Assembly (NCBI GenBank): GCA_037447605.1
Contig: CM074820.1
Coordinates: 682,001-746,000, forward strand
From: Zygnema circumcarinatum SAG 698-1b
Taxonomy: Eukaryota > Plantae > Zygnematophyceae
Reading direction: 5' to 3'
Length of the DNA: 64,000 bases
Of the stretch, positions 1-64,000 are shown one piece after another. Position 1 is the first letter of the stretch; the number at the start of each line of letters is the position of its first letter. Both the position numbers and the translations under genes were made by a program. The notes under the pieces are model-generated. The model did no database searches. It saw only the letters and a program-made list of their open reading frames with translations, and was not told the origin of the DNA.

Positions 1-1023
1 TCTCCTCAATAGCAGTAATTCGCTTCACTATGGCTCCCTGCATAAACTCAAGTCCGGACTGTATCAAAGGAGAACGGAAAAAAAGCAGAAAATAAAACAG
101 CAGCTCACATGGCAACAAAAACCATTTCACTCCCACTTCTCTCCTCCACTAGTCTCACTCTCCTGTCCACCCTCTCCCTACCTTGACATCCCAATTCCTC
201 TCCATCTCTCCCACCCCCACCTGACCAATTCCTCCCCATATTCCACCTCTCTCTCTCACTCCTCTTCTCCCCACCATCTTCGTCCCCCTCCCCATTCTCA
301 ATCTCCAGTTCCACTTTCCTTCCTCCCCTTCCCCCTCCCCCCACACCGTCTCCCCTATTGCCTTCCCTTCCCCCTTGCCTGTTTCCCCCTCCACCCCCCC
401 ATCCCCACTTATTTCCTTTTCTCTCCCCCCTTCCCCCTTCCTCACTCTCTATTTAGCTATTCCCCCTCTCCCTACTCACTCTCAAACCCCTTCTCCCCGC
501 TATCCCTAACCACCTCTCCCTCTACCCACGCCTTTCCAAGTAACTCCCCCTCCACCTCACCCTCTCTCTCTCCCTCCACCTCCCGCCCCACTGCCCCTCC
601 CCCTCCCNNNNNNNNNNCCCCCCCTCCCTCTCCCTCTCCCTCTCCCCCTGCTGCCGCACGTGCCTGTCCCGCGAGGTGGTGGCTCCCTATGGCCATGGTG
701 ACGGAGAGCACGGTCGGCATCGCGATGGGGATGCCCCCCACGAGCAGCACCAAGATGTTGTCGATGCCGCGACGGTACGGACGCCGCTGTACGGCGAACA
801 TCACAATGATCTCGATCACGATGCACACCGCGATCAGGACGATGCAGAACGCGCCGATAAGCGTCAGCACCTGCGGGAGGGAGGGAGGGAGGGAGGGAGA
901 GGGAGGGAGCGAGGGAGAGAGGGAGGGAGGGAGGAGGGGAGATATGAAGAGTGTTAGAAGGGAAAAGGGAGAGGAAACAGGACAAGGGAGACCCATTTGA
1001 TGGGCAGAGATGGAGAAAGTGAA

Positions 1024-1085
<62 letters not shown>

Positions 1086-2989
1086 TGAGACAGAGAGAGC
1101 ACCGACCATCTGAAAGTGTCCGGATGCAGCCGTGTTCTCCACCATTTGAGCCGCTCTCCCAAGGAAGCTGTTGGGTCCGGTGGCTATTACCAGAGCCTGC
1201 AGCTCCCCCTGCTTGCAGGTCGACCCCGAAAAGACCAACTCGCCGCTTGACTTGCTCACAGGGAGAGCCTCGCCAGTCAGGGCGGACTGCGGAAAAATGT
1301 CCAGAAACGAAAATAAGTAAAGAGAACGTAAAGAAGTGGAAAATGAAAAATGGAAAAAAGCTGTACAGGAAAAAAGCCCAATCTTTAGATAGGATGTAAT
1401 GAGGGTCTAAGATGGTGTGAAGGTTTTCAGGTGTGTGTGTGTGTGTGTTTTTTTTTCTTACTTGATCGATTTTTAAGGGCTCCCCCTCAAGCAGGCGAGC
1501 ATCGGCCGGCACTATGTCCCCTCCGCGGATGGAAATTATGTCTCCGGGAACGAGCTCTCCGGCGCTCACTTCTGTCCAAGTTCCGTCTCTCACAACCTGA
1601 GAATTTCAATCAAAAAAGAAAAAAAATCAAAAGGAAAAAAACAAAAGACAAACAGACATATAAACCATGCAGACTCAAATTGGTGTGTAGAAAGAAAAAA
1701 GGGCCATTGACTCGCAGGAAAACTGAAACAATCATCAATAAAATTACATAGTTGTGCCCGAGTGGAAGAAAGATAAAGTCAGCGACTCAGTAATTTTCCC
1801 ACACTTTCTTTCTTTAGTCTTTAGTTTTTTTCTTTAGTTTTTTTTTTCGTACTTTAGCGTTGAGTGCGAGGTTCGCCATTAGACCCGCCGCCGCCTTTCC
1901 AGCATTGCGTTCTTCCACGTACGAGAGAGAGGCGTTGACCACGAGGAGGAACACAATGCCCAGGAAGTCCTGCCAGTCCGGGGGCTCGCCCTGGGGAGGG
2001 AGAGAGGGAGGGAGGGAGAGAGAGAGAGTGGGAGAGATGGAGGGGGAGAGGGAAAGGGAGAGAGAGTGGGAAAGAGAGAGGGGGAGAGGGAGAGAGATAG
2101 AGAGAGAGGAAAGGAGAGAGGGGGAAACAGGGACAAGGGAGAGTGAGAGAGAGAGGGAGAGATAAGGGGAGAGGGAGGGGAAGAGGGAGGGGGTGATGGA
2201 GGTTGATAGGGAGGGGAAAAGAGAGATGGAAAAGTACAGAGAAAGGGGGGGGGCAAAGACAGGGGGAAAGAGCGGAGGAGAGAAAGAGGGAAAGGGAGAA
2301 AGAGTCAGACACATTCACATGCCGAAAAGTGTTGGGGAGAGCAGGGGAAAGAGAGAAAGGCTTCAGGTCCACGCCCACGAAAAAAATACACAGATGGAAA
2401 GAGAGAGGGAGAGGGAGGGGAAGGAGAAGATGCAGAGAGAGGGATAGCAGAGAAACGTGCGAGTAGCGAGAGAAGCACGCAGAGAGAAATTCTCAGTAAA
2501 GCATTTTCTTCATAAAAACGAAAAAGTTCTTCATTTTCATTATTCTTATCTTGCCTGTGTTCTCTTTCTCCCATTACAAAAGATCGTTGGAAGGCTGATC
2601 AACACGCAAATCCGGGGCAGAAAAGTAAATTTAACAGACCTGCCCGTTCGAGACGGCAATGGCGACGACGGCGGCCGCTTCCATCACCCACGACAGCGGA
2701 TTGTTCATGTACGAAAAAAACTTCAAAATGGGATTTTCCTGCAGAAATTCAAAAAGAAGGTAAGAAAAAACAACCACCTCCTACTCGCCCTCCCCTCTCT
2801 CCCTCCCCTCCCTCCCCTCCCTCCCGTCTGTCCCGCCCTCTCTACCCCTCTCCTCTCCTCCCACACCCCTGTCCCCCCCACTCTCCCCCTCTCCTCTCCT
2901 CCCTCACCCCTGTCCCCCCCTCTCTTCCCCCCTCCTCCCCTCCCTCCCCTCCCTCCTCCCATCCATCCCCTCCCTCCCTNNNNNNNNNN

Positions 2990-3036
<47 letters not shown>

Positions 3037-3182
3037 CTCTCTCGCTCTCTCTCTCTCTCTATCTCTCTCTGGAATTTGTCGTTTCTCACCATGTCAATGT
3101 CCTTGAGAGCACCATGAGAGAGCTCGTAGGTCTCAGCAGCCTCTCCATTTCCGCCATCGATGCGTTCCTTGATTTCTCCCAT
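1..3182 (-). CDS. AHA: Plasma-membrane P3A-type H+-ATPase, 5' part (continues past the window start). Exons 3182-3090, [exon 2 probably lost in N gap 2980-2989], 2738-2640, 1990-1853, 1596-1462, 1286-1107, 870-664, 37-<1
   Basis: Spliced translation gives [101 protein letters not shown] and [12 protein letters not shown]. Visible introns are phase 0 with AG acceptors and GT donors (one GC). Confidence 0.96.
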
Positions 3183-4122
3183 GGAGACTCAATTCCGTAA
3201 AGGAGCCAGTCCTCAGAAAACTGAAACAAACGGCAGGGAAGAGCAGCATGTAAGATTGGTTATCTTTCCATCCGTCTCTCTCACCTCTCTCTCCCTCTAC
3301 TCCTCCTATCTTGTCCTCTCCTTCCCTTCCTCCCGCTACCCTCGTGCCTCCCTCCCTGGTCCATTCGTCTCCCCCCCTTCGCTCCCTCTTTCTCGTCCCC
3401 TCTTCTACCCCTTCTCCTCCCCTGCCCGCTGCCTCTCCATATAATATCCCCTCCCCTTCTCCCTTATCTCTCCCTCTCCTCCATTCCTGAGCTTCACCTA
3501 CTACCCTCTGCCCTACCTCTCTTCACACCCTCTGCCCCCCTCCCTCGCCCTCTCAATTCAAGAACAGCGCTCACTCTTTCCCTCATAACACTCTCTCATT
3601 CTCTCTCCCTTAGTTCCACTCTCGCTAATTCAGAAGCATTCACTTAACTTCGAATCCCCCCCCCTCTTTCCTGCTCTCGCCTCCACCTCTCAGTTGTGTT
3701 TTCCTAGCTGACTCTCTTTTTCTCCATCTATCGTTCTCTCGCAGTCCAGTCCCACTCCCTCTATCCCTATCCCTCTCTCTTCCTTTTCCTCTCACTCTTC
3801 CCCTCTTAAATCTTCCTCTCCTCCAAGATTTAAATCCTTTCTCCTTGTTTTGCCTCTCCCTCTCTCCTTCTCTTCCTCCTCCCTTCCCATAATCTCCCTC
3901 TGTCACTCCCTCTCCTCTCGCGCTCCTCTCTCCCTCGCCATCCCTCCATTCTGTATCTCCCATTCCCCTCTCCCACTGAACCTCTCGCCCCCTGTCCCTG
4001 CCGTACCTCCCTCTCGCCCACTCTTCCACCCGAGAGCGCAGAGCACAGCCTGCGACTGCGCGCGAGAGAGACAGAGAGAGAGAGAGTGAGAGTGAGAGAG
4101 GGAGAGAGAGAGAGATAGAGAG

Positions 4123-4165
<43 letters not shown>

Positions 4166-4259
4166 GAGAGAGAGAGATAAGGCGAGAGGGGAGAGGGAGT
4201 GGGAGAGACAGGAGGCACTGCGCGCCACGCCAACAAAAGGCCAAATGGGCCCGCCGCCG

Positions 4260-5545
4260 GCTTTATACGCCGCACCCACTGCCCGATCTTTCAGGGCAGA
4301 AACAAATTTCACCTTGATCTGTTCAATGTTTGCACCGTAAGAAGCACGAAACTGCATCTCACACTTGCGAGTGTACGCATTGGCTAATAGACTAGTGCCA
4401 CGTGTAATTTTTTCCACGTGGCAAGAAATAAGTGGTTGAAGTTCTACAAATAATCACAAATCTGTGAAATTTATCGATAAAATTTTTAACCGCATATAAA
4501 ATCAATTTTTTTTTCGGGCAGAAGTCTGCCTGGGGGAGGAGGTTGTGGGGCAGGTGAGAAGGGTCGAACCTTCCAAGGAATTTGGGAGAAAGCGACGGAT
4601 GCCACGTGGTAGACTCTGAATGGTGGGTCCATCAGGAAGCTGGCTCGCACGTGCCAAATTGACGAGGTGTTGCCAAATGTCGGTGCGCCAAGCTCGGTTC
4701 GGTTCAGTTTCTCACGAAAAACCTGATTTTTTAGGTTCGGGATCAATCAATCGGCTGTTACGTCGCCACGTGTAGACATTGTGGAACCTGGGCCGTCGAT
4801 TGTGTAACCGTTTTCCCATTTTTTTCATTTTTTGGACCGCGTGTGGCAGATCTTAGCCGAGGAGGGATCGCTGGTTCTGCCACGTGGACAAAAGACCAAA
4901 AATGACGTAAAATCCAGGTATAAATGAGAAGATTTTCCCGCCCGGGTTATACCAATCACATGCTACCTCGAGTCCTACGTGGCAAGTTCTGATTGGGCAG
5001 TTCTTTAAATTGCTCAAATTTCTTCTATTACTTTCCAGCGAATGCTCACTGAAAAAAATTGGGGGGAGGTGTTATCTGGACGGTCGAGATTCAGGCTCTC
5101 CGGTTGTACCCGGCCCGGCGCTTTCGGATTTCTAAAATACTCATAAGCGGCCAAATTCTGATTTTATTGACCCTTAAATTTCGTGAATTTCAATTTACAC
5201 ACCTTCTTCGTATAGAGACACACCTTTTTAAAACAAAAATCTCTTATGCCATAAAAACCCTAAAATAATATCTGACGATGAAAAGGGGTGTGTGTCTAGT
5301 GGAAAAAGGTGTGTAAATATCGTTTTCCTTCAATTTCAGATTTTAGTTTTGACCCTAAAGCCGCCCAAAATTTGTGGGCCAGATTTGCCAGTAAAGCCGT
5401 GGAAGCTGCATTGTTGGCCACGTGGTGGGATCCCATTGGATATCATCATGTGCGATGCAAGCAGGCCATTGGCCGCTGTAGATACCGAAATCGATTCCCC
5501 TCCTTCAGGACCTTTCCAGGGCCCATGGACCGCGCCACGTGTACA
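4260..5545 (-). promoter_or_regulatory. Putative H+-ATPase promoter: TATAAA (minus, ~4262-4267) plus a cluster of G-box/ABRE motifs
   Basis: CACGTG at 4399, 4415, 4603, 4648, 4767, 4881, 5419 and 5536, mostly in GCCACGTG context; TACGTGGC at 4976; several CCAAT/ATTGG. Confidence 0.55.
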
Positions 5546-6464
5546 TGATTACAGGTGGCAAGCCGCCATCAACTGAAGACCGCCGGCCGTGCAGGACGCG
5601 TGCCGCCCGGTCCGCCCCGCGCGCTGCAGTTTGTCGCGACGCGGGCCGTTTGGGGTTAGTTGGAATTGTCACTTGACTAAGAATAGTCCAGTGACAAATA
5701 ACCAATGTCAGTGTTGTAATCATTAGTCATTAGTCCAAAGGCAATGGTCAAGATTGCATATTCGTTTTTTAGTCAATAGTCTTAGTCATTAGTCGTGGTC
5801 ATGCGACCAATGTGGACCCGTTAAAACTGAGCGCTCACACTGTGGCCGTTGTTCAGGATCATCTTTGTCGTGTTCACACGTAGCTTGTACCGTGATTGAA
5901 TTTGGGATGTGGGACTTCAAACGAATGAGTTGTGGTGCAACGATTTTTCCGTGCTTCAATTGAACTGAACTGTAACTGCAACTGGAACTGTCAACTTTAC
6001 TACGACTGTGACTGCCTAGCGTTTAGTCCGCATGTATCCTTCATGCAGTGTATGGCAAAGAATCTCAAATCACGATACTAGGAAAGAGGAGGAGAAATTC
6101 TGCAAAATGTAACCCACAAGTACAACATCTTGACTTCAATCCCTAGAGGAAACGCAACCTCTCCACAACAACAAAAGTACCACGCCCATGGACTTTTCAA
6201 GGGTCATTCATTACATTTGCTTACGGCTCACAACATTCCCCCCAAACCCTAATTCCAACTCCCTCAAGGAGCTTCACCTCTAGAGGCACTCCATCGCTCA
6301 GTGAGCAACAAGCAAGCGCTGTCCATGGAATGCCCAGCCCCTCTGCTAAGCAGAGTCCCTCCATCTCCAAAACCCTCCAAACCTTCACGTGCAGCGGAAA
6401 TCTAACTTCAAAAAGTGACCTGTATGTATGTATGTATGTTTGTGCGTGTCTGTCATTCTCGCCG

Positions 6465-6899
6465 TCAAGTCTTTCTTCCATCCGTCTCCTTCTGCCACTT
6501 GCCATGCGCGCATGCACAATCCTGCACCATGCAGGCTGGCCCATAAAAGCATGGCGGCAAATGCGCATAATCGCAGGTCTCCCGCTTGGGGCAGCTGTTC
6601 CCATCTTTGCATTCCGGGGCGGGATGTGAGCCCTCACAACTGTTCTTCGTCGGACATTTGGCTGACAGTTGACATGGATTAGGGCGTGGACTAGGGCGTG
6701 CATAGAAGCTGGAAGGGTAACGGGGCTGCGGATGAAGATATTTGCAGTCCTTCTTTCGACAATTGTCTTCCATGTAACATTCGGGGAAGTGCGAGTAGTG
6801 GCAGTGGTCCCGGCGGTCGCAGTTCCGGCCATAGCGACATGGGTTCAGATAGTTCCGCTTGGGAAGTCCCGTCCCTGTGGAAGTGTTCGTGGGATCCAT
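6465..6899 (-). CDS. Tandem CCCH zinc-finger protein 1 (5 fingers, C-x5-C-x4/5-C-x3-H, Nab2/ZC3H14 type), ~144 aa
   Basis: MDPTNT start; fingers CRYGRNCDRRDHCHYSH, CYMEDNCRKKDCKYLH, CQLSAKCPTKNSCEGSH, CKDGNSCPKRETCDYAH, CFYGPACMVQDCACAH. The C-terminus could be spliced differently. Confidence 0.8.
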   Translation of the reverse strand: MDPTNTSTGTGLPKRNYLNPCRYGRNCDRRDHCHYSHFPECYMEDNCRKKDCKYLHPQPRYPSSFYARPSPRPNPCQLSAKCPTKNSCEGSHPAPECKDGNSCPKRETCDYAHLPPCFYGPACMVQDCACAHGKWQKETDGRKT

Positions 6900-6959
6900 A
6901 AGAAAGCGGGAAGGTAATGGAATCCTACTTGTGAAATCAAAGCACATAGGAAAAACCAA

Positions 6960-7288
6960 GCGCTCTCTCGCTCGCTCTCTCTCACGCTTCCCGGCCTCCC
7001 TCTCCCTCTCCCTCTCCCTCTCCTTCCGCCTCCCCCTCCCCCTCCCCCTCGTTTTCTGGCTTTACTGGGGCCACTACTATTCCGGGTCGATGCATGATAT
7101 CGAAATGTCTCGCTGGATTCCTGCATGCCTGCATGCAAAAACTTCCTAATGCTTCTACTTCCGTTCGTGATCGGCCATTGACATTGACATGCATGCCGCC
7201 TCAGCGTGACGCGCTCAATGTTCCTTAACGCCGGCCATGCACGCACATGTCTTAAGCAAACTGCGTTGGAGAATAGAAAAGCCGTGGC

Positions 7289-7330
<42 letters not shown>

Positions 7331-7454
7331 ATCATAGTCGTCCTTCCTCTCTCCCCCCCTCCTGGATCACCTCTCATACACTCTCCCCCCTCTCCCCTCC
7401 CCCATCTCTCCTCTCTCTCCTCTCCCTTTCTCCCTCTCTCCTTCAACCAACACC
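6960..7454. promoter_or_regulatory. Short bidirectional promoter between CCCH genes 1 and 2, rich in RY (CATGCA/TGCATG) motifs
   Basis: Head-to-head starts at 6899 and 7455; at least five RY cores between ~7090 and 7245, flanked by CT-rich UTR-like tracts. Confidence 0.5.
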
Positions 7455-7952
7455 ATGGCGCTTTGGTTTTCCCGCGAGAAAGAAGGTAAAGGCAAGAGCC
7501 CCCAACAAGAAGACAGCAACCCTTACGCCACCGACTACACTGTTCCATGCATCCATGGAAACCTCCGCTCCGTTTGCGCCTTCTCCCATTTCCCTGACTG
7601 CGTAGATGGAGCGAGCTGCAAGAGAGTGACCTCCTGCCAATACACGCACCCTCCCCTGTGCCCCGAAGGGCTGCGCTGTACGAAACCCTCCGGCTGCCAA
7701 TATTGGCACCGCCCACCTGCCTGCAAAGAAGGTGCCACGTGTCGCAAGGTGGCGGCCTGCAAGTATTGGCATCCTCCTCTCTGCCGGGATGGGCTCGCCT
7801 GCAAGAAGAGGATGCTGTGCAGCTACATGCACATTCCGTTTGCCGTTGTGTCTAACGGAACGGTGGAGCGTAGAGAGAGGGAGGCACTGTCTATGTGGGA
7901 GGGAGAGGGGTCGATGGGTCAGCGGCGAAGATTTGGAGGGCAATATTATTAG
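7455..7952 (+). CDS. Tandem CCCH zinc-finger protein 2 (1 degenerate + 4 intact fingers), 165 aa as an unspliced ORF
   Basis: DYTVP followed by CVDGASCKRVTSCQYTH, CPEGLRCTKPSGCQYWH, CKEGATCRKVAACKYWH and CRDGLACKKRMLCSYMH with HPP linkers. The 3' end is uncertain (strong donor AG/GTACGT at 7979). Confidence 0.8.
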   Translation: MALWFSREKEGKGKSPQQEDSNPYATDYTVPCIHGNLRSVCAFSHFPDCVDGASCKRVTSCQYTHPPLCPEGLRCTKPSGCQYWHRPPACKEGATCRKVAACKYWHPPLCRDGLACKKRMLCSYMHIPFAVVSNGTVERREREALSMWEGEGSMGQRRRFGGQYY

Positions 7953-8834
7953 AAGAGCTCGAGGGGAAATGGCATCAGGTACGTGAAAAGACGTCGAGTG
8001 AAATTTGGGTCTAAGAAGGGTGTAGAACACAAAGATCGGGAAAGAAAATAGATGGGTTATGGTGAATGGGTATGTGTTTTTTTTTTTTTTTAAGGTGGTG
8101 TGGTGTGTTGGGGTCTCATTCTGAGGGTGTTTATTTGCTTCTTGGAATATGAGAAAAAGCATGGCTCTTATTTCTTTATCCTTCTTTTGAATGTGCTGCA
8201 GATGTCTGTGCGCTGATTTTGGCAATGAGAAAGGCCCAAGAATGTTCTGAAAGAGCCAAAAAAATACGCATTTGAATCGCTGCTGGAGACCGACGTGTAC
8301 ATGCAATAGAGCCCCACTTGTCCCTGTTTTTTTTTTTTTTTTTTTCAAAGCAGACATTCGAAGAAAGGATGTAACGAAACTCGAGACAAATATCGACCCG
8401 AATTTTTCATTTTTTTTTTTGTCTTCTTTTTTTGCCCTTGTATATACTTACATGGAATTGTATGGCTTGGTGTTTTTTTGCCTCTTGATTGTTTCAATGC
8501 ATGACCTGTAACATGGCAGAAGTTAATACTAAATTGAAGCGTGTAAATGTTCACCTTTGCACAATTATATTTGCGAATGATAAGAAAGTAAAATATTTTC
8601 ATCACGAGTTTGAAGACTACTACTTATTATTTGCTCTTCGCTGTTTTGATGCGATTCTTTTCTACTTTTTCCTTCACTTGATGATTGTTCTTTCCGTCTA
8701 ATTCAACATGTTTCCAGAAACCGTCATTTCAACATCATATTATTAATAACGTTAAGTGTCGAAAACCAAATAAAGAAACTATGAAGGTAATTAATCGCCT
8801 GGACATCAACTGCGACGCCTATGCAGACATTTTG

Positions 8835-9240
8835 ATGGATCCTTGTGTTGCATGCGGCTCCCTTGTTAAAGTCAATACCATGGACCTTTGCACTGCATGC
8901 TGTTTTCTTGATAAAGTTAAGGTCATGGACCTTTGCACTGCATGTGGCTCCCTCGATAAAGGCAAGGCCATGGACCTTCGCATTGCATGCTGTTCCCTTG
9001 ATAAAGTCAAGACCATGGAACTGTGCACTGCATGCGGCTTCCTTGATAAAGTCAAGGCCATGCAATGCACGCGACTCTCTTGGTAAAGTCAAAATCATTA
9101 CCTTTGCAATGCATGTGGTTTTCTCGATAAAGTCAATACCATGGACCTTTGCACTGCATGCGACCCCTCGATAAAATCGAGACCCTGGACCTTCACATTG
9201 CATGTGGCATACCCCTCTTTAAAGTTAAATTCATGGATCT
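8835..9240. repeat. 45-bp minisatellite, ~9 diverged copies
   Basis: Unit approx ATGGACCTTTGCACTGCATGYKGYTYYCTYGATAAAGTCAAGGYC repeated head to tail. Confidence 0.9.
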
Positions 9241-9854
9241 GGTCCCTCTCTAAAGTTAACGCCATGCAGCACGAGGCTCAGCCCTGGCCATGAAACCATG
9301 AGCGAAACTGCTTAATACATGCGAGAATTCGAAAAGGAAAAAAAACGCTGGGCATTCATAATTCATAATTTCGTAATTATGAAATAGTAATACATAATAA
9401 TAATTCGTAATTCATAATTTATTCATAATTCATAATTTTTGTTTTCACAAAAGGGAAACGCCTGAGGGCCCACAACCCGGCTCCTGGCGGTTCCCGAACC
9501 GGCGGGTTTAAGACTTTGCATGCAGCGGTGATAGAAGGGACCCATCTGCATGCGACTTTGAAAAAGAGCCATGCAGCGGCGACATTCATCGATTTCTACT
9601 TAAATAATTTGCTTCCTAATCTTTTGCCGCATGCAGGATGAACGAAGCCAATACCATACATAAGCAGCTCCCCAAAGTAACATACCCTTTACTTTTCTGC
9701 ACATCTCATCTCCAGAGAAGAAGCCAAACCTACTTCTCATTACTGCTCCTCTCTCTCTACTTCTGAAAAGAAAAGCCAAGGTGAAAACTTACAGGAGGTC
9801 CATCCAGGCATTTCAATGTGATAGTTGGCTCTAACGAACCTCAGAATCATCGCT

Positions 9855-12062
9855 ATGAATAGGATGGAGGGCCAGATCAGTAGGCCGAGTTCGAAGGATT
9901 ACACTCAGCCTTGCAAGCATCACACGGCTTGCAGAAACCGCCTCGACTGCAGCTACATGCATTTTGCGAGCTGCAGAGAGGGAGGTTCATGCAAAAATTT
10001 CGCCTGCACATATGCGCACCCTCCCCCTTGCGAGAAGAGTTCAGATTGCAGGAACCCCACTTGCAAGGCATGGCATAAACCTCAAATGTGCCGCGACGTA
10101 CCTTTCTGCAGGAAGGTGGGAAAGGGGACCTGTCCCTATTGGCACCCCCCCATATGTCGGAACGGCGATGCATGCAGAAACAGGGAGCTTTGCAAGTATG
10201 CGCATCCTCCTCCTTGTAGAGCGGGGGCGAATTGTGAGGTCCCGGAATGTACATATTGGCATGAAGGGACTCAGATTCAGAAGGTTCAGACACTTCTTTT
10301 GAAGAATCCGAGGACGAGTTGCAGATCTGGCGACGCTTGCCGCTTTAAGCATCACTGCAAATATGAGCATCCGAGCGCTAATCTCGTCAGTGTTGAAGGT
10401 GGGCTCAGAATACAAGTTTTTTTTCTTTGGGGTTCATATCTCTTTTCTAGTTAATGTGGCTTTCGCACGAATGCAGCTGCAGGGCTTCAATTGTGTTTCG
10501 TATTTTGGGTGTTTAGACACTATGGAGGAGAGGGTGTTTTTTTCTTCTGAAGGTTACTTTTTGGCAGATATAGGGCTTGATGAAAGATTATAAACTTTGT
10601 TAAAGGCTCGAACTAAAAGGTTTCTTTGTGGGTTTTTTGTTGCAGATATTGCTCCCTTCCAGAAACTGCTCACGAAAACTTGCATTTCTGAATATATCGG
10701 CAAAGGCCAGGACGCTCCGGGACTTGCACACACGTGGGGGAGTTGACCCACTTCTCTAACCCTCGTTAAAGGAAAGGACATGAGGTCTCGATAAAGTCAC
10801 ACGCTTACCATTCATGATGACAATGTGAATTATATAAAACAGATAACTTGAGACAGCTGTCCCACCCCTCTTGCCTTAGCCTTTCTTTTAAACACCCTCA
10901 TTTGAATCTTTTTATAAGCTTCTTACTTTTGTGCTTAGGTCCTTTGCCACCAATCCCTCGTGGTTCCCCATGATGCTGATTTTGTCCATGTACATTTGAT
11001 GGCATCATCGCCATCGTGAGACCAATGCCATTTTCCCTTTTTCTTATAAGAAACCCGGATGCTGAATGTGCAGGGGATTCAAAGTAGAGCGCGTGTACTA
11101 CATCCTGAACCCCATGGTCGAGCAGCGCTACAAGGAGCATGTGGGGTCTATTAAAAAAAATTTACATGAATGTCCCCTTGTGGCGGGCTGTGCTACAAGA
11201 CCCCATCTTCCAAAAGAGGTTGTTGGGAATTTTGACTCCCACGAAGCGCCATTGCTGCATGGGAGTAAGCACAGACTCATTCAGAACAAGATAATCGACG
11301 AAGGTCTGAATACTGAAACTGCGCAGCAGGGCGGCCTCTTTGGGAGGGCGATTTACTTTACGGAGCATTCGAGCAAAGCAGACGAGTACACAGACCCCGA
11401 TTACAAAGGTCAGTTACAAGGAGAGTTTGCTTTAAAGTTAACTTTGCTTTGTTTGAAAAAGGACGTGCAGGGAGAGTTTTAGAGAGAATAAAGAGGACTT
11501 AAATTTGGTGGTTTTGTTTTCTGCGGCAGGGAGGCATGCCGTACTGCTTTCGAAAGTCTATGTTGGGTGGCCCCACCAGGCGACACGTGGCAGCCACAGC
11601 TTGACCACCCCGCCTTGTGTGCAGCAATGCACGGCGGCGACATGCAGTCACATGCGTCATGACTCGATCATTGGCCTCACGAAGGTGGGCACACACTTCT
11701 GGGGTTGTTCGTACATTGTTTCTAGAGCTCTTGTTGTTCTCGTTGGTGTTCCCTGGTCTAACGGTTGTTGATGTTGTTCTTCCATTGTAGTTTTGATTGT
11801 TATTCTTGTTACATCGTTCAAAGGGTTGTCATTGTTGTTGTTGTTGCATGGATCAAATGTTCACACTTGGTGTTGTATGGCCTTGTTGTTCCTTTGACCT
11901 TAACAAGCAAATGGCCCATTTCTTCATGTTTACGACACTGTGGGTGCGATGGCGATGCAGAGCGACACGCCGGCGGCGTATCTGAACAAGTACCGCGAGT
12001 TTTGCGTGTATGACGGCCGGCAGTGCATGGCCCTCTACCTCATCCACTACCACCGAGTGTAG
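9855..12062 (+). CDS. 7x CCCH zinc finger - PARP (ADP-ribosyltransferase) catalytic-domain protein, 407 aa. Exons 9855-10398, 10646-10733, 11074-11408, 11530-11684, 11961-12062
   Basis: All four introns are GT-AG with matching phases (1, 2, 1, 0), and exons sum to 1224 nt ending in TAG. PARP signature: EAPLLHGS...GGLFGRAIYFTEHSSKADEY...VLLSKVYVG...HDSIIG...YREFCVYDGRQCMALYLIHY. Confidence 0.9.
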
Positions 12063-12126
12063 AAAAACACATGCAATAAAAGCCCGGATTCTGCACAAGC
12101 TTAGACCAATTAGGAGCCTCAAGTGT

Positions 12127-12326
<200 letters not shown>

Positions 12327-13634
12327 TCAGATTGACAGAGCCTTTATGAAATCTCTCTTTCCTGTACATGAATGAATGATGATCTGTGATGGTGACCCGC
12401 CCCCTATCCCTCGAATCCTTCAAAAAAAATGGTACTTGGATTATAGCACTCAGATTCAAGAACGTCCTCGCCCTTTGTTAACCTTCTTTAGGCTTAGCGC
12501 CGTTGAAGGTCGGGGCCTTCAAGCGGTTGAAGATTTGCGTAAAGACCATGAGCCCCCCCCTATCAACAAAAGCGATTCGCACGCTCTCCCACGTCTCCTT
12601 CTCACTATCAGTAATCACAGGCCGCATCTTGGAAGCCCTCACATTACACAGCTCCTGCAACCTTCAATCCATCTAACCCCAAAACGTCTCCTTCAATAAT
12701 GAATGTTTCAATGGTCTTATTTCATAAACATGCTGAAAAAAGAAAAGCAATATTAAGCAGTAAATAGGAAGGTGGGCCCCGCTAAGGAAGGTGGATAATA
12801 AAGCTCTCACCTTGCAGGGGAAAGGAGCGCGGAAACACTGACAGGAATCGCAACTTCCGTTGAGATTTCCTGCATCGTTGGCATGGAATCACATGGAGCA
12901 CATGAAAGTCCATCTCTTGGAGAATTTAGACAAGCCAAAAAGGCCCATCACTGCATCCATGGCAACACAAACTACGCATCATCTTATGATTTTGAGGGAT
13001 CAGAAATGTATGGTCTACACAGTTGTGAACCACTGTGTATGCAGCCGTGCATACAGCAGCGTATGCTCCGATTAAAGGAAGACTTTACGAGCCGTATGGA
13101 CTGCCTAGAAGAGAGATTTGTGACTTTCTTTGAATGGCATGATGCAAGACCAGGTGAAGATGATTCCAAATTCTGAATGCAGCACACATTTCAAAGAACA
13201 CCTCAAACACAACATTCAGAAGAGTGCAGATAGAGGTTCTGATATCAACCTTTCGCTTGACCTGCCCTCATTATCTGCCTTCCCCCGTCTCTAAGCGCAC
13301 AGAGAGAGAAAAAGAAAATGTGGGGAGGGGGAGGGGGAGGGGAGGGAGAGGGGGAGGGGAGGGGGAGGGAGAGGGGAGGGGGGAGGGGAGGGGGAGGGGA
13401 GGGGAGGGGGAGGGGAGGGGGAGGGGGAGGGGAGGGGGGAGGGGAGGGGGAGGGGAGGGGGAGGGGGAGGGGAGGGGGAGGGGGAGGGGAGGGAGGGGGA
13501 GGGGAGGGGGAGGGGGAGGGGAGGGGGAGGGGAGGGGAGGGGGAGGGGGACGGGGAGGGGGAGGGGAGGGGGAGGGGAGGGAGGGAGAGGGGGAGGGATG
13601 AGAGCCAGAGGGGGAGAGAGGTGGGACTGCTCAC

Positions 13635-13874
13635 CTCCTCCGTGGTGCCTGTATAGCACAGCAAGCAGTACACCTCCTGCTCCGCTTCAAGGTGAGGTGT
13701 TACGCTAAAAAATCTTCCGCATGTTCTCAAATTGCAATACACGTTGTAAAATTCCAAATTGCTGCACAGGCGCTTTTCTCTTAAAGGGGGAAACTGTTCA
13801 CAGAACTGGACCCATGGAATAATTTCAACAGCCGGGGCAGAAACAAAAGCTTGCTTTCGCTTTTCTGAAGCCAT
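13635..13874 (-). CDS. First coding exon of a putative Cys-rich (zinc-ribbon-like) protein gene divergent from RPS14; downstream exons uncertain (~12680-13270)
   Basis: MASEKRKQ...YNVYCNLRTCGRFFSVTPHLEAEQEVYCLLCYTGTTEE (80 codons) ends at a strong GAG/GTGAGC donor; non-repetitive composition. Confidence 0.5.
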
Positions 13875-14009
13875 TCCTTCAGAATTTGATGGAAATCTAT
13901 CGGCAGAATCTTCTGCACTTCCTGAAGATGTGAGCAAAATTGTTTCAAGAAAATCGCCCAACAGTTTTATTCAAGACACATCTCTGTCATATTCTACAAT
14001 ACTCCAACT

Positions 14010-14110
14010 CAACCCCAAACCCTAAAACCCCAAACCCTAAAAACCCAACCCTACCCCAAACCCTAAAAAGGACCTGAACCCTGGAGGGCAGAGCTCTGCG
14101 AACCCTAAAA
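14010..14110 (+). promoter_or_regulatory. Telo-box (AAACCCTA) cluster upstream of RPS14
   Basis: Three exact AAACCCTA plus variants about 200-290 bp before the RPS14 ATG. Telo-boxes are typical of plant ribosomal-protein promoters. Confidence 0.6.
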
Positions 14111-14301
14111 CGCATCCTGGAGCAGAGGGGGTACGGCGAATCGCCGTTCAATCCCAGCCGTCGATGCGGAGAAATCGTTGGATCGGACGGTTGAGCGCGG
14201 CCCTCCCCCGGAACAAAGAGCGGCGCGCGCCCTAATGTGCGCTCTCTCCGCCGAACGATTCCGCGCTCGCCCTCTGCGGGGAAAGGGAGGCATCCGCCGC
14301 C

Positions 14302-18664
<4,363 letters not shown>

Positions 18665-18884
18665 GGGGCAGACGGAGAACGGAACGGGATGCGTACATGG
18701 AACGGGTGTCGGCTCATGCACGGAACTGTTCGCCTTTGTGTGCTTTCCTGCGTGTACATCTCTCATTAATGAAATGGTAGTGGAGCCAACTTCACCCTCT
18801 TCGCTATGCCCCCTCTCCCTCTCGGCCCCCCTCCCCCACACCCCTGTCGCTCCTTCGTTCTCTTCCTATCCCGTCCCCCTCTCA

Positions 18885-19262
18885 CTTTCCGAAGCCTCTT
18901 GTTTCATCTCCTCTCCCCCCCTCTCTTTCTGAAGCGTCTTGTTTCATCTCCTCTCCCCCCCTCTCTCTTTCTGAAGCCTCTTGTTACATCTCCTCTCCCC
19001 CCCTCTCTCTTTCTGAAGCCTCTTGTTTCATCACCTCTCCCCCCCTCTTTCTTTCTGAAGCCTCTTGTTTCATCTCCTCTCCCCCCCTCTCTCGTTCTGA
19101 AGCCTCTTGTTTCATCTCCTCTCCCCCCCTCTCTCTTTCTGAAGCCTCTTGTTTCATCTCCTCTTCCCCCCTCTCTCTTTCTGAAGCCTCTTGTTTCATC
19201 TCTTCTCAACCCCTCCCTCTTTCTGAAGCCTCTTGCTCCATCTCCTCTCACCCCCTCTCTCT
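18885..19262. repeat. 42-bp minisatellite, ~9 copies
   Basis: Unit CTGAAGCCTCTTGTTTCATCTCCTCTCCCCCCCTCTCTCTTT. Confidence 0.92.
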
Positions 19263-20032
19263 TCTCTTCTCCTCCCAGTCTCTCCTTCTCTCCTTGTCTC
19301 TCCTTCCCTCCTTATCTTGCTACTCCGCTGTGACTGCATCCATGATGGGTCTTTTGTGGATAGCATACATGAGGTCTGGCGTACCCGTACGCGTTTTCTT
19401 TATTTTGGACAATGGCGTTAGAATTCAGAAATTCGTATTCATGAGATGTGCTGGCTTTTCTTGGGAGGCATTTCTTGTTTTTTTAGTCCACGTGCTTGCA
19501 TTCTTCCATTTTCATTTGAAGAAAAAGAAAACCGAATTGAGAGTCCTTCAGGATAGAAAAAGAAAGTGAAAGACCAAAGCGAAGACCAAATACTCGAAAC
19601 CGAAAACTGGGACATTACTCCATTATTTCTTTTGCCACATGCCCGCGACAAGTAGGCCACCATGCGGTTATGTCCACCACTGAGAGTCAGACAGACACAG
19701 ATAGACAGATAGGCGGATATGTTCATATAGACAGCCTGACAAACACTGATTGATATTACTTAAAGACATACACTTGGTCACAGAGACAGACACACACACA
19801 GCACACAGAAGACACATATAGACACAGACAGCCAGAGACAATACAGGAACAAAGAGCGGCACACACAGACATCAGAGGTGCTACTAACAATCAAAGACAT
19901 GGAGCTCCAGCTAGGGCACCCTGCGGCACACGCTAAACAGAACAATAATTTGCATGGAAAGCGAAATTCTCACACGCACACGGGGAGGGCTGGCTCTGGG
20001 AAGAAGCAATCAGGCACTCCATTTATGTGTCA

Positions 20033-20788
20033 TCAGGACAGGGAGCTGCTGGCAGATGCTTCCCATCTCCTGGAGAACAGCATTCGAGTCCGCTTGTCTA
20101 CTTCGTACTTGTAACACAACACTGTGATGAAAAAACTAATGCAGATCGGTATTGCAAAAGAGCTCAGCTCGTGGTTTCCCTTGAACATGAAAACAGACAG
20201 GAGCAATCCTACGCCCACTAGCCCCCGGTACAAGTAGCTGTAAAAGGGAGAGTGGTACCGGAAGGTAGCAAATCCGATGAAGGCTACCGCCAGCCTAACA
20301 ATCGCAGTGAAGTTCGGCTCTAACCTCCGATAAGCATCGACAGCTAATCCTATCCACACTAAAGTGGTATCCACTAAAATGTAGCCTTCTCTGTGTGATA
20401 TGTACCACTCTGCCAAGACGGATGTTGTGACTGCATGTGCGGCTCCCACTGAAGTGAGAGCGAAAGGAATCCAGAGGCCCGGGCAATCCTCTTCGCCTGC
20501 TTCCAGCTTGGGGACCCATGGAAGAAGCAATCCCTTCCCTCGGAGGCAGTTCCAAAGGTATCGAAAGGACAGCACTATCATTAAAGTCATCCTGAACACA
20601 CCCATCCAGAAGTCGTACTGCACTGCTTCCATATTTAGCTGCCGAACGTACGCTTCCTCCATCCTTGAATTGCCGAAATAGAGCATAAATCTGCGCCATC
20701 CTGGTACTTGATAATCGCGGAATCTCCAAGGAACTTGCCTTCCGTGATGCTGGTTTTCAGAGGCAAGCAGAGAAGTGGGGTCTGCCAT
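20033..20788 (-). CDS. Multi-pass membrane protein of unknown function, 251 aa, single coding exon
   Basis: The ATG follows a polypyrimidine/AG acceptor (5'UTR intron). About 6 hydrophobic segments are bracketed by LYFGNSRMEEAY and YKYEVDKRTRMLF. Confidence 0.75.
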   Translation of the reverse strand: MADPTSLLASENQHHGRQVPWRFRDYQVPGWRRFMLYFGNSRMEEAYVRQLNMEAVQYDFWMGVFRMTLMIVLSFRYLWNCLRGKGLLLPWVPKLEAGEEDCPGLWIPFALTSVGAAHAVTTSVLAEWYISHREGYILVDTTLVWIGLAVDAYRRLEPNFTAIVRLAVAFIGFATFRYHSPFYSYLYRGLVGVGLLLSVFMFKGNHELSSFAIPICISFFITVLCYKYEVDKRTRMLFSRRWEASASSSLS

Positions 20789-22885
20789 TAAATCTGTTAA
20801 AACAAAAAAAAAAATCAGCATGCATGAGTCACTCGTGATCGGTCAGCTGAGCTCAGATCGAGATGCTTCCTAGAAGAATATAACATAGAACACGTAAAGT
20901 TGAGAGTCTAGAGGTTACTTTTGGCATGTCTGATCCGAAACATGACGTGTTCTAGATCAAGAGTAGGTTGAATGAGAAACAATTTACTGGAAGATGGGGT
21001 CTGAAGGCTTACAGCTAGATAATTAAGCCAATTCAGCAGGAAAAAAAATAAGTTTTCCTGCTCCAAGCAATCACGAAGAGCTTGTAAGCATCCTCCCAAC
21101 TTTTCCAAGGCGAGCCAATTTGAAAAAACAAAAAAAAACTCATCTAAGGTTCGTGAAGAAGCGAAAGGTTGTTTCCTGACTATAAATGACCAAGACTGGC
21201 TAGCTAACGCAAAATAGCCTGTAAAACATCAGCTTGCTTTACTAACGTCAACATTACAAGTTGTGAGCAAACTTCCTATCTTCATAAGTGTCTGCTTTTT
21301 AATTTGAACCAGAGCTCAAAACTGAGACCAGAAAAGTTGAAATCGAAGTCAAAATCTTTGAAAAACAGCCTGCTTGTTCAGTCCGTAAAAAATTAGGATG
21401 TGGAGGTCCTTCCTCCAAACCACCTGGCACAGAAACTCAAGCAGTCTTCTCAACAGAAAAGAAAACAAATCATCAAACATCAAGCATCAAACATAAAATA
21501 TTCGATAAGGGACGCATGCAAGATGCAGCACTGCCTCTACATTTTACAGGAGATGCATCCAAATTCATCCACCTCCAATCCACTTTCCATTCCCACCTTT
21601 CAGCAATTCATACATATTGATCCTGAAGCGGCCGATACCTTTCCTCCGCTCTCTCTCCTCTATCTCCCTCACCTGTTTCGGCCCCTGTAGACACTCCACC
21701 CCTGTTTCAGAAATACTCAGCTGCAAAGCTCGGTTCCTTCACCATCTGCTTGCTTCAGATTCAGGTTCACAATCAGTTCAGAATTAGACTTCATAATTGG
21801 CAGGAAATAACCACATTCCAGAACCTGCAGATTTCGCTTGTTGCTCCTTCAAAAGTCCTGCAAAGCTGTCACTGAGCGGAGGGAGAATATTGGAGAGGAT
21901 GCAGGAAGGGCCCTTTGTAGTTGTCTCCAATACGACAGTCAGCTAACAGGAACGTACAAACTTCGTACGGTACGATCCCACTTCCCTCTGGTCTACAACT
22001 GGCTACCGTACGGTACTTTTTCGTACGGGCGAATCGACTGATCCACCAGGGCGGGAATTGGAACAAAAGTAGAATCCAATCGTATAATATTCTCTTATCT
22101 GTACTGCACAAACTTTCAAGGGTTCCTTTTTTTTTTTTTTTTTTTTTCAAAACAGTGGGTTTTTTTTAAATGGTGTCTTATCCATGTACATTTTTTTTGA
22201 ATGGCATCGCCGTTGCGAGGACAACGCAATATCTATTTTCTCTTTTGGTCCTTTCGAGCCAATTTTTTACTTCTTTTTTGTCATGCATGCATTCGTCCTT
22301 CTGGTCAAAGATGTGACTTCTGGTTCTACAAGTACTGTTGTCGTCTGCCGTACAGACAAAAATTTCACGACGATACAAGGCTGTACAATAATGTACGGTA
22401 TAGTACATCATGGTACGGTAATGTACGGTGAATTCATGTTGTCCTCCGAAATTCCGCAACGGCAAAATCATGTTTTTGTCAAGTGGAGGGCGGAGAATTT
22501 CTGGTGGATGTCGTTGGTACATGTGTACGGCGTGGCAGCAAAAAAAAAACTTGTGGGGCGACGAGCCAATCAGGGCATCCAAAACTTGAGCGCAGCCAAT
22601 CAGAGCGCGTCGGACCGCGGTATTTTCCGCTTGAAGTGAACGAAAAAAGAAATTCGTGGATAAATTGCGGCAGATTCTAGGGAGATTCTATGAACAATCC
22701 AAGTAAGTACGAATCTTATGTACGGACTGGGGCAAAACGCCAATTGGATTCTGTTTCCTTCCGGCGGCTGCTGACACGCGTCAGTCGGAGCGCGCCTCCT
22801 ATCCGGATAACGATAATGTAGCGTAACGGAGCTGCGCTCGACGGATCCGCGTCCGTTCAGTTGTACTTGACATATTCATATTCAG

Positions 22886-23509
22886 TGTCACGGACCGGCA
22901 TAATCCAGGAGTTGCCGACGGAAAATGCGAGAAGGCGGCGCCATGTGTTGGCGGCCCACGGAACAGCACACCATCCAGCTAGGCGCACTCGGAAGCGCCG
23001 CAACATGCCGCCGATTGTCATCAGTTGACCAATCCGAAGGCTCCACGCAGTCAGTCAGGCCACTCAGTGGGCAGTTGGCCAATCAGGGACTGTCACTGCT
23101 AAGGCTCAAGATCTATTGTCGGCGCTAAGTAGATGGGATGTCAGTGATGCTAGTTTGTCTTTTAGTGTTGGGCTTAGTATTTGTATTTAAGCTGTGTGGT
23201 TTGGTTGTCTTGTTCTTTTCTTTTCTTCCTCTTCGATGTTAATGTGATGCTAAGTGAGAGAGAGAGAGAGTTCCATGGCATAGAGAGAGAGAGAGAAAGA
23301 AAGAGTCTTCTTGCTGATAGCATTTAGACATCCCATTCAGCCCAGCCAGACAAAGATTCAAGTGAGAAGACGCTTTCATTGTAATGACAATCCCCAGCCA
23401 ACCGCTGGCTGGGGTGAGTTTCCAAAATACCACCTTTATCTAAGTTGAGTCCTGTTTTCCCCTTGCTGTCACTATGCCAAGCTACCATCTTGTGCTATCC
23501 TGCCTTACA
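22886..23509 (-). mobile_element. Probable orphan LTR (3' LTR of a minus-strand element)
   Basis: TGT...ACA termini, preceded on the minus strand by purine tract AGGAGGAA; no matching TSD. Confidence 0.4.
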
Positions 23510-23526
23510 TTCCTCCTAATGACCGA

Positions 23527-24451
23527 TGATAACTAGAAGCCTAGCTAAGAGAATAGCCGAGGAGAAGACAGGAGAAGAGAGGCCCCAAGGAAGGGCCCTT
23601 TGGCGATCGAAGCCCAGCCGTGGGGAACATCTTCGTGATCCCTTTACGCCTCACGCCACAAGTATCTCCTCTCAATCCCCTGGACCCTGGTTTCTGCGCC
23701 GCAGTAGATCCACAAAGCACCAACCCAACCCTTCATCGGGCTTTCAAGACGACGCCGCTGAAAGTGGCCGTGACAAAGACCTGCAACTAGCTCAGCAATC
23801 TCCTTTTAACCCCACTTATCTTGGTATTAGAGCTGAAGGTTTTGCAGATCCACGTACCTTGATACGTGAGGCTACCGATCCCGTGACCCGTGTCACAGCC
23901 GCCATGGATGAAGAGCTGCAACAAGAGGGACAAGCAGATCTTCATGAGTATTCAGATGAAGACGTGGGGACCTCAAGAAGAACAGGCGATCGAAATCCAA
24001 GGACGGATTCAGACTCAGAGGAAGAAGCAGTCAGAGAAAGACTGAAGATGGGTATCACCGAAGAGAACCCTTATCCCAGTCTGGCTTACCTTGAGCAGAT
24101 CGAGTCGATTGAAGAACTGCAGCGACTCCATCTAGGCAGTGATGGCCATAGGTTTCGCTGGCGATATGCACGCAGGATGATCAAGTTGGCAGCTTGCCCA
24201 GTTGCTGTCACGGCCGCAGATGCCGTGAAGAGAGGAGTTCCGCTCTCGAACTCAGGTCCCCCTCGCGCCCATCACCAGTGGACAAAACCCATCGATCTCA
24301 AATGGATAACTACCGCACTGTGAAAGCCATCCGGAAGACGCTAGCCGCACGCAGTCCTACAACAGCAAGCGGGACTCTCCGTAAGACACCCTCACCTCCG
24401 GGCGCTTCACAACTACCCATCCGCAGTCCCAAAGCAGCTGCTCGGCAAGGG
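23527..24451 (+). mobile_element. Host Ty3/gypsy element (family C): 5' LTR 23527-23821, PBS 23822-23833, gag N-terminus from 23904; interrupted by chromovirus A1
   Basis: TGATAA...TTATC termini followed by TGGTATTAGAGC (tRNA-iMet PBS with one mismatch) and ORF MDEELQQEG. Confidence 0.6.
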
Positions 24452-27400
24452 TCAGAGCGAAACGCTACAGCCACCCACGGAGGTGTACTTTAGGGCGCCG
24501 CCCGGCCTCTAGTACTCACCTCCGGCGCTGGCCGAGTGGGGCTGCCAAGGCGCCGGGACCACCTAGGACCGAGCAGTCTCAGATCTAACCTTGGCGGTTG
24601 CTGTAAGGGTTCGGCGCGGCGCGTATAACAGATATATATGTATCGCTGGCCGCCGATGTGGTCAGGGACGGAATCCCGACCACATCTCCCTTACGTTTGA
24701 ACGCAACCGCCGCCCCACAGCTACGGGTTACCGCTGGTACGACGGATCGCCGCCGACTCAAGGCCGCCGTATAGGGATCCCGACCGGGTGGTAATCGACA
24801 AGATACGGGCGGCGCCAGCTGTCAGCGCGCCAGCCAGCGAATGCGCAGCATTCAGACGCTGTACACCTCCTCACCCATTCGAGTTAGAGAGAACACGCGG
24901 GCGGCCCCGCCATTGACACCGGCTCAATCCTCCATGCTGGTAGGAGGTCTGGACGGGGAAGCTGCAGTGGGCGGTGACCTGCCGCCACCCAACCAACGTA
25001 CCGCATACGTTGCACGCCATCCCGGCCCCTCGGCCTCGGGTTTCCCCTCTCTCTCTCCTCGTAGCCCTCCCATTCTGAACTCGCTTTGCTGAGTGGCCGG
25101 GTTGAGTGCACCTCACAAGCAGGCCTAGCTAGGGCTGTAGATTTCAAATTGCTACATTGTATCAGAGGCCGCCAAGCAGGCCTTTGGGAGAACCTAGGGG
25201 TCATGGTGACTACTCGCCGGGCCGAGGGGACCCGGGCCTCGGGCCGCCACCTCCACCTCCCGTTCCCCGGGACGAGGAGATGGAGGAGAACTCGGAGACT
25301 ACGCCCGTCCCTATGGAGGGGCCGAGTCCCGAGCCCACGGGTGATCAAGGTCACCCGGAGACCACCGCCCCTCTCCCCACCCAACCGGAGCCCGTGGCTC
25401 CGGTAGAAGCCTCAACTGGGCCCTACCCCATGATCGCCCACATCACCACAGGGCCGCCCGTAAGATGAGGAAATCGTGATTGGAGGATCCGGGGAAGATG
25501 TGAGGGAGCGTAACGTGAATGCTGGAGTTTCAAGGAAGGTGGATCTATTATGGAGCTCACGGTCCGGCCGCCTGGTGGACACGCCCAAATGGAGTTCCGA
25601 GCCTTTCGGATGTGTTCGGCGATCGAGGAAGGTGGGCGCTCAACCCCCTCAGCCGCAGGCAAGTGGATGCAACAGGCCCGGGAAGGGGTTAAAGGGGCCA
25701 CCGTAGCGCCGCTCGGCCCCGGAGCTACCTTCAACCGTTGCCGGAAGCAGCCGCGTAAGTCCGACTCCCTGGTTTTTCCACGGGGGGGAGTCACCCCCAC
25801 GGGGGTGGCGAACCACCCAGCAGTGGGGGACCCCCGTCGGGGGCAGCTGCTGGGGGCGGAGGAGATCCCAGTCCTCGGACTGCTCCCCCGCAACCTACTG
25901 AGGATGCCCGACGGAATCGGGCCAAGGTGGCCCCGCTTTCCTTTTGGGGCGAACATCCTACCACGGACTGCTCGATTGAGCAGTGGTTGGGTCAAACTAA
26001 GGGTTACCTTCTAGCACCAACCGCCCCTCTCCAAAGGTAAGCTTTGCTTACCAAAGACCGAGGGAGCCGCATACCGCGGTAGTATGAGGGCCTCCTCCTG
26101 GCGAGATTGGGGACGCGATTGGACAAGTTCGTAGATGAACTTATCAAAACACTTTGGGCCTTGATCCCGCTTGAGGCCCGGATAAGTTTCAGAACATGGT
26201 CCAAACCGGCAGCGTCAAGCAGTTTCTGCGAGACCTGCGACAAGTGGTACCTCAGATCACCACTCACAAGCCTAGTCAGGCTGAGTTCTTTTTCCACTTC
26301 AGGAATGGCTTGAAGCCACACCTGAGGAAGCAGCTGAGAACTAACCCACGGACTCTGAAACCGTGGGACCCCGCTGACTCCAAGCTGTACTTTGATGCAG
26401 CCATTCAGTTGGACACCGCCCCTGCAGGCGATGCAGGCCCTTCCCGACCCCAGCAGAGGTCGGGCGACGTGACAGGGTCGTGGAAGGCGGGACCCTCAGC
26501 TCCTGCCAAATTGGCAGGAAAGAGCAAGCGGAAGCAGCCGGAAGTGGCTGCCCGCCCATCCACTGCACGGCCGCAGAAGTTGACTCCAGAGGAAATGGAG
26601 AAGATGCAGCGGGAGAACAAGTGTTTCCGCTGCCGCAAGGAGGGGCACAAGGCTCGGGATTGCCCTCTGAACACCAAGGACAAGAAGGGCAAGGGGCCGG
26701 AAAACCCCAACCCACCAGCAGCTTAGGGGTCGTTGCTGGTGGACATGCTAGGCTAGGGGGAGGGAATGGGGCTGCCATCAGGGATAAAAGACTCTTGTTT
26801 CTTAGAACCCTGGACATTCTTAACTTGGTGGACAGGCCTTTGGGAGTGCAAGATCTCTTTGTGTTTGATGTACTCCCTTCTTCCATTTCTCTTTCCCCTG
26901 CCACTGTAGTGACTCCTTCTGGGTTTATGGATGTCGTGATGAATGGTGATTGGCATGTCTTTATCCTCAATGTCATGGGCGATGATGTTCTCATGCAATG
27001 TGCCATGGCTGCTTTGCATGTCATGGGAAACACCTCCCCTGTCCTTGGGCTGCATGTGCTGGTTCCTCAGCACATGGCAGTTCGCACCTTTCCCAACGCC
27101 ACTTGGCGGTTGGTGAAACAGTTGAGGAAAGGGCACATGTTGGTGCAAGAGATGGAAGGATCCACCAGCTTGCTGGTTGGCTCACCCTACACATTGGTGT
27201 GGAGGACGACTCGTCCTCAACCTTCGCATATAGTGCGATCTATGTTCCACCTTGCCCATCGTGCCATGACCTTCATCGGATCAGCCAATGGTCACCCAGC
27301 AGTTCTACTGCTAGATACTGGGGCAGATGCTAACTTTGTTAGTTCTGCGTTCACCCAGAGATTTGGGTTGACCACAGATCCCCATTCAGAAAGTGTTACT

Positions 27401-30400
27401 TTCGGGGATGGACGCAAGGGCCAGATCTCTGGTAGCGTCACACTCAAGATCAAGCTCCAANNNNNNNNNNTCCTTATCTCTGCTCAGCTATGCAATTGGC
27501 CAAAGCAGTTAAGGAAGGTTGCACCTTGTTCATGGTGCATGTCATGGCAGCCACTGAGGATGTTCATGACGAAGATCAGGAATGGCAGATCACATCTACG
27601 GATGTGCTCTCGGCCGTTCCACCCAAAATCCAACCTCTGTTGGATGAGTTCAGGGATGTTTTCCCTGACGACCTTCCAAGAGGGTTGCCACCATCTAGAG
27701 GAGTGGGGCACACAATCCCTCTTGAGCCTGAGCAAAAGCCGCCTTGGCGGCCGATCTATCGGTTAAGCCCGAAAGAAACCGAAGAGATGCGAAAGCAGTT
27801 GGCAACTTTACGTGAAAAGGGCTGGATAGAACCCAGTCAAAGCCCCTTTGGGGCGCCCATCTTGTTTGTTGGGAAGAAAGATGGTTCGTTGAGGATGTGC
27901 ATTGATTATCGCGCACTCAACAAGATCACCGTAAAGAACCGTTTTGCTTTACCACGTATTGATGATCTGTTGGATCGTCTTCACGGCGCCAGAGTGTTTA
28001 CTTCACTCGANNNNNNNNNNACTTCATGCAACGTGAGTTGCTCTATCTTGGGCATATCTTGAATGATCAGGGTCTTCGGCCTGATCCTGCCAAAGTTTCA
28101 GCGGTAGAAACTTGGGCACCACCGACTGACTTGCATCAGTTGAGGTCCTTCTTGGGATTTGCGAATTATTTTCGTAAGTTCATCCAAGGGTTTAGTAAGT
28201 TGGTTACTCCCTTGACTAATTTGACACGTTCCGGTGTCCCCTTTACATGGGCCCCCTCAATGCCAGGATGATTCAAGGTGTGCGCCCATGCACTTGTTAA
28301 TGCGACCCACTCTCCTCAAGAGAAGGACCCGCCCAAGCCTTATGAAGTGGTTTGTGATGCTTCGATTCGCCTTAAGTCATTTGTTTCAAGACTTGGCCAA
28401 CCTTTAGCGTATGAAAGCCGCAAAATGAATTCCGCTGAGCGCACCTATTCTGCAACAGAACAGGAACTGCTTGCAGTGGTCCACGCCCTGAGGACATGGC
28501 GGTGCTATTTAGAGGGGGCGAAAGCGGTCACGCTGGTCACTGACCACCGCCCGCTGACGTTCCTCTCAACCCAACAGACCCTGTCTAGGCGGCAGGCACG
28601 CTGGTCTGAGTTCCTCCAAAGGTTTGACTGCCAGTGGGTTTATCGGCCCGGAAGGCTGAATGTTGCAGACCCACTGAGTAGGCAGCCTCGGCATCTTGCC
28701 TGGATGGTGCGCTCGTCGACTCGAGTGTTGGTGGAACGAGATGACAGAGGCGAGGGGCCGGCCATCCCCGAGTCTCCGTCTCCAGTATGCTTTGTCATAG
28801 ATCCCTCCACCAGTGACGCAGTCAACCCTCCTGCTCTCTCTGATCTAAGACAGCATGATCCAGGAGTGTTATACTGGTGATCATTTGTTCCTGGATGGCC
28901 AAGGTAATGCCATAAGGACAAAGCGGTGTCTAAGGACGGATTCTGGTACCACGCCAGCGCTTGGTCGCCTGGGCGTCGGGACCGGCATCAAGCAGCTCAT
29001 TCCCCGGTGAGCTGGCATGATCCTCCTCGCATCGGTGTCGCCATGGGAGCGCCAAAACCCGAGGCACCGCCCGAGAGTTCTCGCGGCCCGACTCGAGGGA
29101 TGTAAAAGCGTATGTACTCGCTTGTCCAACTTGTCAACGAAACAAACCCCGCACTGGCAGGATCCCTGGCCAGCTGCAACCCCTCACACCTCCTTTTCGG
29201 AAATGGGATAGTGTGGGTATGGACTTGATCACAAATCTTCCTGTGACCCCTCGGGGGCATGACGCCATCCTCGTCTTTGTCGATCGGCTTAGCAAGATGG
29301 TGCATTTTGCACCAACTAATAAGACAGCTGGGGCCGACGACATTGCACGGTTGTATGTTGATGTGCGGAGCCAGCATGGTCTTCGGCCGTAATTGTGTCC
29401 GACCGCGATCCACCACCACCCGCCATTTTGACGGAAGTGCTCAAAATCGTTGGGACCAAGCAGGCGTTGAGTACAGCTTTCCACCCGCAAACTGATGGCC
29501 AGACGGAACGGGTGAATAGGATCCTGGAGGATTACCTCCGGCATTATGTGGGACCTACCCCGGATGGGTGGGACGAACTGCTCCCANNNNNNNNNNTTGT
29601 GAGAAAGGGTCGATCTTCCCGTCACGAATACCTCGTGAAGTGGTTGGGCTATGGGGTTGAACATAGCACATGGGAAGCCGAGGGCAACTTAACCAATTGC
29701 CAGGAGCTCATCAACTTGTACTGGGAGGCGCAGGCCGCAGGAGAGCGGGCGAGGGCGGCACGGGGGGTTCCCGGGCCGTCCCCGCGCAACTCGGAAAGGG
29801 ACTTGACCGGGATTATCGCTGAGCCCTCCCGGTTATCACGTAGAGTTCGACGCGTGCCGTTGAAACTACGAGCTGCCTTTACTACCCCACACACGTGAAC
29901 GAGGGCGTTCACATTCTCACAGGGGGGGAGTAATGTAGCGAAACGCTACAGTCACCCCAAGGGGGAAGGGTTACTTAGAGCCCGGCGTGGCTTTATGTTT
30001 CCATCCAATGCAGTACCTAACGGTTAGGGCATCGGATACCCTATAGGACGACGGAGGTCCTAGGTTCGAACCTTAAGAACTGGTTCACCCGTGGGGCCGC
30101 CACATAATCTCTATGGGCCCCACGTCAGCGGCCAAGGTCCCCTCCTCTCAGCGTAGAGGAGGATCACGGGCTAACGGCACCACGGGACCAATCCGGTCCC
30201 GCGATTGGATCCCGGGCCACGGCCCGGATCCCCCTTTTGGAATTCGCCGTCCGTCCGTACGTTAACGGTTACCCGATGGTACGGACAGACTGTCGGTCGG
30301 GCCCCGCGCCGCGCGCGTAGGCTCCGACCGTGCACCGACGTACGGCAGCGCGCCGCGTCGCGGCGCGCGCCGCGGAATGCGGCGAGCATTCGTACGTTGT

Positions 30401-30695
30401 ACACCTCTGACCCATGCAGGTCAGAGAGGGACACGTGGCAGTTTGCCATTGGACGGCCCTGCTTCCAATCCTCCATGCTGGTAGGAGGTTCAACGGGGGA
30501 AGCGTATAGGGGCGAGGGTGACTGTCGTCACCCAACCAACGTACCGGCATACGGTTGCACGGCCATCCCGGGCTGCGCCCCACTCTGAAGCGCCCTCTCT
30601 CTCTCTGAAGCCCTCTCATTCTGAACTCTGTTTTGCTGAGTGCTGGTTGAGTGCAATTCCGCGCAGGCTGAAGAAGGTAGATTTCAGCTGTTACA
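24452..30695 (+). mobile_element. Ty3/gypsy chromovirus (family A): LTR ~24452-25156, PBS, gag, pol (PR-RT-RH-IN-chromodomain, gapped and frameshifted), PPT, LTR 29934-30695
   Basis: Zinc knuckle CFRCRKEGHKARDC; protease LLDTGA; [14 protein letters not shown]; RH VVCDAS; IN AFHPQTDGQTERVNR; chromodomain EYLVKWLGY; PPT AGGGGGGGAG. Confidence 0.95.
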
Positions 30696-33481
30696 AGGGA
30701 GGGGATGACCTCGCGCCAGTCCGCCTCCAGCTCCGCGCAGCCGCGAACATACGCGTCCTTGACGGTCTGTATGGTACGTTCTGCAAGCCCATTCTGCCAG
30801 GGGGAGTAGGGGCTAGAGGTGCGGTGAATGATGCGGAAGTCTTGCATGAGCTTGGCAAACGCCCCCTTGTATTCGGTGCCATTGTCAGAGTGAACAGAGT
30901 AGGGGAGAGAGTGACGGTGAATGATGGCCGTCAGGAGACGAGCAGAGTGGACTGAGTGCTTAGATTCTGTCGCGTGAACTTCCACCCATTTGGTGTATCT
31001 GTCCACTGCTAGGAATACCCGAATGTAGCCAGAGGGGGTGCCGAGCTGGGGGATAGAAAAGGTGTCAATGTTCCAATCTTCTGCAACGCCTCGTATCGGG
31101 ATCTCACCCATCTCTAGGGGTTGGCGGTCGGGGGGAGCAGAGCGCTTGCCGCGTTGGCAACGGGTGCAGGTTTCGACGTATCGGCTCACTGCGCCATGGA
31201 GTCCGGGCCAGTAATAGCGCTCCTGCAGCATGGCGACCATCTTCTTCTGGCCAAGGTGGAATCCGGCAGGCTGGGCATCGTGGGCGACATCCAGGATTTC
31301 CATGCGCTCGTTGGGGAAAGGAACAGGAAGGCCGGAGGGGAGGTAGAGAATCTGACCATCATCATCAACAGAGAAGTTCCGAGCGCGGCGGAGCAGCCGA
31401 GCCCTCTCGGTGTCAGTGATAAAAGGGGGCAGTGTGTGAGTCATGACGTAACGCAGAAGAGAGGAGTCAGAGTGAACGTCATTGGCACTGGGGAAGTGGG
31501 GAGGAAGAAAGGGAGCTTCGCCGTCGTCATCCATGAGGAGTTCCCAAGGATCCGCATGAGGGTGGCCGTGGGTGAAGTCAGGGTCTTGCCAGCAATGGAG
31601 GGTGGTGGCCGTGGCCGGAATATCAATCAGCCCATCGGCGAATATGACATCATGCAGGTCTTGATTTGCAATAAAAATCTCGATGGGAAGATGCTCAGGG
31701 TTCAAGAGGGTGGGTGGGGGGATGGGTTCAGGAACGGCCGGATCGTGACAGAGGAGTGGAGCCGACGGATTTCGACTGAGGCCGTCTGCATTGCCGTGGC
31801 TCCGTCCGGGACGGTGAGTGACCTTGAGTACATTATACTCCTCCAACTTCATCACCCAACGTGCAAACTTGGGTCGTAGGGTAGCCATGATGTGCAGCCA
31901 AGTGAGTGGCATGTGGTCAGTCCGAATGACAATGGGCTGGTAGGCTGTAAAGAGCTTAAACTTCTCGAGTGCCCAGAGAATAGCCGCTGCCTCGCCCTCA
32001 GTAGGGCTGTACTTGGTCTCGGTTTCCGAACAGACCCTGCTAGCATAACTGACCGGGTGTTCCCCATCAGAGAATGCTTGACTGGCCACTGCCCCAAAGC
32101 CCGTCTGACTCCAGTCGGCGTCAATGATTGTGGGCAGGGTGGGGTCGAATTGATGCAGACAAGGAGCCTGAAGGAGGGCACTCTTGAGCGCATAGAAGGA
32201 CAGATCCTGCGCTCGGCTCCATTCATAGTGGACTCCGTGTTTCTCCAAGGCATGTAGGGGACGCGCGATAAGGGCATAACCCTTGATGAACCGGCGATAG
32301 AATGAGGTGAGTCCCAAGAAAGGTTTGAGCTGAGTGAGATTCTGTGGAACTGGCATGAGGTCAATGGCCTCAATTTTGTCGAGTGATGGCTTCAGTCCAT
32401 TGATGCCAAGACGATGTCCTAGGTGAGTGATCTCCTGATGGCCCCGCTTGCATTTCTTGGGGGCAATCTTCAAACTCGCACTGATGAGCTGTTGCAGTAC
32501 TTGGTCAATGTGTTGCAGGTGGGAGGACCAATCCTTGCTGTGGAGGGAAGCATCATCCACATACGGTTCGCAGAAGGCACGACAGGGACCGAAGACCTGG
32601 TTGGCCAGGTGCTGGTGAGTTTGGCTGGAATTCTTGAGCCCAAAGGGAAGCACTGTCCACTGCACGAAGCGTGTGGCCGTGCGAAGCCCTGTCTTGCAGC
32701 GATCGGCCTGTCGCAAAGGGATCTGCCAGAAGGACTTCTGCATATCTAGTGCTGAGAACCACTAGTCATCAGGGGAGACGCCATGGAGGATAAGGTCCAC
32801 ATCCGGCAACGTATAGGGATCCCACTTCGTCACTGCGTTCAGTTTCCGATAGTCTCCACAGAAGTGAAGTGTGCCATCCGGCTTTGGTGGCAAAACGGCT
32901 GGGCTGGCCCAAGGTCCTCTCCGGGTTCCATCAATCCGGCAGCCACATTCTCATCGATCTGTCTTTTGACATCGGCCTGTTGAGCAGCGGAAAAGCGANN
33001 NNNNNNNNGGGTGCAGCTATCACCGGCGGCAAAAGTTCTTCCGTCGGTGCACAGAGGGCTGGACCCGGAAGAGCAGGAGGGGGAGTCTCGTCCTCGGTAT
33101 CAGAATTGGCCGATCCATAGGAAGAATGGGGGCTGCCGACCGCATGGTACATGGTGATCTCTGGGTAGGAGACCTGCGCCGTGGCGTGGCGTTTGGGGAA
33201 GGCGGAGGTGGCAAGGGACTCGAGGATGATGGGGAAGGAGCAATCCGTCCCGCCAGCAGATAAGTGCAGCTGACACGTAGAAAAGTCGATTTGTGCTCCC
33301 ATGGCAATGAGCCAATCTGAGCCAAGCAGGATAGAATAATGCTCAGCGGCAGTGATGACCGCATTCACCGTGGCTCCCATCTCGCCAAGGCTGATGATCA
33401 CTTGGGCACTGCCCAATCCTTCATGTAGACTCCCCTCAACCCCCACATATCGGGGAATGGGCTCGAGCGTCTTGTCCAACT
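30696..33481 (-). mobile_element. Family C gypsy pol segment (protease C-half, RT, RNase H, integrase N-part), inverted relative to the rest of the element
   Basis: LPFGLKNS, YVDD, DADWSQTGFGAV, TDHMPL, H-H-C-C integrase finger, SDNGTEY, NGLAERTI; cut after WREVIPS by a family A LTR. Confidence 0.93.
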
Positions 33482-36400
33482 TGTTGTACAGCGCTAGAGG
33501 CCGTACAACTGTTTGGGACATAGACTCTCTGAGCCATGGCCCAGACTCCAGCGCTGACGCCGCTTGACAGAAGGATGGTCAGCGCCGGGCGCTGACGCGA
33601 AAAAAGTCCTAAGTTAAATCATAGTACCGTGACGTGACGATCCGAAACGAAATGTTCGGGCGTACGGACGACGGCGAAACATGACGCGACAAAGGAGCGC
33701 GGAGATCAAAATGTGAACGAAGGCACGACGTGACAAATATTCGCGCGCGACTCGGAACCGAAACTTAGGGCGAGTTTCAGTTCGGCGCGCGGAAAGGTTT
33801 CACGCACACCGAGAAAGCTCCGTTTCGAAAAACTCGCGCGAAGGCGGCGGCGCCAGAGCGCACTCACTCTGAGTGCGCTCCCCTCCCACTGAGCCTTGCC
33901 ACCCTGTTCAGAGACCTCTGCACAGAGGCGCACTAAGGCGCACTGAGAATGCCAAGGCGGACACGAGCCCACGTAGGGGTCTGTACAGCCTGTGCATGCA
34001 GGCGGCCGTGACCGGGTCACGGCCCGGCGAGCTACATAAGCTGCTCCACGGGGAGAAGCTTAGTATCCAGAATCACCCGAGCCTTTATGGGGAGGCTCAT
34101 GCTTACTGCTACTGCACTGGGAGCAGTGCTTCCTGAGTGTAGGTAGCTGTCGGAGGAAGGGTGTGGTAGTCAGGGGCAGCCGCAAGCAACGCTTAGTAGA
34201 GAGCATAGGATAGAGCCAGAGCCGGGAGTAGTTTGCTGCCTGCGCCTGTTGTATCTTTCATTGTATAAAGAAGAGGTTTTCNNNNNNNNNNAAACCCCGT
34301 GAAGAGAGGCGGCGCACCGGGAACATTCTGCAACTACTGCAAGCGGAAGGGACATCTCGAAGCCGATTGTCGTACCAAGAAGGCAGCCCAGGGTGGAGGA
34401 CGACCCAGCGGTGTCCCTCACGGTGACAAGAAGAAAGGCAAGGAGATGTTATGTTTTCAGTGCCAGAAGCCGGGTCATCTGGCCCGGAACTGTCCAGGGT
34501 CAGGGTCGGCTCAGATAGAGGCGAGTAACATGGCAAGTGATGCCAAGCCAGCGGAATTTGTAAATCAAATCTTTATGAATAAAGATAATCTTTCACCGTG
34601 GCTCATAGACTCTGGTGCCTCTAAACATATGTGTGGTGATAAGTCTCTCTTTACAGAGATGACGTTGCTTGACCAGTCACGAGCCGTGACTTCGGCAACC
34701 GGAGACGAGGTCTCCGTCACCCATGGTGGGTTCGTCCAGCTGTCCCCCACAGGAGAAGGGACAGCTTCCAAACTCAGAATTGGTAGTGTGCTTCATACCC
34801 CAACCCTGAAGAATAACTTCTTCTCGGTTAGTCAGATTTGCAAGGGCGGATACGAGGGGGTCTTCCGGGAGGAGTCCTGTAAGATAGTGCACAGAAAAAC
34901 CAGGAAGGTTCTTTGCAGAGGAACACAGAGGGATGGACTCTACTTCCTAGACTGGCTTCCTTCTAGCAAGGAATCCGTCTCAGCCGTGCGTACTGGGAGT
35001 ACACGCAAAGGATCGACGCGAGCCTCTCACGGCCCGTTCAACGATCGGGAGCCTGCCCGCGCCACGATCAGCGCGACGAGCAGAGGACCCGCGCGCAAGG
35101 GAGCGCGCGAAGGCAGTGAGTCTCATCCTGCTAGGGGACGCCCAGATAGCGGATCTAACGACTGCAGTCCTGCCCACGACACGGGGAGCAGCGACAAAGG
35201 AGCCGCGCCCGCCTCGGGGAGGGAGCGCGAAGGCGGGGCCGCGCGCGCTTTGGACAGCGCGCGAAAGGACCGTAGGGACGCGAAACCGAAAAGTGGAATT
35301 TGCGATGGTACGGCAACTTCCGGAACTAGTGACGTGTCACAAAGTTCCGAAGCGACGCGCCGTGACATGACAAGTCGAAATATTCAGAAGAGTACGGCGA
35401 CCGACTTCATTGAAGAACAGGAATCCGTACATGAAGCTTCAGACGCGGCGCAATTGTGGCACCGCCGACTTGGTCATTTGTCGTTTAGTGGCCTGGAGGC
35501 CCTCGCGACACAGAGCCTGGTCCGGGGACTCCCCTCGACGAAGATCTCGACACCAGAAGCTGTCTGCCCCGACTGCGCGGCGGGCAAGATACACCGGCAC
35601 CCTTTCAAGAGCTTTGGAGCGGAGAAGCATCGCGCGTCCAAGCTGCTGGAGTTGGTCCACAGCGATCTATGCGGACCGATCACTCCCGAGTCAAAGGGCG
35701 GTTCAAGGTATTTCATCACCTTCCTTGATGATTATTCCAGGAAGATATGGGTAGTACTGCTGAAGTTTAAAAGTGAGGCGTTTGAGACCTTTCGGACCTG
35801 GCAGTTAGAGGTAGAAAGGCAGACCGGAGAGAAGGTGCAGAGGATCCGAACGGACAATGGAGGTGAATACAGGTCCCTCNNNNNNNNNNAATTCTCTGCT
35901 CACCTCAAGTCACTCGGGATTCGACACGAGTTCACCGCTCCCTACAGCCCGCAAAGCAACGGCGCGGCTGAGAGGGTGAACCGAACCCTCGGTGACATGG
36001 CAAGAGCCATGCTGAGTGAGTCCCCCTTCACCCTCGATTTTTGGGGAGAAGCAATACTCACGGCAGCTTACATCCGGAACAGGTGTCCTTCCAGTGCCCT
36101 GAAAGATGAGAAGAAAGTACCCGAGGAAATGTGGAGTGGCAATAAGCCTACAGTTCAGCACTTAAGAGTCTGGGGCTCGAAGTGCTGGATAGCGGTTCCA
36201 AAGGTCAAGTTAGATACAAAGTTTAGCCCGAGAAGCGAGTTCGGCTACTTCCTCGGCTACAACGCCGACAGCTTGACCTACAGGGTCTGGAACCCTTCCA
36301 CGCAGAAGGTTATGTCAAGCCGTGACCTTCAAGTCGACGAGAATTCCAAGGGGGAGCAGCAGATGCGAACAGGTGTGGAGCCACCTCCCGACATTGAGTT

Positions 36401-39384
36401 CCTTCCAGTAAGGGACATCTTTGGGAGTGAGTCAACTTCACCCCCTACCACTGCCCCCTTGTTTCCAGCGGCATCGGAGTCGCAAGAAGAATTCGCACGG
36501 CGCCCGGAGGCGCCGCATGATCCCTCCCCGACACCTCAAGAGGAGCTGCCCGGAGGAGAAGAGCCCGAAGACGACGATTTTGACCAGGAGTCCACGGAGG
36601 AAGAAGCAATTGAGGCACCGGCACCACGTACCTGGATTCCACGCCACGGTATGGATCCACCCTTGTATGCAAATGCAAAGGGGTTCACTCCGAACTACGG
36701 CGACAAGCCACCCTACAGAGATAGGCATCAACCGAAATGGTTCGGTAGAGGAGGACCAACGAGGAGGCCGACGAGAAGGAGAGAGGAGCCTGAAGAGAGA
36801 GCTCCCCTTGACTCCGCCGATTTTGCGGGAATGGCGATCTGCCTCATGGCACACGAAGGGGAGCCGCAAACGTACTCCGAAGCGTTGGAGTGCGATGATG
36901 CGGCCAAGTGGAAGGTGGCCATCAAGAGTGAACTCGACAGCCTCATGGAGAACGGAACGTGGCGGCTGGAGCCGCTACCTCCAGGCCGCAAGGCCATAGG
37001 CTGTAAGTGGGTCTTCAAAATCAAGAGGAAATCAGACGGGAGTGTAGACAGATATAAGGCGAGGCTAGTGGCGAAGGGATTTGCGCAGAAATTTGGCATA
37101 GATTACTCGGAAACGTTCGCACCAGTCGTCAAGTTTAATTCCCTGCGATCTCTGATTTCCATTGCGGCTGAAGAAGGAATGTATGTCCATCAACTGGACA
37201 TCAAGACAGCCTTCCTCTACGGGGATTTAGAGGAGAGCATCTACATGAAGCAACCGGAAGGGACGGTTGAACCAGGAGCCGAGCACCTGAGCTGCAGGCT
37301 TGTGAAGAGCCTCTACGGGCTCAAGCAAGCTCCAAGGATCTGGTATCAAAAGATACACGAACTGCTCTTGATGAATGGCTTCACCCGCTTCCAAGCAGAC
37401 CACTCGGTCTACAAGACGGGAGAAGGAGCGGCTCAGATGTTCGTCGGCATCTACGTCGATGACCTTATCATCGTGAGCGCTTCAATGGTGAGCATTCAGG
37501 GCCTCAAGGACCTGCTGAGAAAGAGCTTTCAGATGAGTGATCTTGGACCTGCGGAGTACCTCTTAGGAATTCAGCTTAAGAGGGGAAAGGATAGCAGCAT
37601 GTTCTTAAGCCAGGAGAAGTACGCTAGGGAGGTGCTAGCACGCTTCAGAATGGAGAAGTGTACCCCGTGCTCCTCCCCCATGGACGGGAGCACGCAGCTC
37701 AGCGCGGACATGAGCCCGCGGACGGCAGCGGGGAGAAAGGAGATGGAGAAGATTCCGTACAGGTCTGCGATCGGCAGCCTGATGTACCTCATGGTGGGAA
37801 CGCGCCCAGATCTCGCCAAGGCCGTGAGTACGGCCAGCCGGTACATGGAGAATCCGGGGGTACAACATTGGGAAGCGGTTAAGAGGATCTTTCGATACCT
37901 CAAAGGTACGCTTCATTATGGAATCCGATTCGAGAGGGGGAGCGGCAGCGAAGTGTACGGATACACCGACGCTGATTGGGGAGGTGACCCGGATACGGCC
38001 AGATCGACATCTGGATACGCGTTTCTGAACGCGGGCGGCGTCATTTCTTGGAGTTCGAAACTGCACGAAACGGTGGCGTTATCTTCTACCGAATCTGAGT
38101 ATATGGCCGCGTGTCACGCAGCCAGGGAGGCCGTGTGGATCGCGCTCTTCTTTGATGAGTGTGACCGACCACAACTCCCGGTGCAGATTCTGTCGGACAA
38201 CCAATCTTCGATCGCGCTCATTGAGAACCCTGTATTTCATCGGAAGAGCAAGCATATCAAGATCCAGTACCACTTCACGAGAGAGTTAGTGGATGCTGGA
38301 AAGAGATCGGGCGCGCCATTCGCATTTTATCTACTTATTACCGGGCGCAGATATGCTTCAATTTAAGGGAGTTCGGGACCTATTAGTGTGGAGGAACAAT
38401 CACTTCCTCGATTGGGACCCTTATCGCGGCTCAAATTTCAGTAGGGATTGCTGGTACAAAATGGCCAAAGGCCGCATTACAACCGTTGGGGACATGTAAT
38501 TCTCTTAGGATATGAAGGACCTAGGACTTAGGGCGCTGACGCCGTTTACGCGATGGTCGGGCGCCGACGCCAAAGTTCGGAGGTTAACCACGCCGTACCG
38601 CTGACACGGACCAAACGAAATGTCGGGCGCATTTTACCTACTTCGGCGGAGCGACGCCACTAAGGAGCGCTGAGATCGGAATGTGAACGGAGGCGCGACG
38701 ACAAATATTCACAGTGACTCGAACTGAAACTTAGGACGAGTTTCAGTTAGGCGCCGCTGAAAAGTTTCGCTGCATTGAATCGGTGCCGCGTTTCGAAAAC
38801 TCAAGGCGCTGAAGTTGGGCGCGGGCGCCAGAGCACTCACTCTGAGTGTGCTCCCTCCCACCGAGCCATGCCACCGCGTGCAGAGACTTGCACAGAGGCG
38901 CACTAAGCACTGAGAATGCCATGGCGGACACAAGCCCACGTAGGGGTCTGTACAGCCTGTGCATGCTGGCGGCCGTGACCGGGTCACCGCCCGGCGAGTT
39001 GGGCATAAGGCCTCCGCTGGGAGAAGCTTAGTATCCAGAATCACCCGAGCCTTTATGGGGAGGTTCATGCCTACTGCTATTGCACTGGAAGCAGTGCTTC
39101 CCGAGTGTAGGTAGCTGTCTGAGGAAGGGTGTGTGGTAATAGGGCAGCCGCAAAGGCCGCTTATAGTAGAGAGAGCGTGAGATAGAGCCAGAGCCGGGAG
39201 TAGTTTGCTGCCTGCGCCTGTTGTATCTTTCATTGTATAAAGAAGAGGTTTTCGGCCGGTGGGCTTTTCTCTTACACACTGTCTCTCAGTTCTTGCTTGG
39301 CTCACGGTAGTCATCATGGCCGAGAACAACACGGGAGAAGACACGACCAGAGGGGGCTCAGTTTTTGACCCCTCAATCTCAACA
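33482..39384 (+). mobile_element. Ty1/copia LTR retrotransposon (family D), near full length, TSD CAACT. 5' LTR 33482->34281 (gap); 3' LTR ~38449-39384
   Basis: TGTTG...CAACA termini; CAACT at 33477-33481 and 39385-39389; LTR sequences shared at both ends. Confidence 0.95.
34299..38366 (+). CDS. Copia gag-pol polyprotein (2 zinc knuckles, PR, GAG-pre-integrase, IN, RT, RNase H); N-terminus lies in a gap
   Basis: CNYCKRKGHLEADC, WLIDSGAS, LWHRRLGH, HSDLCGP, RTDNGGEY, YKARLVAKG, SLYGLKQAP, YVDD, GYTDADWGGD. Confidence 0.95.
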   Translation: MKRGGAPGTFCNYCKRKGHLEADCRTKKAAQGGGRPSGVPHGDKKKGKEMLCFQCQKPGHLARNCPGSGSAQIEASNMASDAKPAEFVNQIFMNKDNLSPWLIDSGASKHMCGDKSLFTEMTLLDQSRAVTSATGDEVSVTHGGFVQLSPTGEGTASKLRIGSVLHTPTLKNNFFSVSQICKGGYEGVFREESCKIVHRKTRKVLCRGTQRDGLYFLDWLPSSKESVSAVRTGSTRKGSTRASHGPFNDREPARATISATSRGPARKGAREGSESHPARGRPDSGSNDCSPAHDTGSSDKGAAPASGREREGGAARALDSARKDRRDAKPKSGICDGTATSGTSDVSQSSEATRRDMTSRNIQKSTATDFIEEQESVHEASDAAQLWHRRLGHLSFSGLEALATQSLVRGLPSTKISTPEAVCPDCAAGKIHRHPFKSFGAEKHRASKLLELVHSDLCGPITPESKGGSRYFITFLDDYSRKIWVVLLKFKSEAFETFRTWQLEVERQTGEKVQRIRTDNGGEYRSLXXXXFSAHLKSLGIRHEFTAPYSPQSNGAAERVNRTLGDMARAMLSESPFTLDFWGEAILTAAYIRNRCPSSALKDEKKVPEEMWSGNKPTVQHLRVWGSKCWIAVPKVKLDTKFSPRSEFGYFLGYNADSLTYRVWNPSTQKVMSSRDLQVDENSKGEQQMRTGVEPPPDIEFLPVRDIFGSESTSPPTTAPLFPAASESQEEFARRPEAPHDPSPTPQEELPGGEEPEDDDFDQESTEEEAIEAPAPRTWIPRHGMDPPLYANAKGFTPNYGDKPPYRDRHQPKWFGRGGPTRRPTRRREEPEERAPLDSADFAGMAICLMAHEGEPQTYSEALECDDAAKWKVAIKSELDSLMENGTWRLEPLPPGRKAIGCKWVFKIKRKSDGSVDRYKARLVAKGFAQKFGIDYSETFAPVVKFNSLRSLISIAAEEGMYVHQLDIKTAFLYGDLEESIYMKQPEGTVEPGAEHLSCRLVKSLYGLKQAPRIWYQKIHELLLMNGFTRFQADHSVYKTGEGAAQMFVGIYVDDLIIVSASMVSIQGLKDLLRKSFQMSDLGPAEYLLGIQLKRGKDSSMFLSQEKYAREVLARFRMEKCTPCSSPMDGSTQLSADMSPRTAAGRKEMEKIPYRSAIGSLMYLMVGTRPDLAKAVSTASRYMENPGVQHWEAVKRIFRYLKGTLHYGIRFERGSGSEVYGYTDADWGGDPDTARSTSGYAFLNAGGVISWSSKLHETVALSSTESEYMAACHAAREAVWIALFFDECDRPQLPVQILSDNQSSIALIENPVFHRKSKHIKIQYHFTRELVDAGKRSGAPFAFYLLITGRRYASI

Positions 39385-41631
39385 CAACTTAACCCCTGCA
39401 GCCTTCATCACTGGTTTGGACAGAACTGTGCGCATAGCTCCTGTGTCGATCATGGCCTTGCTGGGATGACCGTTTAGCCAGACATTGACAATGATTCGCA
39501 CGTTGGGTGTTGGGATCAGAGGGAGGACATGAATCTGGCGAGGAGGATGGCGGGGGGAGCGAACTGGATCTGGAAGAGGCGCCGTGGCCATGTGGTGTAT
39601 ATCTGCCGGCGAGGGGATGTCCGGAGGAGGTGCCATGGGAACCGTGGGAGGCCGCAGGGTGGCCTCTGCACTGTCGGCCAGCTTACAAACTACGGCTGCA
39701 GCACCTGGAACCAGCTGCATCAACTGTGACAAGGTAATGCCGATCTTAGCCTTGTCTCCCATGAGCTGATGAACCATGCGTTCAATCAGGGATAGGCCAT
39801 CTGTCGGGGGAGGTGGGCGACGATCAGCTGCTTGGGGGTAGAAACGGGCTGCCCGAGGGCGATGGGGAGGGTTGACGTGCATTTCTTCTGTCGCTGGTGC
39901 TGTCGGCTCTGGCTGTGCCGTTGTCGGCTCCTCCTCATTGAGATCATCTGTTTCCTCCTCAGGCATGGATCCCAAGGGATGACCCGTGGAAGGAGGGAGG
40001 ACTGAAGTTCTCCGGACAGGGGGGGCGACCGGTGGAGTCGTGCCAGAGGAGCTGGCGCCGTTGACATTGGCAGGGAGGAAGGGCAGGGGATGAGCATGAG
40101 GATCGCTTTGGTTGACAGGGAGCCTGCGCAAGGCAGTTGCAATCTCGGCGATCCGGGCTTGAGCACCTTCTTCAGAATTGATGGGTGATTCAGACCAAGC
40201 CGGGTGTAATGCCGCGGCAATCTGTGCAGTGCGGGCGCGGGCAGCCAGATCGGGCTCGGCCCCCAATGCGTTTGTCAAGGAAGGGGAGTCCATGGGGTGC
40301 AGATGTATTGGCGGACGCTGCAGGATGGTATAAGCGGGTGAAGGAGGTGGAGGCAGGCGAAAGGGAGCCGGAGTTCTCGGTGGTGTGTGAATAGCCGGGA
40401 GCATGTCCATGAAGGTGATCTCTGCAGGTGAGCTCCCTGCAGCTGCCTCTTTCCCCTTTCAGGCCTTCTCACTTGAAAGTCTCCGCATGCACACACGGGC
40501 ATCATGTCCCGTGATCTGGCAGAAGGTGCAGGTCCATGGTCCACAACGCAGCCGCGGATTATGATTCAGGCCGCAGGCAAGACAAACGCCCTCTGGAACC
40601 CCTGCCTCTGTCATTCGACTGCGCAAATCGGCCCTGGCAGCCTCTCTCTCTTCGGGTGTGCGATCGGGATAAGGACCCCGATAACCTGGACGAGAAACAT
40701 CGGGTATGTGAGGATTCACCGAAGGCTCAATGGGATGCGCAGGATCATGAGGGTATGGAGAAGGGGGAAGGGGCTTGGTCGTGCTGGCTATAGCCAGTGG
40801 CTGCACCACAGGGGCTGCCCGGACGTCCTGAGCAGGGATGCCGGAGAAAGACGGCTTGTTCCTAGAAGATGTAGCGTAGGGATCATACAACTACTGATTC
40901 TGTGTCTTCAGGAACTGCTGGTATAGTCGATCTTGTCGTGGATCGGTAGCATTCATGTAGTGTGGTCGTACATGTCGGTTGCCTCTCTCTTGATCCTTCT
41001 GAATTCGCTCTGCTCTTTCTAACAAAGCCTAGGCATCTGCTGGTGGGTTGTCGCGCAGTTCACGATCCAGGTGAAGATCTTTCTCGCTGATAGCCTTGCG
41101 GAACCACTAGAGAACCTCGGGAAAGTCAGGCAAGTTCTCGATCGTATTTGCCATGCGCACAAAACGCTCAGTGAATTCAAACAGCCGCTCATCACTGTAG
41201 CATTCTATGTAGCGAAGTCGGTCTAGCACAGTGATCGGATCTGAAATCCAGCGTTGTCTGAAAGCTTGCTTGAATGTGTCCCTTGTCAGGGTGCCGACGA
41301 CATCTGCTCTGTGCCAGTTTCGGGACAGCTTCCAGTTGACTGCCTCGCCTTCCAGCGCCCCAAGGGCCAGCTTGATCCACTGGTCCTCCTTCAGGTCTGC
41401 TTGCGCTGCCTTCTCCTCAAGGTGTCTCAGCCAGGCTTCTGCATCTTCCTGCTTGCCGGTGAATCCTCTGGTGATGATGCCCGTGGTATCTCTCACCTCA
41501 CTCTTTTCAGGAATCATGGCTATCAGTTTTGTCATCATCTCTTCCATCTTGGTGGGAAACTCAGATCTGATACGTGTGCTTCTCTGCAGGTTGGTGCGAA
41601 AGCTGGAGGGTCCTTGCGATCGTCCTGCCCT
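39385..41631 (-). mobile_element. Family C gypsy gag C-part and protease N-half (with stops/frameshifts)
   Basis: Retrotrans-gag-like FTGKQEDAEAWL...ALEGEAVNW; knuckle CTFCQITGHDARVC; protease AMIDTGAMRTVLS. Confidence 0.88.
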
Positions 41632-43817
41632 TGTAACAGCTGAAATCTACCTTCTTCAGCCTGCGCGGAATTGCACTCAACCAGCACTCAGCAAAACAGA
41701 GTTCAGAATGAGAGGGCTTCAGAGAGAGAGAGGGCGCTTCAGAGTCGGGAGCAGCCCGGGATGGCCGTGCAACCGTATGCCGGTACGTTGGTTGGGTGAC
41801 GACAGTCACCCACGCCCCTTTACGCTTCCCCCGTCGAACCTCCTACCAGCATGGAGGATTGGAAGCGAGGGAAACATCCAATAGCGGGAACCGCCCGCGT
41901 GTTATTCCTCTCTAACTTCGAATGAATTGAGGTGGCCTGCTTGTCTGGAGAATGCTGCGCCCGCATTCGCTGGCCTGCCCCGCCGCTTGGCCTTATGGCC
42001 AGCGCCCGCCCGTATCTGCATCCAGTCTGCTTGATGCCGGATCCCTTGTAGCCCTTGGTCAAGCCCAGCCGATCCCGATCCGTACCCGCGGTAACCCATG
42101 CTATGCGGACGACGGTTACGTTCCAAAACGTAAGGAAGATGTGGTCGGGATTCCGTGATCCCTCGACCACATCGGCGACGCGATACATATATGTCTCAGT
42201 ATACCGCGCCGCATCGAACCCTTGCAACCTTCGCAAGGTTCGATCCCAGGACCCTTCCNNNNNNNNNNAGGTGGTCCCCGACGCCTTGGCCACTCGGCCC
42301 GCGCCCGGGGTGAGAGTACTAGGACGGAGCGCGCCCTAAGTACACCTCCCGTGGGTGACTGTAGCGTTTCGCTACATTACTCCCCCCCTGTGAGGATGTG
42401 AACGCCCTCGTTCACGTGTGTGGGGTAGTAAAGGCAGCTCGTAGTTTCAACGGCACGCGTCGAACTCTACGTGATAACCGGGAGGGCTCAGCGATAATCC
42501 CGGTCAAGTCCCTTTCCGAGTTGCGCGGGGACGGCTCAGGAACCCCCCGTGCCGCCCTCGCCCGCTCTCCTGCGGCCTGCGCCTCCCAGTACAAGTTGAT
42601 GAGCTCCTGGCAATTGGTTAAGTTGCCCTCGGCTTCCCATGTGCTATGTTCAACCCCATAGCCCAACCACTTCACGAGGTATTCGTGACGGGAAGAGCGA
42701 CCCTTTCTCACAATACGGTGGGCTTGAATGGTTTCAACTTCGTACTCAAGTTCACCTTCAAGTTCCACTGGTGAGGGAGGTGGTTGGATCCTCCCATCGC
42801 TGCGGTAGGCCTTTAGCAATCCCACATGAAAGACCGGATGCATTTTCATATGGGCTGGTAAATCCAACCGGTAAGCGACCTCATTGATGCGCTTCATGAC
42901 CCTGAAGGGCCCAATGAAGCGGGGCCATAGCTTACGTGTTCCGCCATAAGCTTTGAGTCTCAAGTTCGCCGTACTTAGCAACACCTCATCGCCTTCGTTG
43001 AAGGTGAGTTGGGTACGGTGACGGTCAGCATAGGCCTTTTGTCGCGACTGGGCCGCTAGCAGGGTCTGCCGTGCCCTCTGCAGCGCCTCAGACATTAGCC
43101 GGACAAAAGATCTGACTGCGGGAGGTTGAGTCCCATCAGTTCCTCTCAGCTTCCAAGGATCGGGGGTTCTGTGGACGCCCATGTTCCACGGATCAGGGGG
43201 CTGATCCCTTGGTTGCAGGGGATTTAGAGGATGCTGGCCAAAGTTCAAGAAGAAAGGGGTGGTACCAATGGACTCCTGGTAAGCATTATTGATGGCATAC
43301 TCCAGCCTTTGGGGCGAGTTCGTCCCACTATCCGGGGTGGGTCCACATAATGCGGAGAATCCTCGGGGATCCTGTTCACGGATTAAGATACGTACCGTAG
43401 GTTTGGGTGGAAAATTTGTACTTTCAGCGCTGCTTGGTCCCCAGCGATTTTGAGCACTTCCGTCCAAAAATGGCCGGTGAATCGTGGATCACGGTCAGAC
43501 ACAATTTCTGACTGAAGACCATGCTGGCTCCACACTTTGTCAACATACAACCGTGCAATCTCGTCGGCCCCAGCTGTCTTAGTAGTTGGTGCAAAATGCA
43601 CCATCTTGCTGAGCCGATCGACAAAGACGAGGATGGAGTCATGCCCCCGAGGTGTCACAGGAAGATCTGTGATCAAGTCCATACCCACACTATCCCATTT
43701 CCGAAAAGGAGGTGTGAGGGGATGCAGCTGGCCAGGGATCCTGCCAGTGCGGGGTTTGTTTCGTTGACAAGTTGGACAAGCGAGTACATATGCTTTCACA
43801 TCCCTCGAGAGTCCAGG
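41632..43817 (-). mobile_element. Family A chromovirus 3' part: integrase-GPF-chromodomain, PPT, 3' LTR 41632-42376
   Basis: KLWPRFIGPF, HPVFHVGLLK, YEVETIQAHR...EYLVKWLGYGVEHSTWE; PPT 42377-42390. Confidence 0.94.
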
Positions 43818-46800
43818 TGTAGCGAAACGCTACAGTCACCCACGGGAGGTGTACTTAGGGCGCGCTCCGTCCTAGTACTCTCACCCCGGGCGCGGGCCGA
43901 GTGGCCAAGGCGTCGGGGACCACCTGGGACCGGGAAGGGTCCTGGGATCGAACCTTGCGAAGGTTGCAAGGGTTCGATGCGGCGCGGTATACCGAGACAT
44001 ATACGTATCGCGTCGCCGATGTGGTCGAGGGATCATGGAATCCCGACCACATCTTCCTTACGTTTTGGAACGTAACCGTCGTCCGTACAATTACGGGTTT
44101 CCGTTGGTACGGACGGACTGTCAGTCGGACCCCGCGCCGCGCGCGTAGGATCCGACCGTGCACCGACGTACGGCGGCGCGTCGCGTCGCGGCGCGCGNNN
44201 NNNNNNNGGAGAACACCGCCCCTCTTCCCACCCAACCGGAGCCCGTGGCTCCGGTAGAAGCCTCAACTGGGCCCTACCCCATGATCGGGGCCCACATCAC
44301 CGTGGGCGCGGCCCAGAAGATGAGGAACAGGATTGAGGATCTGGGGAAGAGCGTGAGGGAGCAGAACGTGAATACGTTGAGCTGCTCAAGGAAGGTGGAC
44401 GACATGGAGCTCACGGTCCGCCGTCTGGTGGACACGCTCCAAATGGAGTTCCGGAGCCTTTCGGACAGGTTCCGAAGGATCGAGGAAGGTATGCCCCGAA
44501 CCCCCCCTCAGGCTGTAGAGGCAGTGGATGCAGCAGGTCCTGGGGAAGGGGTTAGGCAAGCCACTCCGGTAGCGTCGTCTGTCCCGACGCCCCAACCGGC
44601 TGCCGGAAGCAGCCGGCAGAAGTCCGGACCCCCTGGTTTTTCCACGGGGGGAAGCCACTCCCATGGGGGTGGCGAACCACCCAGCAGTGGGGGACCCCCG
44701 TCGGGGGCAGCTGCTGGGGGCGGAGGAGATCCCAGTCCTCGGACTGCTCCCCCGCAACCTACTGAGGATGCCCGACGGAATCGGGCCAAAGTGGCCCCGG
44801 TTTCCGATTGGGGTGAACATCCTAACACGGACTGCTCGATTGAGCAGTGGTTGGGTCAAACGAAGGGTTACCTTCTTGCGACCAACTGTCCCCCCCTCCA
44901 GTGGGTAAGCTTTGCTTACCCAGCACTCAGAGGAGCCGCATACCGTGTGTATGAGGGCCTCTCTGATGAATTAGGGGCGATTAAGGATAAGTTGAGATGA
45001 ACTTATCGACACTTTGGGGCCTTGGATCAGGCTTGGGTAGGGATAAGTTTGAGAACATGGTCCAAGCGGCGGCGTCAGCGGTTTACGCGAGACTGGGCAA
45101 GTAATTACTCAGATCACCACTCACAAGCACAGACAGGCTGAGTTCTTTTCCCGCCGGGGAATGGCTTGAAGCCACACATGAGAGCGGTAGAACTAACCCG
45201 GACTCACGGCAGTGGGACCCGTGACTTCACGAAACGTACTTTGATCACGGCCATTGATTGGACACGCCCTGCGGTGGCGTGCAGGCCCTTCCGACCCGGC
45301 GAGAGGTGGGGCGGCGTGGCACAGTGCGTGGAAGGCGGGACCCTCAGCTCACACTTGGCTGGCGAGGAAAAGAACAGCGAGCGGCGGAAGTGGTACGCCG
45401 CCCTGCCAACTACTGCGCGACGCTGAAGTTGACTCGAGGAAATGGAAGATGCGGCGGGAGAACAAGTGTTTCCGCTGCCGCAAGGAGGGGCACAAGGCCC
45501 GTGATTGCCCTCTGAACACCAAGGACAAGAAGGGCAAGGGGCCGGAAAACCCCAACCCACCAGCAGCTTAGGGGTCGTTGCTGGTGGACATGCTAGGCTA
45601 GGGGGAGGGAATGGGGCTGCCATCAGGGATAAAAGACTCTTGTTTCTTAGAACCCTGGACATTCTTAACTTGGTGGACAGGCCTTTGGGAGTGCAAGATC
45701 TCTTTGTGTTTGATGTACTCCCTTCTTCCATTTCTCTTTCCCCTGCCACTGTAGTGACTCCTTCTGGGTTTATGGATGTCGTGATGAATGGTGATTGGCA
45801 TGTCTTTATCCTCAATGTCATGGGCGATGATGTTCTCATGCAATGTGCCATGGATGCTTTGCATGTCATGGGAAACACCTCCATGTCCTTGGGCTGCATG
45901 TGCTGGTTCCTCAGCACATGGCAGTTCGCACCTTTCCCAACGCCACTTGGCGGTTGGTGAAACAGTTGAGGAAAGGGCACACGTTGGTGCAAGAGATGGA
46001 AGGATCCACCAGCTTGCTGGTTGGCTCACCCTACACATTGGTGTGGAGGACGACTCGTCCTCAACCTTCGCATATAGTGCGATCTATGTTCCACCTTGCC
46101 CATCGTGCCATGACCTTCATCGGATCAGCCAATGGTCACCCAGCAGTTCTACTGCTAGATACTGGGGCAGATGCTAACTTTGTTAGTTCTGCGTTCACCC
46201 AGAGGTTTAAGTTGACCACAGATCCCCATTCGGAAAGTGTTACTTTCGGGGATGGACGCAAGGGCCAGATCTCTGGTAGCGTCACACTCAAGATCAAGCT
46301 CCAATCCTACTCCGGGGCAGTCAAGTGTCTTCTAACACAACTGGCCCCTGGTACTGATGTTATTTTGGGGAGTGCTTGGTTAACCATGGTCAAAGCACAA
46401 ATGGACTTTTCTATCCCACATTGCATTCTGCACAGTGGTGATAGGCGGCTTACCCTGCACCCTGGCAGAGCCACATCCGCTGCTATCAAGCAGCCTGCCA
46501 CTCCTTATCTCTGCTCAGCTATGCAATTGGCCAAAGCAGTTAAGGAAGGTTGCACCTTGTTTATGGTGCAAGTCATGGCACCCACGGAAGATGTCCATGA
46601 CGAAGATCAGGAATGGCAGATCACACCTACGGATGTGCTCTCGGCTGTTCCATCCAAAATCCAACCTCTGTTGGATGAGTTCAGGGATGTTTTCCCTGAC
46701 GACCTTCCAAGAGGGTTGCCACCATCGAGAGGGGTGGGGCACACAATCCCTCTTGAGCCTGAGCAAAAGCCGCCTTGGCGGCCGATCTATCGGTTAAGCC

Positions 46801-47779
46801 CGAAAGAAACCGAAGAGATGCGAAAGCAGTTGGCAACTTTACGTGAAAAGGGCTGGATAGAACCCAGTCAAAGCCCCTTTGGGGCGCCCATCTTGTTTGT
46901 TGGGAAGAAAGATGGTTCGTTGAGGATGTGCATTGATTATCGCGCACTCAACAAGATCACCGTAAAGAACCGTTTTGCTTTACCACGTATTGATGATCTG
47001 TTGGATCGTCTTCACGGCGCCAGAGTGTTTACTTCACTCGACCTTGCTCAGGGGTACCATCAAATCCGTGTTACGGAAGCTGATGTGCCAAAAACTGCGT
47101 TCCGGACGCCGATTGGTCATTTCCAATATAAGGTGTTGCCCTTTGGATTGACTAATGCTCCGGCGACTTTCCAGGCTGTCATGAACGAGATGTTCTACGG
47201 CATGGACGAGTTTGTTTTAATTTACCTCGATGATATCCTTGTCTTCAGTAAGACAGAGGTGGAACATCTTGAACACGTTCGGAAAGTGTTTGAGACCCTG
47301 AGAAAACACCAGTTTTATGCCAAGAGGAAAAAGTGTCACTTCATGCAACGTGAGTTGCTCTATCTTGGGCATATCTTGAATGATCAGGGTCTTCGGCCTG
47401 ATCCTGCCAAAGTTTCAGCGGTAGAAACTTGGGCGCCACCGACTGACTTGCATCAGTTGAGGTCCTTCTTGGGATTTGCGAATTATTTTCGTAAGTTCAT
47501 CCAAGGGTTTAGTAAGTTGGTTACTCCCTTGACTAATTTGACACGTTCCGGTGTCCCCTTTACATGGACCCCTGAATGCCAGCATGCATTCGAAGGTGTG
47601 CGCCATGCACTTGTTACCGCACCCACTCTCCGTTTAGCGGACCCGTCCAAGCCTTATGAAGTGGTTTGTGATGCTTCGGGATTCGCCTTGGGTGCCGTCT
47701 TGTTTCAAGATGGCCAACCTTTAGCGTATGAAAGCCGCAAAATGAATCCCGCTGAGCGCAACTATTCTGCAACAGAACA
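43818..47779 (+). mobile_element. Third family A chromovirus copy (LTR, gag, pol PR-RT-RH) inserted antisense in the integrase of another copy; truncated at a gap
   Basis: TGTAGCGAAACGCTACA LTR start at 43818; pol ORF 45843-47807 with LLDTGA, YLDD and VVCDASG. Confidence 0.92.
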
Positions 47780-47789
47780 NNNNNNNNNN

Positions 47790-50700
47790 TGTTCTGTTGC
47801 AGAATAGTTGCGCTCAGCGGGATTCATTTTGCGGCTTTCATACGCTAAAGGTTGGCCATCTTGAAACAAGACGGCACCCAAGGCGAATCCCGAAGCATCA
47901 CAAACCACTTCATAAGGCTTGGACGGGTCCGCTAAACGGAGAGTGGGTGCGGTAACAAGTGCATGGCGCACACCTTCGAATGCATCCTGGCATTCAGGGG
48001 TCCATGTAAAGGGGACACCGGAACGTGTCAAATTAGTCAAGGGAGTAACCAACTTACTAAACCCTTGGATGAACTTACGAAAATAATTCGCAAATCCCAA
48101 GAAGGACCTCAACTGATGCAAGTCAGTCGGTGGCGCCCAAGTTTCTACCGCTGAAACTTTGGCAGGATCAGGCCGAAGACCCTGATCATTCAAGATATGC
48201 CCAAGATAGAGCAACTCACGTTGCATGAAGTGACACTTTTTCCTCTTGGCATAAAACTGGTGTTTTCTCAGGGTCTCAAACACTTTCCGAACGTGTTCAA
48301 GATGTTCCACCTCTGTCTTACTGAAGACAAGGATATCATCGAGGTAAACCAAAACAAACTCGTCCATGCCGTAGAACATCTCGTTCATGACAGCCTGGAA
48401 AGTCGCCGGAGCATTAGTCAATCCAAAGGGCAACACCTTATATTGGAAATGACCAATCGGCGTCCGGAACGCAGTTTTTGGCACATCAGCTTCCGTAACA
48501 CGGATTTGATGGTACCCCTGAGCAAGATCGAGTGAAGTAAACACTCTGGCGCCGTGAAGACGATCCAACAGATCATCAATACGTGGTAAAGCAAAACGGT
48601 TCTTTACGGTGATCTTGTTGAGTGCGCGATAATCAATGCACATCCTCAACGAACCATCTTTCTTCCCAACAAACAAGATGGGCGCCCCAAAGGGGCTTTG
48701 ACTGGGTTCTATCCAGCCCTTTTCACGTAAAAAAGTTGCCAAGCAGCTTTTCATCTCGCCGGTTTCTTCGGGCTTAACGATAGATCACGGCCGCCAAAGG
48801 CGGCTTTTACTCCGAGCTCAAGAGGATTGTGTACTTACTCACTCTATTTGGTGGCCTCTTGGAAGGTCGTCGGGGAAAGGAAAACATCCACTGAACTCAT
48901 CCAACAGAGGTTGGAACTGGGAGGGAACAGTGGAGAGCACATCAGTAGATGTGATCTGCCATTCCTGATCTTCGTCATGAACATCCTCAGTGGCTGCCAT
49001 GACATGCATTATGAACAAGGTGCAACCTTCCTTAACTGCTTTGGCCAATTGCATAGCTGAGCAGAGATAAGGAGTGGCAGGCTGCTTGATAGCAACGGAT
49101 GTGGCTCTGCCAGGGTGCAGGGTAAGCCGCCTGTCACCACTGTGCAGAATGCAATGTGGGACAGAAAAGTCCATTTGTGCCTTGACCATGGTTAACCAAG
49201 CACTCCCCAAAATAACATCGATTACGAGGGGGCGGTTGTGTTAGAAGGCGCGCGGAGTAGGACTGAGCTTGATCTTGAGTGTGGCGCTACGGAGGAGATC
49301 TGGCCCTTCGTCCATCCCGAAATAACACTTTGAATGGGGATACATGGTCAACCCAATCTACGGGTGAGAGCGGGAACTAACAAAAGGATTAGCATCTGCC
49401 TGATATCGTACTTGTTAGAGCTGCTGGGTGACCATTGGCTGATCCGATGAAGGTGATGGCACGATGGGTAGGGTGGAACATAGATCGCACTATATGCGAA
49501 GGTTGAGGACGAGTCGTCCTCCACACCAATGTGTAGGGTGAGCCAACCAGCAAGCTGGTGGATCCTTCCATCTCTTGCACCAACATGTGCCCTTTCCTCA
49601 ACTGTTTCACCAACCGCCCAGTGGCGTTGGGAAAGGTGCGAACTGCCATGTCCTGAGGAACCAGCACATCATTGCAGAACATGGGAATTAGACTTTCCCA
49701 TGACATGCAAAACATCCATGGCACATTGCATGAGAACATCATCGCCCATGACATTGAGGATAAAGACATGCCAATCACCATTCATCACGACATCCATAAA
49801 CCCAGAAGGAGTCACTACAGTGGCAGGAGAGAAATGGAAGAAGGGAGTACATCAAACACAAAGAGATCTTGCACTCCCAAAGGCCTGTCCACCAAGTTAA
49901 GAATGTCCAGGGTTCTAAGAAACAAGAGTCTTTTATCCCTGATGGCAGCCCCATTCCCTCCCCCTAGCCTAGCATGTCCACCAGCAACGACCCCTAAGCT
50001 GCTGGTGGGTTGGGGTTTTCCGGCCCCTTGCCCTTCTTGTCCTTGGTGTTCAGAGGGCAATCACGGGCCTTGTGCCCCTCCTTGCGGCAGCGGAAACACT
50101 TGTTCTCCCGCCGCATCTTCTCCATTTCCTCACGGAGTCAGCTTACTGCGGTATGCGGTGGGTGGTGACGACCACTTCGGTACGCTGGCGCTTGTTCTTT
50201 CGCAGGTTGAGGAGAATTTGAGAATCCGCCTTCCACGACCACTGTCCGCGTCGCTGAGCCTCTGGCGGGGGTCGGGAAGGCTACGCTCGCTGGGGAAGCG
50301 GCGTCCAAGCTGAATGTTGCATCAAAGTCTGGCTGAGTGTTGAGGTCCCCGGTTTGAGTCCGTGGGACCAGTTCTTAAGCTGCTTCCTCGGGTGTGGCTT
50401 GAGCCATTCACGAAGTGGAAAAAGAACTTCAGCTTTGTCGGGCTTGAGTGGTGATTTGGGGCACCACTTGTCGGCAGTCTGCGGCGCTTGGCCATTTGCC
50501 GGTTTGGACCGTGATGCGAGCAGCCAGGGGCGCAAGCGGGATCAAGGCCCAAAGTGTTTGATAAGTTCATCTACGAACTTATCCCAATGAATCCCAATCT
50601 CATCGGAGAGGCCCTCATACACACACGGTATCGCGGCTCCTGTGAGTCTTTGAATGGCAAACTTTACCCACTTTGGAGAGAGACGATTGGTGCTAAGAAA

Positions 50701-52311
50701 GGTAACCCTTAGTTTGGCCGACACTTGCTCAATCAATGATCCGTGAGTAGAGATGTTAGCCCCAAAGGAAGAGGGGCCGCAACAGCCCGATTAAAGTCGG
50801 GCATCCTCGGTAGGTTGCGGGGGAAGCGGTCAGGGGGCGGGATCTCCCCTCCGCCCCGGCGAGCTGCCCGGCGAGGGGGTCCCCCGCTGGCGGGTGGTTC
50901 GCCCACCACCATGGGAGTGGCTTCCCCGATGGAAAAACCGGTCGGGACTTCTGCCCGGTACGCCCAGGCAGCCGGTTGCGTCGGAGACGGACGGCGCTCA
51001 CAGGAGTAACGCTTGCCCTTCCCGGGACTGCGCATCCACGCCTCTACCCGGCTGAGGGAGTTCGGGGCATACCTTCCTCGATCCTCCGGAGCCTGTCCGA
51101 AAGGCCCCGGAACTCCATTTGGAGCGTGTCCACCAGGCGGCGGACCGTGAGCTCCATGTCGTCCACCTGCCTTGTACAGGCCATGGTGGCCACGCGCTGC
51201 TGCCTTACATCCGCTCCTAGTTCGTCGATCTTCTTCTTCATCTTCAGGGACGCGCCCACCGTGATGTGGGCCCGATCATGGGGGTAGGGGCCGGTTAAAA
51301 TTACCGAACCCGCCTGCGGGCTCGGTTGCGGGTAAGGAAGAGGCGGTGGTCTCAGGTGAGCCTTGATCACCCGTGGGCTGGACTCGGCCCCTCCATAGGG
51401 GCCGAGGCGTAGTCTCAGAGTTCTCCCTCCCATCTCCTGCGTCGAGGGAGCGGGGAGGTGGAGGTGGCGGCAAGGCCCGAGGGTCCCCTCAAGCCCCGGC
51501 GAGTGAGCCACTGCCGGCCCACTAGGTTCTCCCAAAAGAAGAAGGCCGCAACGCGGCTCTGATACCAAATGTCACGACTGAAATCTCGCCCCTTCAGCCC
51601 TGCGCGGAATTGCACTTCAGAGTTCAGCAAAGAGAGAGGGGGAGAGAGGGAGAGCTCCAGAGGGTGGTGCAGCCCTGGGCAGGGGTGCAACCGAATGCCG
51701 GTACGTTGGTTGGGTGACGACAGTCACCCTCGCCCCTTTACGCTTCCCCCGTTGAACCTCCTACCAGCATGGAGGATTGGAAGCGGGGCGTCCCAATGGC
51801 GGGGCTGCCGCGTGTCCCTCGACTCGAATGGGTCGAGGGTGGCCTACTTGACCAAGATACTTTCGCCGCATTCCCTTGGCCTTGGCGCCCTTGACATGAC
51901 TTACGCATGGCATCTGTCGGTCTGCCGATCCGAGCCCTCTGGCGCTTCGCTGGTCACGGTATTGATCCGTCATTACCAGCAGGTAACCGTTATTATGCAG
52001 ACGGCGGAGAAGTCAAAAGGGGATCGGGCCGTGGCAGATCAATGTGAACCCAGTTGGTCCGTGTGATGCTTGGATTAGTCCGTGATCCTCACCTCTGAGA
52101 GGAGGGACCTTAGCCGTGGCGATGGGGCCATAGAGATATGTAGCAGCCCCGCGAGGGTGAACCCGGTTCTTCACGGTTAGAACCTAGGACCTCCGTCGTC
52201 ATAGGGTATCGATGCCTAACCCGTTAGATGCTTGCATTGGATGGAAACATAAAGCCACGCCGGGCTCTAAGTAACCCTTCACCCTTGGGGTGACTGTAGC
52301 GTTTCGCTACA
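47790..52311 (-). mobile_element. Family A chromovirus 5' part: 5' LTR 51570-52311, PBS 51556-51567, degenerate gag, PR, RT-RH
   Basis: Exact TGGTATCAGAGC PBS on the minus strand; RT ORF 47762-48754 nearly identical to the plus-strand copy. Confidence 0.93.
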
Positions 52312-52989
52312 TCCCTGGTCTTCACTTACAACACTTCGGTGCACTCCTCCACTGGCTTCTCTCCCTACGAGCTCCTCTATGGCCGTAAGCCCCGCATTCC
52401 CCTAGACCTCCTCTTTGACCCCTCTTCCACGTGCGGCCCAGCGCTCCCCTAGATCCGGGTAGCCGGCCCGGCTCGGCCTCGGCTTCGGAAACCACAGATT
52501 CCATGGCATCCCACAAACTCTAACGAGCTCACAGACGACAACACACCGACTTTGGGAGGCGCCGACGCGCTGCTCTCCCGCCCAATCAGGTAGCGCCACA
52601 TCAGCTCATTTGGCTCAGGAATCTTGCCAAACCGACTCAACGGGCTTTTCCGTGGTTGGGCCCCTTCATTTGTGTCGGTCCGTCGGAGATCCCAGGTTGG
52701 GCCATCATTTCGGAGGGCCCTGACTCTAGTGGGAACGCCCGGCGCTGGCGTTCACACTGGATCGACATTCGTGCCGCCACGTCAGCGGTTCCTCCCCCCC
52801 GCGATGGCTGACCGTTTGCGACCGACAGCGCGGCCTCCTCCGTACCCCCCCTGCCATGCCGACTCCTCATTGGTCCATTTCTAATTCCCGCCACTTTTTG
52901 CCACTTCGCCAACATTTTGCCAGCCGGCCGTCTCTTCCGATGCGGTCATGCCACCCCTCCCCCTTGCCGAATGTACGCGGAAGCTTCTC
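52312..52989 (+). mobile_element. Family C gypsy integrase C-part (degenerate), running into a long N gap
   Basis: Reads SLVFTYNTSVHSSTGFSPYELLYGRKPRIP, the natural continuation of WREVIPS at 30700; shared TSD TCCCT. Confidence 0.85.
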
Positions 52990-53602
52990 NNNNNNNNNNN
53001 NNNNNNNNNNNNNNNNNNNNNNNNNNNNNNNNNNNNNNNNNNNNNNNNNNNNNNNNNNNNNNNNNNNNNNNNNNNNNNNNNNNNNNNNNNNNNNNNNNNN
53101 NNNNNNNNNNNNNNNNNNNNNNNNNNNNNNNNNNNNNNNNNNNNNNNNNNNNNNNNNNNNNNNNNNNNNNNNNNNNNNNNNNNNNNNNNNNNNNNNNNNN
53201 NNNNNNNNNNNNNNNNNNNNNNNNNNNNNNNNNNNNNNNNNNNNNNNNNNNNNNNNNNNNNNNCCGTCTTCTTGACTTCGATACGATACGATACGATACG
53301 ATACGGTCAATACAATACGAAACTCCCCGATGGTTGGATGACGACAATATGTACGACAGTATATGCGTCACGATATGTCAGGATATGATACGATGCTAAA
53401 TGATACAGTACGGTACGGTACGATATGGTAAGATACGATACGTACGGTTCAACATGAACTCTAACATAATACCGCCCGTCTATTCGTAACACAAACCTTA
53501 TATATGCAAATTTAATATTTTCGCCTCATTTTGCCTGGAACCAGGGTGGAAAATATGAGGACCCCCTACTGTAGCTGTACTAGCCGTTACGGGCTCAACG
53601 AC

Positions 53603-54444
53603 CAGGGTTCGTCAAATAGGGGAGATCCCCTAAATATCGTAAATAGCTTATTTATGTAAGATTTTGAGATTAGTTTACGTGATTTCAACTTAAATACCAC
53701 ACAAGCCTCAAAAAAGCATTTTTTTGGTTAAAAACAAAAAGGAAATGTATTGCATTTGCAACCACGATAGCAATGATGTATATGAACTTTACTTGTTGGT
53801 ATAACAACACGGCTTTAGAAACTGGTGCAACCTCTTCGACTCTTATAGATTGGTAAATTTTACCAATCAATTAGAACAACTGTGCATTTGGCAATCACAA
53901 CATATAGTTGCTTATTCAAAAACCCAATTGCTCGAAAACTTTGTAGATCCAATCCTAAGCTCTCTATTTCCTTTTCCATCCATCATTAATTACTCCAAGT
54001 ATCACTTTAGAATCCATCATAGTCTTGAAATTTCCTCACAAAAACTCTATTCCAAATCATAACCTCTGAAATTCTAGGTGTAGTCACAAAAGAAAAACTG
54101 AAATAGGAACTAAAATTGGAAATGAAATGAAAAATGGTCCCACTCCCTTAAGAGTTTTAGGCTGAACAAAACAGCTATAGAAGTGATGCAAACTACTCAA
54201 AGAGACCCTCGAAGAGCGGTCAAACTATCAAACTGTTTGCAGTGAAGAATTCCTTCCAATGAAAAGTCTGTCAACCTCTTTCGAAATTCGTCTTTCTCCC
54301 AAACAATTCCTGTCTTCCTGTATTCCTGTCTCGTCCGTACATGTACGGTTTCGTCCGTACAATCCATATTTACGTGTTTTTACAAAACCAATTTAGGGAA
54401 CAGTCCCCTATCTTAAGCCGAAATCCCCTATTTGACGAACCCTG
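53603..54444. mobile_element. Non-autonomous hAT-type DNA transposon (842 bp)
   Basis: Perfect 21-bp TIR CAGGGTTCGTCAAATAGGGGA; 8-bp TSD TCAACGAC at 53595-53602 and 54445-54452; AT-rich non-coding interior. Confidence 0.92.
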
Positions 54445-57400
54445 TCAACGACTCTTCTCGCACGAACCGCCGTACGAGGCGCTCGCTCCTCTCCTCTTCT
54501 GCTTAGGCTCGATACGGTACGATACGATGCGATACGTACGAACAAACAAAAACTCTAACCTAATACCGCCCGCCTATTGTTAACACAAACACCCTTATAT
54601 TTTCGCTACCCAATATTTTCGCCCCATATTTGCCGAAACCATGGCGAAAATATTGGGGGGGTCTACTGTACAGTACCCCCCCCCTAATATTTTCCACCCT
54701 AGTACTTGCGTTACCCAAGAAATTCGGAAAATGATACAGGGGCCCCATTTTTTGGATATCCGCGCCCCCTTTCTGGAAAAACTGTACTTTCATTTTGGCT
54801 AATCACGCCCCCCTGATCTTCGAGAGAGATCTGTAGACACCCGGACCACAAGGCCAGCAGGATCCCATCGCAGACCGACGACGGCTGCCACAGACGCGCG
54901 CCAGTTCCTCGCGACGCCGGGGCGAAAGCCTACTGAAATCCATGTCCTCACCTCGATCCTTTTGGGTCGCAGGTTGCGACGCGGCGTTTCACCATTGACG
55001 TACCTCCTACGCCGCCCCCATGCCGATACAATGGACCCCATAATATCTTCGCCATTACGCTGTATTTTCCTGAATATGTACAGTTGCGGGCAGCAAGAAA
55101 ATCTTAGCGCTCGTCGCCGCGCCATACCGTATCAGGATACGCCTTTTTCTCGCCGGATTGCATGATGGTATTTTGTATTTAAATGCCTGCCAGCGGGAGG
55201 GTACGCCGATGGTTGGCGGCAACATATGACGTGGCAGCAGCAGTCGACATGACGAACGAGACGCATTGCGGACGGGCGATTAGCCGGAATGGTGGGAAAA
55301 CAACCTGACAAAACGATAGGCACATAACGAAGCGCGTTTCGTGAAAAAATCTGCCGCTTTTACCTCGCCATTTCCATCGCCGCCCGCTGATCTCCACTTT
55401 TTCGCTGGGCTCGCTTGTCACGTCACGTCCCAAACATACTTGTCACGCCATATGTTGCCGCAACCAATCATGTCGCTCCACGTGTTGCGCCCTTATACCT
55501 TGTAGACGCGCAGGCTTCGTACATTTCAAATCACTATCCGTATATCCGATGAAAAAAGGTCTGTATTTATTCTGAAAAGTATGAAACAGCGCCGGGCAGC
55601 AAAAAAAAGGATTTTCTTGTTGCCCGGTGAAAACGTACACTACATTCAGAAAAAGTACACTAGGGCGTGTCAGACTTAAACAACAGGCTGCGGATCAAGA
55701 TCCTCGTGCGTTGCCTTTTTATAGAAATGTCTTCGAACCTTAATTATGTGAAGTGAACTGAAACGGAAACTGATCGAACACATAAGCTGTTTAATATTGT
55801 GTTCTGCTTCAGTTGCTACGAGGCGCGCATTTAACCAATTAGAATGCACCACGTGGCCACTTCTAACACGCCGCGACACATACCCTATTTACAACAATAC
55901 GCCCCAGAAAACATTCAAAACGCAATCTTCGCGCATAGAAAACGACACGTGGTAATGATGTAATGGGAGCCGATATACCCCTTTTTCTGCAAGATTCGAT
56001 CCAACGGTAAACGCACAACCAATCAAAGACGCCGACGTGGCAACGCCGTACTCGCAACTATACCCATTTTCATTAAATCCATCTAATAACCTAACCGGTC
56101 CGTACGCCACATAAAACATCAAAATCAACGCCGCCGCATTTAGAAAACGCACTCGCGGGTAATGACAGAACGTGAACGCTGAGAGCAATTCTATTTTTCG
56201 CGCAAGAGATTCGACCAACGAAACGCATACACCAATCAAGACGCTACGACCCAGTAACGCCGACTACAAGAACTATACCCATTTTCATTAAATTAATCTT
56301 TGACAACATAATCGGCCGCCGCATTTGATCAAATCGATGACTAAGCTTTGCCTCCCAACGCAAAAAGGGAGGTTAGATCCGGTGCACTGCGATGAAGTGA
56401 CAAAATTCCACGTAGCTTGGCACAACAGAAACCAACGACGTCGCCGAATCAACGCAAAATGATCAACTTAACAAAACTATTTGTTAAGTCACATCAAATA
56501 AGGCCGTCAGAACAATGGATTCTAAGAATCCGCCACCGCTTGTCAAACTACAAATATGTCAAGCATGACCGGTCAAACACGCATTAATGACACGCCAGAG
56601 CCGTTTTTAATTTTTGACCAACACGATGACCGTTTCGGCGCTGTCAAATCGAATCCATTCCAAATCTTATGCGGTCCATAGTTTGACAACACAAGTTTAC
56701 GCTTACCAACACATACCGTACAAACATCCCGTTTCAAGCATTGACAACCGACAATCACAATCCCGCGATTGCAAAAATCGCATAAAATGGACTCCACATC
56801 CCCGCCCACAACGATTGTCCAAATACAGCCGCTTGCCAAAGACGGGTGACGCAGCGACGTTGACCTAACAATCGGGATTGCCCCCTCCTGTTGTAAATCC
56901 TTTGACCGCCAGGTTCTTTTTCGCTTTATCTTCTCCTAAAAATACCGGCCCCGCATGTAAACAAGCTCGCCTCAGATTCACCCACGCGATGAGTGGTCCA
57001 CATGGCACCACTTGATTCGTGAGTCGACATTCGGAGTGGCGACTCCACCGACGCTTCTTTTTCCGCCAAGCCGCTCAAGCCGCGCTGGGCGAACAAAAAA
57101 TTGACGGAAAAGGAAAGTTACGAAAGTCAATGTGCCAACCCGCTCGCCAAGGCCGCGATCTCTGCTATCGCATGCCGTCGCGATGAATCCACGCCGCCAC
57201 AAGCCGACTCGCTGCCGCTACGGCGCATATTACCTGCCAATTCATTCAGCGTAATCCCGCTAGATACCCTAGCGCCGACACACGACGGTGATCCGAACAC
57301 GGGCGTAACCGCCACTGCCAGTAAGAGCCACGCGGCGCTCCTCGCCACCGCCAGCCCCCGCTTCACATCGCTATTGTTCCGCTCTTTAAGCGATGCCGCT

Positions 57401-58161
57401 GGTCGGGCCGCTGGCTAAGCCGCGATTCCCGCTGCTGTCAGATGCGCTGCACGTGATGAACGACGCCGCTGCCAGCCAAGACGCGCCGCCGCGCTGGCGC
57501 CATTATCGCTAGTCCACCCGCCTAACGCCGTGAACCCGCTTATACCTCTAGCGCCGACACACGACGGTGATCCGCCACGCTGGTGAACCGCCACCGGCTA
57601 AATAAGACACGCCAGCGGCTCCTCGGCCATCACAGCCTCGCCCACGGTTATTGTTCCGCTTTACGCCACGAGCGGTCGGGCCGCTAAGCCGCATTCAACA
57701 TATCGAGCGCTGTCGCGATAAACGACGCCGCCGTGTCGCGACGCTGCCGCTAATTTTGCACCGGCCCGACGCCTCTATTGATTAATGATGACGCTGCCCA
57801 TCCTCGCCGCTGCATAATCGCCAGAAGCCGACGCCAAGGCGGAGCCACAAGGCCATGCGCCGTTGGCATTGTCAACCGACACAATCCCGCCGACACGAAA
57901 AACGTGAAAAAAGGAGAGAGCCGAAATAGAGCCAAATAGAAAGCCGTTGCGTCTCAGACGACGTTTAATTTATCAAAGCTTCGATGACGCAAACGTTTAC
58001 TTTAACAACGCATTACTATCTTCCTCCCCTATTCTTCACGCCCGACTTCCATTTTCTTACACTGCTTTGTCTAGCTGAAGGGGATTCTTTGGTGGTGCTT
58101 AACTCTTTGTTCGAAATCTACGTAACCAACACTTATATACTTAGCGGGAACATGGAATTAT

Positions 58162-59027
58162 TGGTGAGAAAGGATGAGGAAGGGCCCTTTGGATGGCGCC
58201 CACTTGGAAGGGAGGAGGCCTTTGAAGGGGAGGGAACTTAGCTATCATGGAGCGGGAGAGGCTGACAGCGGAGGAGGAGGGGAGGGAGGGAGGAGGAAGA
58301 GGCCCGAGTGGCGGGTCGCTGAGGTTTTCTTTGCGTCCGTCCTCCGGAGAGGTGAATTGAGGCGAAGGGGAGGTTTTCTAGCGTTGAATTTGGTGTTGAA
58401 GGAGGGAGGGTTGGCATGTGTGAGTGAGGGAAGGCGGTGTAACCAGCACTTATGTGCGTTGCGAATTCTCTACCTTTACGCTGCTGCGGCTCTTGCTGCA
58501 TTTTCTTCTACCAAAGAAATGCGAAAAACCGAAAAATAATGATTGGTGGAGGAGGAGGAAGGAGGAAGGAGGGAGAAGGAACATGGAGTGTGGTGAAAGG
58601 ATGAGGAGGGCCCTTTGGATGGCGCCCACTTGGAAGGGAGGAGGCCTTTGAAGGGGGAGGGGGCAGCGCCATGGAACGGGAGAGGGGAGCGGCAACGGAG
58701 GAGGGGGGGGGGGGGGAGGAGGAAGAGGCCCGAGTGGCGGGTCGCTGAGGTTTTCTTTGCGTCCGTCCTCCGGAGAGGTGAATTGAGGCGAAGGGGAGGT
58801 TTTCTAGCGTTGAATTTGGTGTTGAAGGAGGGAGGGGGTTGGCATGTGTGAGTGAGGGAAGGCAGTGTAACCAACACTTATGTCGTTGCGAATTCTCTAC
58901 CTTTCTGCTGCTGCAGCTCTTGCTGCATTTCTTCCTACCAAAGAAATGCGAAAAACCGAAAAATAATGATTGGTGGAGGAGGAGGAAGGAGGAAGGAGGG
59001 AGAAGGAACATGGAGTGTGGTGAAAGG
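58162..59027. repeat. Tandem duplication of a ~430-bp unit (2 copies)
   Basis: GGATGAGGA(A)GGGCCCTTTGGATGGCGCCCAC...GAACATGGAGTGTGGTGAAAGG occurs from ~58162 and ~58591. Confidence 0.9.
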
Positions 59028-59276
59028 GACAATGGTGGAAGAGCGAAGGAAGAGAAACGAGAGGGTGTTGAGGAAGGAGGAGGAGGAACGAGGGTGTTGA
59101 GGGAGGCTACTAACTAACAAGCCACACACTGGTTACCACGGGCCACCGGTGAGTCCGTCTCACACCAGGAAGTCGTGGCCGCTGTTCCGGGTTTACCGGG
59201 CCGGTCACCACGCTTAGGTTGTCCGTCCATAGTCAGTCAGTCAGTCAGTCAGTTAGGTTGTCCGTCCATAGTCAGT

Positions 59277-59458
59277 CAGTCCTCTGGACTTAAAAGATAC
59301 AGTCCTCTGGACTTAAAAGATACAGTCCTCTGGACTTAAAAGATACAGTCCTCTGGACTTAAAAGATACAGTCCTCTGGACTTAAAAGATACAGTCCTCT
59401 GGACTTAAAAGATACAGTCCTCTGGACTTTAAAGATACAGTCCTTTGGACTTAAAAGA
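59277..59458. repeat. 23-bp tandem repeat, ~8 copies
   Basis: Unit CAGTCCTCTGGACTTAAAAGATA, contiguous with no spacers. Confidence 0.95.
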
Positions 59459-59595
59459 GAAATCGCTGGACATTTTGAAATCCTGGACATGTGAAAATTT
59501 GGACATTTGGAAGTTTTCAAAATAACCAAAAAAAAAATAAAAATAAACATGATAAAAATGACATCATGATGTACATAACGTTCGTACTTACGCTT

Positions 59596-62500
59596 TGTTG
59601 TACGGGGCTAGAGGCCGTACAACGTTTGGCGCATAGTCTCTAGCGAATAATGAACTAGACGCGAGCATCAAGCGACAAGGCTGGTCGCGCGAACAGATGT
59701 GATGCGACAAGTTCTGGTACCGATACGAAACGGAGTATCGGCACGAGCGGACGCGAATCGACATATCGGACGCGGCCGCGCGCGCGGGCGCGCGAGTCGC
59801 TAAGTCCCGACTATGGGCGGGCGCGAACGCGAGTGGGCGCGCGGAGTCGTCAAGTTCGGAAACTGTACGGACGCGCGAACCCGCCTACCTTCGGCGGAAT
59901 AGCGACTCAGGCGCGACGGCCGCGAAGGAGACGACGGCAGCCGGAAAAGCTCAAGGGCCGAGAAGGGGACCATCGACGGCGAAGCGCCACGGGTCCCCTA
60001 TTGCCGGATGCATGGCCCTTGCACGCCGGCAGAGGTGACCGGGTCACCTGCTGCCGCGACTACTTAAAGCTGCTCAGCTGCGCTGAAGCTGCTTCCAATC
60101 TCACACTAGGGGTAGTGTGCAGCGAGGTGGAACGTTCAACCTCATAACACATGCCATTAGGGGCGTGTAGCGAGCTGAGGCCGAGCCTGTAGTTAAGGAG
60201 AGGAATAGTGCTGCTAGTCTTGGGAAATAGGAAGTGGGGTAGTGCAAGCTGCATTAAGCGGCCAGGGGCTGCTTGAATCTGTTGTACTTCACCTCCAAAG
60301 AAAATCAGAGTTTTATGCCCGGTGGGGCTTTCTCTATCTTGACGTCTCTTGTCTTGCATCTGTCTTGAGCTTTCCTTTCGCGAACAGCTGCTGCGAAGAT
60401 GTCTACGACTCAAGAGCCGAGTGGAGGCGACTCTGTCGAGGGTGGTTCCACCATGGAATTACCAACAAGTGGTATCAGAGCTGATGGAGACATTCGGCAT
60501 ACTATTCCCATCTTTAAAGGTACTAACTACAAGGGCGGGCGGTGGCACATGATGACCCTTCTACAGACCAAGGATCTGGTTCAGTATGTCAACGGGAGCA
60601 TCAGACCACCGACCGAGGATTCGACCATGACTGCCGACGAGCTATCAACATGGACGAAGAAGGACGCTCGAGTGAGGCAGCTCATTGCCTCAAGCGTCAG
60701 AGGGAACCCTGCAAAGATACTTCGGGTGCTACAGTCTGCCTACGCAATGTGGGAGAAGCTCGCCAAGATCTACGACACCATCAATATCGACAAAACAGTC
60801 TTCATTCAAGTGACGGAGAAGACCAGCTTTGAGGACGTGATGGCGGTCGAGCAGCGGAGGCCTCAAAAGACGAGTGAAGCGCCGGACGAATTCTGCACTT
60901 ACAACAAGAGGAACGATCACCTTGAAGTCAAATGTCGCACCAAGAAGGCTGCCCTGGGCAACGGACCGCCCTCCAGCGCACCAAAAAAGGACGGCATCGG
61001 CAAAGACAAGGAGACCCTTTGCTACAAGTGGGAGCCACCGGGACACTCTACATGCGACTGCACGGGAGACAGTCGCAATCACGTGTGCTAAGGGAGCACA
61101 CACGAAGGCGGCAAAGCAACGCACGCTTCCCACAGCGCGCTCAAGCTGCCGCCAAACTGCCCACGCTACGGATGGCGTGACGAGCAGCCAAGCCGCGAGT
61201 GCTGGGAGCACACGCGAAGGGGAGCAACGTGCACCTACGATAGTGCACTCAGCTACTATATAATTGCCCCCACGACGAACTGTCCGAGGAGCAATGAAGC
61301 CGTGCGTGCTGGGAGCACACACGAAGGATTGACGCGAGTCTCTCACGGCCCGCTCAACAATCAAGGAGCCTGCCCGCGCCACGGCCAGCGCGACGAGCAG
61401 AAGATCCGCGCACACCTCGGGGAGGGAGCGCGAAGGCGGACCACGCGCGCTAACGACAGCGCGCTCACGGACCGTAGTCCTGCTCACAACGCGAGGAGCA
61501 GTGACAAAGAACCGCACGAGCTGAGCGCAGCACGGGCGAAAGCGGAGGAGCTGCATGCGCTACGTACACCGCACGCAACGACCGCAACCTTACCCGCACC
61601 ACGGATGGTGCGAGTATCTTCAAATCAGCGAGCACCTTGGAGGCTGCCCGCAACGGCGGAGTCACGCGCGCCATCGACAGCGCGCGCAGCACCCCGCGGA
61701 TCTGCCCGCGCCATGGGGAGCACGAGCAGCATCATCAGAGCCGCAAGAGCCACGGGGAGCACTTGCGACGACGGAGCTGCATGCGCTATCGACAGCGCTT
61801 GCAATGACCGAGTACCTGCCCGCGTCACAGAGAACACGAGCAGCAAGACCCACGCGTGCTGAGCGTAGCATGCGTGAAGGGGGAGCATCGGCGAGCGCTT
61901 CGGACAGCGCGTCCCGCGACCTCAAAACCTGCAAGCACGCGAAAAGCGCGAGCAGGAACGCACCCCGATCGCTCTGGGGAGCGATCAAGATCATTACGAC
62001 GCTGACAGAGGCGCTGCACGCAGCGCACCCAGCAGCCATGGACCTGGCCGAGCCGACGATGGGAGCGGCCATTTCCGAACCGCGAAGGTCCCGGCGGGGG
62101 CACGCGAAGGCGAAACCTCGCGCGCGACGAATTGCGCGCGCGGCATACGCGAATCGAAACCACGCGCGACACCGACATCGCGCGCGACGAATTCGAAGTC
62201 GAAAATTGTACGGACAATTTTTCACACGAAAACGGCTGACGGAGCCCGAAATTGGTCGGCGCGACGAACCTTCACGCCGTGACGTGACAAGTCGACAAAT
62301 GTTCGCGGCCCCGGGCGGCGCGCGAAGTTTCACTCAGGGGAGTACGGAGCCGACATTCAATGGGGGAAACGCGTCCGTACACACGGACCTCCAATTCAAC
62401 CAAGTTTCGGCACCGGCGACTTGGCCACGTGGCGTACAGCGGTCTGGAGACCCCGCGACGCAGAGTCTCGTAGGGGACGCTCCCCTTCACGACACTCACG

Positions 62501-64000
62501 AAGACGGGAGAAGTCTGCCCCCACTACGCGGCGGCAAATTCACCGTCATCCCTTCACGACCCACGGCGCGGTGGAGTACCGCGTGACACGGAGGTTAGAA
62601 CCGGCTTGCAGCGATCACTGTGGACCGATCACACCGAAGGGAGGAGAGAAGGTACATGATCACATTCTTGATCACTACTCAAGGATAGTCTGGACTGAGC
62701 AGTTGGCGCAAAAGAGCGTGGCATTAGGGACCTTTCCTGCTTGACAGATAGAGGCAGAAAGGTAGTCCGGGAGAATTCAGAGATTCAGGATGGATAATGG
62801 GGGAGAGAGTAGATGATCCCTCCAGCCCTCTGAATAGTCACAGTCCCTTGGGATTCCACACGCGTTCACGGCCCCGTATAGCCCACTGAGCACGGCGCAG
62901 CCGAGAGAAAGTGAACCGTTCCCTTAGGCGACATGACAAGGTCGAGGCTTAGTAAGTCACCCTTCACCCCTGGGGAGAAGCGATCCTTACGGCGGCCTAC
63001 ACCCGGAAGAAGATGTCCCTCCAGCGCCCTGAAAGATTCCAAGGAGGTACCCGAAGAGGAGAGCACCAAGGAGAAACAGCACGCGCGGCCTCAAGAGGAG
63101 CCGCTCCCGGTACACGAAGTTTTCCCATTGAGAGGGGGTTCCCGGGAGGTGAGGNNNNNNNNNNGAGACAGTCGCAATCACGTGTGCTAAGGGAGCACAC
63201 ACGAAGGCGGCAAAGCAACGCACGCTTCCCACAGCGCGCTCAAGCTGCCGCCAAACTGCCCACGCTACGGATGGCGTGACGAGCAGCCAAGCCGCGAGTG
63301 CTGGGAGCACACGCGAAGGGGAGCAACGTGCACCTACGATAGTGCACTCAGCTACTATATAATTGCCCCCACGACGAACTGTCCGAGGAGCAATGAAGCC
63401 GTGCGTGCTGGGAGCACACACGAAGGATTGACGCGAGTCTCTCACGGCCCGCTCAACAATCAAGGAGCCTGCCCGCGCCACGGCCAGCGCGACGAGCAGA
63501 AGATCCGCGCACACCTCGGGGAGGGAGCGCGAAGGCGGACCACGCGCGCTAACGACAGCGCGCTCACGGACCGTAGTCCTGCTCACAACGCGAGGAGCAG
63601 TGACAAAGAACCGCACGAGCTGAGCGCAGCACGGGCGAAAGCGGAGGAGCTGCATGCGCTACGTACACCGCACGCAACGACCGCAACCTTACCCGCACCA
63701 CGGATGGTGCGAGTATCTTCAAATCAGCGAGCACCTTGGAGGCTGCCCGCAACGGCGGAGTCACGCGCGCCATCGACAGCGCGCGCAGCACCCCGCGGAT
63801 CTGCCCGCGCCATGGGGAGCACGAGCAGCATCATCAGAGCCGCAAGAGCCACGGGGAGCACTTGCGACGACGGAGCTGCATGCGCTATCGACAGCGCTTG
63901 CAATGACCGAGTACCTGCCCGCGTCACAGAGAACACGAGCAGCAAGACCCACGCGTGCTGAGCGTAGCATGCGTGAAGGGGGAGCATCGGCGAGCGCTTC
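59596..64000 (+). mobile_element. Degenerate Ty1/copia related to family D: LTR 59596-60467, PBS 60470-60481, deleted gag, expanded linker, decayed integrase
   Basis: LTR start TGTTGTACGGGGCTAGAGGCCGTACAAC resembles 33482; exact TGGTATCAGAGC; gag IPIFKGTNY...WTKKDARVRQLI...AYAMWEKL; frameshifted integrase 62400-63060. Confidence 0.88.

Follow-up and report, generated by a model that had tools for sequence, protein, structure and literature searches.

A probable fusion of seven Nab2-type CCCH fingers with a tankyrase-like PARP domain in a streptophyte alga

The proteins described to date that join RNA-binding CCCH fingers to a PARP domain are animal ones, linked to antiviral defence and stress-granule biology. 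A locus of the streptophyte alga Zygnema circumcarinatum raises the question of whether such a fusion also exists in the green lineage and, if so, whether it belongs to the animal family. We analysed this locus within a 64-kb stretch of the genome (the window, to which all positions refer), in which a sequence-only reading had proposed a hidden five-exon gene for seven CCCH fingers and a PARP domain. We conclude that the locus is probably one intact nuclear gene of ~407 residues that joins seven Nab2-type fingers to a complete tankyrase-like PARP domain.

Gene model and neighbourhood

Read together, the five exons (Table 1) form a single frame of 407 codons with one terminal stop; all four introns are flanked by GT...AG, and the cumulative phases (1, 2, 1 and 0) are consistent. 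The exon structure, phases and frame that had been proposed are all present at this locus. The joined translation served only to check the frame and to number residues, and homology and domain searches were run exon by exon. In-frame stops lie directly upstream of the ATG at 9855, and the ATG at 9864, which has the better context, is a second candidate start. The predicted product of ~45 kDa consists of a finger part (residues 1-181) and a PARP domain that begins ~12 residues past finger 7. Neither stop nor frameshift interrupts the 407 codons across the five exons, no zinc ligand (28 of 28 present) or NAD+-site residue has been lost, and GC3 is coding-like in both halves of the gene.

Junctions 10733/11074, 11408/11530 and 11684/11961 are confirmed by homology, independently of the gene model. 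At the intron 2 junction, the flanking residues are adjacent in homologues P0002 (563/564), P0010 (417/418) and P0020 (98/99). Within this intron, at about 10926-11040, is a dispersed repeat of high copy number.

Table 1. Features of the locus, with positions in the window
Feature	Position	Strand	Description
Finger-only paralogue ORF	6465..6959	-	164 aa; 5 fingers; 33% identical to exon 1
Finger-only paralogue ORF	7455..7952	+	165 aa; 4 strict fingers; 38% identical to exon 1; zf-CCCH_2 42 bits
Exon 1	9855..10398	+	start codon and seven-finger array; ends in phase 1; zf-CCCH_2 match; GC3 0.57
Finger 1	9912..9962	+	C-x5-C-x5-C-x3-H; Lys after Cys1, Tyr at Cys3+2
Finger 2	9972..10019	+	C-x5-C-x4-C-x3-H; Arg, Tyr; CREGGSC resembles yeast Nab2 CREGANC
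Finger 3	10029..10076	+	C-x5-C-x4-C-x3-H; Glu after Cys1, Ala at Cys3+2, Trp at Cys3+3
Finger 4	10089..10145	+	C-x5-C-x7-C-x3-H; Arg, Tyr
Finger 5	10155..10205	+	C-x5-C-x5-C-x3-H; Arg, Tyr; best Pfam zf-CCCH_2 stretch
Finger 6	10215..10262	+	C-x5-C-x4-C-x3-H; Arg, Tyr
Finger 7	10320..10370	+	C-x5-C-x5-C-x3-H; Arg, Tyr; 19-residue linker after finger 6
Intron 1	10399..10645	+	247 nt; donor AAG/GTGGGC; acceptor with T-rich tract and CAG; predicted; its removal creates the fusion
Exon 2	10646..10733	+	start of PARP domain: first helix, TCISEYIGKGQD motif; without start codon of its own
Intron 2	10734..11073	+	340 nt; homologue residues contiguous across junction
Exon 3	11074..11408	+	NAD+-site core: His-Gly-Ser, Gly-rich loop, Tyr, Ser-Ser-Lys, second Tyr
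His273 codon (LLHGS)	11258..11260	+	triad residue 1; aligns with His of tankyrase FHGS
Tyr305 codon (AIYFT)	11354..11356	+	triad residue 2; aligns with tankyrase NAD+ site
Intron 3	11409..11529	+	121 nt; donor AAG/GTCAGT
Exon 4	11530..11684	+	central strands of PARP fold; 5-residue Cys/His-rich insertion relative to clade
Intron 4	11685..11960	+	276 nt; donor AAG/GTGGGC
Exon 5	11961..12062	+	last strands, including catalytic Glu; protein end ...HYHRV, then stop
Glu387 codon (YREFCVY)	11997..11999	+	triad residue 3; Glu of clade REF aligns with Glu of tankyrase-2 AEYVIY
AATAAA candidate polyadenylation signal	12075..12080	+	begins 13 nt past final stop

Two finger-only paralogues adjoin the gene, indicating that the finger half could work alone. 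Since they are only 33-38% identical to exon 1, exon 1 appears to be old, yet it is intact. An exact look-up of the read-through product of 9855-10451 and of the neighbouring paralogue returned no record in a collection that apparently lacks the annotation of this genome. A retrotransposon nest lies at 26-49 kb of the window. Antiviral or anti-retrotransposon defence had been suggested as a function; nothing points there, and the nest is context only.

Seven fingers of the Nab2 type

Exon 1 encodes seven strict CCCH motifs (C-x5-C-x4-7-C-x3-H). In a six-frame scan of the whole window we detected 16 strict motifs in the gene and its two neighbours, and seven scattered elsewhere. The Pfam zf-CCCH_2 model (PF14608) matched exon 1 over four stretches with 44.8 bits (cutoff 25.8), and the best matches among solved structures were the Nab2 fingers 2LHN and 5L2L (E 3e-5); a ZAP-like finger model reached only E 0.74 (9.8 bits). 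Motif scan and profile thus bear out the seven fingers of the sequence-only reading, and the Pfam model, which is of the Nab2 type, and the solved structures bear out the resemblance of their spacing to that of Nab2/ZC3H14.

The first spacing is C-x5 in all seven fingers, and the middle spacing, x4-6 in the Nab2 type, is x4-5 in six and x7 in one. Six of the seven carry Lys or Arg after Cys1 together with Tyr at Cys3+2, finger 3 being the only one without this pair; a basic residue after Cys1 and an aromatic residue at Cys3+2 form the adenosine-binding pair of Nab2 fingers (Kuhlmann et al., PMC3874189). At Cys1+2, the other position at which Nab2-type fingers may carry an aromatic adenosine-binding residue, Phe, Tyr and Trp are absent from all seven (the residue in finger 1 is His), so the fingers are classed as the one-adenosine type. 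The array is tightly packed, with tandem fingers joined by linkers of 3-4 residues, and 19 residues precede finger 1. Finger type, tight tandem packing and the basic and aromatic adenosine-binding positions are all common to Nab2/ZC3H14, whereas the N-terminal PWI-like domain and the RGG or Q-rich region of those proteins are absent here and the C-terminus is an enzyme. We therefore rejected a Nab2/ZC3H14 orthologue, given only 19 residues before finger 1, no PWI-like domain and no full-length relative among the proteins of 100-317 aa searched.

A tankyrase-like PARP domain and its relatives

Exon 3 alone matched the Pfam PARP model (PF00644) with 31.7 bits (cutoff 26.7), as the sequence-only reading had led us to expect, and exon 5 gave a weak match to profile positions 177-198, the last 22. 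We built a clade profile of 224 positions from 35 relatives. This profile maps in order onto exons 2-5, spanning positions 4-223 of 224, and its breaks fall at the proposed junctions: positions 4-30 match exon 2 (E 1.4e-5), 31-146 exon 3 (E 2.7e-27), 143-191 exon 4 (E 8.8e-6) and 182-223 exon 5 (E 7e-11). The domain ends at the conserved C-terminus of the clade (...HYHRV here, ...YKRV in relatives).

The three motifs that had been taken as an intact H-Y-E triad (LLHGS, AIYFT and YREFCVY) are present and align to the tankyrase NAD+ site. Specifically, His273-Gly-Ser, Tyr305, Ser310/311-Lys, Tyr316 and Glu387 align with NAD+-site residues of tankyrase-2, Tyr316 being the second stacking Tyr, in SSKADEY after Tyr305. 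H-Y-E alone neither proves activity or polymer formation nor separates mono- from poly-ADP-ribosylation. The Cys/His stretch of exon 4 was considered as a tankyrase zinc site and rejected, being an insertion of only five residues in another loop.

By similarity, the PARP domain is assigned to a tankyrase-like clade with members in Guillardia, Paulinella, dinoflagellates and environmental eukaryotes. All 40 significant library matches were PARP-domain proteins, those examined being of the type of this clade, and the nearest relatives are ~30-40% identical over exon 3. With Guillardia theta L1JFS3 and L1I7X7, Paulinella micropora and the other clade members, the gene shares its catalytic motifs, an N-terminal helix of the pattern TC..(Y)IG.G.D and a C-terminus ending in ...Y(K/H)RV. 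However, these relatives have either no N-terminal partner or a kinase domain, putative membrane segments or, in one case, a WWE domain, and CCCH fingers are absent from all tankyrase-like PARP relatives examined, which include PARP-only proteins of 258-290 aa. None of the named clade members is from the green lineage, in contrast to the gene described here.

In the large protein collections searched, neither exon 3 nor exon 1 was found within any protein, and there was no scorable relative of exon 1 among the proteins of 100-317 aa in a collection of 5.8 billion. Clusters in the ESM Atlas were finger-only or PARP-only, and are leads at best. A literature search for tankyrase-like PARPs in algae and for zf-CCCH_2 combined with PARP found no report.

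The animal proteins PARP13/ZAP, PARP12 and PARP7 (Clade 3E) follow the same logic, with N-terminal RNA-binding CCCH fingers and a C-terminal PARP fold. Their fingers, however, are ZAP-like (C-x7-8-C-x5-C-x3-H) rather than Nab2-type C-x5; they have one or two WWE domains between fingers and PARP, where we found no WWE match with Pfam; and they have Ile or Val in place of the catalytic Glu, which is kept here as Glu387. That PARP7, PARP12 and PARP13 carry WWE domains and have lost this Glu, a contrast already drawn in the sequence-only reading, is confirmed by the literature (Citarelli 2010, PMC2964712). The clade profile scored highest against tankyrase among solved structures (117 bits, compared with 95 for PARP12 and about 70 for PARP1), placing the catalytic domain nearer tankyrase than PARP12. 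Because finger type and PARP clade both differ, WWE is missing and the Glu is kept, we rejected membership of the ZAP/PARP12 clade; the likeness to animal CCCH-PARPs is convergent. The suggestion of an independent assembly is likewise upheld, with the PARP domain in a protist tankyrase-like clade whose relatives lack CCCH fingers, not in the animal PARP12/13 clade.

Tankyrase 1/2 (Clade 4) provides the closest solved catalytic domain and the only PDB family matched by exon 3. The two have the intact H-Y-E triad and GG.FG..IYF.E.SSK..Y in common, and neither has a PARP1-type helical regulatory domain. The ankyrin repeats and SAM domain of tankyrase are absent here, the only Pfam matches upstream being CCCH fingers, and the catalytic zinc-binding Cys/His loop of tankyrase-2 is an insertion relative to the clade profile, absent from both clade and gene. 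Hence a true tankyrase, which has been reported only in animals (PMC2964712), is ruled out. Land plants are described as having PARPs of Clades 1 and 2, to which moss adds Clade 6 (PMC2964712). Plant PARP1/2/3 and RCD1/SRO have the PARP fold and the green lineage in common with the gene but differ in domain content, since no WGR, regulatory, WWE or RST domain was matched here by Pfam; we rejected a plant PARP1/2 or SRO on the absence of WGR, WWE and RST and on the lower score of solved PARP1.

The exon 1-exon 2 junction and rival readings

The splice that makes the fusion, 10398/10646, is predicted on the following grounds: the phases agree, the donor resembles the verified ones, the stretch removed is composed like an intron, and exon 2 has no start codon. 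Exon 2 requires a phase-1 donor upstream. The exon 1 donor is identical over nine bases to the homology-verified donor of exon 4, and has G at +5, as do all three homology-verified donors. Coding-like composition ends exactly at the 10398 donor, where GC3 drops to 0.22, from 0.57 in exon 1, and T climbs to 0.46, and the stretch 10399-10645 is intron-like throughout (GC 0.38, T 0.40). Of the fusion gene that had been proposed, introns 2-4 are thus verified by homology, and intron 1 is predicted on indirect grounds. A search of sequencing runs for the locus found no RNA run; the four best runs were genomic DNA, with contigs continuous through the introns.

If intron 1 were not removed, the locus could be two transcription units or promoters, one giving a finger-only product (9855-10454) and the other a PARP-only product that starts at ATG 10471 or 10522 and reaches exon 2 through a donor at 10552. 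This alternative first exon is open and also ends in phase 1; the finger-only paralogues are single ORFs, PARP-only relatives exist at 258-290 aa, and the fusion occurs in no relative. However, the alternative donor (AAG/GTTACT) has C at +5 where the verified donors all have G, and the read-through tail, with its GC3 of 0.22, lies in the intron-like stretch. Between the stop at 10454 and ATG 10522 there are just 67 nt, too few to accommodate a terminator and a promoter, and no AATAAA occurs in the 245 nt past that stop. The finger-only product is also without a record in the protein collection, although this genome's annotation is apparently missing from it. We consider two units unlikely. That local duplication placed a PARP copy behind a member of a tandem cluster of finger genes, leaving a silent or decaying chimaera without function, seems to us quite unlikely. 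A cluster of three finger genes in a retrotransposon-rich region would be a plausible setting for such an event, and neither an RNA run with the locus nor an orthologue was found in the searches described above. Decay is difficult to reconcile with 407 open codons in which every zinc ligand and NAD+-site residue is intact, with coding-like GC3 in both halves, with the age of exon 1 implied by its divergence from the paralogues, and with a PARP domain that stops exactly at the conserved C-terminus of its clade.

A further reading keeps the single gene but has the fingers bind poly(ADP-ribose) instead of RNA, such that the writer would bind its own product and spread or seed the polymer. Poly(ADP-ribose) is likewise an adenosine polymer. 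We know of no experiment in which a Nab2-type finger bound it, however, and the PAR-binding element of ZAP is reported to be the WWE region and not the RNA-binding fingers. Nab2 fingers recognise adenine through stacking and hydrogen bonds to N6, N1 and N7, with few backbone contacts (PMC3874189), and the domain retains the Glu that PARP1 requires for chain elongation (PMC2964712). In addition, a PARG of Entamoeba dispar is fused to a Nab2-type finger, and is listed together with a PARG from a rotifer that carries PAR-binding PBZ fingers (Perina et al. 2014, PMC4245714). As described, the E. dispar protein resembles ours in joining a Nab2-type finger to an ADP-ribose enzyme, but it has fewer fingers and its enzyme is an eraser, whereas the partner here is a writer. 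A PAR-reading array, drawn purely from two gene fusions, is in our view very improbable.

We therefore favour a single fusion gene, whose product is predicted to bind RNA and to be catalytically active. On single-stranded RNA rich in A, for example a poly(A) tail, each finger would contact about one adenine, and the enzyme would thereby be tethered to messenger ribonucleoprotein particles. Supplied with NAD+, the PARP domain could ADP-ribosylate itself and neighbouring proteins, and possibly RNA ends, and this modification might change the fate of the mRNA or the formation of condensates. It is doubtful, though conceivable, that the gene encodes an RNA-guided PARP, invented independently in the green lineage and convergent on the animal ZAP/PARP12 plan, that adds ADP-ribose, possibly as polymers, to mRNP proteins or RNA ends at poly(A) tails and so controls mRNA, viral or retroelement transcripts, or that its fingers represent a new class of PAR reader.

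Should the fusion be real, CCCH-PARP proteins would have been assembled a second time, independently, in an algal relative close to land plants, and the coupling of RNA recognition to ADP-ribosylation would be a recurrent solution. This second assembly would use a different class of finger, one of known adenosine specificity, with a tankyrase-like domain that keeps H-Y-E, and the gene extends a little-studied clade of tankyrase-like PARPs into the green lineage. The gene also bears on whether Nab2-type fingers can read poly(ADP-ribose). With a predicted mass of ~45 kDa and neither WWE domain nor ankyrins, the protein would be a small and tractable one in which to ask how a PARP may be directed or activated by RNA.

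Finger array and PARP domain

Recomputation of the predicted five-exon gene from the sequence of 9500-12500 identified GT...AG at each internal boundary, with cumulative phases of 1, 2, 1 and 0, and translation of the joined exons gave 407 codons with a single terminal stop, as the sequence-only reading had proposed. Upstream, two stops close the frame ten codons before the ATG at 9855. Another ATG, at 9864, sits in a better context. Database searches were run exon by exon, and the joined protein was translated only for frame and numbering. The CCCH-PARP feature is real, confirming the earlier observation; the accompanying interpretation is partly supported.

Exon 1 (181 residues) contains seven strict C-x5-C-x4-7-C-x3-H motifs and matches the Nab2-type Pfam model zf-CCCH_2 with 44.8 bits (cutoff 25.8); against the Pfam ZAP-like finger model it reaches E 0.74 at best. 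Among solved structures, it is best matched by fingers of yeast Nab2 (2LHN and 5L2L, E about 3e-5) and by another Nab2 structure, 4LJ0. Hence, both the count of seven and the Nab2/ZC3H14-like spacing noted previously hold. Adenine stacks between two residues of a finger, a basic one directly following Cys1 and an aromatic one at Cys3+2; where Cys1+2 is aromatic too, a second adenine is bound (Kuhlmann et al., PMC3874189). Since six of the seven fingers have Lys or Arg after Cys1 together with Tyr at Cys3+2, and Phe, Tyr and Trp are absent from Cys1+2 throughout the array, we conclude that they are of the one-adenosine kind, like finger 6 of yeast Nab2. Linkers between fingers 1-6 are 3-4 residues long and mostly proline-rich, and 19 residues precede finger 7.

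Exon 3 alone scores 31.7 bits against the Pfam PARP model (cutoff 26.7), and exon 5 matches the final 22 positions of that model, so a PARP HMM recognises the proposed domain. An exhaustive HMMER search with exon 3 of 1.84 billion representatives returned only 40 matches at E <= 0.001, of which the strongest had an E-value of 4.3e-9; hence, the PARP domain is divergent and the library holds no product of this locus. When these matches were aligned back to the window, homologs were contiguous over the exon 2/exon 3 junction (at residues 563/564, 417/418 and 98/99 of the single homologs P0002, P0010 and P0020), thirteen homolog matches covered exon 5 to the stop or one codon before it, at or beside the homologs' own last residues, and no other PARP-like sequence was found in the 64-kb window. 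We also searched the three forward frames of 9700-12200, without a gene model, using a profile of 224 positions from 35 homolog domains. The significant matches were collinear and nearly complete, and with the contiguous homologs they verify exons 2-5 and the three junctions among them independently of the model. LLHGS, GGLFGRAIYFTEHSSKADEY and KYREFCVYD...HYHRV-stop all align with the consensus of the tankyrase-like clade to which the domain belongs.

The junction between fingers and PARP

Lacking an in-frame ATG, exon 2 requires a phase-1 donor. Among frame-keeping upstream ATG/GT combinations there are only two plausible donors, AAG/GTGGGC at 10398, which joins the fingers to exon 2 at 10646, and AAG/GTTACT at 10552, fed by short ORFs starting at ATG 10471 or 10522. 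The fingers and PARP may thus be separate genes, as the finger-only ORFs of the two neighbouring paralogues would suggest. However, such genes would stand merely 67 nt apart, and no AATAAA was found after the stop at 10454 that would end the finger frame; one begins 13 nt past the final stop of the CCCH-PARP gene. The donor at 10552 has C at +5, unlike the three verified donors and the donor at 10398, which share G; the latter is identical over nine bases to the homology-verified exon 4 donor. Moreover, 10399-10645 (GC 0.38, T 0.40) has the composition of verified introns (GC 0.38-0.43, T 0.32-0.41) rather than verified exons (GC 0.49-0.60, T 0.19-0.23), and the 18-codon read-through tail past 10398 has a GC3 of 0.22, versus 0.57-0.65 in coding parts. 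We found no RNA sequencing runs containing the locus; in four genomic DNA runs, contigs continue through the introns without differences. On balance, we consider fusion of exon 1 to exon 2 quite probable.

Relationship to known PARPs and genomic surroundings

Tankyrases 1 and 2 were the sole solved structures matched by exon 3, and a 20-sequence clade profile scored about 117 bits against tankyrase, 100 against PARP15, 95 against PARP12, 83 against PARP14, 70 against PARP1 and 68 against PARP10. The His, Tyr and Glu of the clade match the tankyrase residues in an alignment to tankyrase-2; through it, the H, Y and E noted previously (His273, Tyr305 and Glu387) each have a counterpart. The tankyrase-2 zinc loop is an insertion that the clade lacks. 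Exon 4 has a Cys/His-rich stretch, C-x3-C-x4-C-x-H-x2-H, five residues of which are inserted relative to the clade; the stretch lies in a different loop, ruling it out as the tankyrase zinc site. Guillardia theta, Paulinella micropora and dinoflagellates are the named sources of relatives; the other relatives stem from environmental contigs of eukaryotes, and Atlas clusters suggest haptophytes as a further source. Relatives consist of PARP alone, of kinase-PARP or of PARP with a hydrophobic stretch at the N-terminus, and one is WWE-PARP; no CCCH Pfam domain is listed for the further relatives examined.

PARP domains are known for promiscuity. True tankyrases are restricted to animals, as are CCCH+WWE+PARP proteins (Clade 3E), in which the Glu is replaced; land-plant PARPs belong to Clades 1 and 2 and, in moss, also to Clade 6 (Citarelli et al., PMC2964712). 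The CCCH-PARP gene differs from Clade 3E in finger type, in having no WWE and in keeping the Glu; it has no ankyrin, SAM or zinc loop, and so is not a tankyrase, and no Nab2 N-terminal domain, and so is not a Nab2 orthologue. In its features it does belong to the PARP superfamily and the tankyrase-like clade, and its fingers are Nab2-type. We conclude that it is a convergent, independently assembled variant of CCCH fingers plus PARP. Thus, the ZAP/PARP12-like architecture described earlier stands as a design, not as kinship with Clade 3E, and independent assembly is upheld, none of the 40 library relatives having a CCCH motif. We found no record of the architecture in the 1.84 billion representatives (by PARP similarity), a word-based collection, the Atlas or the literature searched; it may still occur with a PARP domain more distant than these searches reach, or in genomes that the collections do not cover.

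The two finger-only paralogues are divergently oriented, share the finger order of exon 1 and form a three-gene Nab2-type cluster with the CCCH-PARP gene. Of the five fingers in the minus-strand paralogue, two have no aromatic residue at Cys3+2 and three have no basic residue after Cys1. In each of the four genomic runs of this alga, an element inside intron 2 has a very high copy number (summed contig depth about 10,000-20,000, versus <50 in flanks). The variety of its flanks and its 90-95% identity point to a dispersed, MITE- or SINE-like short repeat; the 64-kb window contains no second copy. The (CT)99 microsatellite begins 66 nt past the CCCH-PARP stop codon, probably within the 3' UTR or just past it.

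Features of the window
Feature	Position	Strand	Detail
P-type ATPase ORF	472-1593	-	E1-E2 ATPase domain
CT/GA-rich tracts	about 3640-4420, 7000-7400		resemble (CT)99
Finger-only paralogue	6465-6959	-	33% identical to exon 1
Finger-only paralogue	7455-7952	+	38% identical to exon 1
45-bp tandem repeat	8849-9208		about 8 copies, 73% matches; between second paralogue and CCCH-PARP gene; spurious Cys-rich ORFs on both strands
ATTCATA array	9354-9437		7-bp unit; follows 45-bp repeat
CCCH-PARP exons	9855-10398, 10646-10733, 11074-11408, 11530-11684, 11961-12062	+	
Profile 4-30	10654-10734	+	E 1.4e-5
Intron 2 element	10926-11040		~100 bp
Profile 31-146	11075-11416	+	E 2.7e-27
Profile 143-191	11526-11687	+	E 8.8e-6
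Cys/His-rich stretch	11623-11667		exon 4
Profile 182-223	11931-12059	+	E 7e-11
(CT)99 microsatellite	12128-12323		
Probable purine-rich low-complexity tract	14001-16000		strong skew: GC 0.60, GC skew +0.63, AT skew +0.42
LTR retrotransposon nest	26000-49000		includes several Ty3/gypsy pieces
Ty1/copia polyprotein ORF	34299-38366	+	1355 aa, apparently intact
Ty3/gypsy chromodomain integrase	42412-43467	-	
Ty3/gypsy RT/RNase H ORFs	45843-47807, 47762-48754	+, -	near-duplicates, opposite orientation

Predicted activity

The product is most likely an RNA-tethered ADP-ribosyltransferase. Judging from the conserved code, the finger array would bind single-stranded A-rich RNA, with each finger taking about one adenine. 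The PARP domain, which starts about a dozen residues past finger 7 and keeps every NAD+-site residue, would modify itself and nearby proteins, and possibly RNA ends; polymer formation cannot be read from H-Y-E alone. An alternative ligand of the fingers is poly(ADP-ribose) itself, given that a Nab2-type finger occurs on a PARG of Entamoeba dispar (Perina et al., PMC4245714), although in ZAP the available account assigns PAR binding to the region holding the WWE domains. Nothing in our data points to the antiviral or anti-retroelement defence suggested earlier, the copia/gypsy nest at 26-49 kb being neighbourhood only. PARPs reported in stress granules are tankyrase-1, PARP12, PARP13, PARP14 and PARP15. 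The stress-granule PARPs are also the closest solved relatives of the CCCH-PARP domain, an analogy, rather than evidence, that would fit a role for an RNA-tethered enzyme on cytoplasmic mRNPs.
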